Source: Pseudomonadota bacterium (GTDB taxonomy: Bacteria > Pseudomonadota > Alphaproteobacteria > UBA8366). From it: a stretch of DNA of 64,000 nt. Below the pieces are notes generated by a model. The model did not search any database, was not told the DNA's origin, and saw only the letters and a program-made list of their open reading frames with translations. The translations under genes and the position numbers were made by a program. The stretch is taken from positions 121,767 to 185,766 of the forward strand of contig JAYZAS010000004.1 of assembly GCA_036339585.1 (NCBI GenBank), given 5' to 3'. Positions 1-64,000 of the stretch are shown here, in pieces; within the stretch, counting starts at the first letter, position 1, and every line of letters starts with the position of its first letter.

Positions 1-496
1 CAGCACCTCCTGATATATGGACATTCTTTCCAATCTGGGCGCAGGAGCCAACAGTGGCCCATGTGTCAACCATTGTGCCCGAGTCAACGTACGCACCAAG
101 ATTCACGAATGATGGCATTAGCACTACACCAGGAGCGATATATGCGGAACGCCTTATTACGGCCGACGGCACCGATCGAAACGCAGCCTTCTCAAATTCC
201 TTTTCAGTCCAATTTTTCGTTTTTGCGGGTACCTTATCCCACCACATTGAGCCATCAGGCCCCCCCGTTTGGGAACGCATATCCTCTATACGAAACGACA
301 AAAGTACAGCTTTCTTGAGCCATTTATTAACTCGCCAACGACCAGATTTTTTTTCAGCGACCCTTACCTGTCCCGTGTCCATCAAATCAAGTGCTCTTTC
401 TATAGCAACACGAAATTCACCCGTTGTCTCGGAATTAATTGAATCACGGTTTTCCCAAGCCTCATCAATCGCTTTTTCTAAACCTATATCACTCAT
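1..496 (-). CDS. dapD: 2,3,4,5-tetrahydropyridine-2,6-dicarboxylate N-succinyltransferase (N-terminal part; 3' end runs off the window)
   Basis: Not in the ORF track because it is open at the window edge. My reverse-strand translation from the ATG at 496 gives [69 protein letters not shown]...[38 protein letters not shown]. This is a typical DapD N-domain followed by hexapeptide repeats. Confidence 0.85.
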
Positions 497-582
497 GATT
501 TTCCCTGTGTTTTGAATGATGTTATTTGGCTCATGCCGATTGCATTTTCGCAACGAAATTTATTAAGTCAAGATTTGCTGCC

Positions 583-1251
583 CTAGAGTGAGTCTGACAA
601 CTTGCCAAGCCACCTGGTTAAATCATTTACTCGATGGTCGATATATTTACCCTCTTTATCTTCACCTGACCATTCATACGAGTTCGTAATAAGTACAGTT
701 TCCATTCCTAAACTCTTTGCCGGCTCTAAATTACAAGCCACATCCTCTACCATGACCGATTTATGAGGATTAATGGCACAGCTTTCTATCAACCTACGAT
801 ACCCAGTAATGCTTGGTTTAGGGATGAAATCTGCAGCAAAAATATCAAACACACAATCAAAGTGGTGCTCAATGCCTAACCGTTTCATCACGCGCCCTGC
901 ATGCTCTGATGTCCCATTAGTAAAAACCAATTTTTGGCCGGGCAACCGTGACAACGAATGTTCCAAAGATGGATTCGGAGATACCACATTAACATCAATA
1001 TCGTGAACATATTCGAGAAATGCCTCGGGCTTCATTCTATGATTCTGCATAAGCCCATTGAGTGTAGTGCCGTATTCGCGAAAATAACGCTTTTGCAGCT
1101 TCCGGGCATCCTCCTCATTCAAATCGAGATAGTCAGCAATGAAGCTTCGCATCCGGATATCAACCTGATGGAATAATTTGCAATCTGCGGGGTACAGAGT
1201 GTTATCGAGATCAAAAATCCAGTGTTCTGATTTTGCAATATTTAATGACAC
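583..1251 (-). CDS. HAD-superfamily hydrolase, pyrimidine 5'-nucleotidase-like
   Basis: 222 aa. HAD motif I is 'WIFDLDNTLY'. Later HAD motifs are 'LVFTNGT' and 'KPS...MVEDV'. Overall it resembles the SDT1/pyrimidine 5'-nucleotidase subgroup. Confidence 0.7.
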   Translation of the reverse strand: MSLNIAKSEHWIFDLDNTLYPADCKLFHQVDIRMRSFIADYLDLNEEDARKLQKRYFREYGTTLNGLMQNHRMKPEAFLEYVHDIDVNVVSPNPSLEHSLSRLPGQKLVFTNGTSEHAGRVMKRLGIEHHFDCVFDIFAADFIPKPSITGYRRLIESCAINPHKSVMVEDVACNLEPAKSLGMETVLITNSYEWSGEDKEGKYIDHRVNDLTRWLGKLSDSL

Positions 1252-1481
1252 GTTGCATACCCATTAAGAAAATTAGCCACTTTTAATTTCATGTTGAGCT
1301 TGTTATAGCAAAAAAAATCTGTCCGTTTGGAATTTCAGTGCTGCTTCATTTTAACATGGACCGGCCCAATCCCATCAATATCAGAATAATAGGTGTTATA
1401 CTTGTTACAAATTTTAAGTTAGTCGAATCGTGGTTCGCAATTACGGTAATTTAAAAGAATGGCAGATTGCTCATCTAAATA

Positions 1482-2402
1482 TCAATGCGATCGAATCAAG
1501 GTTCCCGAGCCATGTTCAGTAAAAATTTCTAAAAGCATACCGTGTGGCACTCTACCATCTATTATCACCGCACCTTCAGCCCCACCCTCAACGGCACAGA
1601 TACAAGTCTCTAGTTTTGGGATCATACCGCCTGAGATAGTCCCGTCCTCCATGAGAAGTTTTGCCTCATCCGTGGAGAGTTCTGGTATTAATTTTCCATC
1701 CTTATCAAGCACTCCCTCAACATCTGTCAGAAGAAGAAGACGCTCTGCATCAACGCTAGCAGCAACTGCACCAGCTGCCGTATCTGCGTTTATATTAAAG
1801 GTTTGCCCTGCCATATCACAGCCAAGCGGAGCAATTACTGGAATGATCTCAGTCTCTCGCAGCGCGTCAATAATATATGGATTTATCTCTGTCGGCTCTC
1901 CTACAAAACCAAGATCTATAGCATTTATGGCTCCGGAAGCTACTGACGTACTTGTTGCCTTCTCAACCGTTATCAAACCTCCATCTTTGCCAGAAATACC
2001 AATCGCTTTGCCACCAGCCCTACTGATTTCCGCTGCGATATTTTTATTCAGTTGGCCTGACAATACCATTTCAACAATCTCTACCGTCGCAGCATCAGTT
2101 ACCCGAAGTCCATCAATGAATTTACTTTTAATCGCTAATCGCTCAAGCATTGCACCGATCTGGGGTCCACCTCCATGTACCACGACAGGGTAAATGCCTA
2201 CTTGCTGTAACAAAACGATATCATGGGCAAACCCAGCAGCAAGCTTAGAATCACCCATGGCATGCCCGCCATATTTTATAACGAAGGTTTTGCCGCCATA
2301 ACGGCGCATATATGGAAGCGCCTCGGTAAGTATTCCCGCTTTACCCAACCACTCGGCACGGACCTTTGCTTTATCAATCATATCAAACTTCCAGTTTCTC
2401 AA
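1482..2402 (-). CDS. argB: acetylglutamate kinase
   Basis: 306 aa. Has the '[15 protein letters not shown]' amino-acid-kinase N-terminal motif, '[11 protein letters not shown]' and '[12 protein letters not shown]'. Confidence 0.95.
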
Positions 2403-2415
2403 AATGCGATAGATG

Positions 2416-3120
2416 TTAGCCTACAGGCATACCTTGGCCTAGCTTAGGCACTATTGACAATAGTTCGGCTCGCAATTCTGAGAGCCCTATATCCTTCTGA
2501 GCGCTAGTTAAGAAAGCCGAAGGAAATGCCGCTGGATGCCTCAATAATTCCCGCTCGATCTTGCAACGCGTTTGCTGAGCGATATTCCTCACCTTATCAA
2601 CTTTAGTGAGCACGATTTGATAGGCCACAGCCGCTTGATCAAGCTCTCTCATCAAAGATCGATCGCTATCCTTCAAACCATGGCGGGCATCAACCAAAAC
2701 ACATACACGGCGTAAATTGGCCCGCCCTTTCAGATACAAATGGATCAACTGGGTCCATTTTATTACTGATATCTTAGGTGCACGAGCATATCCATACCCC
2801 GGCAAATCAACAAGCATGAGACGATCACCTAAATTGAAAAAATTTATCTGCTGGGTACGGCCAGGTGTATTCGACGTACGGGCCAATGACTTGCGACCCG
2901 TCAATGAATTAATCAAACTTGATTTTCCCACATTAGAGCGGCCAACAAATGCGAGTTCGGGTAGAGCATGTAATGGTAATTGCCCAAGCTGAGCTGCGCC
3001 AGTGACAAAACCACAGGTTTGCGCAAAAAGCACACGCCCTGCCTCAATTCTATCTCCGTCTACACTCAAGCTATGACAACGCTTTACCAAGACAGCAACA
3101 CCTCTAGTTAATGCTGACAC
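2416..3120 (-). CDS. engB: ribosome-biogenesis GTPase YihA/EngB
   Basis: 234 aa. G1 motif '[14 protein letters not shown]', G3 motif 'DLPGYG', G4 motif 'TKVDK'. It overlaps the yidC stop by 17 nt, the usual yidC-engB arrangement. Confidence 0.9.
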
Positions 3121-4915
3121 CCATCCGTTTCATAATCAACCACTGTTGCGCTATTGAGAGGATATTGTTCCAAGCCCAGTAAATTACTAATCCAGCGGGA
3201 AATGGCGCAAGGATGAAGGTAAATATGATTGGCATGAACATAAAAATCTTTGCCTGAATTGGGTCTGCGGGAGTAGGGTTGAGCTTCTGTTGAAGATACA
3301 TTGTTGCTCCCATTATGATGGGCCAGATTCCAATATTAATGAAAGCAAGAGTTGCAGGCACCTCCCACGGAATGAGCCCGAAAAGAGTAAATATACCCAA
3401 GGGATCTGGTGCCGAAAGGTCATGGATCCAACCAAAGAATGGCGCTTGTCGCATTTCGATAGACACGAATAAAACTTTATAGAGAGCAAAGAACACCGGA
3501 ATTTGTATCAGAATTGGAAAACAACCAGCGGCCGGATTTACTTTTTCAGTCTTGTATAAATTCATTAGTTCAGTATTCATGCGCTGGCGATCCTCTCCAA
3601 ATCTCTCCTTCAATTCTTCCATTTTTGGCTGGAGCGCCTTCATTTTGCTCATCGCGCGATAAGATTTATTAGCGAGTGGAAAGAAGATGATCTTTATGAT
3701 CACTGTCAATATCAATATGGCGACCCCATAGTTACCAAACATTTCGTTAAAGTAACTCAGTGCCGAGAAAAAAGGCTTTGTGAAAAACCAGAACCAACCA
3801 AAATCAATGGCAAGATCAAATTTATCCACTTTGAGTTCCGCCATATATAAATCCAAAAGTTTTTTCTCTTTAGCACCCGCAAAAAAGTTGCTTTTCGCTT
3901 CAATCGTCTCACCCGGATTAACAGTCATGGATGGGCTGAGGTAATCAGCCTGGTACGCTTGCTGTGTGCCTCTTTTGTGGCTCACAAAGCTTGTATTTGC
4001 TGTCTGCTGTTGGTTTGGAATTAAGGCTGTAAGCCAGTATTTATCCGTGATCCCAAGCCAGCCGCCCGTGCTCTCAAAACGCTTAGGCCTCCCGTCGTCG
4101 AACTCGTCATAATCTACCTCCTGCAACACTCCCTTAAGAACGCCAATCATTCCCTCATGCAAAATGTAGAACCCTAAGACTTCAGGTGTGCCGGTTCGTG
4201 AGACCAACCCGTAAGGTGCAAGTGCAATCGTTTGAGTTGTTATGTTCTTCACACGCTGAGTGATTTGAAACATGTAAGAATCATCAAGAGAAATTACACG
4301 CTCAAATAACAATCCTTTACCGTTATCCCAGCTAAGAGTAACGGATTTGCCGGGGCTTAAGACGGAGCGATTTGCCTTCCATACGCTCTTAGCATCTGGA
4401 ACTTTAACTGCATTTCCAAGCCAACCAAATTCTGCATAATATGGCTGCTCAGAGCCTTGTGGCTGTAATAAAATGATTTCTTCACTATTAGGATCAAGCG
4501 ACGACCTATAGCCTTTAAGAACCAAATCATCAATGCGGGCTCCGGTCAAAGCAATTGATCCTGTCAAACGCGTTGAAGAGATTTTTACTCGACCCCCACT
4601 GTCTTGGAGCGCCGAGGCACGGTCTTTGAAAATTGGCTTGAGGCTTTTCGGAGAAGGTTGCCGTACCATATCTTTTGTATCGGCACCCAACTTGGGCCCC
4701 GCGTCAGCAGTTACATTCTGATCAATTGCTTTGCCACGAACATCGGTTGATGTTTGTCCGCCAAGATTTTCGGCCGGCGTTTTTTGCTCTAACTCCTTTT
4801 GGTCCTGACCCATCTCCTCGGGTGGTGGTGGCGGAAAAATAATGTTGAATCCGACAACAATCATTAACGAGACTGTTATCGCCAATAGCATATTCTTTTG
4901 TTGTTCGGGCAACAT
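3104..4915 (-). CDS. yidC: membrane protein insertase YidC
   Basis: 603 aa. N-terminal TM, a large periplasmic domain, and a C-terminal 60-kDa insertase core ('CFPILIQIPVFFALYKVL', 'PIIFTFILAPFPAGLVIYW'). Sits in the rpmH-rnpA-yidD-yidC context. Confidence 0.95.
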   Translation of the reverse strand: MLPEQQKNMLLAITVSLMIVVGFNIIFPPPPPEEMGQDQKELEQKTPAENLGGQTSTDVRGKAIDQNVTADAGPKLGADTKDMVRQPSPKSLKPIFKDRASALQDSGGRVKISSTRLTGSIALTGARIDDLVLKGYRSSLDPNSEEIILLQPQGSEQPYYAEFGWLGNAVKVPDAKSVWKANRSVLSPGKSVTLSWDNGKGLLFERVISLDDSYMFQITQRVKNITTQTIALAPYGLVSRTGTPEVLGFYILHEGMIGVLKGVLQEVDYDEFDDGRPKRFESTGGWLGITDKYWLTALIPNQQQTANTSFVSHKRGTQQAYQADYLSPSMTVNPGETIEAKSNFFAGAKEKKLLDLYMAELKVDKFDLAIDFGWFWFFTKPFFSALSYFNEMFGNYGVAILILTVIIKIIFFPLANKSYRAMSKMKALQPKMEELKERFGEDRQRMNTELMNLYKTEKVNPAAGCFPILIQIPVFFALYKVLFVSIEMRQAPFFGWIHDLSAPDPLGIFTLFGLIPWEVPATLAFINIGIWPIIMGATMYLQQKLNPTPADPIQAKIFMFMPIIFTFILAPFPAGLVIYWAWNNILSIAQQWLIMKRMGVSIN

Positions 4916-4938
4916 AAAAAAATCCAGTTCTGTACAAG

Positions 4939-5196
4939 TTAACCAGGTGGTAACTGGGAGTGGTTATCATCCGCGTCAGGTGGTACTGGGTCGTAACCCG
5001 AGGACCCCCAAGGGTTACATCGCAAAATGCGCGCGATTCCGAGCAAAACCCCGTTCCATGGACCGTGGATTTTAATCGCTTCAGCAACGTAAGTTGAACA
5101 ATTCGGGGAGAATCGACAGTTATTCCCTGTAAAAGCGGCAACAGTAAGCTGATAGCAGCGAATGCAGAATACAAGACATTTTCCAACAAAGTGCAT
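4939..5196 (-). CDS. yidD: membrane protein insertion efficiency factor YidD
   Basis: 85 aa with 'CRFSPNCSTYVAEAIKIHG...RILRCNPW'. Directly abuts rnpA. Confidence 0.9.
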   Translation of the reverse strand: MHFVGKCLVFCIRCYQLTVAAFTGNNCRFSPNCSTYVAEAIKIHGPWNGVLLGIARILRCNPWGSSGYDPVPPDADDNHSQLPPG

Positions 5197-5586
5197 TCAT
5201 TTTCCCCTAGCTTCAAATTGAGACGCCATCACACCAGCTTTGCGCCATACATTCAATTTCTTCATCGCAGTCTTCAGATCCGCTTGTATTGCATGAAACG
5301 GCTGTTTAGTTGTCGCCAACCTTGCTATAATTACGTAATCGCAACCCAATACGCCATGTGAAGGCATAACCTCCTCCACCGCTGCACGCAAGCGTCGCTT
5401 AGCCCTATTGCGAACTACAGCGTTGCCAACCCTCCTGCTAGCAGTATAGCCGACACGTATAGTCTTACCAGCCTCGCTATTAAGGCACACCTGTAATAAC
5501 AGGCTCGGGGCAACAAAGTAGCGTCGAGCGGCAGCCACGTGGAGAAACTGTGCGCGCTGTTTCAGCGGCAATATGCCAGTCGGCAT
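5197..5586 (-). CDS. rnpA: ribonuclease P protein component
   Basis: 129 aa, basic, with the 'VRNRAKRRLR' RNR motif. Located immediately downstream of rpmH. Confidence 0.9.
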   Translation of the reverse strand: MPTGILPLKQRAQFLHVAAARRYFVAPSLLLQVCLNSEAGKTIRVGYTASRRVGNAVVRNRAKRRLRAAVEEVMPSHGVLGCDYVIIARLATTKQPFHAIQADLKTAMKKLNVWRKAGVMASQFEARGK

Positions 5587-5588
5587 GC

Positions 5589-5723
5589 CTATGCAGACAA
5601 AATCTTGCGGCCCTTGGCGCGCCGCCGGGCAAGAACTTGACGGCCGGACTTCGTTGCCATTCGAGCGCGAAAACCATGGCGACGTTTACGGACTAATCTA
5701 CTCGGTTGAAATGTACGTTTCAC
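5589..5723 (-). CDS. rpmH: 50S ribosomal protein L34
   Basis: Below the ORF-track cutoff. My translation from the GTG at 5723 gives (M)[43 protein letters not shown], then a TAG stop at 5589-5591. That is 44 aa and a textbook L34 sequence. Confidence 0.92.
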
Positions 5724-5888
5724 AAAGGACTCCAAACGCTATTAAATATCGTGCGCTCTATAGGATTTATCGCCAACTAAGTCAACGATCCCTGCAAAAC
5801 AAGTGATCAAGAAGAATGCAACTAAATGGCAATCCAAACAAAATTTTTGTAGCACATTATCCTCCGCCAACTACTGTTAAAGAATATC

Positions 5889-6671
5889 ATGATTACAAAA
5901 CCAACAAAAATTGACCCTGACGCGGAATGTAGACTCTGGGAGAGCTTCCGACCACTCTGTATCGGAATAGGTGTGTCGCTAATACTTGGGTTAGGGTTTG
6001 TTATATTCTCTATCTCAGGTCTTGGCGAATTCGCCACGTTGGAGACTATAAAAGCCCATAGACACTGGATTTTGGGACAGGCCAAACAATACCCTTCCAT
6101 GATAACAGCGATTTTTATGCTTACCTATATAATGAGCGTAGCCCTCTCATTGCCAATAGGTACATTGCTTACGATTTTGGGGGGATATATATTCGGCCAA
6201 GCGCTCGGAACAATATATGTCGTAACCTCGGCGACCACTGGTGCTTACATCGTTTTTTCATTAGCTAAAACTGCACTAGGCATGTCACTTCGTGAACGTG
6301 CCGAACGTAATATCAAAATAATGGAGCCAGGTTTTCAAAAAAATGCTCTTTACTACATGCTTTTCCTACGACTGATACCAATATTTCCCTTTTTCATAGT
6401 AAATATTGTGCCGGCCTTCTTGGGTGTTGGTCTAAGACCGTATTTATTGGGTACTTTTTTTGGCATCATACCAAGCACTTTCATCTTCGCAACAGCCGGT
6501 GCAAGCCTAGGATCAATATTAAGCAGCGGCAATACCTTCACAGTCGATTATATACTCACGCCTGATTCGATTGTATTACTTTGCAGTATTGCCACCTTCA
6601 CTCTGCTTCCAGTTTTGTACAAGCGACTAAGACGCCGGGCAACTCGGCATATAAATGCGGGCAATAATTAG
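5889..6671 (+). CDS. TVP38/TMEM64 (DedA-related) family membrane protein
   Basis: 260 aa, multi-TM, with 'LRLIPIFPFFIVNIVPAFLGV' typical of the family. Confidence 0.7.
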   Translation: MITKPTKIDPDAECRLWESFRPLCIGIGVSLILGLGFVIFSISGLGEFATLETIKAHRHWILGQAKQYPSMITAIFMLTYIMSVALSLPIGTLLTILGGYIFGQALGTIYVVTSATTGAYIVFSLAKTALGMSLRERAERNIKIMEPGFQKNALYYMLFLRLIPIFPFFIVNIVPAFLGVGLRPYLLGTFFGIIPSTFIFATAGASLGSILSSGNTFTVDYILTPDSIVLLCSIATFTLLPVLYKRLRRRATRHINAGNN

Positions 6672-6945
6672 CCAACTTTTAGGTGCTATCTTACATTCAA
6701 ATATTACTTAAACAACGCCCTAAATTAGTTTTGATCTATTGGAAGACGGAAGAAAGAAGACTTTACTAAAATTACAATAGCCGCTTTTTGTAATTTGGCG
6801 AATTCAGATCTAACACGCTTTCCACAAAGACTTTATCGGTTCCTATATGGAAAATTGCACTGTGACGTGAGAGAATCCAAGTTCTCTCTTGCTGCAATGC
6901 ACCACATGTGACATGTAACTCACGTCGACGTGATCGTACCGCAGG

Positions 6946-7797
6946 ATGGTGGATGGGACCACAACCATGAATAAAACTGAACGACGTCTAACAGCACCAG
7001 ACATCCAGGCCAGGAAAGGCGGGGAGCCAATTGTGTGCTTAACGGCATACACTGCACCAACTGCCGAAATTCTTGATCGATATGTGGATCTCCTATTGGT
7101 GGGAGACTCAGTGGCAATGGTTCTTTATGGAATGGAGACAACACTAGGTATCTCACTCGACACAATGATTGGTCACGGCAAAGCAGTAGTAAGGGCTTCT
7201 AGTACTGCCCTTGTTGCTGTTGATATGCCGTTTGGAAGCTACCAAGGAAGTAAAGAAGAAGCATTTCGGAATGCGGCTCGAATAATGTCTGAAACTGGCT
7301 GCCAAGCTATAAAACTAGAAGGTGGCGTAGAGATGGAGGACACGGTGCATTTTCTAAGTGAACGTGGGGTGCCGGTTTTCGGGCACGTAGGCCTGCGACC
7401 ACAAAGTCTGCATACCGCCGGCGGGTTCCGTAGCCATGGAAAAGACCACAGAGAAGCAGACCAGATCTTGCGAGATGCGGAAGCTATAGCCCAAGCAGGG
7501 GCATTCGCAATCGTGATTGAGGGAACAGTTGAGCCGGTAGCCGCTCGTGTTACTGAAAACACGCCAGTTCCAATAATTGGTATCGGCGCCTCACCACGCT
7601 GTGACGGTCAAGTGTTAGTAACCGAAGATCTAGTTGGTATGTTTAATACGTTCCGCCCGAAGTTTGTGAAGAGGTACGCAGAGCTCAACAATGAAATGGC
7701 GAAAGCGGTTGAAAAGTTTTCTCACGATGTCCGTCAACGAAAGTTTCCAGATGCAGAACATTGTTTTGGAGCAGAGCCACGCAAAGTCTCGGGCTAG
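6946..7797 (+). CDS. panB: 3-methyl-2-oxobutanoate hydroxymethyltransferase
   Basis: 283 aa with 'CLTAYTAP...[17 protein letters not shown]', 'AIKLEGG' and 'GHVGLRPQS'. An alternative start at ATG 6967 (MNKTERRL) is equally plausible. Confidence 0.9.
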
Positions 7798-7807
7798 CTT
7801 TTAGAGT

Positions 7808-8668
7808 ATGCCTGAAATCATTCGTACTGTTACTGAAATTCGTGCACTGGCTAATACTTGGCGAGTACAGTGCCTGAGAGTGGGACTGGTGGCAACGATG
7901 GGTGCGTTGCACAGGGGTCATCTTTCTCTCATTGAGCATGCAAAGGCTGAATGCGACAAAGTTATTGTAAGTATTTTTGTAAACCCCAAGCAATTTTCTG
8001 CACATGAGGATCTAGAGAGATATCCGCGCAACGAAGAGCAGGATCTTGAGGCGCTTGAAGCTTTTGATGTGTCTATCGCTTATGCCCCTCCCGTTCAAGA
8101 GATCTACGGCCAGAACTTTGCAACTCGGATTGAAGTTGGCCACCTCACCGAATGTATGTGTGGAATAGCGAGACCCGATTTTTTTAGTGGAGTAGCGACA
8201 GTAGTCGCTAAGCTTCTGAATCAGTGTGCGCCAGACCGAGCCTATTTCGGCGAAAAAGACTACCAACAATTACTTGTAATACGACAGCTTGTTAAAGATC
8301 TAAATATCCCAAGTGAGATTATCGGGTGCCCAACAATACGCGACGAAAATGGCCTCGCGCTGTCATCCCGCAATACTTATCTCAATCATCAACAGCGGCA
8401 GGTTGCCGCTACACTCTTTAAAACATTAGAAGAGGCTGCGAGTAATATAGCAAAGGGCGCGCGCTGCAGAGAAGTTGAAGAGTGGGCAGCAGATACTTTA
8501 AAAATTGCGGGCTTTAACAATATTGAATATGTAGATGTTAGGGACGGGATAACCTTGGAGAAAACAGAGGACACTATCGGATCCAAAAGATTTGCCAGAA
8601 TCTTTGCTGCGGCAAACCTGAATTCTACGAGGTTAATCGACAATGTACCCATTGAGTTCAACACTTAA
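7808..8668 (+). CDS. panC: pantoate--beta-alanine ligase
   Basis: 286 aa with 'ATMGALHRGHLSL' (HxGH motif), 'SIFVNPKQF' and 'YFGEKDYQQL'. Confidence 0.92.
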   Translation: MPEIIRTVTEIRALANTWRVQCLRVGLVATMGALHRGHLSLIEHAKAECDKVIVSIFVNPKQFSAHEDLERYPRNEEQDLEALEAFDVSIAYAPPVQEIYGQNFATRIEVGHLTECMCGIARPDFFSGVATVVAKLLNQCAPDRAYFGEKDYQQLLVIRQLVKDLNIPSEIIGCPTIRDENGLALSSRNTYLNHQQRQVAATLFKTLEEAASNIAKGARCREVEEWAADTLKIAGFNNIEYVDVRDGITLEKTEDTIGSKRFARIFAAANLNSTRLIDNVPIEFNT

Positions 8669-8863
8669 TTTGTACAAATGTGTGAGAGGACGAGTTCGTA
8701 GAGCCATGAAGCGGGTTAGAAACAACAGTGTTTTTCTTCTAATTCATTCTTATTCCGCTGCCTAACAGGCATGCACAAATGCTAAGCCTTGATATTAAGT
8801 ATTTTATTGGGAAGCACTTAAAGACATGTCTCGTAGTTTATGTACAGTTCTTTTTTAGGGTGT

Positions 8864-10054
8864 CTACCGCACGTAAACACGCACCTCATTTGTCCGGGCC
8901 GTAGTACTGTTAGCTGCAGTTAAATTCACCCGCGACGCTGGCAAACCCATATCAGTCAACGTTCGGAGAACTCCTTCAGCATTTCGCTTGGCCGCCGTGG
9001 TATTTAATATACGCGCGGATGGGGTGCCGGCGTTTGGACTAACTGCCACCAGATCAAAAGCAGCCTCTGGTTTCCGCTCTACGGCACGACTGATCGCGTT
9101 ATATAATGCCTGCTGATAAGCGACGTTTGGACGATCAAAACGTATAACCACGAGAGGCCGGCTATTTGCTCGGCGCTTACCAGAGCGCACAGCTGCTCGT
9201 GTCTTAATCTCGGTTTGCGCAAAGGCGCGATTGACTAAGCTGGCACCGTAGCGTTCTCCATTCTTTATGGCTATGGACATGGTAGTCAAATTACGCCGCT
9301 CATTTCCCAAATACCCTGTTTGCCTATTTATGTCATTTGACAACTCATTTAAAAGCCGATCAATAAACACTACCGTACGATTTACTTCATCTTCAAGACG
9401 CCGCAACTGAACGTGGTCTTCATCAACGGCTCCGCTCAGGGTGTATGTAGCACGTACGCTGTCGAGGAGATATCCAGCCACAGTGGCTTCAGAGCCCGAG
9501 TCATTTGAGAGCCCGTTCATTTTAGATATGTTACCTTCTATCTTCTCCAACTGATTCTGCGCTTCATTCCATTGTTTCACTAGCACTGGATTGCCCGGCG
9601 TAGTTCCAGCCTGCAGTTTTGCACTCATTGCTGCGACAATTCCATGGTAGCGTTGGGTGGCTGCCTCATTTTCACCACGGAGCTTCGACATGCGACTGTT
9701 TAATCTGTTTATTGCGCCTTTCAACTTCGAAAGGTCTCCGCGCATCGAAAAAATTTTCTTGCCCACAAAAGTGCCTGTTTCCTTGCCTCCCAAAGCCGTT
9801 TGGCTTTCTGAAACGGCCCGATCCACAGTTTTGCTGGATTTTCCAGATGGGTTAATTGACTGAGGGGGCTGGTAGGTTCGTCCGACCGATCCAACTGGAG
9901 CCGGGGCACTTGGTGCAGCAATATTAATTTTAGTCGAGTTTGAGGCTGCCCGAGGCGCTTCACTCGACAAGGACGGCCACATGGAATTTGACTCACAGCC
10001 AGCAAGGAGGGAGCCGCCTAAAAACAAAACGAGCAATTTTCGCGAAAATGTCAT
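8864..10054 (-). CDS. lipoprotein with a coiled-coil-like middle region and a divergent OmpA-C-like C-terminus
   Basis: 396 aa. Signal peptide plus lipobox 'LLAGC'. The middle region is rich in heptad-like charged segments. The C-terminus ('VVIRFDRPNVAYQQALYNAISRAV...AEGVLRTLTDMGLPASRVNL...NEVRVYVR') follows the OmpA_C pattern only loosely. Confidence 0.55.
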   Translation of the reverse strand: MTFSRKLLVLFLGGSLLAGCESNSMWPSLSSEAPRAASNSTKINIAAPSAPAPVGSVGRTYQPPQSINPSGKSSKTVDRAVSESQTALGGKETGTFVGKKIFSMRGDLSKLKGAINRLNSRMSKLRGENEAATQRYHGIVAAMSAKLQAGTTPGNPVLVKQWNEAQNQLEKIEGNISKMNGLSNDSGSEATVAGYLLDSVRATYTLSGAVDEDHVQLRRLEDEVNRTVVFIDRLLNELSNDINRQTGYLGNERRNLTTMSIAIKNGERYGASLVNRAFAQTEIKTRAAVRSGKRRANSRPLVVIRFDRPNVAYQQALYNAISRAVERKPEAAFDLVAVSPNAGTPSARILNTTAAKRNAEGVLRTLTDMGLPASRVNLTAANSTTARTNEVRVYVR

Positions 10055-10810
10055 TTCAAAATACCACCCTGCGATTTACAAACTTTGTCAATCTTAAACA
10101 GAACCAACTTTCATAAGCCCTCTAAGTGCACGCGGCAACACCGAACGCATTGTATTCGAATACAGACCTTCATGCCTAGGAAAAACTCTACCACACATAT
10201 ACACTATACTCCAATTAACCAAATATGGACAATTGAACAGGAATTCGCAACATTTATCCCACCCTAATTGTGACTCTTACTAAACTTATCATTCTCGTAG
10301 CTGGTGACCATCGCTAACAAACCAGTTCAGTCAGCAAATGGCCCCATGTTACAATATAGGGTGCCATCCTTAAATAATATATACAATATACAGAATGTTG
10401 GAAATTTTTTGATCGCCGCTATTTTTTCAGTCGACGGTGACGGTTCATTTCCTGATATCGGTCAACATCGAATACGTTCCGGCAATTCAGTCCATCAGTG
10501 GTGCTCAACCTTCTGGTTGAGTAACAAACCAATATTTTTTTTAATTAAGATTAACCTTCACCCAAAGTATCAGTTTTAAACTTTATTGTTACCAGTCTCT
10601 TTATTGTTTTCACAAAGCACGCACCGTACGTTCGAGCAAGGCGGTGTATTCTGGGTTGGTCGGAAAAGCTGAAAACAATTAAATCGAAACTTCTAGGTGA
10701 CATTGCGTGAGCGCTGGGCTAATAAGTTTTACGCAGTTATAACCTTATATTTTTATCAAACCATGAGATTGAATAAAATGGCTCAGGGTGTTGCATTTCT
10801 TGAGTCCCAA

Positions 10811-10887
10811 GCGCCCGTAGCTCAACTGGATAGAGTACCTGACTACGGATCAGGGGGTTGGGGGTTCGAATCCTCCCGGGCGCGCCA
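10811..10887 (+). tRNA. tRNA-Arg (anticodon ACG), CCA encoded
   Basis: Hand-folded cloverleaf. Acceptor GCGCCCG/CGGGCGC, D arm GCTC-AACTGGATA-GAGT, anticodon arm CCTGA-CTACGGA-TCAGG, T arm GGGGG-TTCGAAT-CCTCC, discriminator G, then CCA. Confidence 0.93.
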
Positions 10888-11054
10888 AAATTTGTACCAC
10901 CGCTGGGGTACGGGGTTGGTACTTTTATAGGCAATAGGTTAGGAAAGTATAATGCCAGTCGCATGGGTCAGGTCGCAAAATCAATGCGGTAGGGGCTTGA
11001 AACCAAACCTTTTAACACTACGTTCGTGGAATAAGCTACTTGGAGGGATTTCTG

Positions 11055-11321
11055 ATGAACGCGTTTATCGTTAAGACTTGGAATTCGGTAATGAACGCAC
11101 GGCATAATCCTTTACGGCACATTCCTGACGAAAATGTGCGGCATTTAATAATGCAAATTCTCGCTTGGATGTGGTGTACCGCATTTTCTATTTATATGGG
11201 CAGCATGTGGATTTTCGGCTTCACAGCTTTAGCGCATTTAGCCATTCTCGCAGCGGTAGCAATCACCGTTGCAACCTTCGAAGTTGCAAAGAGAAAACCA
11301 GACACCTTTATAAAAAAATAG
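11055..11321 (+). CDS. small membrane protein, function unknown
   Basis: The ATG at 11055 is preceded by GGAGGG 7 nt upstream. 88 aa with two clear hydrophobic helices ('IMQILAWMWCTAFSIYMG', 'FTALAHLAILAAVAITVA'). Confidence 0.45.
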   Translation: MNAFIVKTWNSVMNARHNPLRHIPDENVRHLIMQILAWMWCTAFSIYMGSMWIFGFTALAHLAILAAVAITVATFEVAKRKPDTFIKK

Positions 11322-11734
11322 CATCGCAAAGCACAACCAATAACACGACTGTTAATAGACGAAATTTGCCGCGATTTAATACGATCCACTGTGATAAATC
11401 GTTTGCTGGCCACGCCGCTGTTTTGACGAATAGCATGCCAAAGCTGTGAGGACTTAATGCAGTTTTCTGCATTTTTCATTCTACGTTCCACAGTGGTTAG
11501 ACAAATGGATCCGCTTTCTTTTATTTAGGATTTTTCCCCTTTAAAAGCCCTAATGTGAATTAGAGTTTTGACAGTTAGGCATCAGTCTAAGTAAGCTGGG
11601 CAATATGGTCGACGAGTGTTAATAATGATAGTGTTGCCCTGACCTGGAAAAATTCACTCAACATTCGTGCACCTTACAATCTTGTCATTGTGTGCTCCTA
11701 TTTTCCATGCGGGCAGAACAGAAAAGAGGTCAAA

Positions 11735-13132
11735 ATGTCAAAAAGTCTTCGCATGGAATCTGACACTTTCGGAACTTTGGAAGTGCCTTCAGAGAAGTAT
11801 TACGGCGCACAAACAGCACGCTCGCTAATAAACTTTCCTATAGGCCAGGAATTAATGCCAAGACCTCTAGTACACGCGCTAGGAGTCATTAAGCAAGCTG
11901 CTGCTCGAGTCAATAGAGCTCAAGGAAAACTTGATGCGGTTCGGGCCGAGGCGATTGACAAGGCCGCTGGTGAAATTGCTGATGGCTTATTAGATGACCA
12001 TTTTCCCCTAGTAGTATGGCAGACCGGCTCCGGCACGCAAACAAACATGAATGCAAATGAAGTGGTTTCCAATAGGGCGATAGAAATTTTGGGTGGGGAA
12101 GTTGGAACGAAAGATCCCATTCACCCTAACGACCATTGTAATATGGGGCAATCGTCCAATGATACCTTTCCGACCGCAATGCATATTGCAGCAGCTAAAG
12201 AAGTGAATGAATCACTTATTCCTGCATTAGTGCATCTGAAAAAAACGCTAAATCGAAAAGTAACGGAATGGTCAGATATTGTTAAAATTGGTCGAACCCA
12301 CACACAGGACGCTACACCACTCACTTTGGGACAGGAATTCAGTGGTTACGTCGCTCAATTGGAATTAGGTATCGAACGTGTATCGGCAGCTCGAGATGGA
12401 TTATACCATTTAGCACAGGGCGGCACCGCCGTTGGCACCGGACTCAATTGTGCAATTGGTTTTGATGTGGATTTTGCCGCTGAGGTTTCCAAAATCACTG
12501 GACTTCCGTTTCGTACTGCAACCAATAAATTTGAAGCGCTGGCCGCAAATGATGCCTATGTGCACGCTCATGGCGCACTCAATACCGTTGCTGTGTCTTT
12601 ATTTAAGATCGCTAACGATATACGGTTGCTCGGATCTGGTCCGCGATCTGGCCTCGGTGAATTATCACTTCCTGAGAATGAACCTGGTTCATCTATAATG
12701 CCGGGCAAGGTGAATCCTACACAAGCTGAAGCCATGACTATGGTCTGTACACAGATTCATGGAAACAACGCAACAATCTCATTCGCGGGCAGTCAAGGGC
12801 ATTTTGAATTGAACGTTTATAAGCCGGTAATGGCCCTCGCAATGCTTCAGTCTATAGCCCTCTTATCAGATGCAGCTATAAGTTTTGCTGATCGCTGTGT
12901 GGCTGGGATTTCTGCCAATACAAGCAATATCACCAATTTGATGGAAAGATCTTTAATGCTGGTAACCGCGTTGGCGCCAGCTATAGGGTATGACAAAGCA
13001 GCCGAGATTGCAAAAACGGCTCACAGGAATGGCACTTCATTGAAGGAAGAAGCATTGAAACTTAACTACGTAACGGAGCAAGAATTTGAAAATCTTGTGC
13101 GGCCTGAAAAGATGATATCCCCTGGAGATTGA
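11735..13132 (+). CDS. fumC: fumarate hydratase, class II
   Basis: Signature '[16 protein letters not shown]', plus '[10 protein letters not shown]' and '[10 protein letters not shown]'. Start taken at [10 protein letters not shown]; the track ORF begins 45 nt upstream. Confidence 0.95.
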
Positions 13133-13215
13133 GTAAACCATTCAAAAATTCACAAACTTTGTGTGATTTTCAGAATTTATCCGAAGGTGCATTTTTTGCC
13201 AAACTGTTGGGTAAT

Positions 13216-14310
13216 TCAGAATTCCTGGCTATCATCAAACTTGTCGGTATCGACACCAAAAATGCGTTGGAAAAATGACCCCGCCCCGCGTGACATTGGC
13301 GCGGCCTCATTGGTAAGCTCCGCATTATCAACTAGATCCTCCTTCACAGCATTAATTTCCGAGGCCTCTTGGAGAGCAGTATTTTCCTCGGCAACTAAAG
13401 ACTGCCTTTTGAGATTTTTCTTCCCACGCGCTCTTGATGGTGCAGTAGGCCTCAACGGTTTGCCACTGAGATGAACCTTTTTCGTTTTAACTGCATTTGA
13501 TTGGAGTTCTTTAGAAGTACTTTTTGGACTAGCCGCTTGCTGCTTCCCAGTTTTCTTTTTACTCAGCCCTTTAATTATCTTTTTGCTGCTTTCCCTTCCG
13601 TATAAACCTATACTATTACTCTTACCTTTCGGGGATGCCGCAGAGGATGTTTTTGGCACAATGGCAGCTTGAGGTTCTTCTATGAGTCCATTGGCTTTTT
13701 TCTTCTCTAGCTTATTGTTACCCTTACGTTCGAGCGGAACAGCCGCATCATCGGCGCCCGAAAAATATTCCCCCGCCCACAGACCACGAACAGACTGCTT
13801 GGCGTCCTCTTGATCGACTCTGTAACGATCCGATTGAGAAATAAGAGCCCTTGCGTAACCCGTGCGTACAAGCGATTCTCCAATGTCATGCTCACCTGAG
13901 TAACAGGTAGCAACCTTTACCCCTGTTTTTCTGTCCTTGGTTTTTTCCACATCACAAGACAGGTAGGCACCATCGGCAATCCGAATCAGCTCAGCCCAAG
14001 CAACCACGCCACACCGCATCCTAGCTCCATTAATCTTGCAAATCTGATCTAGTTGAGGAGCATGAATACCAAACAGACGAATAGTTTTACCTTTGATAAG
14101 AATGAGGTTCGCGGACAGTACCTGTGCAAGGCCATTTATTTCCTTGTTCGCGGCCATCGCCGTTGAAAAAAGATACAATAAAGCCCACAAAGAGACTATA
14201 AATAGCACTGTACCAATAAGAAATGGCCTTTGGCGAACGATCGGCATCAACACTCCCGACAAGCAAATCTTAAAACAATTCAGTGGATCTGATTCCTTTT
14301 TATTGTACAT
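13216..14310 (-). CDS. membrane-anchored staphylococcal-nuclease (SNase)-like domain protein with a long Lys-rich tail; catalytic residues apparently replaced
   Basis: SNase/ExoI-like core 'KGKTIRLFGIHAPQLDQICK...RCGVVAWAEL...DRKTGVKVATC...GESLVRTGYARA...DAKQSVRGLWAG' lies behind one TM helix. About 190 aa of K/S/A-rich tail follow. The 5' end is ambiguous: 14310 (MYNKK...) or 14496. Confidence 0.6.
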   Translation of the reverse strand: MYNKKESDPLNCFKICLSGVLMPIVRQRPFLIGTVLFIVSLWALLYLFSTAMAANKEINGLAQVLSANLILIKGKTIRLFGIHAPQLDQICKINGARMRCGVVAWAELIRIADGAYLSCDVEKTKDRKTGVKVATCYSGEHDIGESLVRTGYARALISQSDRYRVDQEDAKQSVRGLWAGEYFSGADDAAVPLERKGNNKLEKKKANGLIEEPQAAIVPKTSSAASPKGKSNSIGLYGRESSKKIIKGLSKKKTGKQQAASPKSTSKELQSNAVKTKKVHLSGKPLRPTAPSRARGKKNLKRQSLVAEENTALQEASEINAVKEDLVDNAELTNEAAPMSRGAGSFFQRIFGVDTDKFDDSQEF

Positions 14311-14356
14311 AGCACGATCCGAACTATTTGGTGCGTCCTGAAATAAAAAACTTTCT

Positions 14357-14554
14357 TCATTCCCTTTTGGGTTCTTCTCCACCTTTCGAAAAATGGTTGG
14401 ACCTCTCACCCTCAAAATTGCTGTCGCAGGTAGCGCCGTCACAACAAGGAGAGTGATTATTCTTGCAATGGATGCATTGAGCATGCCCATGAACATAATC
14501 TATAGGTGTCTCACGACCACAGAAGGGACACAACATTGACCGAACACCTTGCAT
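14357..14554 (-). CDS. candidate small zinc-ribbon protein
   Basis: 65 aa containing 'CPFCG-x13-CIHC', i.e. two CxxC pairs. Fits the gap between the dehydrogenase gene and the 14310 start of the SNase-like gene. It overlaps the longer 14496 version of that gene, and there is no convincing SD. Confidence 0.3.
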   Translation of the reverse strand: MQGVRSMLCPFCGRETPIDYVHGHAQCIHCKNNHSPCCDGATCDSNFEGERSNHFSKGGEEPKRE

Positions 14555-14572
14555 TACACGGTTTTATTCCAA

Positions 14573-15694
14573 TCAAAGAATGTATGCACTATTTGATTTG
14601 GTCAATTCTCCGATTTTAGACAATGAAACCGGCATTGCTGTATCATATTTTTCCGCAAAAGGTTTCAGAATCCGCTCAACTTCAAGGGTGCCAAGCCGAT
14701 CCATTAAAATACATGGTGGCTTGCCGAATTTTAACGCAAGCTGCGCGCCCATGTCGATGTCAGCTGGACTTGCAACCTCCTCATCAAGGGCCTGCAAAAT
14801 AGGTAGAAAGGTAGCGCCGAGAAGCCGATCAGAGATAACACTGTCGCGCTCAGGCTCAGGTGCACTTTTAAGTTCATCTATTAACCAAATCTCACCACTT
14901 AAACCCTTTTCCTCAACTGATTTGGCTAAGCTGTAGAAAGGCCCAAGCTGGGCCAGATTATTCTGAGCATGCGACATAACCTGCATTCCAACTAAATTCA
15001 TAACGACAAAAGGCCCCGCAGCCGCACCTAAAACATCACTGGCTACACGATCAATTTCAGCGGGTGAACCAGCCTCTTCATCGAAGAGACGAGCTGCCTC
15101 ATTGGCGTAGGGACAGAAAAACCGGTTAAGCGCAAATCCATTACTGTCTTTGCAAAGGACGGGCTTTTTGTTTGTTTGATTACAAAATTCAACTATGGAG
15201 TCCACTACTTCGGGTGCCGTCTTCGCTCCCTTAACAACTTCAACAATAGGACTAATTGTAGGAGGATTAAAATAATGAATACCAATAAAGTTTTGTGGCT
15301 TAGCAACAGCCTTAGCAAGGGTGCTTACTCGCAAACAACTTGTATTGGTGCCAAGAATAACTTCATCCTTAAGAATAGGTATGACCATATCGTATAGCTG
15401 CATTTTGACATCCATACGCTCGAAGATTGCTTCAATGACTAGATCGCAATCAGCGAGCGTTTGAAAATCTTTAGAATAACTCAGTCTTGCAAGCGCTGCT
15501 TCGCTGGCAGAAAGATCCATCCGTTGTGTTTCAACATTGCGCGCGTAAAATCTCTCGGCTGCTCTTTGTGCTCGATAAAGTGTTTCTGATGAAATATCAA
15601 CTTGCTGAACATAAAAACCATGCCCTGCTATGTTGGTAGCTATGCCGGAACCCATGGTGCCCGCACCAATAACACCTATTCGCCCAAATGGCAT
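14573..15694 (-). CDS. 3-hydroxyacyl-CoA dehydrogenase family protein
   Basis: NAD-binding fold 'IGVIGAGTMGSGIA'. Start at MPFGRIG, preceded by AAGGAG. Also has the central 'HYFNPP' motif. Confidence 0.85.
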   Translation of the reverse strand: MPFGRIGVIGAGTMGSGIATNIAGHGFYVQQVDISSETLYRAQRAAERFYARNVETQRMDLSASEAALARLSYSKDFQTLADCDLVIEAIFERMDVKMQLYDMVIPILKDEVILGTNTSCLRVSTLAKAVAKPQNFIGIHYFNPPTISPIVEVVKGAKTAPEVVDSIVEFCNQTNKKPVLCKDSNGFALNRFFCPYANEAARLFDEEAGSPAEIDRVASDVLGAAAGPFVVMNLVGMQVMSHAQNNLAQLGPFYSLAKSVEEKGLSGEIWLIDELKSAPEPERDSVISDRLLGATFLPILQALDEEVASPADIDMGAQLALKFGKPPCILMDRLGTLEVERILKPFAEKYDTAMPVSLSKIGELTKSNSAYIL

Positions 15695-16246
15695 AATCCA
15701 TCTCCTTCGTTCGATAATAATTGCACTCACCTTGCGTTATGCTAGCCGTCAAATTTCGCACTCGCAAGATAATTGCTGCAACGCAAAAGCTTTTAACGAC
15801 ATACATATAGCCCTATATGCAAAGACGGCTTTTGTGATTGGAAAAGAGTTCACAAAAGCCAACGTTTATTAATATGCAGCAATTCTAATGTTCTCTGTCT
15901 CGTAATTTCAATCAAGATGCTCCCATTTTAACGACATTCCTCACAGCCTATGATACCTCGGTTCTAACCAATATTTTGCATTTTTCAGGTGTAAAGCCAC
16001 TTTTCGAGTAGCAGATTGTAGAGCCCGATATTCTTCAGTTACAGCTCCCAACAGTACCATTCTTTAAGTTAAGTCTTAATTTTTGTTGTAAGGCCGTTGA
16101 GGTTAGCCTTGGAATTGCCTAATTCGTTACCCAAATGTTATTATGGTATAGGCTTTCTTCTTCAATGACGTATGCCAATAGATGTTATCCATGAGTTCCT
16201 GTGTCTAATGTAAACAGGGTAAGTTTGTTTTGGAGGTATCCACTTT

Positions 16247-17164
16247 ATGATCGAGGTCAAAGGCCTTAGCAAAAGATTTGGCGATACGCTCGCTGTCGAT
16301 GATATATCTTTCAACTTGTCAAAGGGCGAAGTTCTTGGGTTTCTTGGTCCCAACGGCGCAGGCAAATCAACAACTATGAAAATGATTTCAGGGTTCCTCT
16401 CACCAACCAGTGGAACAGCGCTAATAAATGGCTATGACGTCCGCAACAAGCCAATAGAGGTGAAACGTGCAATAGGATACCTGCCGGAGGGAGCCCCGAT
16501 GTGGGCAGATATGTCGGTTTGGGGATTTTTAAAATTTATCAGTGCAGTGCGCGGATTTAAAAGTGATGATGCTGAAAATAAAGTTCAAAAAGCAGCAGCA
16601 CTTACACAACTTAATGATGTGCTTATGCAGCCCATAGAAACTCTATCAAAAGGCTTCAAACGTCGTGTAGGGTTAGCGCAAGCCATGCTGCACGATCCCG
16701 AAATTCTAATCCTAGATGAACCAACTGACGGCCTTGATCCCAATCAAAAACACCAAGTTCGAAAGTTGATACAAAAAATGGCACATGAGAAAGCAATCAT
16801 AATCTCAACTCATATTCTTGAGGAGGTAGAAGCAGTCTGCACAAGGGCCATGATAATTGCTAAAGGCAAGTTGCTCACCGACGCAACGCCAAGAGAACTC
16901 CTCAAGAAATCAAGACATTACAATGCTGTTTCAATCGCTGTACCCAACATCGAAAAGGCGCAAAAAGTATTGGAGGAGCTCGACTCAGTCCGAAGAGTAC
17001 AACCAATCGGTGAGAATTGGTTGATTGCCTATCCAAAAAACAAAGAGCCAATTAACGAGGAGGTTGCTCAAGCACTCCGTTCTGCGCGGCTTAAGATAAA
17101 TGAAATCCGCACAGAGAGCGGTCGTCTTGATGACGTTTTTCGAACCATTACGCGACAGAGTTGA
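16247..17164 (+). CDS. ABC transporter ATP-binding protein (ABC-2/GldA-like)
   Basis: Walker A 'GPNGAGKST', signature 'LSKGFKRRV', Walker B 'ILILDEPT'. Confidence 0.9.
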   Translation: MIEVKGLSKRFGDTLAVDDISFNLSKGEVLGFLGPNGAGKSTTMKMISGFLSPTSGTALINGYDVRNKPIEVKRAIGYLPEGAPMWADMSVWGFLKFISAVRGFKSDDAENKVQKAAALTQLNDVLMQPIETLSKGFKRRVGLAQAMLHDPEILILDEPTDGLDPNQKHQVRKLIQKMAHEKAIIISTHILEEVEAVCTRAMIIAKGKLLTDATPRELLKKSRHYNAVSIAVPNIEKAQKVLEELDSVRRVQPIGENWLIAYPKNKEPINEEVAQALRSARLKINEIRTESGRLDDVFRTITRQS

Positions 17165-17174
17165 GTCCAAAATT

Positions 17175-17909
17175 ATGAGAACCACAACAACGATCTTTAA
17201 ACGTGAGATGGCAGGCTACTTCGCCACTCCACTAGCCTATATTTTTATTGTTATATTTCTAGTTTTAGCGGGAATACTAACGATATTTGTCGGAAATTTT
17301 GTTGGACAAGGGCACGCTGGATTGCAATCATTTTTTGGCTTGCATCCATGGTTTTACCTTTTCCTAATACCCGCTTTGTCTATGCGCTTATGGGCAGAAG
17401 AGCGCAAAACCGGCACACTTGAACTTACTATGACACTACCCATACGCTTGCGTGAGGCCGTTGTGGGGAAGTTCGCTGCAGCGTGGTGTTTTGCGGGTAT
17501 CGCGCTAGCCCTTACTTTTCCTTTTTGGATTACGGTCAATTATTTAGGAGATCCCGACAACGGCGTAATTTTGGCCAGTTACCTTGGAAGCTGGTTAATG
17601 GCGGGCTCATATCTTGCCGTTGGAGCTTTCATCTCCGCTACAACACGCAATCAAGTAATTGCCTTCGTTGTTACAGTAACCGTGTGTTTCTTTTTCGTAG
17701 TTATGGGCTCAACTATAGTCATAGATTTCGTAAGTGGCTGGGCAAATGATGAATTTCTAGAGTTTGTCAGATATATTAGCATTCTTAATCACTTCGCCGG
17801 CATTTCCAAAGGAGTATTAGACCTCCGAAGTGTGCTTTTCTTTATAAGTATTATTGGACTATTTCTAACCCTAAATGCGATCGTAATCGATCGTGTCCGG
17901 TCAAATTAA
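17175..17909 (+). CDS. ABC-2 type transporter permease (GldF-like)
   Basis: Start at MRTTTTIFKREMAGYF, 11 nt after the ATPase stop. Six hydrophobic segments. The N-terminal 'FKRE...YF.TP.AY' pattern is typical of ABC-2 permeases. Confidence 0.8.
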   Translation: MRTTTTIFKREMAGYFATPLAYIFIVIFLVLAGILTIFVGNFVGQGHAGLQSFFGLHPWFYLFLIPALSMRLWAEERKTGTLELTMTLPIRLREAVVGKFAAAWCFAGIALALTFPFWITVNYLGDPDNGVILASYLGSWLMAGSYLAVGAFISATTRNQVIAFVVTVTVCFFFVVMGSTIVIDFVSGWANDEFLEFVRYISILNHFAGISKGVLDLRSVLFFISIIGLFLTLNAIVIDRVRSN

Positions 17910-17921
17910 CGAGAGTTTTAA

Positions 17922-19973
17922 ATGTTACGGAAAGTTTTCAAGCATCAACATGGATGGATCTTATCGGGGGGCTCCGTTTTAGTTCTCTTTGCCTTGGTCA
18001 ATTTCTTAGCTGCACCCATTTCTGGTACACGCCTCGACCTCACTGAAGAACGTCTGCACACGCTATCTGACGGCACACGCAACATGTTGGGTGACCTAGA
18101 AAACAAGGTTACTTTGAATTTTTATTTCTCCAAGGAGTTAAGTAGCGCAGCACCTGCATTCGGAAACTATGCTAAGCGGGTTCGCGACATGCTTAACGAA
18201 ATGAAACTCGCCGGTGGAGGGAAAGTCGTGATCAAAGAGCAGGACCCCGTTGCGTTTTCTGAAATCGAAGACGAAGCCGTTGAGGCTGGGCTGCAGGGCG
18301 CACCATTGGATCAATCCGGCGATCAGGCATATTTTGGGCTTCAAGTTAAATCGGGAGAGGAAAGCTCGGTTATTCCCTTCTTTCAATCGCAGCGCGAAAA
18401 GTTCCTCGAATATGATTTAGCGCGAATGATCCATGCAGTCTCAAGCTCAAATAAGAAAATAATAACAATCTATACTGGTCGCCCTCTGTTCGGCGACATG
18501 CGGCGTATGATGGCAGGCCTGCCAACTGAGGCGTATCGAATAGTGCCGGAGTTAAGAAAACGATTTGAAGTTAACCATATGTTCAGCCTCCGAGATTTAC
18601 CTTTCGAAAAGCCGGATGTTCTGATAATCGTCCATCCACTCAAACTTGAAATGGATGAAAAATACGAACTTGATCAATTTCTGCTCAGAGGTGGCAAAGC
18701 CATCTTCATTTTAGATCCCTTTAATGAGACAGCAGCCGGCACTTCAATGCCGCAAGGACAAAAACCAACTCTTAATTCAGTCTCTAATGTGCAAGAGTTT
18801 CTCGACCGTTGGGGCATCACTATTTCCGGTCAATTTATAGCTGCTGATCGTTCCATTGCACGCATGGTTAATGCGGGTACAACGACACGTATCCTCCCAG
18901 CCCCCTTCGTAACGTGGTTAGCCGTTCCAGCTAGCCTTATGTCGCGCAATGACCCAGTAACGTCAGAACTGCGATTATTAAATCTCCAAAGCGCGGGGAT
19001 TATTGATGTTACAAAGATTCCTGGTATAGAGGTAGAACCTTTGGTCCGCACAACAAAAGACAGTCAAAAGGTCGATGTCAAAACACATAAGGGCCGCGTG
19101 GACGTTGAAAGTATGGCAGCTAATTTCAAACCAAGTGGAAAAGAATTGATACTTGCGACCCGCATATCAGGAAAATTCGCATCGATTTTCCCAGATGGCC
19201 CTCCGGAAATAGTCGAGGACAAAGTAAAAAAAAATAAGTTAGGGAATACTTCAAAACCGGCACCTACTGCGAAAGATACTAATGTAGAAGCTAAAACTGC
19301 CGCGGAAGAAGAAGAAAAAAAACGAGATCGCGAGAAAAAAATCGCGTCTCATTTAAAAACCTCTGAAAAACCGTTCAATGTTCTTCTAGTTTCTGATGCC
19401 GATTTTTTAGAAAATCATTTTTGGGTGCAGGTACGACAGTTTCTTGGCCAGAATGTCTTGGTGCCAACCTCAAATAATGCCGATTTTGTTATAAATGCCG
19501 TAGATCACTTTACCGGCAACGCTGACCTGATTAGTTTGCGATCTCGCGGCACCACTCGCAGGCCTTTTTCAAAAGTAAATGAGATTCGAAGAGAAGCTGA
19601 GATTAAGTATCGTAAAGCCGAGCAAAATTTAGCCAGCAAGCTTAAAATGACAGAAAAGAAACTTGGGGAATTACGTGACAGGCAGGATGAAAAAACAGAG
19701 ACTAATAATTCAGACAGAAAAAAGACAATAGAAATAGAAATCAAACAAGCACTTAACGAGCTAATTGTCACCCGCAAGGAGCTTCGCAATGTCAGGCTGA
19801 AATTGAATGAAGATATAAGTAGACTAGAAACTTGGATACGATTCGCCAACATAGCTTTTATGCCAATCCTAGTGGGAACCTTCGCAGTGGGTCTTGGAGT
19901 TTATCGCACCCGGCGTAGGCGAAAAAATCTGGGCACAGACGATAATATGAATCAGAAATATGCGTTCAATTGA
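17922..19973 (+). CDS. ABC transporter auxiliary component, GldG-like
   Basis: 683 aa with N- and C-terminal TM anchors and a large external domain. The N-terminal 'DLTEERLHTLSDGTRNML..LENKVTLNFYFS' pattern is typical of GldG-type proteins. Lies third in the ABC-2 operon. Confidence 0.72.
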   Translation: MLRKVFKHQHGWILSGGSVLVLFALVNFLAAPISGTRLDLTEERLHTLSDGTRNMLGDLENKVTLNFYFSKELSSAAPAFGNYAKRVRDMLNEMKLAGGGKVVIKEQDPVAFSEIEDEAVEAGLQGAPLDQSGDQAYFGLQVKSGEESSVIPFFQSQREKFLEYDLARMIHAVSSSNKKIITIYTGRPLFGDMRRMMAGLPTEAYRIVPELRKRFEVNHMFSLRDLPFEKPDVLIIVHPLKLEMDEKYELDQFLLRGGKAIFILDPFNETAAGTSMPQGQKPTLNSVSNVQEFLDRWGITISGQFIAADRSIARMVNAGTTTRILPAPFVTWLAVPASLMSRNDPVTSELRLLNLQSAGIIDVTKIPGIEVEPLVRTTKDSQKVDVKTHKGRVDVESMAANFKPSGKELILATRISGKFASIFPDGPPEIVEDKVKKNKLGNTSKPAPTAKDTNVEAKTAAEEEEKKRDREKKIASHLKTSEKPFNVLLVSDADFLENHFWVQVRQFLGQNVLVPTSNNADFVINAVDHFTGNADLISLRSRGTTRRPFSKVNEIRREAEIKYRKAEQNLASKLKMTEKKLGELRDRQDEKTETNNSDRKKTIEIEIKQALNELIVTRKELRNVRLKLNEDISRLETWIRFANIAFMPILVGTFAVGLGVYRTRRRRKNLGTDDNMNQKYAFN

Positions 19974-19994
19974 AAATAGTAAGTACACGATAAA

Positions 19995-20909
19995 ATGGCA
20001 CGCATCGCCAGCCTTACGCCTAATGCCACAGAAATTACCGCAGCACTAGGTGCATTGAGCCAATTAGTGGTGCGCAGCCACGCGTGCGACTATCCACGAT
20101 CAGTCTGCAGTCTTCCAGTCTGTACAAAAGTTAATATTGATACAACCGTGCCATCGAGCGATATCGACCAGAGTATAAAAGATCTTCTGTCCAGCGCCTT
20201 TTCGATCTACGAGATTGATGTGCCTTTGCTTAAAGCCGCCGCACCAGACATCATACTTACGCAATCGCAGTGCGATGTATGTGCCGTAAGCGAAGCTGAA
20301 CTATCTGGTGTTCTGGGCGATTGGTTTCACCATGGTGTTGACGTTGTTTCACTGAAATCAAATCAACTTACAGATATTTGGCAGGATATAAAAAACATAG
20401 CTGAAGTTATTGATGCTAATGACAGGGGCCGCGAACTAATCTCGAAAATCAGAGTGAACATGTCTACCATAGATAAGAAATGTGCTGCTCTCCAATCACG
20501 GCCCAGAGTGGTATGCATAGAGTGGATAGCTCCCCTCATGGCTGCTGGCAATTGGATTCCAGAACTGGTCGCTATGGCGGGAGGAATTAATCTGTTTGGT
20601 GAGATTGGCATTCATTCTCCATGGATGGATTGGGAAGAACTAAAAAATTCGGATCCAGATGTAATAATAGTGATGCCTTGCGGATTTGACCTGAAACGCT
20701 GTCGTGCAGAAATGTTTACGTTAGCCAATTTTCCTGGCTGGCACGAACTATCATGTGTCAAAGCGGGTGACGTATACTTGGCTGATGGAAATCAATACTT
20801 CAATAGATCCGGGCCTAGAATATCACAATCATTGGAAATCATTGCAGAAATACTGCACCCTCACGAGTTTGAACCTAAATACAAGGGTAGTGGCTGGGAG
20901 CGATATTGA
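19995..20909 (+). CDS. BtuF/TroA-like (class III periplasmic-binding-fold) protein without a signal peptide
   Basis: 304 aa. It begins directly with the conserved first strand 'ARIASLTPNATEITAALGA...CDYP', and no hydrophobic leader is visible. Confidence 0.65.
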   Translation: MARIASLTPNATEITAALGALSQLVVRSHACDYPRSVCSLPVCTKVNIDTTVPSSDIDQSIKDLLSSAFSIYEIDVPLLKAAAPDIILTQSQCDVCAVSEAELSGVLGDWFHHGVDVVSLKSNQLTDIWQDIKNIAEVIDANDRGRELISKIRVNMSTIDKKCAALQSRPRVVCIEWIAPLMAAGNWIPELVAMAGGINLFGEIGIHSPWMDWEELKNSDPDVIIVMPCGFDLKRCRAEMFTLANFPGWHELSCVKAGDVYLADGNQYFNRSGPRISQSLEIIAEILHPHEFEPKYKGSGWERY

Positions 20910-20918
20910 GATAACTAA

Positions 20919-21533
20919 TTAACGCTTCTTCAACACGAACATTGCCTGAGGAGCCAATAAGTTGGCCCGCAACGCGCAAGCAGAATACCCTAACGGTAAG
21001 CCGTTAGCACCCAAGGCAACAGCTTCTTCGATTTCTGCTTCAATATCCTCACATAGATTCAAAAAATCATGAATTGTACAAAGGTGAATGTTAGGTGTGT
21101 CGTACCAATTATCTGGCAGATTGCCAGTTATCGGCATCCGTCCGCCTAAAGCTAGACTCCATCGAACGCCCAAGTGTCCAAAGTTAGGAAATGATAGGAT
21201 CGCCTTATTTCCTATCCGAATAAGGTTTTCCAATACCTCACGAGGACGGCGTGTTGCTTGAAGGGTTTGGCTCAATACAACAAAATCAAAGGCATCATCC
21301 GGGTATGCCTCTAGATCAGTGTCTGCATCGCCTTGGATCACTGACAACCCGTTGCTAACGCACTCCCTCACGCCCGCCATACTAAGTTCAATCCCGCGAC
21401 CATCAACTCGTTTATCGCTCTTTAGAAAGCCAAGTAATGATCCGTCACCACACCCTACATCAAGTACTCGGCTTTCAGGCGGGATGGTATCAGCAATTAA
21501 ACGGAGATCACTACGCATATAATTAGACATCAT
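20919..21533 (-). CDS. metW: methionine biosynthesis protein MetW
   Basis: 204 aa with SAM-MTase motif 'VLDVGCGDGSLL'. Located immediately downstream of metX. Confidence 0.9.
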   Translation of the reverse strand: MMSNYMRSDLRLIADTIPPESRVLDVGCGDGSLLGFLKSDKRVDGRGIELSMAGVRECVSNGLSVIQGDADTDLEAYPDDAFDFVVLSQTLQATRRPREVLENLIRIGNKAILSFPNFGHLGVRWSLALGGRMPITGNLPDNWYDTPNIHLCTIHDFLNLCEDIEAEIEEAVALGANGLPLGYSACALRANLLAPQAMFVLKKR

Positions 21534-21542
21534 GATATTTAT

Positions 21543-22718
21543 CTACCGATCCGGTCGCCCCAAGCCACGCTGCTCAGCGCACGAGTCAATAAAACCTCTT
21601 GCTACGCGCCGAAATTCTGGTTCGTCGAGTAGAAAAGCATCATGGCCTTGATCACTTTCAATCTCGACAAAGCTAACGTCAGCTGCAACGGCATTTAACG
21701 CATGCACGATAGCTCTGTTCTCTGCTGTAGGGAATAACCAGTCGCTGCTAAAAGAAACGATACAAAATCTTGCTTTGACGCCGTCAAAAGCGGCCGCCAA
21801 CGACCCCCCGTATTCAGCAGCTAAATCAAAATAATCCATCGCTCGTGTTATATACAAATAAGAATTCGCATCGAAACGTTCCACGAATGTGCTTCCCTGA
21901 TGCCGGAGATAGCTTTCAACCTGAAAATCAGCGTCAAAACCGTAGGACGGCTGAGCGCGATTCTGGAGATTACGACCAAACTTGCGATGGAGAGCCGCCT
22001 CGGACAAATAAGTGATATGCGCAGTCATACGAGCCACACCAAGCCCCCGTCTGGGAACTGAACCGTGTTCCATATAATTACCGCCATGCCAATCCGGATC
22101 CGCTAAAATTGCCTGCCGGCCTACCTCATGAAAGGCAATATTCTGCGCCGTGTGCCTTGCTGCACCTGCGATAGGCATAGCGGAAAAAACATTATCCTTA
22201 TAACGGGAGGCCCATTCAAGCACCTGCATCGCGCCCATGGAACCACCCACAACACAGAAAAGCTGGTCAACACCTAATTGCTCGATCACAAGTTTTTGCG
22301 CTCGGACCATGTCGGCAATTGTAATAACCGGAAATTCAAGGCCGTAAGGTCGGTTGGTTTTTGGATCTATTTCTTTGGGGCCGGCACTGCCCATGCAGCC
22401 ACCTAATGCATTTATGCAAATTACAAAAAATCGTTCAGTGTCGATTGGCTTGCCAGCCCCCACCATGTCATCCCACCAACCCGGCTTCCCAGTCACGGGG
22501 TGTTCACTCGCAACGTACTGATCCCCGGTTAATGCGTGACAAATAAGAATTACATTCGACTTTTCAGCATTCATAACACCATAAGTTTGATATGCAATAT
22601 CGAATGGACCGAATTGAGTCCCATTATCCAAGCTCATAGGTTGTGTATCACCAAGCGTGATGGTAAACCCGCTGGCATTTGTGACTAGATGTCGCGACTT
22701 TTGGTCGCCTGTTAGCAT
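21543..22718 (-). CDS. metX: homoserine O-acetyltransferase
   Basis: 391 aa with 'ICHALTGD' and nucleophile elbow '[10 protein letters not shown]'. Has the C-terminal 'GHDAFL' catalytic His region. Confidence 0.95.
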
Positions 22719-22863
22719 TCTTTTATCCTTATACGAAATAGCTTATTTCTATAAATATCCATTAATAGCCCGGGATATTGGGCCTGCCACAGTGAGTGTC
22801 AATGTTTTCTTTGATTTATCTGCGCGGAGGGACTACTAGTAGCGCCGCTTGAGGATGAAAAAA

Positions 22864-23733
22864 ATGCCGAATAAAGTAGAGAAACGAGAGACCTTAGACG
22901 AGCTGAGGGCTGAAATAGATGATATTGACTGTAAAGTCCATGACCTGCTTATGGATCGAGCTAATTTGGTAACACGCATCAAAGAAGTGAAGAGCTTAGA
23001 ATCCATAGCAACTGTGCGACCTGGGCGGGAAGCTTATATTCTACGTCGCCTTATGACTCGACACCGCGGTAATTTTCCAAAAGTCGCAGTCGCACGAATC
23101 TGGCGCGAAATAATTGCGGGAATCACACGCATGGAAATGCCCACTTACAAGGTGGCAGTCTATGTAACGGATAAAAATCAAACTTATTGGGATTTAGCTC
23201 GTGATCAGTTTGGCGTTGGAACAACTATGCAGCACTTCGCTCACATCAAGGTAGTGTTAAACAGCGTTGCATCCGGTCAGGCTACTATTGGTGTCGTCCC
23301 AACACCCAGTGATGACTCAACAGACCCATGGTGGATAAGCCTAATGGTACCAGACGGATTGAAAATCGTCTATAAACTTCCCTTTTTCAAGGGAACGAAC
23401 GTACGCAATAATCCCGATGAGGCTGCTACTGCCTTTGCGGTAGGGCGCATTCTACCAGATACAACTAAAGATGACCGCACCTTACTCGTAATAGCAACGG
23501 AAGAACCACTCAGTAGGTCTGCAGTTTGTGACCTTACAATGCGTGTTGGCCTTAATTCGTCACTGCTAACTTCCTCCCAGCAAGGGGATTGGTATCACTT
23601 GGTTGAGATCAGCAGCTTTATCACTGAAATTGATGCCCGGATTGAACATTTGAACAAAATTAGTGAAATACTAAGAATCGCAATAATTGGATCTTATGCC
23701 GAGCCCCTCCCTGCATTTGGTAATGAAAAATGA
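22864..23733 (+). CDS. chorismate mutase (CM_2 N-domain) with a prephenate-dehydratase-like C-terminal region
   Basis: CM_2 helix 'LDELRAEIDDIDCKVHDLLMDRANL' and 'RPGREAYILRRL'. Start chosen at the ATG with GAGG 9 nt upstream; 22849 (TTG) and 22855 (ATG) are alternatives. Confidence 0.72.
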   Translation: MPNKVEKRETLDELRAEIDDIDCKVHDLLMDRANLVTRIKEVKSLESIATVRPGREAYILRRLMTRHRGNFPKVAVARIWREIIAGITRMEMPTYKVAVYVTDKNQTYWDLARDQFGVGTTMQHFAHIKVVLNSVASGQATIGVVPTPSDDSTDPWWISLMVPDGLKIVYKLPFFKGTNVRNNPDEAATAFAVGRILPDTTKDDRTLLVIATEEPLSRSAVCDLTMRVGLNSSLLTSSQQGDWYHLVEISSFITEIDARIEHLNKISEILRIAIIGSYAEPLPAFGNEK

Positions 23734-24824
23734 AGCTTCCTAAGCCCAGAGCCGGTATTCTTGACGTAGCACCCTACGTTGGAGGACGTCACAGCGTTGA
23801 TGGCTTTGAAAAAGTGATTCTACTTGCGTCGAATGAAACGCCGCTTGGAGCAAGCCCGAATGCGATTAATGCCTACAGAAATGCAGCTAAGAATATGCAC
23901 CGTTACTGCGACGGCCACGCAATAGGCTTACGCGAATCCATAGGAAATCGATTTTGCTGTGATCCAGCTCGGATCGTCTGTGGTGCAGGCTCTGATGAAA
24001 TTATTCAAATGTTGATACGGGCCTACGCCGGGCCTGGAGAAGAGTTAATATTCAGCAAACACGGCTTTTCAATTTATCCAATCTTCGCAATCGGGGCAGG
24101 CGTGAAACCTGTGGCTGCCGACGAAACCCATTTTACCGCAGATACAGATAAGATTTTATCAAAAGTGACCGACCGAACTCGCCTTGTATTTCTTGCAAAC
24201 CCCAACAATCCAACAGGGACTTATATTACTAAAAATTCATTGGTCAAGTTAAGAGAGAGACTCCGAGAGGACATACTCCTTGTCCTTGACGGTGCCTATG
24301 CTGAGTATGTTACTCGCACCGATTACACTGCCGGTATTGAGCTTGTGGAACAGAATGAAAATATTGTCATAACACGAACTTGCTCTAAAATATTTGGACT
24401 TGCTGCATTGAGATTGGGCTGGGCCTATTGTCCGCCTGCTGTGGCCGATGTACTTAATCGCATTAGAAGCCCATTTAATGTAAACGGCCCGGCTCAAGCG
24501 GCAGGGATTGCTGCAATGGAAGATCAAGCCCACACAGAGAGGTCGCTTGCTCACAATGAGGAGTGGCTACCTTGGTTAAGTAATAGCCTAACTGAGCTAG
24601 GCCTCGATATTGTACCATCAGCAGCAAACTTTGTACTAGCGAGTTTTGGCAGTAAAAACGTTGCTGAAACTGTTTATCAAGGTCTACTTAACGGTGGTAT
24701 AATAACGCGTCACATGACCAGTTATCATCTCCCTCACTGCCTTCGTATTTCAGTGGGCCTAGAGGACGACAATAAAGCCCTAGTCAACTCCTTGAAGGAT
24801 TTAGTTGGTAAGAAGAATGGATAG
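23730..24824 (+). CDS. hisC: histidinol-phosphate aminotransferase
   Basis: 364 aa with 'NPNNPTG' and PLP-lysine region 'TCSKIFGLAALRLGW'. Overlaps the upstream gene by 4 nt. Confidence 0.9.
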   Translation: MKLPKPRAGILDVAPYVGGRHSVDGFEKVILLASNETPLGASPNAINAYRNAAKNMHRYCDGHAIGLRESIGNRFCCDPARIVCGAGSDEIIQMLIRAYAGPGEELIFSKHGFSIYPIFAIGAGVKPVAADETHFTADTDKILSKVTDRTRLVFLANPNNPTGTYITKNSLVKLRERLREDILLVLDGAYAEYVTRTDYTAGIELVEQNENIVITRTCSKIFGLAALRLGWAYCPPAVADVLNRIRSPFNVNGPAQAAGIAAMEDQAHTERSLAHNEEWLPWLSNSLTELGLDIVPSAANFVLASFGSKNVAETVYQGLLNGGIITRHMTSYHLPHCLRISVGLEDDNKALVNSLKDLVGKKNG

Positions 24825-25776
24825 TGCTGACAAACCATTTTTTAACAAAGTGGCCGTTCTCGGTCTTGGGCTCATTGGATCGTCATTGTGCCTTTTAATG
24901 AAACAAGAAGGTTTGGCCGGTACTATTGCTGGTAATGCCCGGTCACAAACCACCTTAGATACGGCACTTGAGATTGGTTTTATCGATAGCGCACATTCCC
25001 TACCTTCTGATGCGGTCGAAGATGCCGATTTAATTGTACTGGCTACCCCCGTCGGGGCTAATAAAAAGATAGCGAAGGCTATATGCCAATCATTGAAGCC
25101 AGGAGCGATCATAACCGATGTTGGTTCAGTAAAGGTAGCTGTTATTCGCGATGTAGCACCGTGCCTACCAAAAGGCGTTCATTTCGTGCCAGGACACCCC
25201 GTTGCTGGAACCGAACATTCTGGGCCTACATCAGGTTTCCCTGAATTATTTGCAAATCGATATTGTATATTAACACCACCCGAGGAGACTGACCCCAAAT
25301 CAGTCGCCCTAATTAGAGCGTTATGGGAAACGGCTGGCAGCATAGTTGAAATTATGGATGCAGCGCACCACGACCGTGTCCTTGCCATCACTTCACATCT
25401 GCCCCACTTAATTGCATATACTATAGTTGGAACAGCAAGCGATCTCGAAGGACAACTACGCAAAAAAAAATCATCTAATGGTCCCGAAGAGAAAACAGAA
25501 GAGGTTATAAAATTCTCAGCAGGCGGTTTCCGCGATTTCACTAGAATAGCGGCCTCAGATCCCATAATGTGGCGCGATATTTTTCTTAATAATAAAGATG
25601 CAGTCCTTGAATTACTTGGACGCTTCATTGAGGACCTCACAGCAATGCAACGTGCAATACGATGGGAAGAGGGAGAAACGCTTGAGAGCACCTTTCGGCG
25701 TAGGCGAAAAATCCGTCGTGATATAATAGAAATGGGCCAGGCTGGATCGTTCAATCCGAACGAGACGGAAGTTTAA
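24817..25776 (+). CDS. tyrC: prephenate/arogenate dehydrogenase
   Basis: NAD fold 'VAVLGLGLIGSSL', plus 'FVPGHPVAGTEHSG' and 'LAITSHLPHL'. The ATG at 24817 overlaps the hisC end; the track start is a TTG at 24805. Confidence 0.85.
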   Translation: MDSADKPFFNKVAVLGLGLIGSSLCLLMKQEGLAGTIAGNARSQTTLDTALEIGFIDSAHSLPSDAVEDADLIVLATPVGANKKIAKAICQSLKPGAIITDVGSVKVAVIRDVAPCLPKGVHFVPGHPVAGTEHSGPTSGFPELFANRYCILTPPEETDPKSVALIRALWETAGSIVEIMDAAHHDRVLAITSHLPHLIAYTIVGTASDLEGQLRKKKSSNGPEEKTEEVIKFSAGGFRDFTRIAASDPIMWRDIFLNNKDAVLELLGRFIEDLTAMQRAIRWEEGETLESTFRRRRKIRRDIIEMGQAGSFNPNETEV

Positions 25777-26827
25777 TCGGCTTAAGTTTTAGTAGTTTGA
25801 ATGGACCGATCCGAAGCTCCCCATTGCGAGTAGTAAGGGGTACCGACAAAATCTTTTCTCCATCTTTTGGCGACGTCTTGGCCAAAACCGTCAGCGCGAC
25901 ACGCATTGCTGCTGCAGCATCTGGCTCCACGATCTTTGATTGCTCGAGGGCACTCAGTGTTTCCGAGAATCCCCGTATATCCGATGTTATGGAAACCACG
26001 GGCCGAAGCTGTGGATCAAGCCCGACTGACCCGCGACCCCGTAAGAACAGTGGGGCCGACATAATGTCAAACCAACTAATATCTACTAAACCGCCAGCTG
26101 TCTGCCATTTCTGTAAAGCTTCGTGAGTAAATGCACTTAACGATGCATTTCTAAAATCTGCTACGAATTGTATTTGCCGAGTCTTTCCTCCAATTTGTAC
26201 CTTCTGGCCCTCGGGAACTTCCAAGTTTTCAACTTGTGAAAAGAGTGAAACCCACGTCTTGCCCACGCCAATCTCTCGCGTTTCCGGTTGTGTCAAATTA
26301 AGCTGCATTCTACCTGCTGACGCTAAAAGATCTTTTGCACCATTAAACAATCGAGAAGTTTCGACATCAATGCGGCTCCCCGCCAGTCTCCCATTAGTAA
26401 AAAAGCGAACCAGTATTGAAGTTTCGTTTGGTTCATATGTCAGGGGCACCCCAAACCCTGATCGTGAGATATCAAAACGATGTGTCCCTGGCAATGTGAT
26501 CCTATACTTCCAAAAATCCCATGGCTGCATTTCAATGATTGCTTCAGATCCTTCCCATCGAACCTGTTTGAGTGCGGTCCGCAGAGACGGGTTCTTTATC
26601 TTAAGCCGAACTAAGTGAGGGAACCCGTCTAAGATTACATCGGAAAATGCGAAAAAGTGTCCCTGCGTCAGACAAACTTTCACAACATTCGAGAATTTCT
26701 CCTTTGCCTTGCCTGCCGCATAATACCAATACGCAGAATAGCCAGCCGCAATCACCGATAAAAGTAGAAATGGGCCTAAAAAAGTGCGGTTGGAAATTTT
26801 AAACATTAGCCGGATTGTCCCCTCCAT
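25751..26827 (-). CDS. conserved hypothetical exported/membrane-anchored protein (possibly DUF2125-like)
   Basis: 358 aa with one N-terminal TM ('FLGPFLLLSVIAAGYSAYWYY'). The family assignment is from memory only. The 3' end overlaps tyrC by 26 nt. Confidence 0.5.
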   Translation of the reverse strand: MEGTIRLMFKISNRTFLGPFLLLSVIAAGYSAYWYYAAGKAKEKFSNVVKVCLTQGHFFAFSDVILDGFPHLVRLKIKNPSLRTALKQVRWEGSEAIIEMQPWDFWKYRITLPGTHRFDISRSGFGVPLTYEPNETSILVRFFTNGRLAGSRIDVETSRLFNGAKDLLASAGRMQLNLTQPETREIGVGKTWVSLFSQVENLEVPEGQKVQIGGKTRQIQFVADFRNASLSAFTHEALQKWQTAGGLVDISWFDIMSAPLFLRGRGSVGLDPQLRPVVSITSDIRGFSETLSALEQSKIVEPDAAAAMRVALTVLAKTSPKDGEKILSVPLTTRNGELRIGPFKLLKLKPIKLPSRSD

Positions 26828-27089
26828 ATGTGAAAACTATTTTTTCATTACCAAATTTACCAGGATAAGACTTTAGGCCGTGTTTTCAGGAGACTTGCTG
26901 AAGTACCTCGATAAGAACGACCCCTAACAGTATTTTGGAAATTATGCTCAATAATGTTACATGTCAGATCATTTTGTTCGAATGCATTACGGTAGCAATC
27001 TAAGGCATCAAAGTGTCATAAACCTCCTGAACCAACTCAAATAAACTCTCCACGTCAGCCAAATTGCGGCGAGATTAATTTTCTACCCG

Positions 27090-27812
27090 TTACTTTTTTG
27101 CTTTTGATTTTGCTTCAACTTCAAGCCTGTCGGTTGCCGATTGTATGCGATTCTTCAGTTCATCCATAAATTCCTGACGGCTTAACCCAGGACTTATTGG
27201 CGGTAAGAGCTCCATTACAATGCAACCACTTTTCTTCACAAACTCTCGCCGAGGCCAGAAGAACCCAGAGTTAAGCGCTATAGGAACAACTGGCAAATTG
27301 AGTTCGCGATAAAGGGCTATTATGCCCGGCTGATAAGGGGGAGCTTCTCCAACCTTGGTGCGCGTTCCCTCGGGAAAAATGACAATGCTATGCCCCTCAG
27401 AAACCCGCTCTCTTGCAGTGCGCAGCATGTATCGCATGGCAGCGGCCCCAGCGCTTCGATCGACATCAATCATTCCAGCACGTCGGACAAACCATCCAAC
27501 CATCGGAACCGACAATAGGGACCTTTTAAGGATAAATATACAGTCATAAAATACCAAATTTAAGATCTGCGTCTCCCACATAGATTGATGCTTAGATGCA
27601 ATTAGGAAAGGTTCCGGTGGTAAGTTTTGACGGCCACGGATCTCATAGGAAATGCCAAGACCTAGTCGCATTGCTAACACTGCTCCGCGCACCCAAAACC
27701 GAGTTGCGGTGCGGAAATGCCGACGAGGTAAAAGCATCAATGGCACGTAGAATGGACTTAGAACAACAGTCCATCCATAAAAAAGAAAATAGAAGATCGT
27801 AGCACGTAACAT
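27090..27812 (-). CDS. plsC: 1-acyl-sn-glycerol-3-phosphate acyltransferase
   Basis: 240 aa. Acyltransferase motif I variant 'SKHQSMWE' and motif III 'IFPEGTR'. Confidence 0.85.
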   Translation of the reverse strand: MLRATIFYFLFYGWTVVLSPFYVPLMLLPRRHFRTATRFWVRGAVLAMRLGLGISYEIRGRQNLPPEPFLIASKHQSMWETQILNLVFYDCIFILKRSLLSVPMVGWFVRRAGMIDVDRSAGAAAMRYMLRTARERVSEGHSIVIFPEGTRTKVGEAPPYQPGIIALYRELNLPVVPIALNSGFFWPRREFVKKSGCIVMELLPPISPGLSRQEFMDELKNRIQSATDRLEVEAKSKAKK

Positions 27813-27824
27813 ATTAAACTCTGA

Positions 27825-28448
27825 TCAGCTGCGCCAAAACAAAGCACGAAGCAATTTCCTCCGAATATAGGCAATCAAGTATTTGTTATATTCTTCAACG
27901 ATCAATCCCGTACTACCAGGCCAAAACCACCAATTCTTGGCCTTAAAAGATTTTGGAAACACAGGGTGTTCGATTATCCTAATTGCTGGCAACACTGCGC
28001 GGAATTCGGCCAAGCTCCTCAGCATATGATAGCTCGATGTCACAAGACGTATAGAGTGGTAATTTTCTTTTTTTAACCAAGCTGCAGTCTCTATTGCGTT
28101 GCCCTCGGTATTATCAGCATCGTACCCTAGCGCTATACAACAAGTCGCTGCGTCCGGAAATCTTCGCACTATTTGGAGCAATTGCTGCACGTCAACACCA
28201 CGATGCACCCCTGAAACAAATAATTTACTCGCTTTATTATCACTCAAAAGATCGAGACCCGTCTCCAGCCGCAAGCTTCCCCCAGTTAATACCACAATAG
28301 CATCTGTTCGGCTCTCTGGCATAGTTACGGTATCCGGAAGCGATTGCGCAAAAATCAGGAAGCCACAAATCCAAATCACACCTATGAATAAAAGACCACG
28401 AAATGCCCATCTGAACTTAAACCGAAAACTGGCTCGCCTTCGACGCAT
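27825..28448 (-). CDS. YdcF/ElyC (DUF218) family protein
   Basis: 207 aa with an N-terminal TM, 'AIVVLTGG...RLETG..LL' and 'LVTSSYHMLRS'. Confidence 0.75.
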   Translation of the reverse strand: MRRRRASFRFKFRWAFRGLLFIGVIWICGFLIFAQSLPDTVTMPESRTDAIVVLTGGSLRLETGLDLLSDNKASKLFVSGVHRGVDVQQLLQIVRRFPDAATCCIALGYDADNTEGNAIETAAWLKKENYHSIRLVTSSYHMLRSLAEFRAVLPAIRIIEHPVFPKSFKAKNWWFWPGSTGLIVEEYNKYLIAYIRRKLLRALFWRS

Positions 28449-29350
28449 TACTGAATCCGCCGAAGCTCACGTAGCACAGTAGCTCGTGCCGTACGCATAG
28501 CGATCAGACACACAACAACCGGAACTATCAACAAAATTAGCCAGTTCCACAAAGTAAAACGCAAATCAGGCATTAGCATCGGGTCTAGCTCGGCTACACC
28601 CTTGAAAAAAAGGGCCAAAGTCGCACCCACCAACAAGGCACCCACTATCCCTCCTTTGAAAGCGAGCTTTAAAGCATGCCGCTGGAATTGTCGGGCGATG
28701 TAACTGTCTGTTGCTCCAATTAAGTGTAATACAATTAAGACGTCATGGTGAACGGCAATCCCACTCCGAGTGGCAAACACCACCGCCGAAACTGCGCAAC
28801 CAGCGATCAGTAAAATTATTCCTGCGGCTAGGGCCTGCAACGAGTAAATAAGCTCTTTTATCTGTCGACGCCAAGCGCCGTGATCGTCAATTACTGAGTC
28901 TTTTATAGCTAGCCCCAATTGCTCGCGCAGTTGCCCAAGATTCACTGGCGGCTTATCTGCGAGACTAACATCTATTAAGTGTGGTAGCGGCAAATCAACA
29001 ACTGAAGTCCCTGCGCCTAGCCAAGGCTCGAGGGATATAGCGACCTCGGCAGGGGGCACTTGCTTTGCGGCAGAAACACCTGGGGTGCCTTCAAGAATCG
29101 TGATCGCACGGTCGATCCGTTGGTCAACTTCGACTGTGCTTTCACCTTCGATTGGTGGAATTTGGACCGTATACCGCCCGCTCAAGCCTTTTTCCCATGA
29201 TGAGGTGGCACCAGTAAGAACAAGTGCTCCAGCCAGCATAAGCATGGCTAGGAAAACCATTACACTGATAATCCATGGCAGAAGACGTGTTGCCGGGTCG
29301 CTGCTTAAGGGCAAATCCAAGCGTCCACTGAACATATTAGCTTCCTGCAC
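28448..29350 (-). CDS. ftsX: cell-division ABC transporter permease FtsX-like
   Basis: 300 aa with TM1, a periplasmic loop and three C-terminal TMs. Overlaps ftsE by 14 nt. Confidence 0.8.
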   Translation of the reverse strand: MQEANMFSGRLDLPLSSDPATRLLPWIISVMVFLAMLMLAGALVLTGATSSWEKGLSGRYTVQIPPIEGESTVEVDQRIDRAITILEGTPGVSAAKQVPPAEVAISLEPWLGAGTSVVDLPLPHLIDVSLADKPPVNLGQLREQLGLAIKDSVIDDHGAWRRQIKELIYSLQALAAGIILLIAGCAVSAVVFATRSGIAVHHDVLIVLHLIGATDSYIARQFQRHALKLAFKGGIVGALLVGATLALFFKGVAELDPMLMPDLRFTLWNWLILLIVPVVVCLIAMRTARATVLRELRRIQ

Positions 29351-30056
29351 TGCGACAAGGGGTTGTTAAAATACCATCCTCCAAATGAAGTACTGGATAG
29401 TCAAAGTGTGACACAAGCCCTTCGTTATGAGTAGCAATCACGATAGTAGTGCCAACTTTGTTCAATTCTTCAAATAAATATAATAAGCGAACGGCTATAG
29501 CATCATCAACATTGCCTGTCGGCTCATCAGCGAGTAATAGCTGTGGCCGTGCTATGACTGCGCGTGCGATTGCAACTCTTTGTTGCTGCCCTCCAGATAA
29601 TGTTACTGGCCTAGCATCGAGCTGACCGGCGAGACCAACCCAGCTTAAGAGCTCTGTAACATGCTTGGCGATGACATCCTCTGGCATACCTGCAACCCGC
29701 AGAGGCAGCGCCACATTGTCGAAGGCGGATAGATGATCTAGAAGCCGAAATTCCTGGAAAACAACCCCAATTTGGCGCCGCAGTGCTGGCATTTCATTTC
29801 GTCGCAAGCCTGACACATCACGGTCGAATAGCCTAATCAAACCACGACTTGGCCTTTCAGCAAGGTACATCAGCTTGAGCATGGATGATTTTCCAGCGCC
29901 GCTTGGCCCAGTGACGAATCTAAAGGCTCCAGGTTCAAGGCTGAAGGATATGTCGCTGAGCACCTCGGGGCCAGCGCCGTATCGCATGCCAACATTTTCA
30001 AATCGGATCACATGCTTTCTCTGCTCTTTAGCGCAGTCGAACTTTGATGATACCAA
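29337..30056 (-). CDS. ftsE: cell-division ATP-binding protein FtsE
   Basis: Walker A 'GPSGAGKSS', signature 'LSGGQQQRV', Walker B 'LLLADEPT'. Confidence 0.9.
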
Positions 30057-30228
30057 CCACCGATCTAATCCTTCTGCAAGTTAAAATTCTTTTCTGTCCT
30101 ACCATCCATAAAAATTTCTGCAAAATCAAAACCCGTAAAGTACCACGACGGTTGCAACAAACGGTTTGACCACTTAAACTCGATAATACCATATTTTGTG
30201 CTGAAACTTTATCGAGTATCTACATACA

Positions 30229-31029
30229 ATGATTCTCTCTTGCCCTCAATGCAATGCCAATTTTAACCTCGATGATGCTGTGCTTGGTACAGAAGGACGT
30301 AAGGTAAAATGCAGCAAATGCGGGCATCGCTGGCATGCCATTCCAGATATAGTACTGGAAGAACCGAGCACTCAACCAGACAAAGATACTCCACCAGACG
30401 CACAACAAGAGGAGGAGATCAATGACGCCGATCCGTTCGCTGACCTAGCTGATGGTCCGAATGATACAAACGAGAGTATTTCGGGTGATCAAACAACAGC
30501 TTCCGATAGTGATGAGCCATTTTCTGCTTATGCCGGCTCACAAGATGGATTGGCAAATAATTTCGAAGAAAGTGCGGGGAGGCAAAGCGCAAAAAAGGGA
30601 ATTTTCCGCATTATCAAGGGGATAGTGCTAATATCGCTAATTGTTATTATTTTACTAGGAATAAGCTTCCGAGCGGATCTTGCGAAAATTTACCCCCCAA
30701 TTGAAAGGATTTTTGAGCTTATTAACATTCCGGTGAAACCATTGGGATATGGACTCAAACTTTCAAACACAGACTCAAAACTCAGGCAAGAGGGCGACGA
30801 TAGTGTAATGGCAATCTCCGGAGAAATCGAAAATACCCTCGCAGATACCATTGACCTGCCTCCCTTAAAGAGTGAATTCTACGACCCCATGGGCACAATT
30901 ATATTCACTCACCATTTTAAAGCTCCTCTTCCAGAAATATTGCCGGGTGAAAAAGTTAAATATAAAACAGAAATTAAAAACCCACCATCTGAGTCAGTAC
31001 GAATCGAGATTACTTTCACTAGAAAATGA
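30229..31029 (+). CDS. MJ0042-type zinc-ribbon protein with a TM and a DUF3426-like C-domain
   Basis: N-terminus 'CPQCNANFNL...KVKCSKCGHRW', then an acidic linker, one TM and a beta-rich C-terminus. Divergent from ftsE, as is common in alphaproteobacteria. Confidence 0.75.
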   Translation: MILSCPQCNANFNLDDAVLGTEGRKVKCSKCGHRWHAIPDIVLEEPSTQPDKDTPPDAQQEEEINDADPFADLADGPNDTNESISGDQTTASDSDEPFSAYAGSQDGLANNFEESAGRQSAKKGIFRIIKGIVLISLIVIILLGISFRADLAKIYPPIERIFELINIPVKPLGYGLKLSNTDSKLRQEGDDSVMAISGEIENTLADTIDLPPLKSEFYDPMGTIIFTHHFKAPLPEILPGEKVKYKTEIKNPPSESVRIEITFTRK

Positions 31030-31134
31030 AATGCTCAATTTATCTAGTTTTGAGAATTTTCTAATAATCTTTTTTGATAGATACGGCCAAAAAATAAACT
31101 CAATAAGAATTATTATTAGTGCCCCGTACTAGCA

Positions 31135-31166
31135 TTTCACACCGCAATTCTGTGGAAATTTTTTTT
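31135..31166 (+). terminator. weak candidate intrinsic terminator
   Basis: TTTCACA(31135-41)/TGTGGAAA(31151-58) forms a 7-bp stem with a 1-nt bulge and a 9-nt loop. A T8 run (31159-66) follows directly. The stem is AT-rich and weak. Confidence 0.3.
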
Positions 31167-31228
31167 AATATTTACTGTGATGTGCCTAATCTCACATCTG
31201 AAGCTTATCGTGAGCCCATAATTCAACA

Positions 31229-32497
31229 CTAGTCCTGCCAATCCGCGAACTGCTCGAGCGAGAACATCTCTTCATAACTGGGACGTTTTCTCACAATGGA
31301 AAAGTCACTTCCACGAACAAGAATTTCTGGCACCAAACATCTACTATTGTAAGAAGACGACATGGAAGCGCCATATGCACCAGCTTCATTAATTGCCAAG
31401 TAATCCCCCTCCATAATATCAGGCATGGCAATTTGACGAGCGAACGTGTCACCAGTCTCACATACCGGTCCCACAATATCGAAGAGGTTCGTGCAAGCGT
31501 CTTTCGGGGGCATACGTACCGGCTGAATATCATGTTGAGCGTCATAAAGAGCTGGACGAATTAAGTCGTTCATCGCCGCATCAACGATAATGAAATTGCG
31601 CCCCTCGCCTTTTTTTACGTATATAACTTTCGTAACTAGAATGCCCGCGTTCCCGGCAAGAGCACGCCCCGGTTCAAACATAAGCGTACAATCAATGTCG
31701 CCTAACACTTCATTAACTACTTGCGCGTATAAGTCAGGTCCGGGCACCTCATTAGACTCCCTATCGTACGCTATCCCTAGCCCTCCGCCCAAATCAATAC
31801 GACGTATTTGATGGCCGGCACTGCCGAGGGCCGTTACCAATTCTCTTAATCTTTTGAAAGCAGTTCGAAATGGGTCAAGGTCTACAAGCTGCGATCCAAT
31901 ATGCATCGCAACAGCTGTGGGACGAACACCAGGTAAACTTGAAGCGTATTCGTAAATACTTTCCGCTGCTGAGATATCAATTCCAAACTTATTTTCCTGC
32001 CGACCTGTTGTAATTTTCTCGTGGGTAACTGCATCTACGTCAGGATTAACTCGTACGGCAATCTCAGCCTCGACACCATGTTGACATGCAATCTCGGATA
32101 ATAATTTAAGTTCGGATAGCGATTCTACATTTATCTGCAGAATTCTTTTATCAAGTGCGTATCTAAGCTCCTCTAGAGTTTTCCCAACTCCCGAAAATAC
32201 AATTTTTTCTGCTGGCACACCGCCCACAAGTGCACGGCGTAATTCTCCCTCGGAAACGACGTCAGCTCCCGCCCCGAGAGAAGATAGCGTATTTATGACC
32301 GCAAGATTTGGATTGGCTTTTACGGCAAAACAAACGAGACTGTTTCGCCGACTAAATGCGTTTTCAAACGCCTGGTAATTATGTTTTAGAGCAGCAGTCG
32401 AATAACAATAAAAGGGAGTTCTTATGGAATGGGCAAGCGCTTCCAGACTGTTACCCTCTGCATGTAAAATCCCATTAGTATATGCGAATTCACTCAT
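31229..32497 (-). CDS. lysA: diaminopimelate decarboxylase
   Basis: 422 aa with PLP-lysine 'CFAVKANPN', 'DLGGGLGI' and 'GPVCETGD'. Confidence 0.95.
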   Translation of the reverse strand: MSEFAYTNGILHAEGNSLEALAHSIRTPFYCYSTAALKHNYQAFENAFSRRNSLVCFAVKANPNLAVINTLSSLGAGADVVSEGELRRALVGGVPAEKIVFSGVGKTLEELRYALDKRILQINVESLSELKLLSEIACQHGVEAEIAVRVNPDVDAVTHEKITTGRQENKFGIDISAAESIYEYASSLPGVRPTAVAMHIGSQLVDLDPFRTAFKRLRELVTALGSAGHQIRRIDLGGGLGIAYDRESNEVPGPDLYAQVVNEVLGDIDCTLMFEPGRALAGNAGILVTKVIYVKKGEGRNFIIVDAAMNDLIRPALYDAQHDIQPVRMPPKDACTNLFDIVGPVCETGDTFARQIAMPDIMEGDYLAINEAGAYGASMSSSYNSRCLVPEILVRGSDFSIVRKRPSYEEMFSLEQFADWQD

Positions 32498-32631
32498 CTG
32501 GTTGCAGGGTAGCTGCGTGGGTATTCAGATTTACCGAGCGCCTTGGGGTCATTTTTAACCCCACAGGAAGCAATAACCACGGTCGTAGACAATAAGACAA
32601 AAGCCGCCAAGATGTTTTTTACTGACTTCAC
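32494..32631 (-). CDS. small lipoprotein, LptM/YifL-like
   Basis: Below the ORF-track cutoff. GTG start at 32631. Translation is (M)[44 protein letters not shown], with lipobox 'IASC' and the 'YPRxYP' tail. The start overlaps the argH stop (GTGA) and the stop overlaps the lysA start (ATGA). Confidence 0.72.
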
Positions 32632-34019
32632 AGATAACGCTCCTTTGCTGCTGCTAGCGCTTCGCGCACACGCTGCGGCGCTGTGCCACCAAAACTTGTG
32701 CGGCTCGCTGCAGAAGCCTCAACACTCAACACAGAGAATACAGCATCGTTGATACGCTTTTCTACTTTTTGCATCTCGGGTAGCGATAACTCAGCTAATT
32801 CACAGCCTTTTGACTCTGCATTTCTCACCAGTACACCCGTCACATGGTGAGCATCACGAAATGGTAAATCTAATTCCCTTACTAGCCAGTCAGCTAGGTC
32901 TGTAGCCGTTGGGTAACCCTTTTCTAATGCCGCCATCATTGCTTCTTTATTAATTTTCATGTCTTCTAACATTCCAGTCAAGGCCGCAATTACCAATGTT
33001 AAAGAGTCTGTCGCGTCAAAAACCGGCTCTTTGTCTTCCTGCAAATCCTTAGCATAAGCAAGTGGTAAACCTTTTATGACTACCAAAAGAGCTTGTAATG
33101 ACCCTAAAATGCGACCGGTTTTACCACGCGCCAGCTCAGCAGCATCAGGATTACGTTTTTGAGGCATAATTGATGACCCTGTGCTAAACGAGTCGCTTAG
33201 CTCCACAAATCCGAATTGCGGCGATGCCCATAGCACAATCTCCTCGGCAAAGCGTGAGAGATTTACAGCTGTGATTGCAGCGACACTTAGGAACTCAGCA
33301 GCAAAGTCGCGGGCCGATACTGCATCCAGCGAATTAGGCATAGGTCGGTCAAAACCAAGCAACAAAGCGGTCGCGTTCCGGTCTACTGGGAACGAGGTAC
33401 CAGCAAGAGCTGCACTGCCGAGTGGACATTCATTATGCCTTTTGCGGCAATCGGTTAATCGAGAACGATCCCTGCCTAACATCTCTACGTAGGCTAACAT
33501 GTGGTGTCCAAATGTAATTGGTTGGGCAGGCTGAAGATGTGTCAGGCCCGGAAGAAGCGTATCAAAGTGACTTTCTCCTAGCTCAATCAAAGCAGCCTGC
33601 AAGTCACGTAACTGTATATCAAGCTGGTCAATCGTGTCTCTTACCCATAATCGAAAGTCAGTTGCTACTTGGTCATTTCGGCTACGCGCAGTGTGGAGCC
33701 TCCCAGCCGCATCACCTATTAATTCTTTTAACCGGGATTCGATATTTAAATGTATATCCTCGAATTCTAGTTGAAATTGAAATTTACCTGTTTCAATTTC
33801 AATCAATATTTGATCAAGACCGTTTAAAATTTTAGAACCATCATCGCCACCAATGATACCCTGGTCTAACAACATTTTCGCATGCGCTTTTGAACACGCA
33901 ATATCTTGCTCAAAAAGACGCTGGTCGAACTCGATGGAAGCATTTATCTGTTCCATAATGTCAGCGGGGCCTGCGGTGAACCGTCCACCCCACATTTTAC
34001 TCTTTTTCATAAGGGGCAC
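32628..34019 (-). CDS. argH: argininosuccinate lyase
   Basis: 463 aa with '[15 protein letters not shown]', 'TARSRNDQV' and '[11 protein letters not shown]'. Confidence 0.95.
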
Positions 34020-34023
34020 CTAA

Positions 34024-34593
34024 ATGTCATATGTCCTCAAAAAATATCTCAAGCCAGTGTTTTTTGGCACCGTCATTTTTATAGCTCTTATCACATGGTT
34101 TATAACCGGATCATCCAACACGCCACCGATAAAAGGCCAGATGAAAAATTTTAAAATCAGCAATCGGATCATACCAACGCCGCGGATACCATTTCATGAT
34201 GCAAACGGCAATAAAAAGGTGTTAGCTGATTTTGAAGGAAAAGTGCTTCTGATAAATTTTTGGGCAACCTGGTGCGCACCGTGTATACGTGAAATACCCT
34301 CCATTGCGCGCCTCCACGCTAAGAAAGATGGCCAGAATTTTAAAGTTTTACCAGTCAGCACCGATTCTAAAGGTGCAAAAGCCCCTCTGAATTTTCTCAA
34401 AAAAATTAAACAAACTAATTTGCCTATTTACGTCGATACCAAGATGATGCTAGCGAGAGCCATGGGTGTCAACGTCCTTCCTACTACCATATTAGTCGAT
34501 AGGCGTGGCAAACTTATCGGGCGCATTGTCGGTGCAGCGGAATGGGATAGCGCCGATGCCCTCGCCTTGATTAATCACTATCAGAAAAAATAA
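34024..34593 (+). CDS. TlpA-like thiol:disulfide oxidoreductase
   Basis: 189 aa with an N-terminal anchor and thioredoxin motif 'FWATWCAPC'. Confidence 0.85.
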   Translation: MSYVLKKYLKPVFFGTVIFIALITWFITGSSNTPPIKGQMKNFKISNRIIPTPRIPFHDANGNKKVLADFEGKVLLINFWATWCAPCIREIPSIARLHAKKDGQNFKVLPVSTDSKGAKAPLNFLKKIKQTNLPIYVDTKMMLARAMGVNVLPTTILVDRRGKLIGRIVGAAEWDSADALALINHYQKK

Positions 34594-34641
34594 TTTCGGT
34601 AGATAAACGTTATTATAGCTCTATCTATGCAGATAAGGGGG

Positions 34642-35574
34642 TTAATTTAATTTTTGCTCCAATTCTGGAACCAGCTCAAAAAGGTCACCTACAACACCAT
34701 AATCTGCCACTTGAAAAATTGGTGCTTCTTCGTCTTTATTTATCGCAACAATAACCTTACTGTCCTTCATGCCTGCTAAATGTTGGATGGCGCCAGATAT
34801 ACCAACAGCGATATATAACTCCGGCGCCACTATTTTACCGGTCTGGCCTACCTGATAGTCATTTGGCACGAACCCTGCGTCGACAGCCGCTCGGGATGCG
34901 CCAACTGCAGCTTCCAATTTGTCAGCTACCTTCTCAAGCATCGCAAAGTTATCGCCAGACTGCATACCACGACCACCAGATATAATAATATCGGCAGCGG
35001 TCAACTCGGGCCGCTCGGATTTTGACAACTCAGACCCCACATATGAAGATAGTCCAGATTCACCGGATGCATCGATTTTTACGACCTCTGCCGAACCGCC
35101 GTCAGCCGCAGCAGCATCAAATGCGGTTGCCCGCACAGTGATTATTTTTTTCTCATCCACTGATTCAACAGTCGCTATAGCGTTGCCAGCATAAATCGGC
35201 CGCTCAAAAGTTTTATCGTCAATTACAGCGCTTATATCTGAAATTTGTTGTACATCCAGAACCGCCGATACTCGCGGCATAACATTTTTTCCAAAAGTGT
35301 TTGCTGGTGCCCATATGTGCGTGTAATCAGCGGCAACCTTTTCTATCAGTGGGGCAATGTTTTCAGCAAGGGAAGCCGAGTATTCTGAACTGTCGGCGTG
35401 CAAAACCTTGGTAACACCACTAATTTGGGCCGCAGCTTCAGCTGCCATATCGGAGCCAGAGCCGGCTAATAAGAGATGCACTTCATCCCCTAGCTTTTGG
35501 GCTGCGGTTACAGCACTAAGGGTCGCTCCTTTAATTTCAGTGTTGTCATGCTCTACCAAAACTAAACTTGCCAT
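34642..35574 (-). CDS. etfA: electron transfer flavoprotein subunit alpha
   Basis: 310 aa with the C-terminal FAD region '[20 protein letters not shown]'. Confidence 0.95.
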
Positions 35575-35576
35575 AT

Positions 35577-36326
35577 CTATATCACTTTCGCTTCATTTCT
35601 GAGTTTTTCGATCAATGCGTCAATGTTCTCTAGGATTTCACCTCCGTCTCTGCTAGGAGGCTCTGTTACTTTGAGTGTTTTGAGACGCGGCGTAATATCA
35701 ACCTCAAGATCATCCGGGGTCATTGTATCAATAGGTTTCTTCTTGGCTTTCATAATGTTCGGCAAAGAAGCATATCGAGGCTCATTCAAACGTAGGTCTA
35801 CGGTAATAACCGCAGGCATCTTAACTTTCACGGTTTCGAGCCCACCGTCTATTTCTCGTACAACCTCAGTTTCACTTTCACCAAGTTGAATTTTTGATGC
35901 ATTTGTTGCTTGGCTCCATCCGAGCATAGCAGCAAGTAGTTGCCCTACCTGATTACTATCATCGTCAATAGCCTGTTTTCCAGCTATCACAACATCAGGA
36001 TTTTCTTTTTCAGCGACTGTCTTGAGCAACTTTGCTACAGCGAGCGGCTCCACGTCTTCATCAGTCTGAACTAACACACCCCTATCAGCTCCCATGGCCA
36101 GCGCAGTCCGAATAGTTTCCTGAGACTGTTGCGGGCCCACTGACACAATGACGACTTCATTTGCAGTGCCCGACTCTTTTAATCGCACAGCTTCTTCGAC
36201 AGAGATCTCGTCGAATGGATTCATCGACATTTTAACGTTTGCCGTCTCAACGCCAGTCTCATCGGGTTTTACCCGAATTTTTACATTGTAATCTACTACC
36301 CGTTTAACGGGGACGAGAACTTTCAT
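35577..36326 (-). CDS. etfB: electron transfer flavoprotein subunit beta
   Basis: 249 aa starting '[19 protein letters not shown]', with '[14 protein letters not shown]'. Confidence 0.95.
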
Positions 36327-36550
36327 CGTCTGCTTTCTCTTTTTTGTTACAAAATCGAATATCTACGCCCAATGTTATGAGAAACACCTGTTGTTCTGTC
36401 AAGCGGACAGCCTGTCGCAGTAATTTAAAGAAGAGCTGCCGCACATGTCATCGCAATCGATACGGCCACCTAATCAGTGCAATACTCCGATGGTTTTGCC
36501 CAACTCTGCTGCATACAATAACGGAGTCCTTTCATATGATCATTATTTTG

Positions 36551-37126
36551 TCATTTTTTCGACTGGTTGCCGCCGGGAACCCAAAGCAAGTCTAAATTAC
36601 CACGGTCATTGCAGTGTCTTGAAAGCACGAAGAAGTAGTCGGACAAACGATTAAGATACTTTAACACCGCTTCACTAATTTTTTCTCGTTCCCCCAACTC
36701 GCAAACAAGACGTTCGGCCCGTCGCACTACAGTGCGCGCAAGGTGCAAATACGCTGCTACCTTAGATCCGCCTGGTAATACGAAGCTACCCAATGGTTTG
36801 AGCCCATCATTCACGACGTCTATTTCATTTTCCAACCATTGCCATTGCTCATCCGTTATGCGTAAGGCTCCAGTTTTGCGCTCTTTACCGTGAGGAGTGC
36901 AAAGATCTGCCCCAAGGTCAAACAGATCGTTTTGTATGCGTGCAAGTAGTGTCTTTAACGACTGATCATCCAAATGAGCGTGTACCAATCCAACTATTGC
37001 ATTTACCTCATCCACAGTGCCATACGCTTGAACTCTTATGTTGCTCTTGGCGACCCGCTCTCCGTTGCCTAAGGAGGTTACCCCCCCGTCGCCACCGCCC
37101 GTGTAGATACGGTCCAACTTTACCAT
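36551..37126 (-). CDS. cob(I)yrinic acid a,c-diamide adenosyltransferase, PduO type
   Basis: 191 aa with 'IYTGGGDGGVTSL' and 'IQNDLFDLGADL'. Confidence 0.85.
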   Translation of the reverse strand: MVKLDRIYTGGGDGGVTSLGNGERVAKSNIRVQAYGTVDEVNAIVGLVHAHLDDQSLKTLLARIQNDLFDLGADLCTPHGKERKTGALRITDEQWQWLENEIDVVNDGLKPLGSFVLPGGSKVAAYLHLARTVVRRAERLVCELGEREKISEAVLKYLNRLSDYFFVLSRHCNDRGNLDLLWVPGGNQSKK

Positions 37127-37326
37127 CAGGTCTGTCCACTCAGCAGCGCCAAAACAGCAATTAAGGCAACCGCCAAGAATTGGAAAACTATTCGGGCACG
37201 CATTAACTTGTTTGAATACTTAGAGTTGAATTTACCACCACGTGCCATTGCGAATAAACCGACCATAAGGACACCCACAGTGGCTATTATTGCTGCAAAA
37301 ATAAGAAACGGAATAATGCTGGACAT
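37126..37326 (-). CDS. twin-transmembrane-helix small protein (HIG1-domain-like)
   Basis: 66 aa. Two TM helices are separated by 'ARGGKFNSKYSNKLMRARI'. Confidence 0.7.
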   Translation of the reverse strand: MSSIIPFLIFAAIIATVGVLMVGLFAMARGGKFNSKYSNKLMRARIVFQFLAVALIAVLALLSGQT

Positions 37327-37349
37327 AACTACTCAGTCAAATTCAAAAA

Positions 37350-37784
37350 TTATCGTATGGTCTCGTATGCCATAGTCATAGTGTCACGTTCCTCTTGTGT
37401 GACCTTCAGGAGATAAGAAAATAAATCGCGTACACTAAACATGGCAACCAACTCTCCTTTTTCAATAACCGGCACATGACGTATACGTTTTTCCTTCATT
37501 ACTCCAATTATGTCTCTTATTTTATCCTCCGGTTTGGCAGAAAATACTGTTGTTTTCATTATGTCAGAAATTTTTTGCTTTTTCCAATTGTCATCCGACT
37601 CACTACATATACGCACAATGTCCCGCTCCGAGATGATGCCTACAACATGTTTTTCTGCATCACAAACCGGCAAGGCACCTATATCATTACCAGCCAATAT
37701 TTCTATAGCGTCACCGACAGCCTTGTTTGGCGCAATTGTAAATAAGTTGCGACTAGTGTCTGTCAGCAGATCTTCTATCGGCAT
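37350..37784 (-). CDS. CBS-domain pair protein
   Basis: 144 aa with two CBS repeats ('IGALPVCD...VVGIISERDI', 'IRHVPVIEKGELVAMFSVRDL'). Confidence 0.85.
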   Translation of the reverse strand: MPIEDLLTDTSRNLFTIAPNKAVGDAIEILAGNDIGALPVCDAEKHVVGIISERDIVRICSESDDNWKKQKISDIMKTTVFSAKPEDKIRDIIGVMKEKRIRHVPVIEKGELVAMFSVRDLFSYLLKVTQEERDTMTMAYETIR

Positions 37785-37878
37785 ATTTACGCTCCAATTA
37801 TGGTCAATTCCCCCAAGTGTTACCTTGATGCCCCAGCGCTAGGCGAATAGAGAGACCGTCCATCATATGTGTGTTCAA

Positions 37879-37905
37879 TTTTTTTTTTATCAACATTTTT
37901 TTTTT
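37879..37905. repeat. two T10 homopolymer runs separated by ATCAACA, followed about 90 nt later by phased A-tracts (37993-38030)
   Basis: Read directly: T10 (37879-88), ATCAACA, T10 (37896-905). Further on comes A7-cat-A6-g-A5-T5-A5. Located in the divergent intergenic region between the CBS gene and the orphan ORF. Confidence 0.9.
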
Positions 37906-38105
37906 AATTTATAGACCTTCCGTTGCACTTGAGGAACATTGATGAAACAGTGGGGGTAAAGATTAGCAAGATATATAGGATAGTCTTTTCCCAAAAAAAT
38001 CATAAAAAAGAAAAATTTTTAAAAATATGCTTAAACTCGGTTTCCAGCTAACAACTATAATGTCCCCTTAAGCTAGAGTGCATAATTATCCAAAGTGAAT
38101 TACAA

Positions 38106-39023
38106 ATGTGTTTCATGCAGTGCCAGGGGTATAGTTACGAAATGAGCGAGAACCATAGAAAACCGAAGATTTTCACCGGCAGAGATAAACCTGAACGCGA
38201 ACGGAAACTTAGAGTTTTGGCTGATAGTTGGGCACAAAAAGCTCATTCACTACACCAGATTTTTAAGTTTGTTTTGGAAGATCACACCCATTTCATAACA
38301 TTAGATTTGCCACCTTATGCTTCAAATTTTTCTAAACAACTTGTATCTACCGCCCATTCTCCATCAAACATAAAGCCATTACATCAACGTCTTTACTGGG
38401 CAACAAAAATGCTGTCGGGATATCAATTGAGCGATCAATGTCTAGTGGAGCTCAGAACAGAACGCATGCTCACTGAAGCTTGCTGGGAACAAGTAGTCAA
38501 GTTTGTGATAACCGGCGTCAAAGGGAGAACACTTAGCAGGCGAGAAATTTCCAATTATCTCGACGGTTTTGGTATAAATTTATCCGTCTTACCGGAAGAT
38601 GCCTACGAGCTTGCAAAAAAGATAATCGGCAACACCATTCCGAAGCCTGTAGCCTGCCTTCAGGGCCAGAGTATTCCCATCCTTTATTATCCAAATGGGC
38701 AAAATGAAGTCGTATTTGAAATTAAATTTGACCTCGGCATGGGACACAGCTTCGATGGATACAAAATTGACATAGTTGAAGTTGAAGTTGAACTAAAAGA
38801 TTCTGACCAAAGCATAACTTTCGAACACGTTGAAGGATTGTTCGATACATCAGAAAACATCCTTAAGACTGCCTTCCCGGGAGTCTTAGAACAAACAACC
38901 GTCTCTAAGCCTACACCTTTATTCCGACACATGCGCGAGTGGCAATCATGTGATGTTGAATCATTCGAGGCGGCATACGAAGCATTATCTGACAGCCAGT
39001 GGACGGAGCCAACGCCTTCCTAA
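38106..39023 (+). CDS. orphan hypothetical protein (no family recognised)
   Basis: 305-aa ORF, or 293 aa from ATG 38142 (MSENHRK...). It looks visibly more AT-rich than its neighbours. There is no clear SD. The C-terminal third is beta-strand-like ('VVFEIKFDL...YKIDIVEVEVELKD'). Confidence 0.5.
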   Translation: MCFMQCQGYSYEMSENHRKPKIFTGRDKPERERKLRVLADSWAQKAHSLHQIFKFVLEDHTHFITLDLPPYASNFSKQLVSTAHSPSNIKPLHQRLYWATKMLSGYQLSDQCLVELRTERMLTEACWEQVVKFVITGVKGRTLSRREISNYLDGFGINLSVLPEDAYELAKKIIGNTIPKPVACLQGQSIPILYYPNGQNEVVFEIKFDLGMGHSFDGYKIDIVEVEVELKDSDQSITFEHVEGLFDTSENILKTAFPGVLEQTTVSKPTPLFRHMREWQSCDVESFEAAYEALSDSQWTEPTPS

Positions 39024-40723
39024 TTACGCTCACTTAATAGACCACGAGCAATCACGTTAGCCTGTATCTCTGCAGTTCCCTCGAAGACGTTAAGAATTCG
39101 CGCATCGCAAAGTACTCGCGAAATTGGAAATTCTTCCGCATACCCAACACCGCCATGTATTTGCACTGCATTGTCCGCGTTAGACCAGGCAGCACGTGCA
39201 CCAAGTAATTTTGCCATTCCTGCCTCGATGTCACAACGGCGATCCTGATCCTTCTGGCGCGCCGCAAAATAGGTCATCTGACGTGAGATCATTGTATCCA
39301 CAGCCATCCACCCGATTTTACCAGAAATACGAGGAAAATTTATTAAGGGCTTATCAAATTGTTGTCGGTCATGAGCATATAGAAGAGCGAGCTCAAGTGC
39401 GTTTTGAGCAACGCCGACGGCACGTGCCGCCGTCTGTATCCGCGCCGCCTCAAATGTCGCCATTAATTGTTTGAAACCCTCGCCCTCTTTAGCGCCTAAC
39501 AACTGATCGGCTTTGACTTTGAAGTTATCAAAAGCTATATCGTATTCTTTCATTCCGCGATAACCCAAGACCCCGATCTCCCCACCCGACATTCCTTGAG
39601 CAGGAAACGGCTCATCTTCATTACCGCGAGGTTTTGCAGCAAGAAACATAGACAAACCACGGTATCCCGGCTCATTTGGATTGGTGCGAGCAAGTAATGT
39701 CATTAGGTCACTTCTAGCGCCATGTGTGATCCAAGTTTTATTGCCGAATATTCGATAATCCTCACCATCGCGTTCGGCGCGAGTTCTGAGGCTTCCAAGG
39801 TCAGACCCCGTGTTTGGTTCCGTAAAAACGGCTGTTGGCAATACTTCGCCTGACACAATCTTTGGTAGCCAATGATCTTGTTGTTCGGTTGTTCCGCTTT
39901 TGATAATTAGTTCTGCAGCGATGTCAGAGCGCGTCCCCAATGAACCAACTCCTATGTAGCCTCGGCTTAGCTCTTCAGTGACGACCACCATTGCTAACTT
40001 TCCAAGCCCCGCACCACCAAATTTTTCCGGCACAGTGAGCCCAAAAACACCCAAGCTTGCAAGTTCATCAATCAAGTCAAGGGGAATTAAATCATCCTCG
40101 ATATGCCATTGATGGCAATAGGGAGCTATTTTTTCATTTGAGAATCGCCGAAATTGATCAGCCATCATATCAAGCGTTTCGTCACATAGTCCCATGTTTC
40201 CATGCTTATTTTCAATAATAAGTTCCGCGATACGTGCACGCACCTCAATGCGATTTCCTTCATTTGCGAGCACGGCCACTGCAGGTTGATCAAATTCAGC
40301 CAATGCATCATCGGCTAGACCTATATCCTCCGGCCGCACGATCTCCCCCTGGCTGATGGAAATGCCACCCCAAAGTTGATTAAGGTATTCCCCAAAAGCG
40401 CTTTGGAGAATGAGTGCCTCTTGTTCCCCGAACAGCCCAGTTTCATTTAATCGGCCCGCCCAAGCACGCATTTGCCTTAGTGCTTCCACATAAGTGGCTA
40501 TCCAAGCATACCCATGTGCTGCAAATTGCTCCTCCTCAAGAAGGTCACTTTCAATTTGCCCTGTAGGCGCCACCTTCCCGCGCATAACCTCCCTGGCATT
40601 ATCTGCTAAATGTTCAGCAGCGGCCACGGCCACGTCACAATGACCAAGCAAATGTTCAATAACGTAATCACCCAACATTTCAGGGTGTTCGGTGGGCGAT
40701 TTCACTGTGGCGATCTGACTCAC
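39020..40723 (-). CDS. acyl-CoA dehydrogenase, long form with an N-terminal extension
   Basis: 567 aa with the C-terminal 'IHGGVGYAEEFPISRVLCDARILNVFEGTAEIQ' and a mid-region 'TEPNTGSD'. Confidence 0.9.
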   Translation of the reverse strand: MSQIATVKSPTEHPEMLGDYVIEHLLGHCDVAVAAAEHLADNAREVMRGKVAPTGQIESDLLEEEQFAAHGYAWIATYVEALRQMRAWAGRLNETGLFGEQEALILQSAFGEYLNQLWGGISISQGEIVRPEDIGLADDALAEFDQPAVAVLANEGNRIEVRARIAELIIENKHGNMGLCDETLDMMADQFRRFSNEKIAPYCHQWHIEDDLIPLDLIDELASLGVFGLTVPEKFGGAGLGKLAMVVVTEELSRGYIGVGSLGTRSDIAAELIIKSGTTEQQDHWLPKIVSGEVLPTAVFTEPNTGSDLGSLRTRAERDGEDYRIFGNKTWITHGARSDLMTLLARTNPNEPGYRGLSMFLAAKPRGNEDEPFPAQGMSGGEIGVLGYRGMKEYDIAFDNFKVKADQLLGAKEGEGFKQLMATFEAARIQTAARAVGVAQNALELALLYAHDRQQFDKPLINFPRISGKIGWMAVDTMISRQMTYFAARQKDQDRRCDIEAGMAKLLGARAAWSNADNAVQIHGGVGYAEEFPISRVLCDARILNVFEGTAEIQANVIARGLLSERN

Positions 40724-41347
40724 TTTTCTACCTTTACCTAAAATTAATTTTTTTAATGTTGCACTGTTTGCGGCATTTTAAGAAGTTTGACTGTACGTTT
40801 ACAACTTCGATTGTGCAAACCACATAATCAAGATGGTGAATCACATCAGGAGAATCACCATGTTTACACTTTTAGCCCAAAGTTAGCATATTAATCCGCA
40901 CATCGCAGACGAAGTAATGATGTTTTTAAGAATGTAACAGAAACGTTCCTTTAATTTAGTCCTTTCGACACTTGTTACTGGCTAGTCTTGGGCCAGATTG
41001 ACTGTGATGGTGTGCACGGCTTAGTCGGCTTTCGCGAGCCGGAAAAGAAAGAATGTTATCGTCTACCATATTAGCGCTATCTGCCGCTGCTGCAAACGCA
41101 TAAGCCTCAAACAATAATGCCGGCATACTGTCCAACGATTGCCAAGGATAAAGGGCAGTAGTACCCCCATGTAAATAACGAACCAAACTACTTGACCTGC
41201 GCTTAAAATCCCATAACTGCGGCATTACCTCCTCCGTCGGAAGAAAGAAATTGATAGCATGCCCCCTAACCTAAACTGTCTCAAAATGAAATCAATGTTT
41301 TCATTGGACGGATTGCATACCATTATGAATAAGTATAGATATCAATC

Positions 41348-42214
41348 ATGGCGTATTTGGACCATATAAGTGCTTGCAATAACTTCAATCAGGGAGACTA
41401 TGTACCTTTCATTATAAACGGGGATAGATTCGGTTGGATAGGGCCAGAATTTGCCTCCCAGCTCGCGACTTGGACAGATGTTTTTAATCTCTCACCCGAA
41501 CATGTAGCATTATCAAAAAGCTTTAAAGACTTTGATAGCAGAAGCGAGGCAGTGCTGCCCCCCCTTGCTGAATTGTTAAAAACAAATTACGTGGAGGCAT
41601 GGCGCGATGAATTTTACCCTGTCACCTCTGATTGGCACACTCCCGCGGTCATGCAGATTGAACGTGCTGCTTGCCCTTATTTTGGCATAAGGGCCTATGG
41701 GGTTCACCTGAATGGCTATGTCCGTAAACGCGACGGCATACACATGTGGATTGCAAAACGTGATAGCAATAAACAAACATACCCAGGCCTTCTAGACAAC
41801 ATGGTCGCCGGCGGCCAGCCAATCGGACTGGGATTAAAAGAAAATTTGATGAAAGAGTGTAATGAGGAAGCAGGAATACCAATAGGGCTGGCAGCCGAAT
41901 CAGTACCCACAAGCTTCATCTCTTACACGCATATAATGCCCGTCATGCCGACTGGAGGAGTAAAACCGGATCAAATATTTTGCTTCGATATTGAATTGCC
42001 CAATGATTTCCAACCTCACCCAGTAGATGGCGAGGTCGAAGCCTTCTACCTTTGGCCAATAGAGCAAGTCGCAGAAACGGTTCGCGAAACTGACGGCTTT
42101 AAGTTTAATTGCAATTTAGTGATAATCGATTTCCTCATCCGTCATGGAATTATCACACCCGACAATGAAAAAAGCTTTGCTGCTATTGCTCAGGGTCTTC
42201 GAAACGGCATCTAA
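41348..42214 (+). CDS. NUDIX hydrolase with an N-terminal DUF4743-like domain
   Basis: 288 aa with Nudix box 'GGQPIGLGLKENLMKECNEEAGI'. Confidence 0.82.
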   Translation: MAYLDHISACNNFNQGDYVPFIINGDRFGWIGPEFASQLATWTDVFNLSPEHVALSKSFKDFDSRSEAVLPPLAELLKTNYVEAWRDEFYPVTSDWHTPAVMQIERAACPYFGIRAYGVHLNGYVRKRDGIHMWIAKRDSNKQTYPGLLDNMVAGGQPIGLGLKENLMKECNEEAGIPIGLAAESVPTSFISYTHIMPVMPTGGVKPDQIFCFDIELPNDFQPHPVDGEVEAFYLWPIEQVAETVRETDGFKFNCNLVIIDFLIRHGIITPDNEKSFAAIAQGLRNGI

Positions 42215-42219
42215 AATAT

Positions 42220-44022
42220 CTACCGGTCGCTCATCTTGAGCGCATCAATGAAAGCTGATTGTGGAATCTCCACATTCCCAAATTCCCGCATCTTTTTCTT
42301 ACCCTTTTTCTGCTTTTCCAATAATTTTCTCTTCCGTGTGATGTCTCCGCCGTAACACTTTGCAGTAACATCTTTGCGCATTGCTGAAATAGTCTCTCGA
42401 GCAATCACCTTGCCACCAATGGCGGCCTGTATTGGCACTTTGAATAATTGTCGTGGGATAAGCTCTTTTAAACGTTCGCAGATCTGACGGCCTCGACTTT
42501 CAGCCGAGGACCTATGAACTATCATAGACAAAGCATCAACCGGCTCACCATTAACCAATATTCCAACCCTCACTAGATCATTTTCACGATAACCGACAAG
42601 CTCATAATCAAAGCTTGCATATCCACGACTAATTGATTTCAGACGATCATAAAAATCAAAAACAACCTCATTTAATGGCAAATAATAAACTGCCATCGCC
42701 CGGTTCCCCACATAGGTGAGCTGATCTTGCTCGCCTCGCCGCTCCGTGCAAAGTGAAAGAATTGGTCCTAAGTACTCATCCGGAACAATAATAGTTGCCT
42801 TTATCCAAGGCTCATGAACCGATTTGATTTGAACCTGATCAGGGTAATCTGCCGGATTGTGGAGTGTCATTTCCTCCCCACTCATAAGGAGTAACCGATA
42901 AACTACAGAAGGTGCCGTTGTTATTAAGTCGAGATCGAATTCACGACTAAGGCGCTCCTGGATAATTTCCAGATGTAAAAGACCAAGACAGCCACATCTA
43001 AACCCGAAACCCAGTGCTGCAGAGGTTTCCGCCTCATAATGGAAAGACGAGTCGTTGAGTGCTAGTTTACCCAAACTTTCTCTAAGATCCTCGTAATCGG
43101 CATTGTCGACCGGGAACAGTCCACAAAATACAACAGGGACCGTTGGCTTAAATCCCGGCAGAGCTTCGACAGACCCATTCTTCGCTTCTGTTAAAGTATC
43201 GCCGACCTTACAATCAGATACAGATTTTATACCTGCGGTGATAAAACCTATTTCACCCGGGCCAAGTTCAGCTACAGTATCTTGCTTTGGACGAAAAACA
43301 CCAACTTGATCGACTTCATGAATTGCTCCCGTTGCGATCATCTTCAATTTCATGCCAGCCTTTAGGCATCCATCAACAATACGGACCAACGCAACCACAC
43401 CGAGATATGGGTCATACCAACTATCAACAAGCAAGGCCTTTAAAGAGACATTGGCAGCACCTTTTGGGGAGGGCAACTTGTTAACGAGTGCCTCTAAAAC
43501 GTCCACAATTCCCTCTCCCGTTTTGGCAGAAACCGCAATAGCATCGGATGCATCAATCCCAACCACGTCTTCGATTTGAGTTCGAATACGTTCCGGCTCT
43601 GCGGACGGCAAGTCTATTTTATTAAGAACAGGGATAATCTCATGATTGTTTTCGATAGCTAAATAAGCGTTGGCAAGGGTCTGCGCTTCAACTCCTTGGC
43701 TTGAGTCAACAACCAACAACGATCCCTCACAAGCAGCGAGTGAACGACTCACCTCGTAAGAAAAATCAACGTGACCAGGTGTGTCCATAAAGTTTAGTTG
43801 GTAGTGATTTCCATCTTTGGCTTTATAGTCAAGTCGTACCGTTTGCGCTTTGATTGTGATACCGCGTTCTCGCTCAAGCTCCATAGAGTCGAGCACTTGT
43901 TCTCGCATTTCTCGATCGCTGAGCCCTCCACACGCTTGAATTAATCGATCTGAAAGGGTCGACTTCCCATGATCAATATGGGCAACAATGGAGAAATTTC
44001 GTATTTTTTTTATTTCACTCAT
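42220..44022 (-). CDS. lepA: translation elongation factor 4 (LepA)
   Basis: Has '[17 protein letters not shown]', 'DTPGHVDF', 'NKIDL' and the C-terminal LepA domain. Start taken at [10 protein letters not shown]; the track ORF starts 69 nt upstream. Confidence 0.95.
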
Positions 44023-44106
44023 ACTTCCATAGCTAAATCTTTTGCAACATAATTTGAAGGCCCAAACGCCACGCGCTTTTGGTAACGACAAGAATTGCCC
44101 GCTACA

Positions 44107-44544
44107 TTACTTTGCGAAAACTCTATAGAAATCTTTCACAAGCACTTGTTTAACTCTCTCGTCACCTGCAACTTTTCTGGCAGCGGCAGTAAGAATCGTC
44201 TTCACCTTCCGCAGACGCACCTTTTTGTCTTGGCCAAGCGTTGCTGCATACCTATAGAGTTCCTCGAAAAAAACTGCCGTTAATTTTGGACTATATTGCA
44301 ACATTATTGGCCGTTCGCCGGGTTGCTGCATTTCAATGAGCAAGTTAAAAAGCAAGGCTCCTTTGGCTTTGCCGTCTTGAAGGATAGGAACACTCATATT
44401 ATCGATCGGAAAAAACATCTCGGCTTTGCTTCCTTTTTTTTCATCAGCGGCAAAAGCAGAGCCTAGAGATATTTTAGAGACCAAAGCAACAAAAATAAGT
44501 ACTGGAATAATCAATTTAGTACGCAACATCGTAAGTCTCGTCAT
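44107..44544 (-). CDS. hypothetical exported protein
   Basis: Start at MTRLTMLRTKLIIPVLIFVALV...SAFA (signal-like). About 145 aa. The overall layout is loosely FliL-like, but I cannot support a family call. Confidence 0.5.
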   Translation of the reverse strand: MTRLTMLRTKLIIPVLIFVALVSKISLGSAFAADEKKGSKAEMFFPIDNMSVPILQDGKAKGALLFNLLIEMQQPGERPIMLQYSPKLTAVFFEELYRYAATLGQDKKVRLRKVKTILTAAARKVAGDERVKQVLVKDFYRVFAK

Positions 44545-44747
44545 CTGTAAATCTTCCACGATATATAATTGGGATCGCCCGAGTAGCGGAAACAATGCCA
44601 CTATCTTTCGTTGAGTTTAATACTGGAATTTTGGCGCAAATAAGCTTCAAAGAGCTTTACAGAACATTTCCAGCATTTCGATAACATCCTACTGCTCCCA
44701 ATTGTTTTCTCAGATATATTATCTAAGGCTAAAATCTTTTAGCCTGT

Positions 44748-45224
44748 TTAAAAACAGGACAGTTGCTCTTGCCTCCAACCCCAAACAATCTTCCAAGCAC
44801 CTTTGTTTTTCTCCAAACAAAAGGTCGTGCCGTTTCCGGGGCTGAACTCTAGGACCCATCTACGCTCGTCACCAGTGAGGAGTTTCGCACTAGCACGCAG
44901 GAGAAAATCACCGTGCCCAGTCATCATAATATCTCCCCCACCTGACTCAACATGGTCAATGAAAGGCTCGACCGGATCCTCTGGAGCAATACCGTAATTT
45001 GAAATAGCAACGGGTACAGGCTGACCCAGATTTGCCGCCACGAGTTCTCCCGTTTCTCTAGTCCACAGCTTATCGCTGTGAATTATTTGCGATGGAATCG
45101 CATCTATACCTTTCATAAACATACCAAGTCTTTCGGCCTCACAAACACCAACCTTGCTTAAATGACGTTCCGGGTCTTGTTCGGCACTTAGTGCGTTGGC
45201 ATGGTGAGTCAAATAAACTTTCAT
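44748..45224 (-). CDS. histidine phosphatase family protein (SixA-like)
   Basis: Start at MKVYLTHHANA (RHG-motif variant). Also has a later 'MMTGHGDFL' catalytic His region. About 158 aa. Confidence 0.68.
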   Translation of the reverse strand: MKVYLTHHANALSAEQDPERHLSKVGVCEAERLGMFMKGIDAIPSQIIHSDKLWTRETGELVAANLGQPVPVAISNYGIAPEDPVEPFIDHVESGGGDIMMTGHGDFLLRASAKLLTGDERRWVLEFSPGNGTTFCLEKNKGAWKIVWGWRQEQLSCF

Positions 45225-45429
45225 AAAATTCCTTTTTTCTTTAGATAACATTTCGGAGTCGTTGGACGAATTACAAAATAATGGCATAATTAGTGCCTCA
45301 CGAATATAGCAATCGCCTGCGGATCAATTTTTACGTGATATCAAACATCTACTGAGGCGTCTATATTCCCAGTGGGTCGCTTTCAACGGCTGTAAGCCGA
45401 GAGGCCCGCAGTACAAGATTGGAGGCATC

Positions 45430-46413
45430 ATGATATCACCCCAGACAGTAAATGATCTAAGTTGCTGGAGAGGGCCAAAAATGAATTCCAACATGGAATG
45501 GCTCTACACAATTGGTAAGAATGAAATTTCGGACTTAGAAAGCGCCCTTCGACGCGTAAAGGCACAAAATATTCCGCTCCTGCAAATGACAAAAAAAGAT
45601 TTTCCTCTGCCGTGCCTTTCCAAGACGTTGCAGAGGATTTTAAATGATGTGCAACATGGGCGTGGCTTTGCTGTTCTGCGCGGCATACCAATTCATCAAT
45701 TTTCGAAGTCCGAAAATGAAATTATTACGTGGGGGATTGGGACATATTTGGGACGAGCTATTTCTCAAAATTCTAACGGGGATCTATTGGGACATGTCTT
45801 CGATCACGGGGTACATATGCATACGGAGCGGGTTCGAGGCTACATGACGCCAGACCATCTGCGTTTTCACTCTGACCGTTGTGACCTCGTTGCTCTGGCT
45901 TGTATTAGAAAAGCGAGAGATGGTGGAGTAAGTCGTTTAGTAAGCATGACCGCACTTCATGACGAAATTCTCGCTACCCGCCCAGATCTGCTTGAGCCGT
46001 TTTACCGGGGATTTATGTATGTTGTTAGCGAACTTTCTGGTGATACTAAACCCATACGGGTTCCAACATTTAGTGTTGCTGATGGTGTCCTCAGTTGCAG
46101 ACTGCAGCGTAATCAAATTGAAATGTCTGCAAAAAAATGCGGGATTTCGCTAACTAAAATTGAACGGGAGGCTCTAGATCATTTAGATGAACTGGCGGAC
46201 AGCGAGGCATTTGTCCTCGAAATGGATCTGGAGCCCGGTGATATTCAGCTTTGTAACAATTATGTCATTGCCCATGGACGGACTGACTTCACCGACAGCC
46301 CGAATAAAAATGAGAAGAGGCTTATGTTACGACTTTGGCTAAAATTTGCGGAACCACGACCCGTGGGTGACGCATTTTTTGATTTTGATGGCATTCCTAA
46401 GGCTTCTCAATGA
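45430..46413 (+). CDS. TauD/TfdA-family Fe(II)/2-oxoglutarate dioxygenase (type A, copy 1)
   Basis: 327 aa. HxD in 'LRFHSDRCD' and distal His in 'VIAHGRTDF'. GGAGG SD upstream. Confidence 0.8.
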   Translation: MISPQTVNDLSCWRGPKMNSNMEWLYTIGKNEISDLESALRRVKAQNIPLLQMTKKDFPLPCLSKTLQRILNDVQHGRGFAVLRGIPIHQFSKSENEIITWGIGTYLGRAISQNSNGDLLGHVFDHGVHMHTERVRGYMTPDHLRFHSDRCDLVALACIRKARDGGVSRLVSMTALHDEILATRPDLLEPFYRGFMYVVSELSGDTKPIRVPTFSVADGVLSCRLQRNQIEMSAKKCGISLTKIEREALDHLDELADSEAFVLEMDLEPGDIQLCNNYVIAHGRTDFTDSPNKNEKRLMLRLWLKFAEPRPVGDAFFDFDGIPKASQ

Positions 46414-47399
46414 TTGATTATACAAAATTCATTGGACCAGCTAGCTGGAAAGGTGCCGACCTTACTAAGACTGATGATTGGATATGGACTTTAACGAAAG
46501 GCGAGATCGCGGAACTGAGAAATGTCGTTAGCGACACTTGGGATCTAAAATTGGAGAGCATAACTCGACAGAAGTTTCATGTTCCTTTCCTTGCACCCCG
46601 TTTAGAGAGATTGGTTGACGAAATCCGTAATGGAAGGGGTTTCGTCGTATTGCGCGGACTGCCCGTCAGTGAGATGTCCAATGAGGAAGTGTACCGTGCC
46701 CACTGGGGCATTGGAACGCATCTTGGTTTGGCACTTTCGCAGAACTCTTTTGGGGACATGCTGGGCCATGTCTATGATGAAAAACCTGACCCCAGCGAAG
46801 TTAGTCCTCGGGGATATCGTACGAACCAATTGCTGCGGTTTCACACCGATAGGGCAGATGTTGTTAGCCTACTGTGTCTCAGGAAGGCCTTATCCGGAGG
46901 AGAAAGTAGTATTACAAGTTCGATGACCATTTACAATGCTATCCTTCAACATCATCCTGAATACCTTCCAGCACTAACACGTGGTTACATGCATGCACAT
47001 GCCGAAGATATTGGACTCGATGAGCCTAGGCGACTACCAGTCTTCCACGAGCAAGATGGCGTCTTGAGTTGCCGACTTAACAGAGGTCCAATTGAAAACT
47101 CGCATCTACGCGCAAACATTCCCATTACGCCAGAGGAGGCACGTGCACTAGTAGCCTTCGACTTCTATGCTGAACACCCTGATTACAGGCTGGACATGCT
47201 GCTCCTCAATGGCGATATTCAGTTCGTAAATAACTATCGGGTAGTGCATTCACGTAAAGAATTTACGGATGGGGAGAAAGAGCAAGATCAACGACACATG
47301 GTACGACTTTGGCTCAACTATTATGGAAAGCCATGGCCGCGTGGCCCGCATTTAAGTGATTATAATGGCGTTCCTAAGAAACTCACCCGGGAACAGTAG
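46410..47399 (+). CDS. TauD/TfdA-family Fe(II)/2-oxoglutarate dioxygenase (type A, copy 2)
   Basis: 329 aa. HxD in 'LRFHTDRAD' and distal His in 'RVVHSRKEF'. ATGA overlap with copy 1. Alignable to copy 1 along its full length. Confidence 0.8.
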   Translation: MIDYTKFIGPASWKGADLTKTDDWIWTLTKGEIAELRNVVSDTWDLKLESITRQKFHVPFLAPRLERLVDEIRNGRGFVVLRGLPVSEMSNEEVYRAHWGIGTHLGLALSQNSFGDMLGHVYDEKPDPSEVSPRGYRTNQLLRFHTDRADVVSLLCLRKALSGGESSITSSMTIYNAILQHHPEYLPALTRGYMHAHAEDIGLDEPRRLPVFHEQDGVLSCRLNRGPIENSHLRANIPITPEEARALVAFDFYAEHPDYRLDMLLLNGDIQFVNNYRVVHSRKEFTDGEKEQDQRHMVRLWLNYYGKPWPRGPHLSDYNGVPKKLTREQ

Positions 47400-47415
47400 C
47401 CCTAGTAGGGAGGTA

Positions 47416-47514
47416 ATGATGAAAACTTATTTTATCGTGAGCGTTGCGATCTTTGCGGTAATAACACTCTACGGAGTATACACTGGACAATTTGATGCTA
47501 TGCTTGCCAAATAG
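47416..47514 (+). CDS. candidate 32-aa single-TM peptide
   Basis: Below the track cutoff. The SD GGGAGG (47408-13) lies just upstream of the ATGATG. Translation is MMKTYFIVSVAIFAVITLYGVYTGQFDAMLAK. Sits between dioxygenase A2 and the FAH gene on the same strand. Confidence 0.35.
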   Translation: MMKTYFIVSVAIFAVITLYGVYTGQFDAMLAK

Positions 47515-47554
47515 TTGGCGGAATTCTAATCCAAATTAAGAGGGGACATATTCG

Positions 47555-48340
47555 ATGCGTATTGCGAGGTTTGATAAGGACGGTCGCCCATGCCACGGAA
47601 TTATTGAAGGTGAAACTATCTATGAAGTAGAGGGTGGCCTTTTTGATGGCCTCAATAAGACCGGAGAGACCCACGCGTTAAGTGCAACCAAGCTTTTAGT
47701 CCCGTTTAAACCTGAAGTGTTTTATGCAGCAGGCTTAAACTATGCTGAGCATGTGAAGGAGCAAGCAGAAATGCACGGGAGGGAACCGAATCTCCCGGAA
47801 AAGCCAGATATAGGATATCGGGCCAATAATGCGTTAATTGCTCATGATGAAGACGTAGTAATCCCGGCACACGCCCCTGACACTGTCCAATACGAAGGAG
47901 AAATCGTAGCGATTGTCGGCAAAAAAGCGAAAAATCTGACAAAAGAAAATGCCCTCTCGTGTATTATGGGATACACAATTGGAAACGACGTGAGTGAACG
48001 GACCTGGCAAACAGGTGACCGAACGATGTGGAGAGCGAAGAATACAGATACATTTAAGCCTATGGGTCCATGGATTGAGACTGATGTTGATCTGGAATCC
48101 CTAACCACAACAGTTCGTGTGAATGGCAAACAAACAATACAGTTTCCGACTAATAATTTCCATTTCGACATTCCAACTTTTATTGAAGCAATGACTAGCT
48201 GCCTTACGCTGCACCCGGGCGACATGATTTGGATGGGAACAGAAGGACGGGCACCGAACCTGCAACACGGCGATACTGTGGAAGTAGAAATCGACGGAAT
48301 AGGCCTTCTCAGAAACCGATTCGTACGAGAAGGTCAGTAA
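47555..48340 (+). CDS. fumarylacetoacetate hydrolase (FAH) family protein
   Basis: 261 aa with 'YEGEIVAIVGKKAKN' and 'GYTIGNDVSER...WRAKNTDTFKPMGP'. Confidence 0.88.
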   Translation: MRIARFDKDGRPCHGIIEGETIYEVEGGLFDGLNKTGETHALSATKLLVPFKPEVFYAAGLNYAEHVKEQAEMHGREPNLPEKPDIGYRANNALIAHDEDVVIPAHAPDTVQYEGEIVAIVGKKAKNLTKENALSCIMGYTIGNDVSERTWQTGDRTMWRAKNTDTFKPMGPWIETDVDLESLTTTVRVNGKQTIQFPTNNFHFDIPTFIEAMTSCLTLHPGDMIWMGTEGRAPNLQHGDTVEVEIDGIGLLRNRFVREGQ

Positions 48341-48424
48341 GGAAGCCCCTAAGAAAGAATAATTGTTTGCAGAAATTCGTTATTTTTCTGCGCCAGAGTC
48401 AGCTCATCTAGGTAGAGCTTCTAT

Positions 48425-49405
48425 TCACCCTGGAATGACTTTATCTCCTGCAAATTGGCACCTCCACATCACTCTTGGTTGTGTCGGGTTGACTACTTCG
48501 CGTCTGTGCATTGCAGACCTATTATCCCAGACCAGAAAGTCGCCAACCTGCCAACTGTGTGTCCAAGCATACTTGGGCTGCGTAGCGTGCGCCCAAATTC
48601 TGTCAAGTAGTTCCTCGCTGTCATTTGGAATCCCCTCTATATATTGAGATGGCCACGTACGCCGCCGCCCGAGATAAAGAGCTTTCTTTTTAGAGACAGG
48701 ATGGATGCGAACCATGGGATGCATAGGCCCGGGAACCTCCTCTGGACAAGTCGGTTCGGTAACACCGGGACGGAGAACATTGGCTGAGTTGCGCGTGGCA
48801 TCCTGCTTGGAACGTTTGCCCTCAATAGCTTTTTTTAGGTCATCAGGCATTTCTTCATACGCCAAATATTGATTATTAAAAGAGGTTTGCCCACTATTAT
48901 CGTCCGGAATTACTAGGGAATAGAGTGTGCTACCAGCAGGGGGCTCCTCGATATAAGAATTATCTGAGTGCCACACAACCTCCAAGCTCCCAAGGCCATC
49001 ATTTTTCTCCACCGGATTACCATCTTCGCCAAGATTGCATAAAATCGATATTTCGTTGTCCATTGCATGGTAAAGAGACTTTTTCTTCGCTCTTTCATAA
49101 AATTTTTTGTTCGCCCCCTCCTGGGGTTTACCGAATACTCTAGCTGCAGCCATATAATCATCAGGTTCCAGCTTCTGGTGGCGAAATAAAAGTACCAAAT
49201 GGTCTGCCCAAGCCTTTCTCAACGCTGCAGCTACATCTCTAGAAATGGGTTTAGACAGATTAACCCCTTGTATTTCGGCGCCCACCGCCTTGCCAGTAGG
49301 AATGACACTCAAGGTTTCTAATGTATTTTGCTCCAATTCTACAGGTGAAGGCACCTCTGGTGCATGCGTATACTTTGCAGCAAATTCATGAGTTTCCATT
49401 GCCAT
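48425..49405 (-). CDS. TauD/TfdA-family Fe(II)/2-oxoglutarate dioxygenase (type B, copy 1)
   Basis: 326 aa with 'VVWHSDNSY' (HxD), 'GQTSFNN' and 'WDNRSAMHRR'. AGGAGG SD. Confidence 0.85.
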   Translation of the reverse strand: MAMETHEFAAKYTHAPEVPSPVELEQNTLETLSVIPTGKAVGAEIQGVNLSKPISRDVAAALRKAWADHLVLLFRHQKLEPDDYMAAARVFGKPQEGANKKFYERAKKKSLYHAMDNEISILCNLGEDGNPVEKNDGLGSLEVVWHSDNSYIEEPPAGSTLYSLVIPDDNSGQTSFNNQYLAYEEMPDDLKKAIEGKRSKQDATRNSANVLRPGVTEPTCPEEVPGPMHPMVRIHPVSKKKALYLGRRRTWPSQYIEGIPNDSEELLDRIWAHATQPKYAWTHSWQVGDFLVWDNRSAMHRREVVNPTQPRVMWRCQFAGDKVIPG

Positions 49406-49495
49406 TTTTTATTCCTCCTGAGACCACAAACCTTATTTAAATAACACTTTCCCATAATGCTGAATATATTTCACACTTTCTCATTTTGAAACGGC

Positions 49496-50428
49496 TTAGT
49501 TTTTCCAAGCTGAAATAATCGGCTCACCTTTTATAAGTGCTCGGTGCATTACCCGAGCTTGGGTGTGGTCAATCGGATTACGCTGGTGCATCGTACATCT
49601 ATTATCCCAAAGAATAAGGTCGTGCACCCGCCAATGGTGGGTCCACTTAAGGTGGTCCTGCGTCGTGTGCGCCCATAATCGATCTAACAACCGATCACCC
49701 TCTTCGTTAGGCAACTCTTCAATGTAACTTGAATTACCTTCATACCTGCGACCGAGATATAGGCATTGTTTGCCCGTTTTTGGATGAATGCGAACGATCG
49801 GATGTGCCGGCCCAGTGATCTCTTCGCGAGTTTGCGGCTCTTTTACGGTCGGCCGGAGTTTCCCAGCGGTGTTCCGGAGATTGTCATGTCGAATATGCTT
49901 GCCTTGGATAGCCTTCTTGAGATCGCTCGGCAATTCCTCGTAAGCTTGATATTGATTGTTAAAAGAGGTTTCACCCCCCCCATTAGTTGGCACTATTTCT
50001 GACCACAACAGGGTACCTCCCGGAGGTACATCGACATAGGAGTTGTCGGTATGCCAGAGTGCCTCCAAGCTTCCAACACCCGCAGTTTCGCGTGCTGGCT
50101 TACCGTCCTCGCCAAGGTTCGAAACCAAACTAATGCCAGCGTGCTTCGCAACTCGATGTGTTGCACCCGCATGAAAACCTGCCTTCAGAAAAAATGCACG
50201 GCTACCCGCTACTTGCTGTCCACCAAACACGTCAGCGACTGATAGAATGTCTTCATCTGACAAATCTTGATTACGGAAAAGGAGAACCATATTTTGGAAC
50301 CAGCATTCAAGTAGAAGATCTCGAACCTCATCGGATACTGGTTGACGAAGATCTAAACCAAACACTTCAGCGCCTAGAGCTGCTTCAGTTTGTACAACTT
50401 CAAAGTGGCCGTTACCTACATTCTTCAC
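49496..50428 (-). CDS. TauD/TfdA-family Fe(II)/2-oxoglutarate dioxygenase (type B, copy 2)
   Basis: 310 aa with a GTG start behind GGAGGGG. Has 'ALWHTDNSY', 'GETSFNN' and 'WDNRCTMHQR'. Clear paralog of copy 1. Confidence 0.85.
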   Translation of the reverse strand: MKNVGNGHFEVVQTEAALGAEVFGLDLRQPVSDEVRDLLLECWFQNMVLLFRNQDLSDEDILSVADVFGGQQVAGSRAFFLKAGFHAGATHRVAKHAGISLVSNLGEDGKPARETAGVGSLEALWHTDNSYVDVPPGGTLLWSEIVPTNGGGETSFNNQYQAYEELPSDLKKAIQGKHIRHDNLRNTAGKLRPTVKEPQTREEITGPAHPIVRIHPKTGKQCLYLGRRYEGNSSYIEELPNEEGDRLLDRLWAHTTQDHLKWTHHWRVHDLILWDNRCTMHQRNPIDHTQARVMHRALIKGEPIISAWKN

Positions 50429-50520
50429 AATTCACCCCTCCAATAATAATCATGCGTCACACCACAATTATAGCAGATACCGCAATAAAATACTCTGGGC
50501 CAGGGTCCGTTCTATTTGTC

Positions 50521-52857
50521 TCAACCTTGGGCCCGCTTTGCTGATGTGATGGCTCGCCATATAACTTCCGATGTCATGGGCATATCAAGATGATTGACGC
50601 CTAGCGGTGCAAGAGCATTTATCACCGCATTCGCAACACATGGCAATGCACCTACCGTACCCGCCTCACCAGCCCCCTTAATGCCAGTTGGATTAGTCTT
50701 GCAAGGAACGGGATTGGATCCAACGGCAATTGAACTAATGTCATCCGCTCTAGGCATACAATAGTCCATAAAACTTCCGGAAATTAGCTGTCCTTCGTTA
50801 TCATAGAAAATATTTTCCATAAGCACCTGCCCAAGACCTTGTGCCACGCCACCATGTATTTGGCCCTTCAACAACAGAGGATTAACAACAACGCCAACAT
50901 CATCGACGACTGAATATCTCTGTATGTCAACACGCCCGGTATCCTGATCTATCTCTAATTCGCATACATGCGTACCATTTGGAAACGTCTCAGCCTCCGG
51001 GAGATGGGAGTACATTTCGTCTAGCCCGATTTCCACATCATGAGGAATTCGGTTTGGCGAAAAAGAGGCCCGTGCTACCTCCATTATATTCATCGCCTTA
51101 TCAGTCCCAGCAACCTTGAAGCTACCATCAGAGAATTCAATGTCGTCCTCAGCAGCCTCAAGATTATGGGCGGCAATTTTTTTGGCTTTTTCTATGATCT
51201 TACCGGATGCGCCAAAAATTGCTGCCCCGCCAAGTTCTGCTGACCGAGACCCTCCCGTTCCCTCACCCATGGAAACTTGGTCCGTATCGCCCTCTATCAT
51301 CCGAATCCTTTCAACGGGAATTCCCAACCTATCCGACAGTATCTGCTTAAAACACGTGTCGTGACCCTGACCATGACTGATGGTTCCCATAAGAAGCAGC
51401 ACCGAACCTGCTTTAGTAAAGCGAATCTCGGCGTGTTCAAAGCGCCGCCTTCCTCCAGCTTGTTCTATTGTATTTGAAATCCCGATACCACGCAGCATGC
51501 CTACTTTTGCCGCCTCCTCGCGACGAGCTTCAAATCCCTCGTAATCTGCAAGTTTGAGAGCCATATCAAGACTCTTCTCAAAGTCACCCGAATCATATTT
51601 GAAGGTGAGCGCAGTCTGAAACGGGAGTGCATCCTTAGGTATGAGATTAAGCCGGCGCAGCTCGGCTGGATCAATCTCCATTTTATGTGCTGCAATATCA
51701 ATAAGTCTTTCCATTATATATGCCGCTTCGGGTCGACCCGCCCCACGGTAAGGGGCAGTGCTGCTTGTATTTGTGAGAACCGCATCAACGTGCACATACA
51801 TTGCCTCCGTGGTGTACGTTCCAGCCATCGTGCCGATATTTCCAAGCGGAGGGTTAGGCCCCCGTGAGGCGACGTAGGCGCCAAGATTAGCAATAGTTTT
51901 ACATTTCACCCCAAGAAATTTACCATCTTTAGTCAATGCCAGGGCTGCATCACTTACGTTGTCACGAGCATGCGTATCGCTGATAAATGACTCTGAACGT
52001 GGTGCGTACCATTTTACAGGCCTATCCAATAGTTTTGCGGCCCAAAGCACCAATACATATTCTGGATATGTGCCGCCTTTCATACCAAAGCTTCCACCTA
52101 TATCATCGGAAATAATACGAAAGTTATATTCCGGCTCACAGAATACATTTTCGGCCAAATCAGCACGAATATTATGTGGCTGCTGCAGACCAGTATGGAG
52201 AATATAACGGCTTCCATGCCTATCAAATTCACCAATACAACCGCGATTTTCCATAGAGTTGGTTGATACCCTATTTATCACAAATTTCTGTTGGACAATA
52301 ACATCCGCTCTATTAAATGCAGTTAATGTTGCATCTTCATCACCTACATCGTGACAAAAGGCTATATTGTCAGGACATTCTTCCCAAACTGGAATTGAAT
52401 TTGGACCAACCGCAGCCGATGTTCCAACCATAGCCGGCAGTACCTCATACTCAATCTCTATTAATTCAGCCGCATCCTTTGCTTGATCCAAGGTCTCTGC
52501 GACAATGAAAGCAATTTGGTCACCCACACATCGAATTCTATCGGTTACCAGCGCTGGACGCGGTGGACGAAATATTGGCTTACCATCAGGGCGTCTTGGT
52601 GTGCCTACATCAGTAACAACACCGTTTAATCCCGATTTGACAAAATCTTCACCAGTAAGAATTAACAACACACCCGGCGCGGCAGCAGCGTGTTCTGTTT
52701 TGATGTTTCTAATGCGTGCATGCGCCACCGTGGCACGCAAGATATATCCATGTACCATACGGTTAATGCGAATATCGTCCAAATAACGGCCAACGCCTTT
52801 CAAAAGCCGCGGATCCTCAGTCCGCGGAACAGATTGCCCTATGGCGTATCGAACCAT
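50521..52857 (-). CDS. xanthine dehydrogenase/aldehyde oxidase/CoxL-family molybdopterin-binding large subunit
   Basis: 778 aa with the N-terminal 'GQSVPRTEDPRLLKGVGRYLDD', then 'APYRGAGRPEAAYIMERLID' and 'GGSFG'. Confidence 0.9.
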   Translation of the reverse strand: MVRYAIGQSVPRTEDPRLLKGVGRYLDDIRINRMVHGYILRATVAHARIRNIKTEHAAAAPGVLLILTGEDFVKSGLNGVVTDVGTPRRPDGKPIFRPPRPALVTDRIRCVGDQIAFIVAETLDQAKDAAELIEIEYEVLPAMVGTSAAVGPNSIPVWEECPDNIAFCHDVGDEDATLTAFNRADVIVQQKFVINRVSTNSMENRGCIGEFDRHGSRYILHTGLQQPHNIRADLAENVFCEPEYNFRIISDDIGGSFGMKGGTYPEYVLVLWAAKLLDRPVKWYAPRSESFISDTHARDNVSDAALALTKDGKFLGVKCKTIANLGAYVASRGPNPPLGNIGTMAGTYTTEAMYVHVDAVLTNTSSTAPYRGAGRPEAAYIMERLIDIAAHKMEIDPAELRRLNLIPKDALPFQTALTFKYDSGDFEKSLDMALKLADYEGFEARREEAAKVGMLRGIGISNTIEQAGGRRRFEHAEIRFTKAGSVLLLMGTISHGQGHDTCFKQILSDRLGIPVERIRMIEGDTDQVSMGEGTGGSRSAELGGAAIFGASGKIIEKAKKIAAHNLEAAEDDIEFSDGSFKVAGTDKAMNIMEVARASFSPNRIPHDVEIGLDEMYSHLPEAETFPNGTHVCELEIDQDTGRVDIQRYSVVDDVGVVVNPLLLKGQIHGGVAQGLGQVLMENIFYDNEGQLISGSFMDYCMPRADDISSIAVGSNPVPCKTNPTGIKGAGEAGTVGALPCVANAVINALAPLGVNHLDMPMTSEVIWRAITSAKRAQG

Positions 52858-52970
52858 ATACCCTCCAAACTAGTGCAACACCTTTAATATTAAGCGGCAA
52901 TAAAGGGATACGCACCTCTTAGTCCCTTGCCATTCCAAAAGAATCACAGAACACTAACAATGGGTAGTTT

Positions 52971-53867
52971 TTAAAAGTCATACAACTTAGCAGGGTTATC
53001 TACGAAAATCATTTTTCTAATCGCTTCGTCTGGAACCCAGTCCACCATTGCATCCAAACAGGATGCCTCGTCTGGCTTATCATTTATGGGAAATTGTGGA
53101 TGGGGCCAGTTCGCGGCCCACACTAGCCGATCGGGCCGCACCTCCAAAAGTGCCCTAACATAAACGGCAACTTGCTCATAATCAGGGAAATCCCCGTTTT
53201 TGCCGTGGTGACCATCGGTGCACATGTAATAAGGTGCCGATATCTTAATCCAGCAGCGGCCAGTTTCGAAAAATTTGAGTAAGGCATTAAAACCATTAGT
53301 GTCTGCCGATTGGCCTGCACCTATCCGCCCGATGTGATCTATTACACAATCTACCGGTAATTTTTGAAATATACTGACCGCTTCTTCTAACCATACCCCG
53401 TCGTCTTGGAACTGTATATGCCAGCCCAACGGAGCAACCTTTTCAGCCATTGGAATAGCATCTTCAAGCGCGAAATCATCCGCCATCAAAAAAAACCGCA
53501 AACCACGAATTCCTTGTGTGTGGAGTTTCCATAGTTCTTTCTCTGATATGTCTTTCCTGGTAACACAAACGCCACGAGTTGTTTCCAGGCCCCGCGCGGC
53601 TATCGATTTCAGTGTACATCGATTGTCCGATCCATACGCTGATGGCTGAACGATTACGGCGCGATCGAAACCAAGCCTATCTAACATCTCGTTATAAGCA
53701 TTTAGTGAACATATAGGCTCGCCTAAACGCCCCGGCCAAAGAGGATATTTTTCTAGCGGCCCATAAATGTGTGAGTGAGTTTCACATGAGTTTGGAGGGA
53801 GTTTTAATTGGGGTTTCCTGCCAGAATCTGTGAGAGTAAGCTGATGCTTGTCATTCAATGTATTCAT
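52971..53867 (-). CDS. amidohydrolase_2-family metal-dependent hydrolase (LigI/ACMSD-like)
   Basis: Start at MNTLNDKH. Metal motif 'CETHSHIYGP' and a later 'VIDHIG' and 'WPHP'. About 298 aa. Confidence 0.78.
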   Translation of the reverse strand: MNTLNDKHQLTLTDSGRKPQLKLPPNSCETHSHIYGPLEKYPLWPGRLGEPICSLNAYNEMLDRLGFDRAVIVQPSAYGSDNRCTLKSIAARGLETTRGVCVTRKDISEKELWKLHTQGIRGLRFFLMADDFALEDAIPMAEKVAPLGWHIQFQDDGVWLEEAVSIFQKLPVDCVIDHIGRIGAGQSADTNGFNALLKFFETGRCWIKISAPYYMCTDGHHGKNGDFPDYEQVAVYVRALLEVRPDRLVWAANWPHPQFPINDKPDEASCLDAMVDWVPDEAIRKMIFVDNPAKLYDF

Positions 53868-54153
53868 GCTTTTATAGCCTTGCGACAATAATATTAACAA
53901 AGGCATAACATGTATTGGCTTACAGAGTCAGCGACTCGGGGTGTTTTTACATCAATTTATTGCCTAATCTACATTCTCAATAACGTGCCCAAGACCCTAA
54001 AAAACTTATTCGCAATCCTAAAATATCATTTCAAAAAAATGGGTTATAACAAGTTTCTTCGGTATTGACTGTTGCTCCAAATAATCTCTGCTTGAAATTT
54101 TTTGAGAAAAAAACTACCACAAGTAGTGTAAAGGACGTGTTTGGTGACAATAT

Positions 54154-54450
54154 ATGCTGTTTAAGACCGACAAAAAAGATCTTCGCGTGGCTCCTGGCAA
54201 TAGGTATCGAAAATCGGATGATACTGAATTGGTGTGGATAATCAAAAATGTTTACACACCGAATGGGTTTGAAACGCACGCACGAGCATATCCAACCAAT
54301 GATCCAAGTGATGTGAGATTATACGCAGCCTCGGTTTTTGGTGATGTTAGGTTTTTTGATCCTATTCACGTACAAGTCGAAGATGGCAAGGCATCCGAGT
54401 CCAAAGCGCCAGCATTTGCCGAGCCCGCAACTCTAAAACCTGCGGAATAA
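54154..54450 (+). CDS. hypothetical small protein
   Basis: 98-aa ORF in an AT-rich intergenic stretch. No recognisable family and no strong SD. Confidence 0.3.
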   Translation: MLFKTDKKDLRVAPGNRYRKSDDTELVWIIKNVYTPNGFETHARAYPTNDPSDVRLYAASVFGDVRFFDPIHVQVEDGKASESKAPAFAEPATLKPAE

Positions 54451-54831
54451 GAAACTCACAAAAAAACTTTTGAAATCGTTTAGCAAAAAAATTTTGGTGC
54501 CACTGCCGTTTAATTATGGATCTCTAAATCCTTTTCCTGCGTTAGACGGAAAAAACTTTAGCTGCCAAGACCCAACAATTGCCTTATTTGTCTACCACAT
54601 ACTTGAGACCCAAAAGTTTGTGACGTTTTGAAAGCATCTGATTGCTTTTTGAAGGATGGAAGAGTAATCCCTTGTGTTCATTTTCTCATGCCTATGGGCT
54701 TGGTTTGACAAACCTAGAATGAGAAAGCCGATTATCAGTTTAAAACGAGTATGCTCCGAGTTCGATATAAATGTCCTTGTGGATGAGCAAGAATTATCAG
54801 GAACACCAGTTACTGCGGGGCCTTAAGAGAA

Positions 54832-56148
54832 ATGCCGCATAAGCCAAGTGAATTAGCCTCTATGAGGACACGTGATTTTAACAGAGTCACGCCTAACATG
54901 TTATTTGCTAACAGAAATTACCTAAAGCTGTGGTTTAACGGCGGCACGGCAACAACCATGCGCTGGCTTGAATTGCTTGCAATAGGTTTTTTTACTCAGA
55001 AAGCCACTGAATCTGAATTTCTCGTAGCGATGATGTTTTTTCTTCGTTGGATACCAATGGTCCTTCTAGGAAGCTTCGTTGGAGTACTTGCCGAGAGATT
55101 TGACCGCCGCAAGCTATTCCTCTACGGCATTTTTATGCTTTGGATGGTGTCAGCTACACTTTTTGTTTTAACCTGGTTTGATGCGCTAGAGATCTGGCAC
55201 GTAGCTCTTGGGACAACCATTAATGGCTGTCTAAACGTTATCGAATTTCCAATTCGCCGAACTCTTATCGGAGATGTTGTAAAATCTAAAGAACTTGTAC
55301 CTGCCATGGCGCTTGATTCTGTTACTAACCAGTGTACGCGAATGGCCGGACCATTTCTTGGAGTGATTATCGAAGGATATCTCGGGATAATTGGGGTTTA
55401 TTTCTTAGGTTTGATTTTGCATGCCATCGGTTTTGTACTATCGTACTCTCTTAAACCCCCTGTGCAGAAACCAAGAATAGAGAAAAAACGGGTGCTAACT
55501 GAGATAAGCGATGGGTTCAAACATATCAAAACACGTGACATGCTTACTGCGACATTAGTGGTCACGGCGATAATGAACGCTTTTGCCATGTCATTTTCAT
55601 CACAGATACCAGCAATAGCAGTTGAAGAACTAAATTTAGATACAAACCAATCCAGCTTTCTTGCAGGAGCCGAAGGTTTGGGTGCATTTATTGGTGCTTT
55701 AATAATAGCAACACGCCAGTTTACAACTCCCGGTCGTCTTCTTCTCTTTGGCTCAATCATATTCGAGATTTTCCTTATCGCATTTTCCCATGCACCCGAA
55801 CTAATTTTTGCAATACCCCTATTGGTGTTGAGCGGGATTGGCCATTCCGGTTTCTCCGCCAGCCAATCCGCCCTAATGATTGCATATTCTGATCCGACCA
55901 TGCGATCCCGTACAATGGGGGTACTTGCTGTATGTATCGGCACCCAGCCATTCGGCATTCTTCTCCTGGGAGTTATTGCAGAATTTTATGGGGCCCCTGT
56001 TGCAATTGCGATCTCGGCAAGTTTGGGAACAACGTTACTCATTTGGGCAGGCTATAAATGGCCTGCAATCTGGAGTGGTAGTTTTTACGAACCACCAAAT
56101 GATCTAAGCCATCAGAAGCAAGACAATGATCGCAGTAACAACAAGTGA
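54832..56148 (+). CDS. MFS transporter
   Basis: 438 aa with about 12 hydrophobic segments and an MFS_3-like N-terminus ('FRNRNY'-type 'FANRNYLKLW'). Confidence 0.85.
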   Translation: MPHKPSELASMRTRDFNRVTPNMLFANRNYLKLWFNGGTATTMRWLELLAIGFFTQKATESEFLVAMMFFLRWIPMVLLGSFVGVLAERFDRRKLFLYGIFMLWMVSATLFVLTWFDALEIWHVALGTTINGCLNVIEFPIRRTLIGDVVKSKELVPAMALDSVTNQCTRMAGPFLGVIIEGYLGIIGVYFLGLILHAIGFVLSYSLKPPVQKPRIEKKRVLTEISDGFKHIKTRDMLTATLVVTAIMNAFAMSFSSQIPAIAVEELNLDTNQSSFLAGAEGLGAFIGALIIATRQFTTPGRLLLFGSIIFEIFLIAFSHAPELIFAIPLLVLSGIGHSGFSASQSALMIAYSDPTMRSRTMGVLAVCIGTQPFGILLLGVIAEFYGAPVAIAISASLGTTLLIWAGYKWPAIWSGSFYEPPNDLSHQKQDNDRSNNK

Positions 56149-57015
56149 CATGCCTATAAATTCATGGACCCGTGCCCGTTCTTTAAATACCAAGTAAGAA
56201 ACCAATATTGAGAGAATTACTTCAAGCTGACTGACCGTTTTAACGTATGCCACACGCTCAAGTGTCATAGCACTAAACCAGCCAACAGAGCCGAGGGCAC
56301 TGAAAATACCTACCATCAAACTAGGTTTCCATAGCCTAATAATATTTTGAATCTCAGACTTATCCTGGAGGATAAGATAAAACACGATGAGAAACACCTC
56401 AATCGACAGCACTATCACGAGCACAAAACCTGCTTTCAACAAGAAACCACCCTCTGTTAACTCAAGTGCAGCTGCACGAATAAACACGGAAGCCGCCGCG
56501 ATCCCAAAGCCGCTGAGAACCCCGTAAACTGCAGCTCTAGTAAAGAGACCTGTTAAAATGCTATTGAGATCGAATTTCCCACCAACGGCCGATAACATCA
56601 CGACACCTGTCATGCTAATGACTATCGCACTATACCCGGCAAGGGATATTTGATCACCAACCAACAATAATCCCAACAGCGCTGACTGGATAATTTCAGT
56701 TTTTGTGTAAGTGATGCCGACGGCAAAATTACGCTGCCTTAACAAAAGAATGAGAAAAAGTGTACCCAAAATTTGGGTTACTGCAGCACAAAAACAATAG
56801 CCCCAAAAAACTAATGTGGTGGAGGGAATGAGAGTCCCACCGGCAAAATATTTTAAGATACCATAATATAAAAACCCAAATGGTAAGCCGAACACAAATC
56901 GAACGCAGACCACGCCGATCGAGCTCATGCTGGTAGTAAGATGCTTCTGCAGACTATGCCGGACGACCTGCATGACCACAGCAAAAAGGGTGATCCAGAC
57001 CCAGAGCTCCAACAT
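56104..57015 (-). CDS. EamA/DMT-family transporter
   Basis: 303 aa with about 10 TM segments in a two-repeat architecture. Last gene of the Rieske/NHase string. Confidence 0.82.
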   Translation of the reverse strand: MLELWVWITLFAVVMQVVRHSLQKHLTTSMSSIGVVCVRFVFGLPFGFLYYGILKYFAGGTLIPSTTLVFWGYCFCAAVTQILGTLFLILLLRQRNFAVGITYTKTEIIQSALLGLLLVGDQISLAGYSAIVISMTGVVMLSAVGGKFDLNSILTGLFTRAAVYGVLSGFGIAAASVFIRAAALELTEGGFLLKAGFVLVIVLSIEVFLIVFYLILQDKSEIQNIIRLWKPSLMVGIFSALGSVGWFSAMTLERVAYVKTVSQLEVILSILVSYLVFKERARVHEFIGMSLVVTAIIVLLLMA

Positions 57016-57057
57016 CAGAAAACCCTATTTTATGCTACGAGGTGACTCAAGAACTTC

Positions 57058-57375
57058 TTACACCTTACGTTGACGAGCGCGCACATCTTCAAGCTTTGTC
57101 GTAAGTTCTTCGTCAGAAAATATCCCTTTCTCAATCAGTAACGCCTGCAAACTCCAGAGCTTACGTTCATAATAGTTAAGCTTTTTATAATCTTCACCGA
57201 GAGCCTCAATAGCGCGTCTACCCTCGTGCGTGTTAGTTAAATTCGCCCCGAGTGGACGCAGCAATTGGCCCATCGCATCGACGCGCCACTCCCAAAAAGC
57301 CAATTCGTGGTCGGCTGTATCAATGGGGCCACCGGCCTCACCTCCCATATCGGCTGGATTTTTCTTCTTTCTCAT
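57058..57375 (-). CDS. nitrile hydratase beta-subunit N-terminal-half-like protein (or beta-like accessory/chaperone)
   Basis: 105 aa. 'ADMGGEAGGPID...LAFWEWRVDAM...RRAIEALGEDYKKLNYYERKLWSLQALLIEKGIFSDEEL' aligns by eye to residues ~1-100 of NHase beta. Its start overlaps the alpha stop (TAATG). Confidence 0.68.
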   Translation of the reverse strand: MRKKKNPADMGGEAGGPIDTADHELAFWEWRVDAMGQLLRPLGANLTNTHEGRRAIEALGEDYKKLNYYERKLWSLQALLIEKGIFSDEELTTKLEDVRARQRKV

Positions 57376-57995
57376 TACGCCACTCTCACAGTAGTAACAC
57401 CAATCATCGAGTCTCGAGTAACAAGCTTCGAAAGCTGTTTTTCAGTCATGTTTTTGGTCTGATCGGGGCGCATGGGTAACACTAAATAACGGAGATCTGC
57501 TGTACTATCATGTACTCTCAACTCAATTTCTTCTGGTATATCAGTTCCAAATTCCTTCAGAACAGTCCTCGGCTCGCGAATTAACCTACGTCGGTAATTA
57601 GAGCTTTTATACCATGCAGGTGGTAAACCAAGGACTGGTCTTGGGTAACAAGAGCAGAGTGTACAGACTACAACATTATGAACCTCAGGTGTATTCTCAA
57701 TGACCTTCAGTTCTAAATCGCCCATCCCAACGTCATATTGAGCGACCGCTTTAGTGCCGTCTTCCAAAAGTAGCTTCTTGAAATCATTATCGCACCAGGC
57801 ACGTGCAATGATTTTACTACCTAAAGCGGGCGTCTTCTGCTCCCAATCCTCAACTTGTTTTCGAATTTGGTCTGCGGTCAAAATGCCCTTTTCAATTAAA
57901 AGTTCACGGACTGCTATTTCACGAACTTGCGTTTCTGTTATATCTGGCCCTTCAGTATCTTTCTGAAATTCGGACTGATCGTGTTCATGAGGCAT
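57375..57995 (-). CDS. nitrile hydratase alpha subunit, Co-type metal centre
   Basis: 206 aa with 'VVVCTLCSCYPRPVLGLPPAWYKSSNYRRRLIREPRTVLKEFG' and 'LVTRDSMIGV'. The CTLCSC claw-setting motif is intact. Confidence 0.9.
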   Translation of the reverse strand: MPHEHDQSEFQKDTEGPDITETQVREIAVRELLIEKGILTADQIRKQVEDWEQKTPALGSKIIARAWCDNDFKKLLLEDGTKAVAQYDVGMGDLELKVIENTPEVHNVVVCTLCSCYPRPVLGLPPAWYKSSNYRRRLIREPRTVLKEFGTDIPEEIELRVHDSTADLRYLVLPMRPDQTKNMTEKQLSKLVTRDSMIGVTTVRVA

Positions 57996-58053
57996 AAAAA
58001 CTTTCTCCGGCCTGTTCTAAAAATTTCAAAAACTATGCTATTTGCCTGTTTTC

Positions 58054-58437
58054 TTAATCGATCGTCGACACTACTCTTGAGATTTCGTCCACTACTTTTA
58101 CTCCGGATCGAGTGTACACTATTTTGTCCCCGTCTAAAATGACCCCGGCGGGATAAAGTTTCTGGCCCTCACATGGGCCGTCAATACACATCCCGTCTTC
58201 AATCCGAAAATATGCGGCATGTGAATTGCAAAATAAAAGCCCTGGCTTACCCCTCGTCATAAAGTTCCCAACTTCCCCATCTAATCGAGAACCTATGTGC
58301 GGGCAAAGGTTAATGTAAGCCCTTATATCGCTACCAATACGGATTATTATCAACCGCTGAGCTACAGTCCCACCCTCAACGCTAAATCCTTTTGCTTCGC
58401 CATCACAAAGATCAGTAAGTCGGCACAGCTCAATCAT
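58054..58437 (-). CDS. Rieske [2Fe-2S] domain protein
   Basis: 127 aa with 'CPHIG' and 'CNSHAAYF', i.e. CxH...CxxH, plus 'GPC'. Confidence 0.85.
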   Translation of the reverse strand: MIELCRLTDLCDGEAKGFSVEGGTVAQRLIIIRIGSDIRAYINLCPHIGSRLDGEVGNFMTRGKPGLLFCNSHAAYFRIEDGMCIDGPCEGQKLYPAGVILDGDKIVYTRSGVKVVDEISRVVSTID

Positions 58438-58612
58438 TGGGGCTACCCCTCTCGGCGCATCATCTATATATCTTGCAACTAAAAAAGGCTCGAATCCCGG
58501 AATATTTTCTCAGTCTGTTTTTTGTCTATCGCTTCTGGCGGAGAACTTATCATCACGTTCAATCAATATTATATGAGTCTTCTCCATAACATCTGCGAAA
58601 TCCGCTACTGTA

Positions 58613-59605
58613 TCAATATTCAGCAAACATTCGTCGCAATTCTGATGTTTCTTTTGATACAGTAAGTGCCATCATAGTCAGTATCCGCGCCTTCTGCGGA
58701 TTGAGATTGTCTGCACTTATCCAACCCTGATTGAAATATTCGGAACGGTCCAATACACGACCGGAACCGGCTCGAGAAGAGAATATAACGGGTATGCCTT
58801 TGGCATTAGCTTCTTGCAGTGCCCGCTTTTGGTCAGGGGCCGGAGTCCCAGGAGGCATGGTTGCCATCACAATTGCTTCTGCACCCCCTGCAATTACCGC
58901 CGCAACTTGATCGCCTGATGCACCAGCATACGAATAAATTATGTCGACACGCGGCAGGCTATCTCGCCCAGCCACGTTGAATTCTGTGTCTGGCGCATGT
59001 CTTCGAGTGGGTTTTCGGTAAACAGAAATACGGTCATCTGGGTCCGCATGGCCGAGCATTCCCATGTCCGGAGTGCGAAAGGTCTGAAGCCTGTAGGTCG
59101 AAGTCTTGGTAACTTCACGTGCGCACTGGATCTCATTATTAAGAATAGTCAGTACTCCCATGCCCTTACATTCGGGCGCGCTAGCGACTTGAAGGCCATT
59201 CCTAAGATTGGCACCTCCATCAGTGGCAAACCCCGACGAGGGCCTCTGAGCTCCTATAACCACAATCGTGTTCTGAGATTTGTGAGCCAAGTGGAGAAAA
59301 TAAGCGGTTTCTTCTAAACTGGCTGTGCCATGAGTTATTACAATACCATCGTGGACCTTTGCGACATCTTCAACCTTAGCCAATAACTCAAGCCATGTCT
59401 CAGGCCCAATGGCAGAACTGGAGATCCGACCAAAGTCGACAGGTGTTACGTCGGCTACTGAAGCGGCCTCCGGAAATAAATCTAATAATTCCCTTGGCCC
59501 ATATCTCTCTCCGTGGGCCACGTAGTCAAAGGTGTCAAGGCTGTTTTTACCCTTTGATCCTATCGTGCCCCCGGTAGTTACAAGAGCAATTTTTGGCTTA
59601 GTCAT
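58613..59605 (-). CDS. L-asparaginase/glutaminase type II family protein (variant active-site motif)
   Basis: Start at MTKPKIALV behind GGAGG. Has 'LVTTGGTIGS', 'ITHGTASLEETAYFL' (canonical HGTDT) and 'REVTKTST'. Confidence 0.82.
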   Translation of the reverse strand: MTKPKIALVTTGGTIGSKGKNSLDTFDYVAHGERYGPRELLDLFPEAASVADVTPVDFGRISSSAIGPETWLELLAKVEDVAKVHDGIVITHGTASLEETAYFLHLAHKSQNTIVVIGAQRPSSGFATDGGANLRNGLQVASAPECKGMGVLTILNNEIQCAREVTKTSTYRLQTFRTPDMGMLGHADPDDRISVYRKPTRRHAPDTEFNVAGRDSLPRVDIIYSYAGASGDQVAAVIAGGAEAIVMATMPPGTPAPDQKRALQEANAKGIPVIFSSRAGSGRVLDRSEYFNQGWISADNLNPQKARILTMMALTVSKETSELRRMFAEY

Positions 59606-61130
59606 TTCGGGCACCTCCAATCTTGCAGAATGTTTTTGTTTCATTAATCAGTCTTTCTCGCGCCCTCGCTACACGACGAGAAATAGCGCCAACTTTCTTT
59701 TTATCCTCGAGCAATTCGCGATTCCTGATTGTTATCATATCACGCATCCTTTTAGAACTTGGGCCGCCCATAAGTCCACGCTGTTCAATGTTTCTCTCAG
59801 GATTGAGCGCCTCGCTAACCAGTTTCTGAGACAAGTTGAGCCTCTTACCAAAAAGCTCCAGCGCTGCGCTGTCAAGGTCAGAGGATTTGATGTCAGTAGC
59901 AATTCCACCTTTGCCCACAGTATTACGTACAACGGTACCAACTACATTGTGCGCCATGCGGAATGAAAAACCAGTCTCACGAACTATCACATCCGATAAC
60001 TCCGTTGCAGTGCCGAAGCCAATTTCCGCCTGTTTTTTCATAACGTCTTTATTAACGACAATAGCAGAAAGTACTTCATTTATTAGCAACAATACACTAC
60101 CTGCATGTTTGCACGCATCAAGTGCCGGCTCATTGAGAGCAGTTACGCCGTCAGCCACGTCACTAAGCGAGGTGTTCTTGACACAGGCCGAGGCTGAGGT
60201 GAATGCGCCGTTCACAATCCCAGCCACTGCTTTTATGTGTTCAAGGGCAGCCGGATTTTTCTTCTGCGGCATAATAGATGAAACCGCAGAGTGTTCATCG
60301 CCAGTCTCTATAAAACCGTATTCAAAGGTGTTCCATGCCTGCAAATCAAAAGCGAGACGGGAAATGTTTGTCATAAAAATTGCCAACGCTGCCGTCGACT
60401 CCATCGCATCATCACGATTTGAAACTGCATCATAAGCGATTTCCATCGGCTGAGGAAAACCAAGCGCTTTAGCCACAAGCTTACGGTTTAGCGGAAACGC
60501 TGTCGTAGTCAAAGCACCAGCACCCAGTGGGCATTGATCAGTATTTTGAAGAGAGGCGAAAATACGGGCAAAATCACGTTGCAACAGATCCGCCAAGGTC
60601 AACAGGTAATAACCCAGCGTAATTGGCTGGGCGTGTTGGGAATGCGTATAACCTGGCATCACGGTTGCGATATGTCGTTGTGAAAGCCTCAAAACTGTTT
60701 TTCGCAGTTCAGCTAATCGAGAGAGAATCTCAAGCAATTCAGTCCGCAGTGCCATGCGCCAGGCTGTGGTGTGCATATCGTTGCGGCTGCGCCCGGTATG
60801 CAATTTTCCTCCCACCTCTGGACCCAACCTCGACACTATGTAGCGCTCGGTGTAGGAGTATAGGCCCTCCAATTTATAATCAATGCTAAGTACTCTGTGG
60901 CCCTCAGTTTGTATCTTCAGTATTAATTTTAAAATTTTTTTTATGTCTCGGCTTGGAACAATTCCCTGTTTTACCAACATTAACCCGTGGGCCATATGTA
61001 TCTGCATTTCTGCATCAAAATTATATTCAAGGTCTTTTGCTAATTTTTTGCTGAAATAAGTCTCAACAAAAATTTCGGATGGCGCACTTTTTAGACGCTC
61101 TCGCAGATTAACTTTTGATTTTCGAACCAT
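59598..61130 (-). CDS. argininosuccinate-lyase-like fumarate-lyase superfamily protein (second ArgH paralog)
   Basis: 510 aa with 'TGRSRNDM', 'PGYTHSQHAQP' and 'VSSIMPQKKNPAALEH'. Overlaps the asparaginase-like start by 8 nt. Confidence 0.85.
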   Translation of the reverse strand: MVRKSKVNLRERLKSAPSEIFVETYFSKKLAKDLEYNFDAEMQIHMAHGLMLVKQGIVPSRDIKKILKLILKIQTEGHRVLSIDYKLEGLYSYTERYIVSRLGPEVGGKLHTGRSRNDMHTTAWRMALRTELLEILSRLAELRKTVLRLSQRHIATVMPGYTHSQHAQPITLGYYLLTLADLLQRDFARIFASLQNTDQCPLGAGALTTTAFPLNRKLVAKALGFPQPMEIAYDAVSNRDDAMESTAALAIFMTNISRLAFDLQAWNTFEYGFIETGDEHSAVSSIMPQKKNPAALEHIKAVAGIVNGAFTSASACVKNTSLSDVADGVTALNEPALDACKHAGSVLLLINEVLSAIVVNKDVMKKQAEIGFGTATELSDVIVRETGFSFRMAHNVVGTVVRNTVGKGGIATDIKSSDLDSAALELFGKRLNLSQKLVSEALNPERNIEQRGLMGGPSSKRMRDMITIRNRELLEDKKKVGAISRRVARARERLINETKTFCKIGGARND

Positions 61131-61239
61131 ATGACCCTCCTTTATTTTGTCGTCAAGTTTAAGCCAACCACACTCATATGGCTATCGCCTCGACTGCCCA
61201 AGATGTTACAAATCTCCATAGAATTAAGGAGGATTTACA

Positions 61240-62349
61240 ATGAAGATTGATAAAGTTGAAGCTATAGCCATAGAAGTGCCATTACCCAAACCTTTTGCTG
61301 GAGCCACCTATACCGTACCAACCCGTAATACCATCGTAACTCGCATTTATACTGATGATGGTTTAGTGAGTGAGGTGTACAATGGTGATAATCGGAAGTG
61401 TGGTCCAGAAGTGGCAAGAATAGTCATGGAGGATATAGCTCCCTTAATTCTCGGCCTTAACCCCATCTGTCATGAAAAGGTCTGGGAACATGCCTTTAAG
61501 ATTACTACTCCCCAAGGTGACCGAAAATATTTGATGGAGGCAATTGCTTGCGTGGATACCGCAGTTTGGGATTTGAAAGGCAAAGCACTTGGCTGCAGCG
61601 TCAACAAGTTGATGGGAGGATACCGCCAACGGATACCCATCACCGCAACCGGGGGCTACTACCAAGAAGGACGGACGGTTGAAAGTTTCGGGGAGGAGAT
61701 GCAATGGCTCATAAGTGTGGGAATGGGTGGATGTAAGTTTAAAGTTGGGGGCTTAAGCCCGGAAGAAGATTTTGAACGCGTCGCCTCAGCTCGCGAAGGA
61801 GCCGGGCCAAATTTTATTCTCGGCTGTGACGCCAACCAAGGCTGGACTATAGATGAAGCAACCCGTTTTGCCGAACTAGTAGAGCCTTTAGATATTACGT
61901 GGTTTGAAGAACCTGTACGATGGCAGGATGATGTTCGTTCTATGGCAGAACTTCGAAAGCGTATCTCCATTCCGATCAATGCCGGCCAAAGTGAAATGAC
62001 AAGTTGGGGTGTGCGGCGTTTGCTTGATGCGGGTGCCGTAGATATTGTCAACTTTGATATGTCGCATGGCGGAGGACCTACAGAATGGCTTCGCGCAGCA
62101 ACTATGTGCGGATCAGTTGGAGTAAAGCTTTTGCATCATGAGGAAACCCACCTAGCAGTTCATGCGTTAGCGGCAGTCCCGCATGGTCTATACACAGATT
62201 GTTTTCCAGACCCTGAACGCGATCCAATTTGGGATAAAATGATCGTGAACCGGCCTAATATTTGTGATGGCTGGATAGATGTGCCTCAAGGGCCGGGTTT
62301 TAACATTGAACTTGATTGGGAAGCCGTGAAAAAATATCGCACCAATTAA
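61240..62349 (+). CDS. enolase-superfamily enzyme (mandelate racemase/muconate lactonizing family)
   Basis: 369 aa with 'CKFKVGG' (KxK), 'GCDANQGW', 'WFEEPV' and 'NFDMSHGGG'. Confidence 0.88.
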   Translation: MKIDKVEAIAIEVPLPKPFAGATYTVPTRNTIVTRIYTDDGLVSEVYNGDNRKCGPEVARIVMEDIAPLILGLNPICHEKVWEHAFKITTPQGDRKYLMEAIACVDTAVWDLKGKALGCSVNKLMGGYRQRIPITATGGYYQEGRTVESFGEEMQWLISVGMGGCKFKVGGLSPEEDFERVASAREGAGPNFILGCDANQGWTIDEATRFAELVEPLDITWFEEPVRWQDDVRSMAELRKRISIPINAGQSEMTSWGVRRLLDAGAVDIVNFDMSHGGGPTEWLRAATMCGSVGVKLLHHEETHLAVHALAAVPHGLYTDCFPDPERDPIWDKMIVNRPNICDGWIDVPQGPGFNIELDWEAVKKYRTN

Positions 62350-62381
62350 TCCCCTGAGTAGTTACTGTTGCTCTATTATCC

Positions 62382-63160
62382 ATGGTTTTACCCCATTCGC
62401 CAACTTAAACACAGTAGATATATCCCTGCTAATCGGCATAAATCTATTTGGCTTCACGGTTCGTGGCGCTTTCGGGTTTGGCGCAGGGCTTCCCAATGTT
62501 TTACTAATGAGTTTGATAGTTCCACCCCACCAGGCGGTAGTCTTACACAGCACGGCAACGTTATTCTCACACCTCCAACTTTTTCCACAGGGAGTGCGAG
62601 TTGGTGACTGGCAAATCTCTAAGCACCTTATTTTTGGGTTCTTCTTTGCTACTATCGCAGGTGTTTTGCTATTTTCCTCTTTAAATGAGAACCAACTAAA
62701 AGTTTCTATAGGCCTACTCTTATTAATTATAATGCTTGCTAATTTGCAAAACCCTTGATCGACAAAGCGTCCATATTAATCTCAAGAGACTAAGCGTGCT
62801 AATTTTCTACGGTGCATTTTCTGGGTTTAGTGGAGCAATCGCAGGCGGTGGAACGGGTTATTTTCTCGCTGCATATCTCAAATGGGCGACTGAAAGCTCA
62901 ATAAGTTTTCGCGGAACAAACCTTCTAATGGAAATTTTTTACGGCTTATGGAGATTTTTTCTATTAGTGATCGCCGGTTGGGTTGGATGGCATACCTTGC
63001 TCAATGCGTTGATATTGGTGCCGCGGTCCTACTAGGCGGCATGCTCGGGCGTTTGTTGTCTCAACGACTTAAAACCGCTACCTTCTACCGTGGCGTTCAA
63101 TTAATATTGATATTTGCTACAATCTTATTGATGACCAAAAGATTAAAGTTGTTCGAGTAG
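62382..63160 (+). pseudogene. TauE/SafE (DUF81) family anion/sulfite exporter, disrupted by frameshifts
   Basis: Consecutive TauE-like segments sit in alternating frames. ATG 62382 gives MVLPHSPT*. Then FTPFANLNTVDISLLIGINLFGFTVRGAFGFGAGLPNVLLM...LANLQNP* runs to stop 62756-58. Then ...LSVLIFYGAFSGFSGAIAGGGTGYFLAAYL...GWVGWHTLLNAL... runs to 63035. Finally ...VDIGAAVLLGGMLGRLLSQRL... runs to 63160. The total span of about 780 nt fits a roughly 250-aa TauE. Confidence 0.65.
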
Positions 63161-63239
63161 CTTAACGTCACAGTGCCTTGCCTTTAGGCTTTATCAATGA
63201 TGCGACGGACGCACTCATCTGGAGAGGGGGGTTAACTAA

Positions 63240-64000
63240 ATGGATTCTCAAATAAACCCTGAAGACCTTAAGAAAATGCTGCATGATGGCGGTGAATTAG
63301 CATTACTTGATGTGCGCGAAGATGGGGAGTTTGGCGAAGGTCATATACTCTATGCTAATCCGTGTGCATATTCACATTTAGAGGCGCGCGTCACCAAACG
63401 AGTCCCACGTAAAACTACTCGTATTGTATTAGTTGATGGGGGAAACGCCATTGCAGAGAAGGCTTCTACACGTCTCTCAGAGGTCGGTTATTCGAACATA
63501 ATGATCCTGAATGGAGGCATCTCCAGTTGGGCTGAAGTTGGATACACTCTATTTAAGGGAGTCAATGTGCCATGCAAGGCGTTTGGAGAGATGGTTGAAC
63601 ATTACACCAAGACACCTCACATCTCACCCCAAGAGTTGAAAGACATTCAAGAGGACGGCAAATCCCACGTTGTCCTAGATGGCCGAACCCCGAAAGAATT
63701 CAATAGGATGAGCATCCCAGGAGGAATTAGCGTGCCAAACGCTGAACTAATCTACCGCGTTCATGATTTAGCTCCAGACCCAGAAACCACAATTGTAATA
63801 AATTGTGCTGGACGCACACGCTCAATTATTGGGGCACAGACACTTATTAACGCTGGAATACCTAATCGAGTTGTTGCACTTAAGGGAGGGACCATGGGAT
63901 GGACCCTGGCGGGTTTCGATCTTGAAAATGGTGCAACTCGGAAATACGACAGATTATCAGAGGAAGGCAAGAAAACTGCCAAGCAACGTGCTGATAAAAT
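63240..64000 (+). CDS. multi-rhodanese-domain sulfurtransferase (5' part; continues past the window)
   Basis: Not in the track because it is open at the edge. The ATG at 63240 follows GGAGAGGGGGG. Translation is MDSQINPEDLKKMLHDGGELALLDVREDGEFGEGHI...; the second domain has the active-site loop 'INCAGRTRS'. Confidence 0.8.
   Translation, partial: MDSQINPEDLKKMLHDGGELALLDVREDGEFGEGHILYANPCAYSHLEARVTKRVPRKTTRIVLVDGGNAIAEKASTRLSEVGYSNIMILNGGISSWAEVGYTLFKGVNVPCKAFGEMVEHYTKTPHISPQELKDIQEDGKSHVVLDGRTPKEFNRMSIPGGISVPNAELIYRVHDLAPDPETTIVINCAGRTRSIIGAQTLINAGIPNRVVALKGGTMGWTLAGFDLENGATRKYDRLSEEGKKTAKQRADK

Follow-up and report, generated by a model that had tools for sequence, protein, structure and literature searches.

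A cobalt-type nitrile hydratase with a split beta chain in uncultured marine bacteria most likely completes its beta chain with the product of a distant gene, about 90 kb away

The nitrile hydratase (NHase) of Streptomyces canus CGMCC 13662, ScNHase, consists of a cobalt-type alpha chain (AnhA) and two polypeptides, AnhD and AnhE, which correspond to the two halves, N- and C-terminal, of the beta chain (PMC7329996). Activity requires all three pieces: when AnhE is absent, alpha with AnhD shows 0.21% of the activity of the complete enzyme, and alpha by itself is inactive (PMC7329996). The genes lie in the order anhD-anhE-anhA. Another NHase-family cobalt enzyme with the beta chain split in two is the thiocyanate hydrolase of Thiobacillus thioparus (scnB-scnA-scnC; PDB 2DD4).

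We investigated one end of the window, the whole stretch of 64,000 nt on contig JAYZAS010000004.1 that was analysed. All nine genes named there by a first-pass annotation were found in place by Pfam (Table 1) and, as it had also noted, no regulator or mobility gene was seen within 56104-64000. The minus-strand genes are tightly packed. The ArgH paralog and the asparaginase-like gene overlap by 47 nt; a gap of 175 nt, occupied in the related genus g4 by a VOC/glyoxalase gene, separates the latter from the Rieske gene in the window's genus, g1; the Rieske gene lies 58 nt upstream of NHase alpha; and the EamA gene begins 42 nt past betaN. The TAATG overlap of alpha and betaN reads as translational coupling. 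On the plus strand the enolase-superfamily gene is divergent from the ArgH paralog, with 109 nt between them. Our main reading of the locus, to which we give a probability of roughly 0.6 from sequence comparison, is that it holds two neighbouring units and not one module, and that its NHase would be a three-piece enzyme with betaC supplied in trans.

Table 1. Features of the locus and the lone betaC gene
Feature	Coordinates	Strand	Domain evidence
ArgH paralog, 510 aa, aspartase/fumarase-superfamily lyase	59598..61130	-	Pfam Lyase_1 + ASL_C2
Type II asparaginase-like amidohydrolase, 343 aa	58613..59644	-	Pfam Asparaginase N + C domains
Small Rieske [2Fe-2S] ferredoxin-type protein, 127 aa	58054..58437	-	Pfam Rieske; CPH...CNSH ligands
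Cobalt-type NHase alpha, 206 aa	57375..57995	-	PF02979, 267 bits; VCTLCSC
NHase beta N-terminal half (betaN), AnhD-like, 105 aa	57058..57375	-	PF21006 (NHase_beta_N) only
EamA/DMT-family transporter, 303 aa	56104..57015	-	Pfam EamA
Enolase-superfamily (MR/MLE) enzyme	61240..62349	+	Pfam MR_MLE_N + MR_MLE_C
TauE/SafE permease pseudogene	~62354..63160	+	Pfam TauE on fragments in three frames
Four-rhodanese-domain protein, 531 aa, extends beyond window end	63240..64000	+	Pfam
betaC, lone SH3-like beta C-terminal half, 94 aa	G000:C4:269020-269304 (outside window)		PF02211, 76 bits

The window NHase belongs to the known three-subunit cobalt type represented by S. canus AnhD/E/A. Its alpha chain scored 252.2 bits on TIGR01323 (cut-off 249.85), and the best solved matches were Co-NHase alphas. 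betaN keeps the DMGG start, the Arg of EGRRAIE and Tyr68/Tyr69, and R53/R54 and Y68/Y69 were invariant among the 11 sequences compared; the accessory protein of the same genome has neither the DMGG start nor the Arg block. As in ScNHase, the locus has no activator gene, and there is tight coupling between alpha and the gene for the N-half. Unlike in ScNHase, the order is Rieske-alpha-betaN, with a Rieske ferredoxin gene upstream; only alpha and betaN adjoin, no betaC lying beside them, and the C-half is unlinked, about 90 kb off, apparently from a different, ancestral NHase operon. The pocket also differs. Beta Y68 and W72 have been named as pocket residues (PMC7193024), and Trp72 is Lys in every member of the window's NHase group.

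The first-pass annotation had drawn an analogy with thiocyanate hydrolase, which the family scores do not bear out. The window alpha scored 219.6 bits on the gamma model TIGR03887 (cut-off 291.45), all three pieces of the window NHase matched Co-NHase chains better than thiocyanate hydrolase chains (233 vs 181, 26.6 vs 22.8 and 57 vs 31 bits), and the gene order differs. By these scores thiocyanate hydrolase is an improbable identity for this enzyme. The same genome also carries a canonical alpha-beta-activator Co-NHase operon on contig C21, which shares the alpha chemistry and likewise encodes an amide-product hydrolase nearby. The full-length 221-aa beta, the 98-aa accessory protein and the amidase-signature enzyme of that operon are absent from the window locus, which has a beta half and the asparaginase-like enzyme instead.

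A candidate for the missing half is found elsewhere in the genome. The lone betaC gene lies on the same contig as the window alpha and betaN (about 91 kb apart in genome G087), between a GST and a lipoprotein gene. The locus in genus g4 reads PolA-GST-GST-betaN-betaC-alpha-lipoprotein-PEPCK, and in 4/4 g1 genomes the same polA-GST locus keeps an intact betaC after a clean loss of betaN and alpha. In the metagenome contigs and the genomes of this taxonomic order that were examined, the genes usually stand as betaN-betaC-alpha, and several such loci lie beside polA/GST. The lone betaC would be the sole survivor of an ancestral betaN-betaC-alpha operon at this site; one operon would have lost its betaC, and the other later its alpha and betaN. 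The lone betaC is under purifying selection, with dN/dS of 0.12-0.35, a 94-codon frame that persists despite saturated synonymous sites, and every family-invariant residue kept, including the GHxRxPxYxRG block.

By HMM census, G087 (97% complete) and G086 each carry a single alpha, a single betaN and a single betaC. In genus g4, G067 (100% complete) held three alphas versus only two betaC. The window's genome, G000, gave 3 alpha, 4 betaN-like and 3 betaC matches; G000 and G085 hold two other betaC-bearing NHase loci, which are possible alternative sources of a partner. A complex model of alpha, betaN and the lone betaC scored 0.93, against 0.40 for the best of three controls, a score that reflects likeness to solved NHases and does not separate true partners from closely related chains. 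Among solved complexes 58 of 80 attain the mark used; among mismatched pairs, 2 of 110. At least 93% of contacts agreed between runs, and the partners had a pLDDT of at least 91. Because like complexes have already been solved, the model shows likeness only. The window alpha and betaN form a deep separate branch in the split-beta clade, which rules out that they are recent copies of the polA-locus genes; because the branch is deep and separate, we can only infer their compatibility with the lone betaC. To judge from these comparisons of sequence, this remnant of an older operon most likely provides the beta half that the window NHase lacks locally. The 94-aa product would be supplied in trans to form an enzyme of the AnhD/AnhE/AnhA type, which would hydrate a nitrile, probably a polar or anionic one, to its amide.

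Alpha and betaN might instead work without betaC, as an AnhD2A-like cobalt-loading or chaperone complex or with the Rieske protein in the betaC position, the lone betaC being kept for some other purpose. AnhD2A complexes do exist and act as swapping chaperones (PMC7329996). The Rieske gene fills the slot just upstream of alpha, which in a minority of soil-metagenome loci is occupied by betaC (betaC-alpha-betaN). However, AnhDA is catalytically almost dead (PMC7329996), the Rieske fold is unable to supply the conserved betaC arginine block, and none of the 15 other small-Rieske loci adjoins an NHase. The 1:1:1 census in G087 and G086 and the purifying selection on the lone betaC fit a shared enzyme, and we consider the betaC-free arrangement highly improbable.

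Judged by automatic annotation, the window NHase would count as broken or incomplete. Genome comparison suggests that it works and is assembled from genes of two different operons. It would then be a natural case in which small marine genomes (2.3-3.1 Mb in the window's genus) came to share a subunit and afterwards lost genes reciprocally. Before an enzyme is declared incomplete for want of a subunit, the whole genome should be searched for it.

The ArgH paralog scored 365 bits on TIGR00838, above the 279.5 cut-off, and carries the THSQHA and SSIMPQKKN catalytic signatures. It reads as a paralog and not as the housekeeping argH, since a 604-bit housekeeping copy lies at window positions 32637-33995, 26 kb upstream. 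The asparaginase-like enzyme reached 275.3 bits on TIGR00520, below the 314.3 cut-off. It keeps the nucleophile Thr and the Lys, and HGTAS replaces HGTDT; Asp90 is replaced by Ala in 9/9 cluster copies and by either Ala or Ser in 11/11 homologues elsewhere (47-54% identity). Type II L-asparaginase (AnsB) was rejected on the score and on the loss of Asp from the Thr-Lys-Asp triad. In the Rieske protein the ligands C45-x-H47 and C70-x-x-H73 were invariant in five orthologues. Like the oxygenase ferredoxins CarAc and T4moC, its closest solved relatives by a weak match, it is small and has both Cys-His ligand pairs; unlike them, it has no cognate oxygenase or reductase beside it and precedes a non-redox hydratase.

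It is plausible from the gene families that the asparaginase-like enzyme and the lyase then process the NHase amide product. Cobalt insertion into ScNHase in vitro needs reducing conditions (PMC7329996). A bolder proposal is that the Rieske ferredoxin serves as a dedicated redox maturation partner for this activator-less three-piece NHase, and that the minus-strand string degrades a naturally occurring carboxylate-bearing marine nitrile, for example an N-substituted beta-cyanoalanine, via amide, acid and fumarate; we regard this as unlikely. The conserved Rieske gene and the Trp72-to-Lys change mark the group as a candidate for unusual marine nitrile chemistry. Natural nitrile substrates in the ocean are poorly known.

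Synteny of the block is confined to two related genera of uncultured marine "Rhodospirillaceae" MAGs and to seven matching metagenome contigs. The order of the minus-strand genes is kept in every genome and contig of both genera, and EamA is syntenic across all genomes and contigs of the window's cluster type. A comparative check of whether the genes travel together, proposed with the first-pass annotation, found the combination absent outside the two genera. An NHase neighboured 0/11 other asparaginase-like copies (10 places in 9 genomes), 0/2 other ArgH-paralog loci and 0/15 other small-Rieske loci, and the window's other genes occurred on none of 73 other split-beta NHase contigs. Conserved order within two genera reflects shared ancestry, and with no recurrence outside them the term "module" is without independent support. 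The suggested series from nitrile through amide and acid to a fumarate-lyase-type cleavage may still apply.

The minus-strand genes from the ArgH paralog through EamA would form one unit, a lineage-specific catabolic string to which genus g4 adds its VOC/glyoxalase gene. That insertion, and the 175-nt gap at the same point in g1, could also mark a boundary: the ArgH-paralog/asparaginase-like pair may have nothing in common with the NHase unit (Rieske, alpha, betaN, EamA) beyond lying next to it in a catabolic island with many TauD-like, amidohydrolase and Mo-hydroxylase genes. Elsewhere, homologues of this pair have unrelated surroundings, with hydantoinase, intradiol dioxygenase, beta-lactamase-family, QueC, PrpD and M20 genes. 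We find such a division doubtful. The genes lie on a single strand, terminator-like sites were not above chance, and the order survives roughly 25-35% protein divergence. An amidohydrolase directly upstream of an amide producer is common NHase operon logic, and the canonical NHase of this genome precedes an amidase.

The plus-strand genes were read as the second unit because TauE is variable and the rhodanese gene moves within a string of TauD-like genes. G085 and contig L145 have lost TauE by deletion, the window has a broken copy, G087 an intact one and genus g4 four. Downstream of the rhodanese gene lie three TauD-like dioxygenase genes and genes for an NMT1-type binding protein and an MFS transporter, and its position relative to the TauD-like genes shifts between genomes. 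The placing of TauE and rhodanese inside this string points to sulfonate/sulfite handling; since the TauD-like genes scored 178-186 bits against the 313 cut-off of the taurine dioxygenase model, this is a family-level assignment only. On these sequence families the plus-strand side reads better as sulfonate/sulfite handling than as cyanide sulfur. The decaying TauE, the four-domain rhodanese, the TauD-like, NMT1-type and MFS proteins would handle sulfonate-derived sulfite or sulfur, functionally not tied to the NHase.

The original proposal was more striking. In it, a nitrile, for instance a beta-cyanoalanine derivative, would yield nitrogen through NHase, asparaginase-like enzyme and ArgH-like lyase, and sulfur derived from cyanide would be handled by rhodanese and TauE within one regulon. 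The reactions form a chemically coherent sequence, Lys in place of beta Trp72 throughout the group would suit a polar or anionic nitrile, and all genes are adjacent and syntenic in the two genera. Because the two units adjoin in all genomes of both genera, synteny alone would permit a functional tie between them. Against this stand the lack of recurrence, the variable TauE and the moving rhodanese. Moreover, the rhodanese protein has a single catalytic Cys loop (CAGRTRS, residue 189) among its four domains, and no cyanide-related gene was seen in the stretch studied. The nitrogen branch keeps its possible chemistry, the cyanide/sulfur module is not supported, and we judge one integrated system quite improbable.

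The lesions of the window TauE were mapped against the intact G087 orthologue; no intact TauE/SafE reading frame was found in the window copy. Its start ATG is changed to ATT, a 2-base deletion lies near 62757 and a 1-base deletion near 63022. The decay described earlier was confirmed for the first two, which are reproduced in contigs of independent marine metagenomes. At 63022 metagenome contigs (runs X1 and X5) carry an extra G, and the third lesion, unconfirmed there, could reflect misassembly or strain variation. The neighbouring enolase-superfamily enzyme lay below every NCBIfam cut-off, with acid-sugar dehydratases as best matches, and is 90-97% identical across the two genera.

All of the genes named in the first-pass annotation of this region were present, as shown by ORF listing and by Pfam and NCBIfam scans. 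Their positions are listed below with those of the other nitrile hydratase (NHase) genes of the source genome, G000 (2.79 Mb in 25 contigs), in which the window occupies C4:121767-185766. Among public genomes, the nearest to G000 are MAGs of marine origin that carry the label Rhodospirillaceae bacterium. betaN and betaC denote the N- and C-terminal halves of NHase beta.

Genes of the block in the window and NHase genes elsewhere in G000 (C numbers are contigs of G000, L numbers extracted loci)
Feature	Position	Strand	Basis or remark
ArgH-like lyase	59598-61130	-	ORF listing, Pfam/NCBIfam
Type II asparaginase-like enzyme	58613-59644	-	start overlapped 47 nt by ArgH-like gene
Rieske protein, 127 aa	58054-58437	-	both Cys-His ligand pairs
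Cobalt-type NHase alpha	57375-57995	-	VCTLCSC motif
betaN, 105 aa	57058-57375	-	sole match is the N-terminal domain of NHase beta
EamA transporter	56104-57015	-	Pfam/NCBIfam scans
Enolase-superfamily enzyme		+	Pfam/NCBIfam scans
TauE gene, in pieces		+	Pfam/NCBIfam scans
Four-domain rhodanese protein, 531 aa	extends past window end	+	Pfam
Canonical alpha/beta/accessory/amidase NHase	C21
Split-beta NHase, betaN-betaC-alpha	C1:335895-337161 (L012:8890-10198)	-
Lone betaC, 94 aa	C4:269020-269304 (L011:9020-9304), outside window	-

The start codon of betaN overlaps the stop codon of alpha in a TAATG sequence. A catalytic Cys loop was found in only one of the four rhodanese domains. Past the window end lie three TauD-like dioxygenase genes, an NMT1-type binding protein gene and an MFS transporter gene. 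A lone CoxL-type Mo-hydroxylase large subunit gene and an Amidohydro_2 gene (50521-53906) lie 3-5 kb from the NHase genes and are syntenic with them both in g1, the genus of G000, G085, G086 and G087, and in its sister genus g4 (G066, G067). One metatranscriptome run yielded a single 214-nt contig (56814-57027) on the 5' end of the EamA gene; it did not bridge to betaN, and co-transcription of the two genes was not seen in it. Scanning 53900-64000 against Rfam (E values up to 0.1) gave zero matches, and consensus promoter and terminator sites were no more frequent than in shuffled sequence.

G000 carries three NHase alphas, on C21, on C1 and in the window. The lone betaC is located about 90 kb from the window betaN, flanked by GST and lipoprotein-like genes and near polA and PEPCK. 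The corresponding g4 locus reads PolA-GST-GST-betaN-betaC-alpha-lipoprotein-PEPCK. Every one of the four g1 genomes has cleanly lost alpha and betaN from its polA locus and retained betaC; G086 is deep-branching, with cluster proteins only about 76% identical to those of the window, yet it has the same betaC-only locus. In the genomes of this order and the metagenome contigs that were compared, betaN-betaC-alpha was the normal gene order, several times beside polA/GST; the betaC-only state of g1 is therefore derived. The lone betaC is what is left of a betaN-betaC-alpha operon, which g4 retains in full. The 222-aa gene after it was considered as a diverged alpha and rejected, as it is lipoprotein-like, has no Pfam match and also follows alpha in g4.

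Several observations bear on whether the lone betaC is in use. Its pairwise dN/dS ranged from 0.12 to 0.35, its 94-codon frame remained open where synonymous sites were saturated, and it retained all family-invariant residues, including the arginine block GHxRxPxYxRG. By HMM census, the NHase complement of G087 (97% complete), like that of G086, consists of exactly one alpha and one betaN, both belonging to this cluster, and a single betaC, the lone copy. The cluster's alpha/betaN pair in g4 likewise has no betaC of its own, and G067 (100% complete) has three alphas versus only two betaC-bearing genes. For ScNHase, the three-subunit cobalt-type NHase of Streptomyces canus, alpha with the N-half (AnhDA) retained 0.21% of full-enzyme activity and alpha by itself was inactive (PMC7329996); this near-inactivity without AnhE, its betaC, supports the need for a betaC.

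We modelled alpha and betaN in complex with the lone betaC, which was set as the partner. The model scored 0.93, against 0.40 for the best of three controls; since NHase complexes have already been solved, this pass indicates likeness to them rather than binding by this particular betaC copy. Among solved complexes 58 of 80 attain the mark for this score, as do 2 of 110 mismatched pairs; close cousins of true partners pass the test as well. Runs agreed on at least 93% of contacts, partner pLDDT was at least 91, and the modelled interface takes in the metal-site segment of alpha and the arginine block of betaC. The window genes most likely encode two pieces of a predicted three-piece NHase whose beta-C half is unlinked and comes from an ancestral operon; the enzyme type is known, and this arrangement of it is new. 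The simplest history has three steps. The alpha-betaN pair, having no betaC, would have come to rely on the betaC of the polA locus; the redundant alpha and betaN of that locus would then have been lost in g1, and the shared betaC retained.

The window alpha barely reached the cut-off of the NHase alpha equivalog model (252.2 bits; cut-off 249.85) and fell below that of the thiocyanate hydrolase gamma model (219.6 bits; cut-off 291.45). Alpha, betaN and the lone betaC all scored higher on cobalt-type NHase chains than on thiocyanate hydrolase. Trees placed the cluster's alpha inside the split-beta clade, on a deep branch of its own. This placement does not support the alpha/betaN pair being a recent duplicate of the polA-locus genes or a member of the minority betaC-alpha-betaN type, and it is the main caveat on compatibility with the lone betaC. 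The C1 NHase formed a very long branch in the alpha tree (end branch about 1.5).

The betaN proteins retain the active-site Arg and Tyr68, and the pocket Trp72 is replaced by Lys in all members of the group. Of the pocket residues of NHase beta, only Y68 and W72 could be traced to a source (PMC7193024); a literature search on Leu48, Phe51 and Trp72 together found none. The replacement may point to a substrate that is polar or anionic. An accessory (P14K/NhlE-like) identity for betaN was rejected, as it keeps the DMGG start, the Arg block and YY, all three missing from the genuine accessory protein of G000.

The asparaginase-like enzyme, together with its homologues at loci L105-L114, has Ala or Ser in place of the triad Asp (Asp90 of HGTDT), mostly as HGTA[ST], and by sequence it belongs to an alphaproteobacterial subfamily with this replacement. 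In L107 the asparaginase-like region makes up the C-terminal part of an open frame of 822 aa, in which the first 490 aa match no Pfam family; the L111 member is directly followed by queC. A nitrogen branch from nitrile to amide to acid to lyase cleavage would be plausible.

The Rieske ligands are invariant, and every locus of this cluster type keeps the gene. The protein is a member of a broad small-Rieske family; its best solved matches are weak and are oxygenase ferredoxins. Neither the literature search nor the 15 homologue loci inspected offered a precedent for an NHase locus with a Rieske gene. It is possible that the protein has a redox role in cobalt loading; the sole pointer to this is that ScNHase maturation in vitro depends on DTT (PMC7329996). 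It could also be the partner of another enzyme in the island, or be functionally unlinked to the NHase.

The first-pass annotation had tentatively joined these genes with the rhodanese and TauE genes in a single module for scavenging nitrogen and sulfur from nitriles and cyanide. Decay of TauE, which it had also noted, was borne out. Alignment to the intact G087 orthologue located three lesions: loss of the start codon (ATT in place of ATG) and deletions of 2 bases near 62757 and of 1 base near 63022. The first two were reproduced by contigs of independent marine metagenome studies, so that TauE is really broken, by two confirmed lesions and not three. At 63022 an additional G is present in contigs from two independent metagenome studies; the third lesion may reflect either an assembly error or strain variation. 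TauE is absent in G085 and metagenome contig L145, intact in G087 and present as four tandem copies in g4, where the rhodanese orthologue is placed after the TauD-like genes and not before them. This shift and the instability of TauE assign both genes to the TauD-like/binding-protein/MFS string. No tie of the rhodanese, TauE or TauD-like genes to cyanide was found, and the sulfur branch of the proposed module is not upheld. Release of sulfite is a known activity of TauD-type enzymes, and a part in its export has been ascribed to TauE-type proteins; the string would fit release and handling of sulfite from sulfonates. As the TauD-like proteins scored 178-186 bits on the taurine dioxygenase model (cut-off 313), this reading stays at the family level.

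The whole block, from the lone CoxL-like gene to the TauD-like genes, was syntenic in G085 and G087 (the short G086 contig holds alpha, betaN, EamA and MFS_3 only), in both g4 genomes and in seven metagenome contigs of the same two lineages, with protein identities of 64-97%. This synteny is shared ancestry. Comparative genomics found no second occurrence of the combination outside g1 and g4, among 300 other sampled alphaproteobacterial genomes and 73 metagenome contigs. The asparaginase-like subfamily (47-54% identity) occurred in 9 of the 300 genomes, in unrelated contexts that differ among themselves. Orthologues of the ArgH paralog occurred in two, beside hydantoinase or intradiol dioxygenase genes; both genomes also carry the asparaginase-like gene on other contigs, a weak genome-level hint of association. 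Neither the other block genes nor a CoxL match was found in any of the 73 other split-beta NHase contigs. Small Rieske homologues were present in 91 of the 300 genomes, and none of the 15 loci inspected had an NHase neighbour. In g4 a VOC/glyoxalase-family gene (131 aa, L055:11472-11867 in G067) separates the asparaginase-like gene from the Rieske gene; it is missing from g1, including the 175-nt gap at 58438-58612. A betaC relic before the Rieske gene was rejected, since the g4 gap holds this gene and the g1 gap nothing recognisable. In the alphaproteobacterial genomes G194 and G356, which belong to one family, a small Rieske homologue (41-43% identical to that of the window) and an enolase-superfamily gene (28% identical to that of the window) are separated by about 300 nt (L140:359-1815 and L143:1498-2954).

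Follow-up and report, generated by a model that had tools for sequence, protein, structure and literature searches.

A possible minimal cobalt nitrile hydratase composed of an α subunit and half of a β subunit in marine Rhodospirillaceae

Main finding

The window, which is the whole stretch of 64,000 nucleotides that was analysed, contains a two-gene locus encoding a Co-type nitrile hydratase (NHase) α subunit and a 105-aa protein that corresponds to the N-terminal half of an NHase β subunit (βN). NHases are treated as obligate α/β enzymes. The canonical β subunit of approximately 220 aa consists of an N-terminal helical domain and a C-terminal β-barrel domain (βC). The two genes seem to encode a working cobalt NHase of minimal composition, made of α and βN only, and this reading is given a probability of about 0.5; in other words, the enzyme may be able to do without a domain that is regarded as necessary. 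The original prediction had left three readings side by side: a minimal two-subunit enzyme, an α subunit with a chaperone, and a three-subunit enzyme with its third subunit encoded elsewhere. The first is now best supported, on account of the conserved architecture, the purifying selection, the kept catalytic and second-sphere residues, and the remodelled pocket, and an α subunit accompanied by a pure chaperone is disfavoured. The features of the locus are as follows.

54832..56148, plus strand: MFS transporter, 438 aa (MFS_3 118.5 bits, MFS_1 86.7 bits)
56104..57015, minus strand: EamA-family (DMT) transporter, 303 aa (Pfam EamA 46.5 bits), last gene of the putative operon
57058..57375, minus strand: βN, the N-terminal arm and helical domain of NHase β, 105 aa (PF21006)
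57375..57995, minus strand: Co-type NHase α subunit, 206 aa (matches to Pfam NHase_alpha, TIGR01323, and PDB entries)
58054..58437, minus strand: small Rieske-type [2Fe-2S] ferredoxin, 127 aa (Pfam Rieske 34.4 bits)
58613..59644, minus strand: asparaginase/glutaminase-family amidohydrolase, 343 aa (Asparaginase 158 bits, Asparaginase_C 99 bits)
59598..61130, minus strand: argininosuccinate-lyase (ASL)-like paralogue, 510 aa (Lyase_1 168.8 bits plus ASL_C2; TIGR00838 365 bits)
61240..62349, plus strand: enolase-superfamily (MR/MLE) enzyme, 369 aa (MR_MLE_C 176.8 bits, MR_MLE_N 57.8 bits)

Conserved gene cluster

The order ASL-like lyase, asparaginase-like gene, Rieske gene, α, βN, and EamA is conserved. 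The cluster was found on approximately two dozen contigs from five GTDB species, all of them MAGs of uncultured marine Rhodospirillaceae. The 90%-identity cluster containing the window protein has 45 members, and individual members occur on up to 55 contigs, Tara Oceans included. The α gene precedes βN in every clade member examined, and EamA directly follows βN in all clade loci. The ASL and Rieske genes seemed to be absent at one locus (L021), but both were found there by tblastn. The MR/MLE enzyme is divergently transcribed and is also a conserved cluster member; its best NCBIfam matches are acid-sugar dehydratases, all below the cut-off. The MFS transporter, convergent with EamA, is a conserved neighbour.

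In trees built by a distance method with 40 bootstraps, the two-gene clade is monophyletic (40/40 for α, 39/40 for βN). Split-β three-gene NHases with the order βN-βC-α are common in Alphaproteobacteria, and all 73 informative loci of the sister family have this order, with βC less than 3 kb from βN and α and the genes mostly overlapping. The sampled three-gene family and the two-gene clade are sister groups, the latter not being nested within the former, and a secondary loss of βC is inferred only by parsimony. Deeper members of the clade share 70-76% amino-acid identity, and their synonymous sites are saturated. The α-βN arrangement is a conserved architecture and not a truncation.

The locus might also be regarded as what is left of a decaying three-gene NHase operon that has no function, given that it lacks a domain usually considered necessary. 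However, the reading frames are intact, dN/dS is about 0.06-0.11, and both the length and the translational coupling are kept among members with saturated synonymous sites, so that decay is very improbable.

The GC content was 0.435-0.475 throughout and gave no compositional trace of recent transfer. Promoter and terminator scans gave results at or below the shuffled expectation. The Rfam scan of the window gave one tRNA and no other family; that is, no riboswitch was found in it.

Catalytic α subunit

The α subunit matches Pfam NHase_alpha (PF02979) with 267 bits (cut-off 27.2), and its match to TIGR01323 is marginally above the cut-off (252.2 against 249.85 bits). A PDB search gave Co-type α chains at E values of 1e-55 to 1e-61, and the identity to two solved Co-type α chains is approximately 51-53% in aligned columns. 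The metal site is V110-C-T-L-C-S-C116, in which C111-T-L-C114-S115-C116 forms the ligand stretch; the Thr in this motif indicates the Co-type. CTLCSC is invariant across the aligned α subunits (8 from the clade and 75 from the sister family), and C[TS]LCSC is present in 120 of the 120 α homologues collected. Arg136 is specific to the clade, occurring in 28/28 members and in 1/92 sequences outside it. The dN/dS of 0.055-0.069 indicates strong purifying selection. A Shine-Dalgarno-like GGAGAA is located 8-13 nt 5' of the ATG.

It should be mentioned that α cross-matches the leader model of NHLP-type RiPPs (TIGR03793; 79.5 bits, cut-off 50.9). A RiPP precursor was ruled out by the full length of 206 aa and the intact metal site. 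Identity as thiocyanate hydrolase (SCNase) was also rejected: the score against the SCNase γ model TIGR03887 is 219.6 bits, below the cut-off of 291.45, and the C-half subunit is absent. The substitution D127A in α (PPAWYK) was considered as a marker of βC loss and discarded. It is also found in βN-α fusions, but the fusion P0226 is followed by a βC gene.

Half-length β subunit

Base 57375 belongs both to the stop codon of α (TAA, 57377-57375) and to the start codon of βN (ATG, 57375-57373), and the two genes are translationally coupled via this TAATG. βN matches PF21006 (NHase_beta_N) with 47 bits (cut-off 21.5) over profile positions 3-101 of 115. Its match to the full-length β model TIGR03888 covers only positions 5-98 of 226 with 36.8 bits (cut-off 152.2), and no full-length β was recognised at the window locus. 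In the PDB, βN aligns to residues 6-95 of Co-type β chains (3QXE_B and 4FM4_B). In the AF2 model of βN, arm residues 1-28 are disordered and are followed by five helices. The top 23 Foldseek matches of this model are SCNase β or NHase β chains, the best being SCNase β (probability 0.99, TM 0.57). The original prediction had described a 206-aa α with an intact VCTLCSC centre, a TAATG overlap with the next ORF, and similarity of that ORF to the N-terminal half of β only. These points were all borne out.

βN retains D9-M-G-G12, G16-P17, R53 (equivalent to βArg52), Y68/Y69, and E70. R53 is invariant in the clade. The arm reads ADMGG...GP, the His of HDxGG being replaced by Ala in the two-gene clade. 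Residues A8, W30, H50, G52, and K72 are clade-specific. In the numbering of Co-type β, taken from the alignment with 3QXE_B, the pocket changes are L48T, F51G, and W72K. The dN/dS of βN is 0.077-0.11. Its length is 105-110 aa in every close homologue, which means that βN is not a product of truncation or of assembly error.

A small β-like ORF after α recalls the operons in which α is followed by an activator gene. This order counts for a reading in which βN is only a maturation factor of the P14K/NhlE/AnhD kind, and α acts alone like ToyJ or joins a β from another locus. Self-subunit-swapping chaperones are small and β-related, and AnhD2A acts as one (PMC7329996). ToyJ alone is catalytically active, according to Nelp et al. 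(2014) as cited in PMC7329996. However, βN gave no match to the accessory model TIGR03889 at E ≤ 10. A placement of the 105-aa ORF squarely in the accessory-protein family with an ordinary α/β pair nearby, which the original prediction had named as a point that would speak against it, was thus not obtained. With the same model, a 95-aa activator-like paralogue (L019) gave 24 bits and structural βN proteins 17-19 bits. Furthermore, the DxGG...GP arm is retained in βN together with R53 and Y68/Y69, and it is absent from activator-like copies, namely the 95-aa ORF of L019 and the first halves of P0166, P0175, and P0242. Invariant pocket positions specific to the clade make little sense for a pure chaperone, and no further NHase is encoded nearby. 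βN therefore looks like a structural subunit rather than an accessory protein, and a role in maturation only is unlikely.

Search for the C-terminal half of β

No βC was found in the 64-kb window, either by tblastn with three βC proteins (best E 0.75) or by a 76-sequence βC HMM at maximum sensitivity in six frames (best E 2.6). The positive controls of this HMM gave 126-129 bits. The HMM also found none in 12 related loci, the longest of which span 20 kb. EamA starts 42 nt after βN, which leaves no space for a hidden C-terminal half. Among the window ORFs of at least 150 aa, there is no CobW, amidase-signature, or further NHase gene. CobW-like activators accompany Fe-type enzymes, so that the absence of CobW is of little weight. 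The original prediction had listed a missing β C-half, EamA as the next gene downstream, and no CobW-type activator in the window. All three statements hold, the second with EamA at 56104-57015 and the third among the ORFs of this size. The second-sphere arginine pair is incomplete: R53 is present, and βArg157 belongs to the absent C-domain.

The DNA inspected for βC comprised 64 kb of a 516-kb contig and ±10 kb on the related contigs. This confined range leaves room for a conventional three-subunit split-β NHase with a dispersed locus, in which βC is encoded elsewhere in the genome. Such an enzyme would agree with the need of Streptomyces canus AnhDEA for both halves (PMC7329996) and with βArg157, which is regarded as conserved and important (PMC7193024). 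The βN-α fusion lineage P0226 keeps a separate downstream βC gene, which means that gene order in the family is plastic, and a few three-gene loci have 0.6-2.4 kb inserted between βN and βC (L044, L046, and L075). On the other hand, βC stays within 3 kb of its partner genes in every one of the 73 informative sister loci and is absent in the window and the 12 related loci. In the five GTDB genomes that carry the two-gene cluster, no second βN-type locus was seen among the best 80 of 104 hits, although this point is weak. The clade-invariant changes near the active-site Arg and in α fit a re-adapted interface. A dispersed βC is a possibility of some weight, but it is clearly less probable than the minimal enzyme.

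Proposed α/βN enzyme

The CTLCSC motif of α is intact, as are R53, Tyr68/Tyr69, and the N-terminal arm of βN. In the proposed minimal enzyme, α would hold Co(III) via C111, C114, S115, and C116, with the cysteines oxidised. The arm of βN would wrap around α, and βN would line the substrate channel on one side and contribute R53 and Y68. What β R52, R157, Y68, and W72 do has been reviewed (PMC7193024); βArg52 and βArg157 are two highly conserved arginines that form salt bridges with the oxidised cysteines (PMC7193024). The contact of βArg157 might be dispensable here, or it might be replaced by a clade-specific basic residue, K72 or H50 of βN or R136 of α.

The stoichiometry is possibly α(βN)2, by analogy with S. 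canus AnhD2A, which is an α(βN)2 complex in vitro and holds cobalt (PMC7329996). βN possibly also acts as a chaperone for itself, in self-subunit swapping and in cobalt delivery. The precedent of AnhD from S. canus, for which both a structural and a chaperone role were shown (PMC7329996), makes such a dual role plausible.

The activity of the S. canus complex of α and βN (AnhDA) is 0.2-2% of that of the holoenzyme, which needs both β halves (PMC7329996). This near-inactivity, in the only three-subunit enzyme so tested, counts against the minimal enzyme. The absence of βArg157 and an amidohydrolase lacking the canonical Asp of HGTDT also count against it.

Rieske protein upstream of α

The Rieske protein contains C45-P-H47...C70-N-S-H73 and C84/C89, and its ligands are invariant in 10 homologues. 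The PDB matches are weak and include the ferredoxins T4moC and NDO-Fd, and also NirD. The gene lies 58 nt upstream of α in the window and immediately 5' of α in every clade locus, with gaps of 58-98 nt and no translational coupling.

This constant position, together with the purifying selection on the protein (dN/dS 0.10-0.13), might be explained if the Rieske protein were a functional partner of α/βN, either as a stand-in for βC or in redox chemistry for cobalt insertion or cysteine oxidation. An unrelated βN-α fusion (P0183, at L119), with no βC within ±8 kb, is also positioned next to a Rieske protein, between it and a VOC/glyoxalase protein. In addition, cobalt insertion into AnhA in vitro requires a reductant (PMC7329996). 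However, the Rieske protein at L119 is of the oxygenase type, with 447 aa, and is not a ferredoxin. Homologues with 45-50% identity to the window protein adjoin EamA, or stand elsewhere, without NHase. These homologues weaken the case for an obligate partnership and suggest that the α-βN pair was inserted into a Rieske-EamA unit that was already there. The lack of coupling to α is a further point against a partner. The idea that the Rieske protein is a diverged βC was rejected, the hhalign probability against βC being 0.07%. A functional partnership is thus quite unlikely. Just as unlikely is a true loss of βC with the Rieske protein recruited as a third component, structural or redox, which would give an iron-sulfur-coupled member of the NHase family.

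Amidohydrolase, lyase, and candidate pathway

The amidohydrolase gene is conserved in the cluster. The protein scores 275 bits against TIGR00520, below the cut-off of 314, and has no obvious signal peptide. The motif HGTAS takes the place of the canonical HGTDT. In comparison with an E. coli reference sequence, the equivalents of T12, Y25, T89, K162, and E283 are retained, and that of D90 is Ala in 8/8 clade amidohydrolases. This enzyme is a candidate for acting on the amide product.

The ASL-like paralogue belongs to the aspartase/fumarase superfamily. Its gene, with which the putative operon begins, is conserved in the cluster. A second, more canonical ASL-family gene is found at 32628-34019. 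It adjoins a gene of the PLP-dependent Orn/DAP/Arg-decarboxylase family, which is probably lysA.

With L48T, F51G, and W72K, a hydrophobic pocket would have become small and polar, with a cationic character. This change suggests that the substrate is a small nitrile, either polar or anionic. The asparaginase-family enzyme of the same putative operon would hydrolyse the resulting amide, and the ASL-like lyase would act downstream of this hydrolysis. The simplest candidate route is from β-cyanoalanine via asparagine to aspartate. A small polar nitrile such as β-cyanoalanine is a candidate substrate on the basis of the gene neighbourhood. The literature searched held nothing relevant on an NHase without βC, on an NHase with a Rieske protein or an asparaginase, or on the kinetics of βR157 mutants.

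If the proposal is true, a natural enzyme without βC would define the smallest catalytic unit in a family of industrial importance. It would also show which residues are able to replace βArg157, and it would offer a small engineering scaffold (206 plus 105 aa). The conserved association with genes for an asparaginase-type amidohydrolase and an ASL-like lyase points to an undescribed marine route for the use of a small polar nitrile. The host bacteria are found in Tara Oceans samples, and the obvious candidate nitrile in sea water is β-cyanoalanine. Should a βC gene exist at another place in the genome, the finding would shrink to an unusual dispersed operon.

Comparison with known systems

The α subunit is of full length and approximately 52% identical to that of canonical α2β2 Co-type NHases, a group that includes the enzymes of Pseudomonas putida (3QXE), Pseudonocardia thermophila (1IRE), and Bacillus (2DPP). 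βN aligns to residues 6-95 of their β subunits, with R52, Y68, and Y69 conserved. In contrast, residues of approximately 100-220, which form the C-terminal domain with βArg157, have no counterpart in the window. The window locus also differs in having no P14K-type accessory gene and in being paired with an asparaginase-family hydrolase instead of an amidase-signature enzyme.

A resemblance in subunit design is seen to the split-β Co-type NHases, S. canus AnhD-AnhE-AnhA and Streptomyces rimosus ToyJKL. These systems and the window locus share a CTLCSC α subunit, a separate βN-type polypeptide of approximately 105 aa in place of a single 220-aa β, and the absence of a dedicated activator gene. 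The alphaproteobacterial three-gene family is 33-49% identical in βN and 48-61% identical in α. However, the in-operon βC (PF02211) is missing at the window locus, and the order is α-βN, whereas it is βN-βC-α in AnhDEA and ToyJKL. Compared with the three-subunit NHases, the window βN carries W72K, D50H, and L52G (which aligns to the canonical Phe51), and α carries S136R. In S. canus, the complex of α and βN alone is almost inactive (PMC7329996).

In SCNase (αβγ; 2DD4), the β subunit is likewise split into two polypeptides, but the C-half subunit is present. The γ subunit of SCNase matches the window α at an E value of 2.6e-52, and SCNase β keeps Trp at the position of K72 in the window. NhlE, NhhG, and P14K (TIGR03889) are small β-related proteins that are often encoded right after α. 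Unlike these, βN of the window possesses the N-terminal arm together with the catalytic-site Arg and Tyr residues that mark a structural β, and it has no match to TIGR03889. The two roles might be compatible: βN of the three-subunit enzymes is able to act as a swapping chaperone (PMC7329996).

Nitrile hydratase genes in the window

The nitrile hydratase (NHase) pair consists of two genes.

57375-57995, minus strand: Co-type NHase α subunit, 206 aa, with V110-CTLCSC-116
57058-57375, minus strand: βN, the N-terminal half of NHase β, 105 aa; PF21006 (NHase_beta_N), 47 bits

The α subunit scored 267 bits with Pfam NHase_alpha and 252.2 bits with TIGR01323, barely over the cut-off of 249.85, and solved Co-type α chains in the PDB matched it along the whole length (E values of 1e-55 to 1e-61). 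Its stop codon and the ATG of the 105-aa ORF overlap by a single base (TAATG). NHase_beta_N was the sole family matched by this ORF: it covered only positions 5-98 of the 226 positions of the full β model TIGR03888, and was aligned with residues 6-95 of Co-type β chains in the PDB. The EamA gene follows 42 nt downstream of βN, and therefore the C-terminal half of β (βC) can not be hidden there. The original prediction, namely an α subunit with the VCTLCSC center, an overlapping ORF corresponding only to the N-terminal half of β, and EamA as the next gene, was thus borne out.

A search of the 64-kb window with three βC proteins (tblastn) and with a 76-sequence βC HMM at maximum sensitivity in six frames gave noise only; true βC genes, used as positive controls, scored 126-129 bits with this HMM. 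Among the window ORFs of at least 150 aa, Pfam identified neither a CobW or amidase-signature gene nor another NHase gene. The predicted absence of a β C-half and of a CobW-type activator from the window therefore held as well.

Conservation of the α-βN architecture

The window βN is identical to NCBI MEE2932522.1, which comes from a 516-kb contig of a MAG with the label Pseudomonadota bacterium. Its 90%-identity cluster has 45 member sequences, some of which occur on up to 55 contigs, Tara Oceans data included; for some, the annotation reads Rhodospirillaceae bacterium. All close homologues, with 70-94% identity to the 105-aa protein, have a length of 105-110 aa. One gene cluster is common to the metagenome contexts and five GTDB species, all of which are marine Rhodospirillaceae MAGs: the main strand carries genes for an ASL-like lyase, an asparaginase-like enzyme, a glyoxalase (in some), a Rieske protein, α, βN, and EamA, in this order, flanked by a divergent MR/MLE enzyme gene and, after EamA, a convergent MFS transporter gene. 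The dN/dS values were 0.055-0.069 for α, 0.077-0.11 for βN, and 0.10-0.13 for the Rieske gene. In deeper members of the clade, synonymous sites are saturated, but the proteins are still 70-76% identical. These values rule out decay of the locus, and the common architecture and length among homologues exclude an assembly artefact. The α-βN pair is a real, conserved architecture under selection.

No βC was found by HMM search in the clade loci from the metagenomes and the five GTDB species, in contexts of at most ±10 kb. Since the contexts have this extent, and since α and the N-half alone reached 0.2-2% of the holoenzyme activity in the one experimental precedent, from Streptomyces canus (PMC7329996), a substantial share of the probability stays with a βC encoded elsewhere in the genome. 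The most fitting description of the α-βN operon is that of a new architectural variant among the split-β Co-type NHases, one without βC, and its setting is a conserved marine catabolic cluster. A description of a βC-less α-βN NHase was not found in the literature searched.

Relation to the three-gene NHases

The nearest relatives outside the clade (33-49% identity for βN, 48-61% for α) belong to a large alphaproteobacterial split-β family, which includes lineages such as Stellaceae, Kiloniellaceae, Aliidongia, Paracoccaceae, and Pelagibius. In a census of 75 GTDB loci, all 73 in which the contig extends past βN have the order βN-βC-α, in most cases with the stop codon of one gene overlapping the start codon of the next, whereas the window clade has α-βN, with no βC at the locus. 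With canonical Co-type sequences as the root, neighbor-joining trees recovered the two-gene clade as monophyletic in 40 of 40 bootstraps for α and 39 of 40 for βN. It was sister to the sampled three-gene family, not nested inside; hence it is by parsimony that we infer the loss of βC.

The α subunits of the three-gene family (loci L011, L017, and L019) start with His/Asp-rich tails, MAPHDHDDEDHDHEHDHD in L019, whereas that of the window has only MPHEHD. In enzymes having no activator gene, such tails could serve as an inbuilt means of cobalt binding.

Gene cluster and putative pathway

The Rieske gene is directly upstream of α in every clade locus. The protein retains all four ligands of the iron-sulfur cluster as well as the disulfide cysteines, and resembles Rieske ferredoxins. 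Profile-profile comparison gave no sign of a relation to βC (probability of 0.07%). Homologues with 45-50% identity adjoin EamA, or are found elsewhere, without any NHase gene. For this reason, the α-βN pair seems to have been inserted into a Rieske-EamA unit that already existed, and the Rieske protein is not favored as a partner of α/βN. In two relatives of the cluster (L101 1891-3662 and L111 503-1867), Rieske is directly followed by EamA, without α and βN. In L101, glyoxalase and TauE genes precede this pair, and there is no MR/MLE, ASL-like, or asparaginase-like gene upstream either. The joint absence of all five hints that α, βN, and these three genes form one functional module.

Other features of the window are as follows.

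58613-59644, minus strand: asparaginase-family gene, HGTAS versus the family signature HGTDT (Asp90 to Ala)
32628-34019, minus strand: second ASL-family gene, 463 aa, Lyase_1 242 bits, more canonical
31229-32497: PLP-dependent Orn/DAP/Arg-decarboxylase-family gene, probably lysA, adjoining the preceding gene
45430-53906: catabolic island with four TauD/TfdA-family dioxygenase paralogues, an FAA-hydrolase-family gene, and an Amidohydro_2 gene
45430-46413, 46410-47399, 48425-49405, 49496-50428: the TauD/TfdA paralogues
50521-52857: molybdopterin hydroxylase large subunit, 778 aa
62368-63160, plus strand: split TauE/SafE sulfite-exporter gene in three overlapping frames (62507-62758, 62736-63035, 62948-63160)

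The asparaginase/glutaminase-family enzyme is the sole amidohydrolase in the operon. HGTAS replaces HGTDT in all eight clade members checked. The equivalents of T12, Y25, T89, K162, and E283 seem to be retained, as judged against the E. coli reference sequence, and there is no obvious signal peptide. This enzyme may be a specialized amidohydrolase, not a plain asparaginase. The ASL-family gene at 32628-34019 is probably the housekeeping argH, so that the 510-aa ASL-like gene of the NHase cluster is regarded as a paralogue.

The gene neighborhood suggests, as the simplest chemical reading, a three-step route: NHase would convert a nitrile to the amide, the asparaginase-like enzyme would convert the amide to acid and ammonia, and the ASL-like lyase would act on the acid. 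On the same basis, the obvious candidate would be β-cyanoalanine, converted via asparagine to aspartate, since NIT4-type systems are known to perform these two steps (PMC8567248).

The window up to ~45 kb contains housekeeping genes (Pfam, ORFs of at least 150 aa), followed by the catabolic island rich in TauD paralogues. Among ORFs of this size, no FAD or [2Fe-2S] subunit gene adjoins the molybdopterin hydroxylase. The TauE/SafE pieces match successive parts of PF01925, which is explained either by a pseudogene or by frameshift errors; in relatives, this position is occupied by three or four intact TauE genes or by a rhodanese gene.

Clade-specific residues and the pocket

Positions 81-100% conserved in the three-gene family and occupied by another, invariant residue in the two-gene clade were regarded as shifted. 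These were H8A, Y25L, K30W, D50H, L52G, P61E, W72K, and I73L in βN, and D127A and S136R in α. R136 occurs in 28 of 28 clade α subunits and in one of 92 other α homologues. In the alignment with the Co-type β chain of Pseudomonas putida (3QXE_B), T49, G52, R53, Y68, and K72 of βN correspond to L48, F51, R52, Y68, and W72. Of these, L48 and F51 presumably line the pocket. Thiocyanate hydrolase (SCNase) β has Trp at the position of K72. Y68 and W72 of Co-type β have been described as pocket residues, and R52 and R157 of β as conserved arginines paired with the oxidized cysteines (PMC7193024). From these shifts, we infer that the pocket of the clade would be smaller-walled, polar, and cationic, and could thus accommodate a small nitrile of polar or anionic character. 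One of K72, H50, or R136 of α may likewise make the contact for which βArg157 is missing.

Other βN architectures

When 1.84 billion representative proteins were searched with a profile, 1889 βN relatives were obtained at E≤1e-3, with βN-α fusions and βN-βN tandem proteins among the top matches.

P0226, L120 8001-9304: βN-α fusion, 334 aa, with a His/Asp-rich linker and PPAWYK
P0183, L119 8001-8993: βN fused directly to α in a single polypeptide

P0226 is followed by an overlapping, separate βC gene (100 aa). This [βN-α]-βC arrangement is a third gene order among split-β NHases, and it means that fusion alone does not imply loss of βC. P0183 has no βC within ±8 kb, and is a possible second, independent βC-less NHase; its neighbors encode a 447-aa Rieske oxygenase-type protein and a 208-aa VOC/glyoxalase protein, with IS elements nearby. 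P0232, P0248, and P0224 are further single-chain fusions, and some members of the set, which includes P0183, have a His-rich linker. P0284 (394 aa) is a βN-βC-α triple fusion with the degenerate metal motif VVGTLDSSGYP versus VCTLCSC, and is possibly a non-catalytic NHase-like protein. Tandem βN-βN proteins (P0164, P0166, P0175, P0242, and P0169) are 185-250 aa long. P0164 has the HHDxGG arm in both halves; the arm is missing from the first half of P0166, P0175, and P0242, and this half therefore looks activator-like.

Role of βN

βN keeps the N-terminal arm (D9-M-G-G12, G16-P17), together with W28, R31, D33, E57, Y68/Y69/E70, and R53, which is aligned with βArg52. The AF2 model consists of a disordered arm and five helices, and the best 23 Foldseek matches were all SCNase β or NHase β chains. 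Membership in the accessory-protein family had been considered in the original prediction, but no match to the model TIGR03889 was obtained even at E≤10. The retained arm, R53, and tyrosines, the β-like fold, and the lack of this match favor a structural and catalytic role. It should be mentioned that L019 (3752-4039), one of the 75 three-gene loci, is the only one with an extra 95-aa βN-like ORF, which has no N-terminal arm and lies upstream of a βN-βC-amidase-α operon. Its TIGR03889 score of 24 bits, under the 46-bit cut-off, was the best among all proteins tested, and it is a candidate dedicated activator.

A dual role of βN, as subunit and chaperone, is plausible by analogy. In the three-subunit enzyme of S. 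canus, the N-half homologue AnhD doubles as a self-subunit-swapping chaperone, forming the cobalt-containing complex AnhD2A with the α subunit AnhA (PMC7329996). The tandem βN-βN proteins recall this 2:1 stoichiometry.
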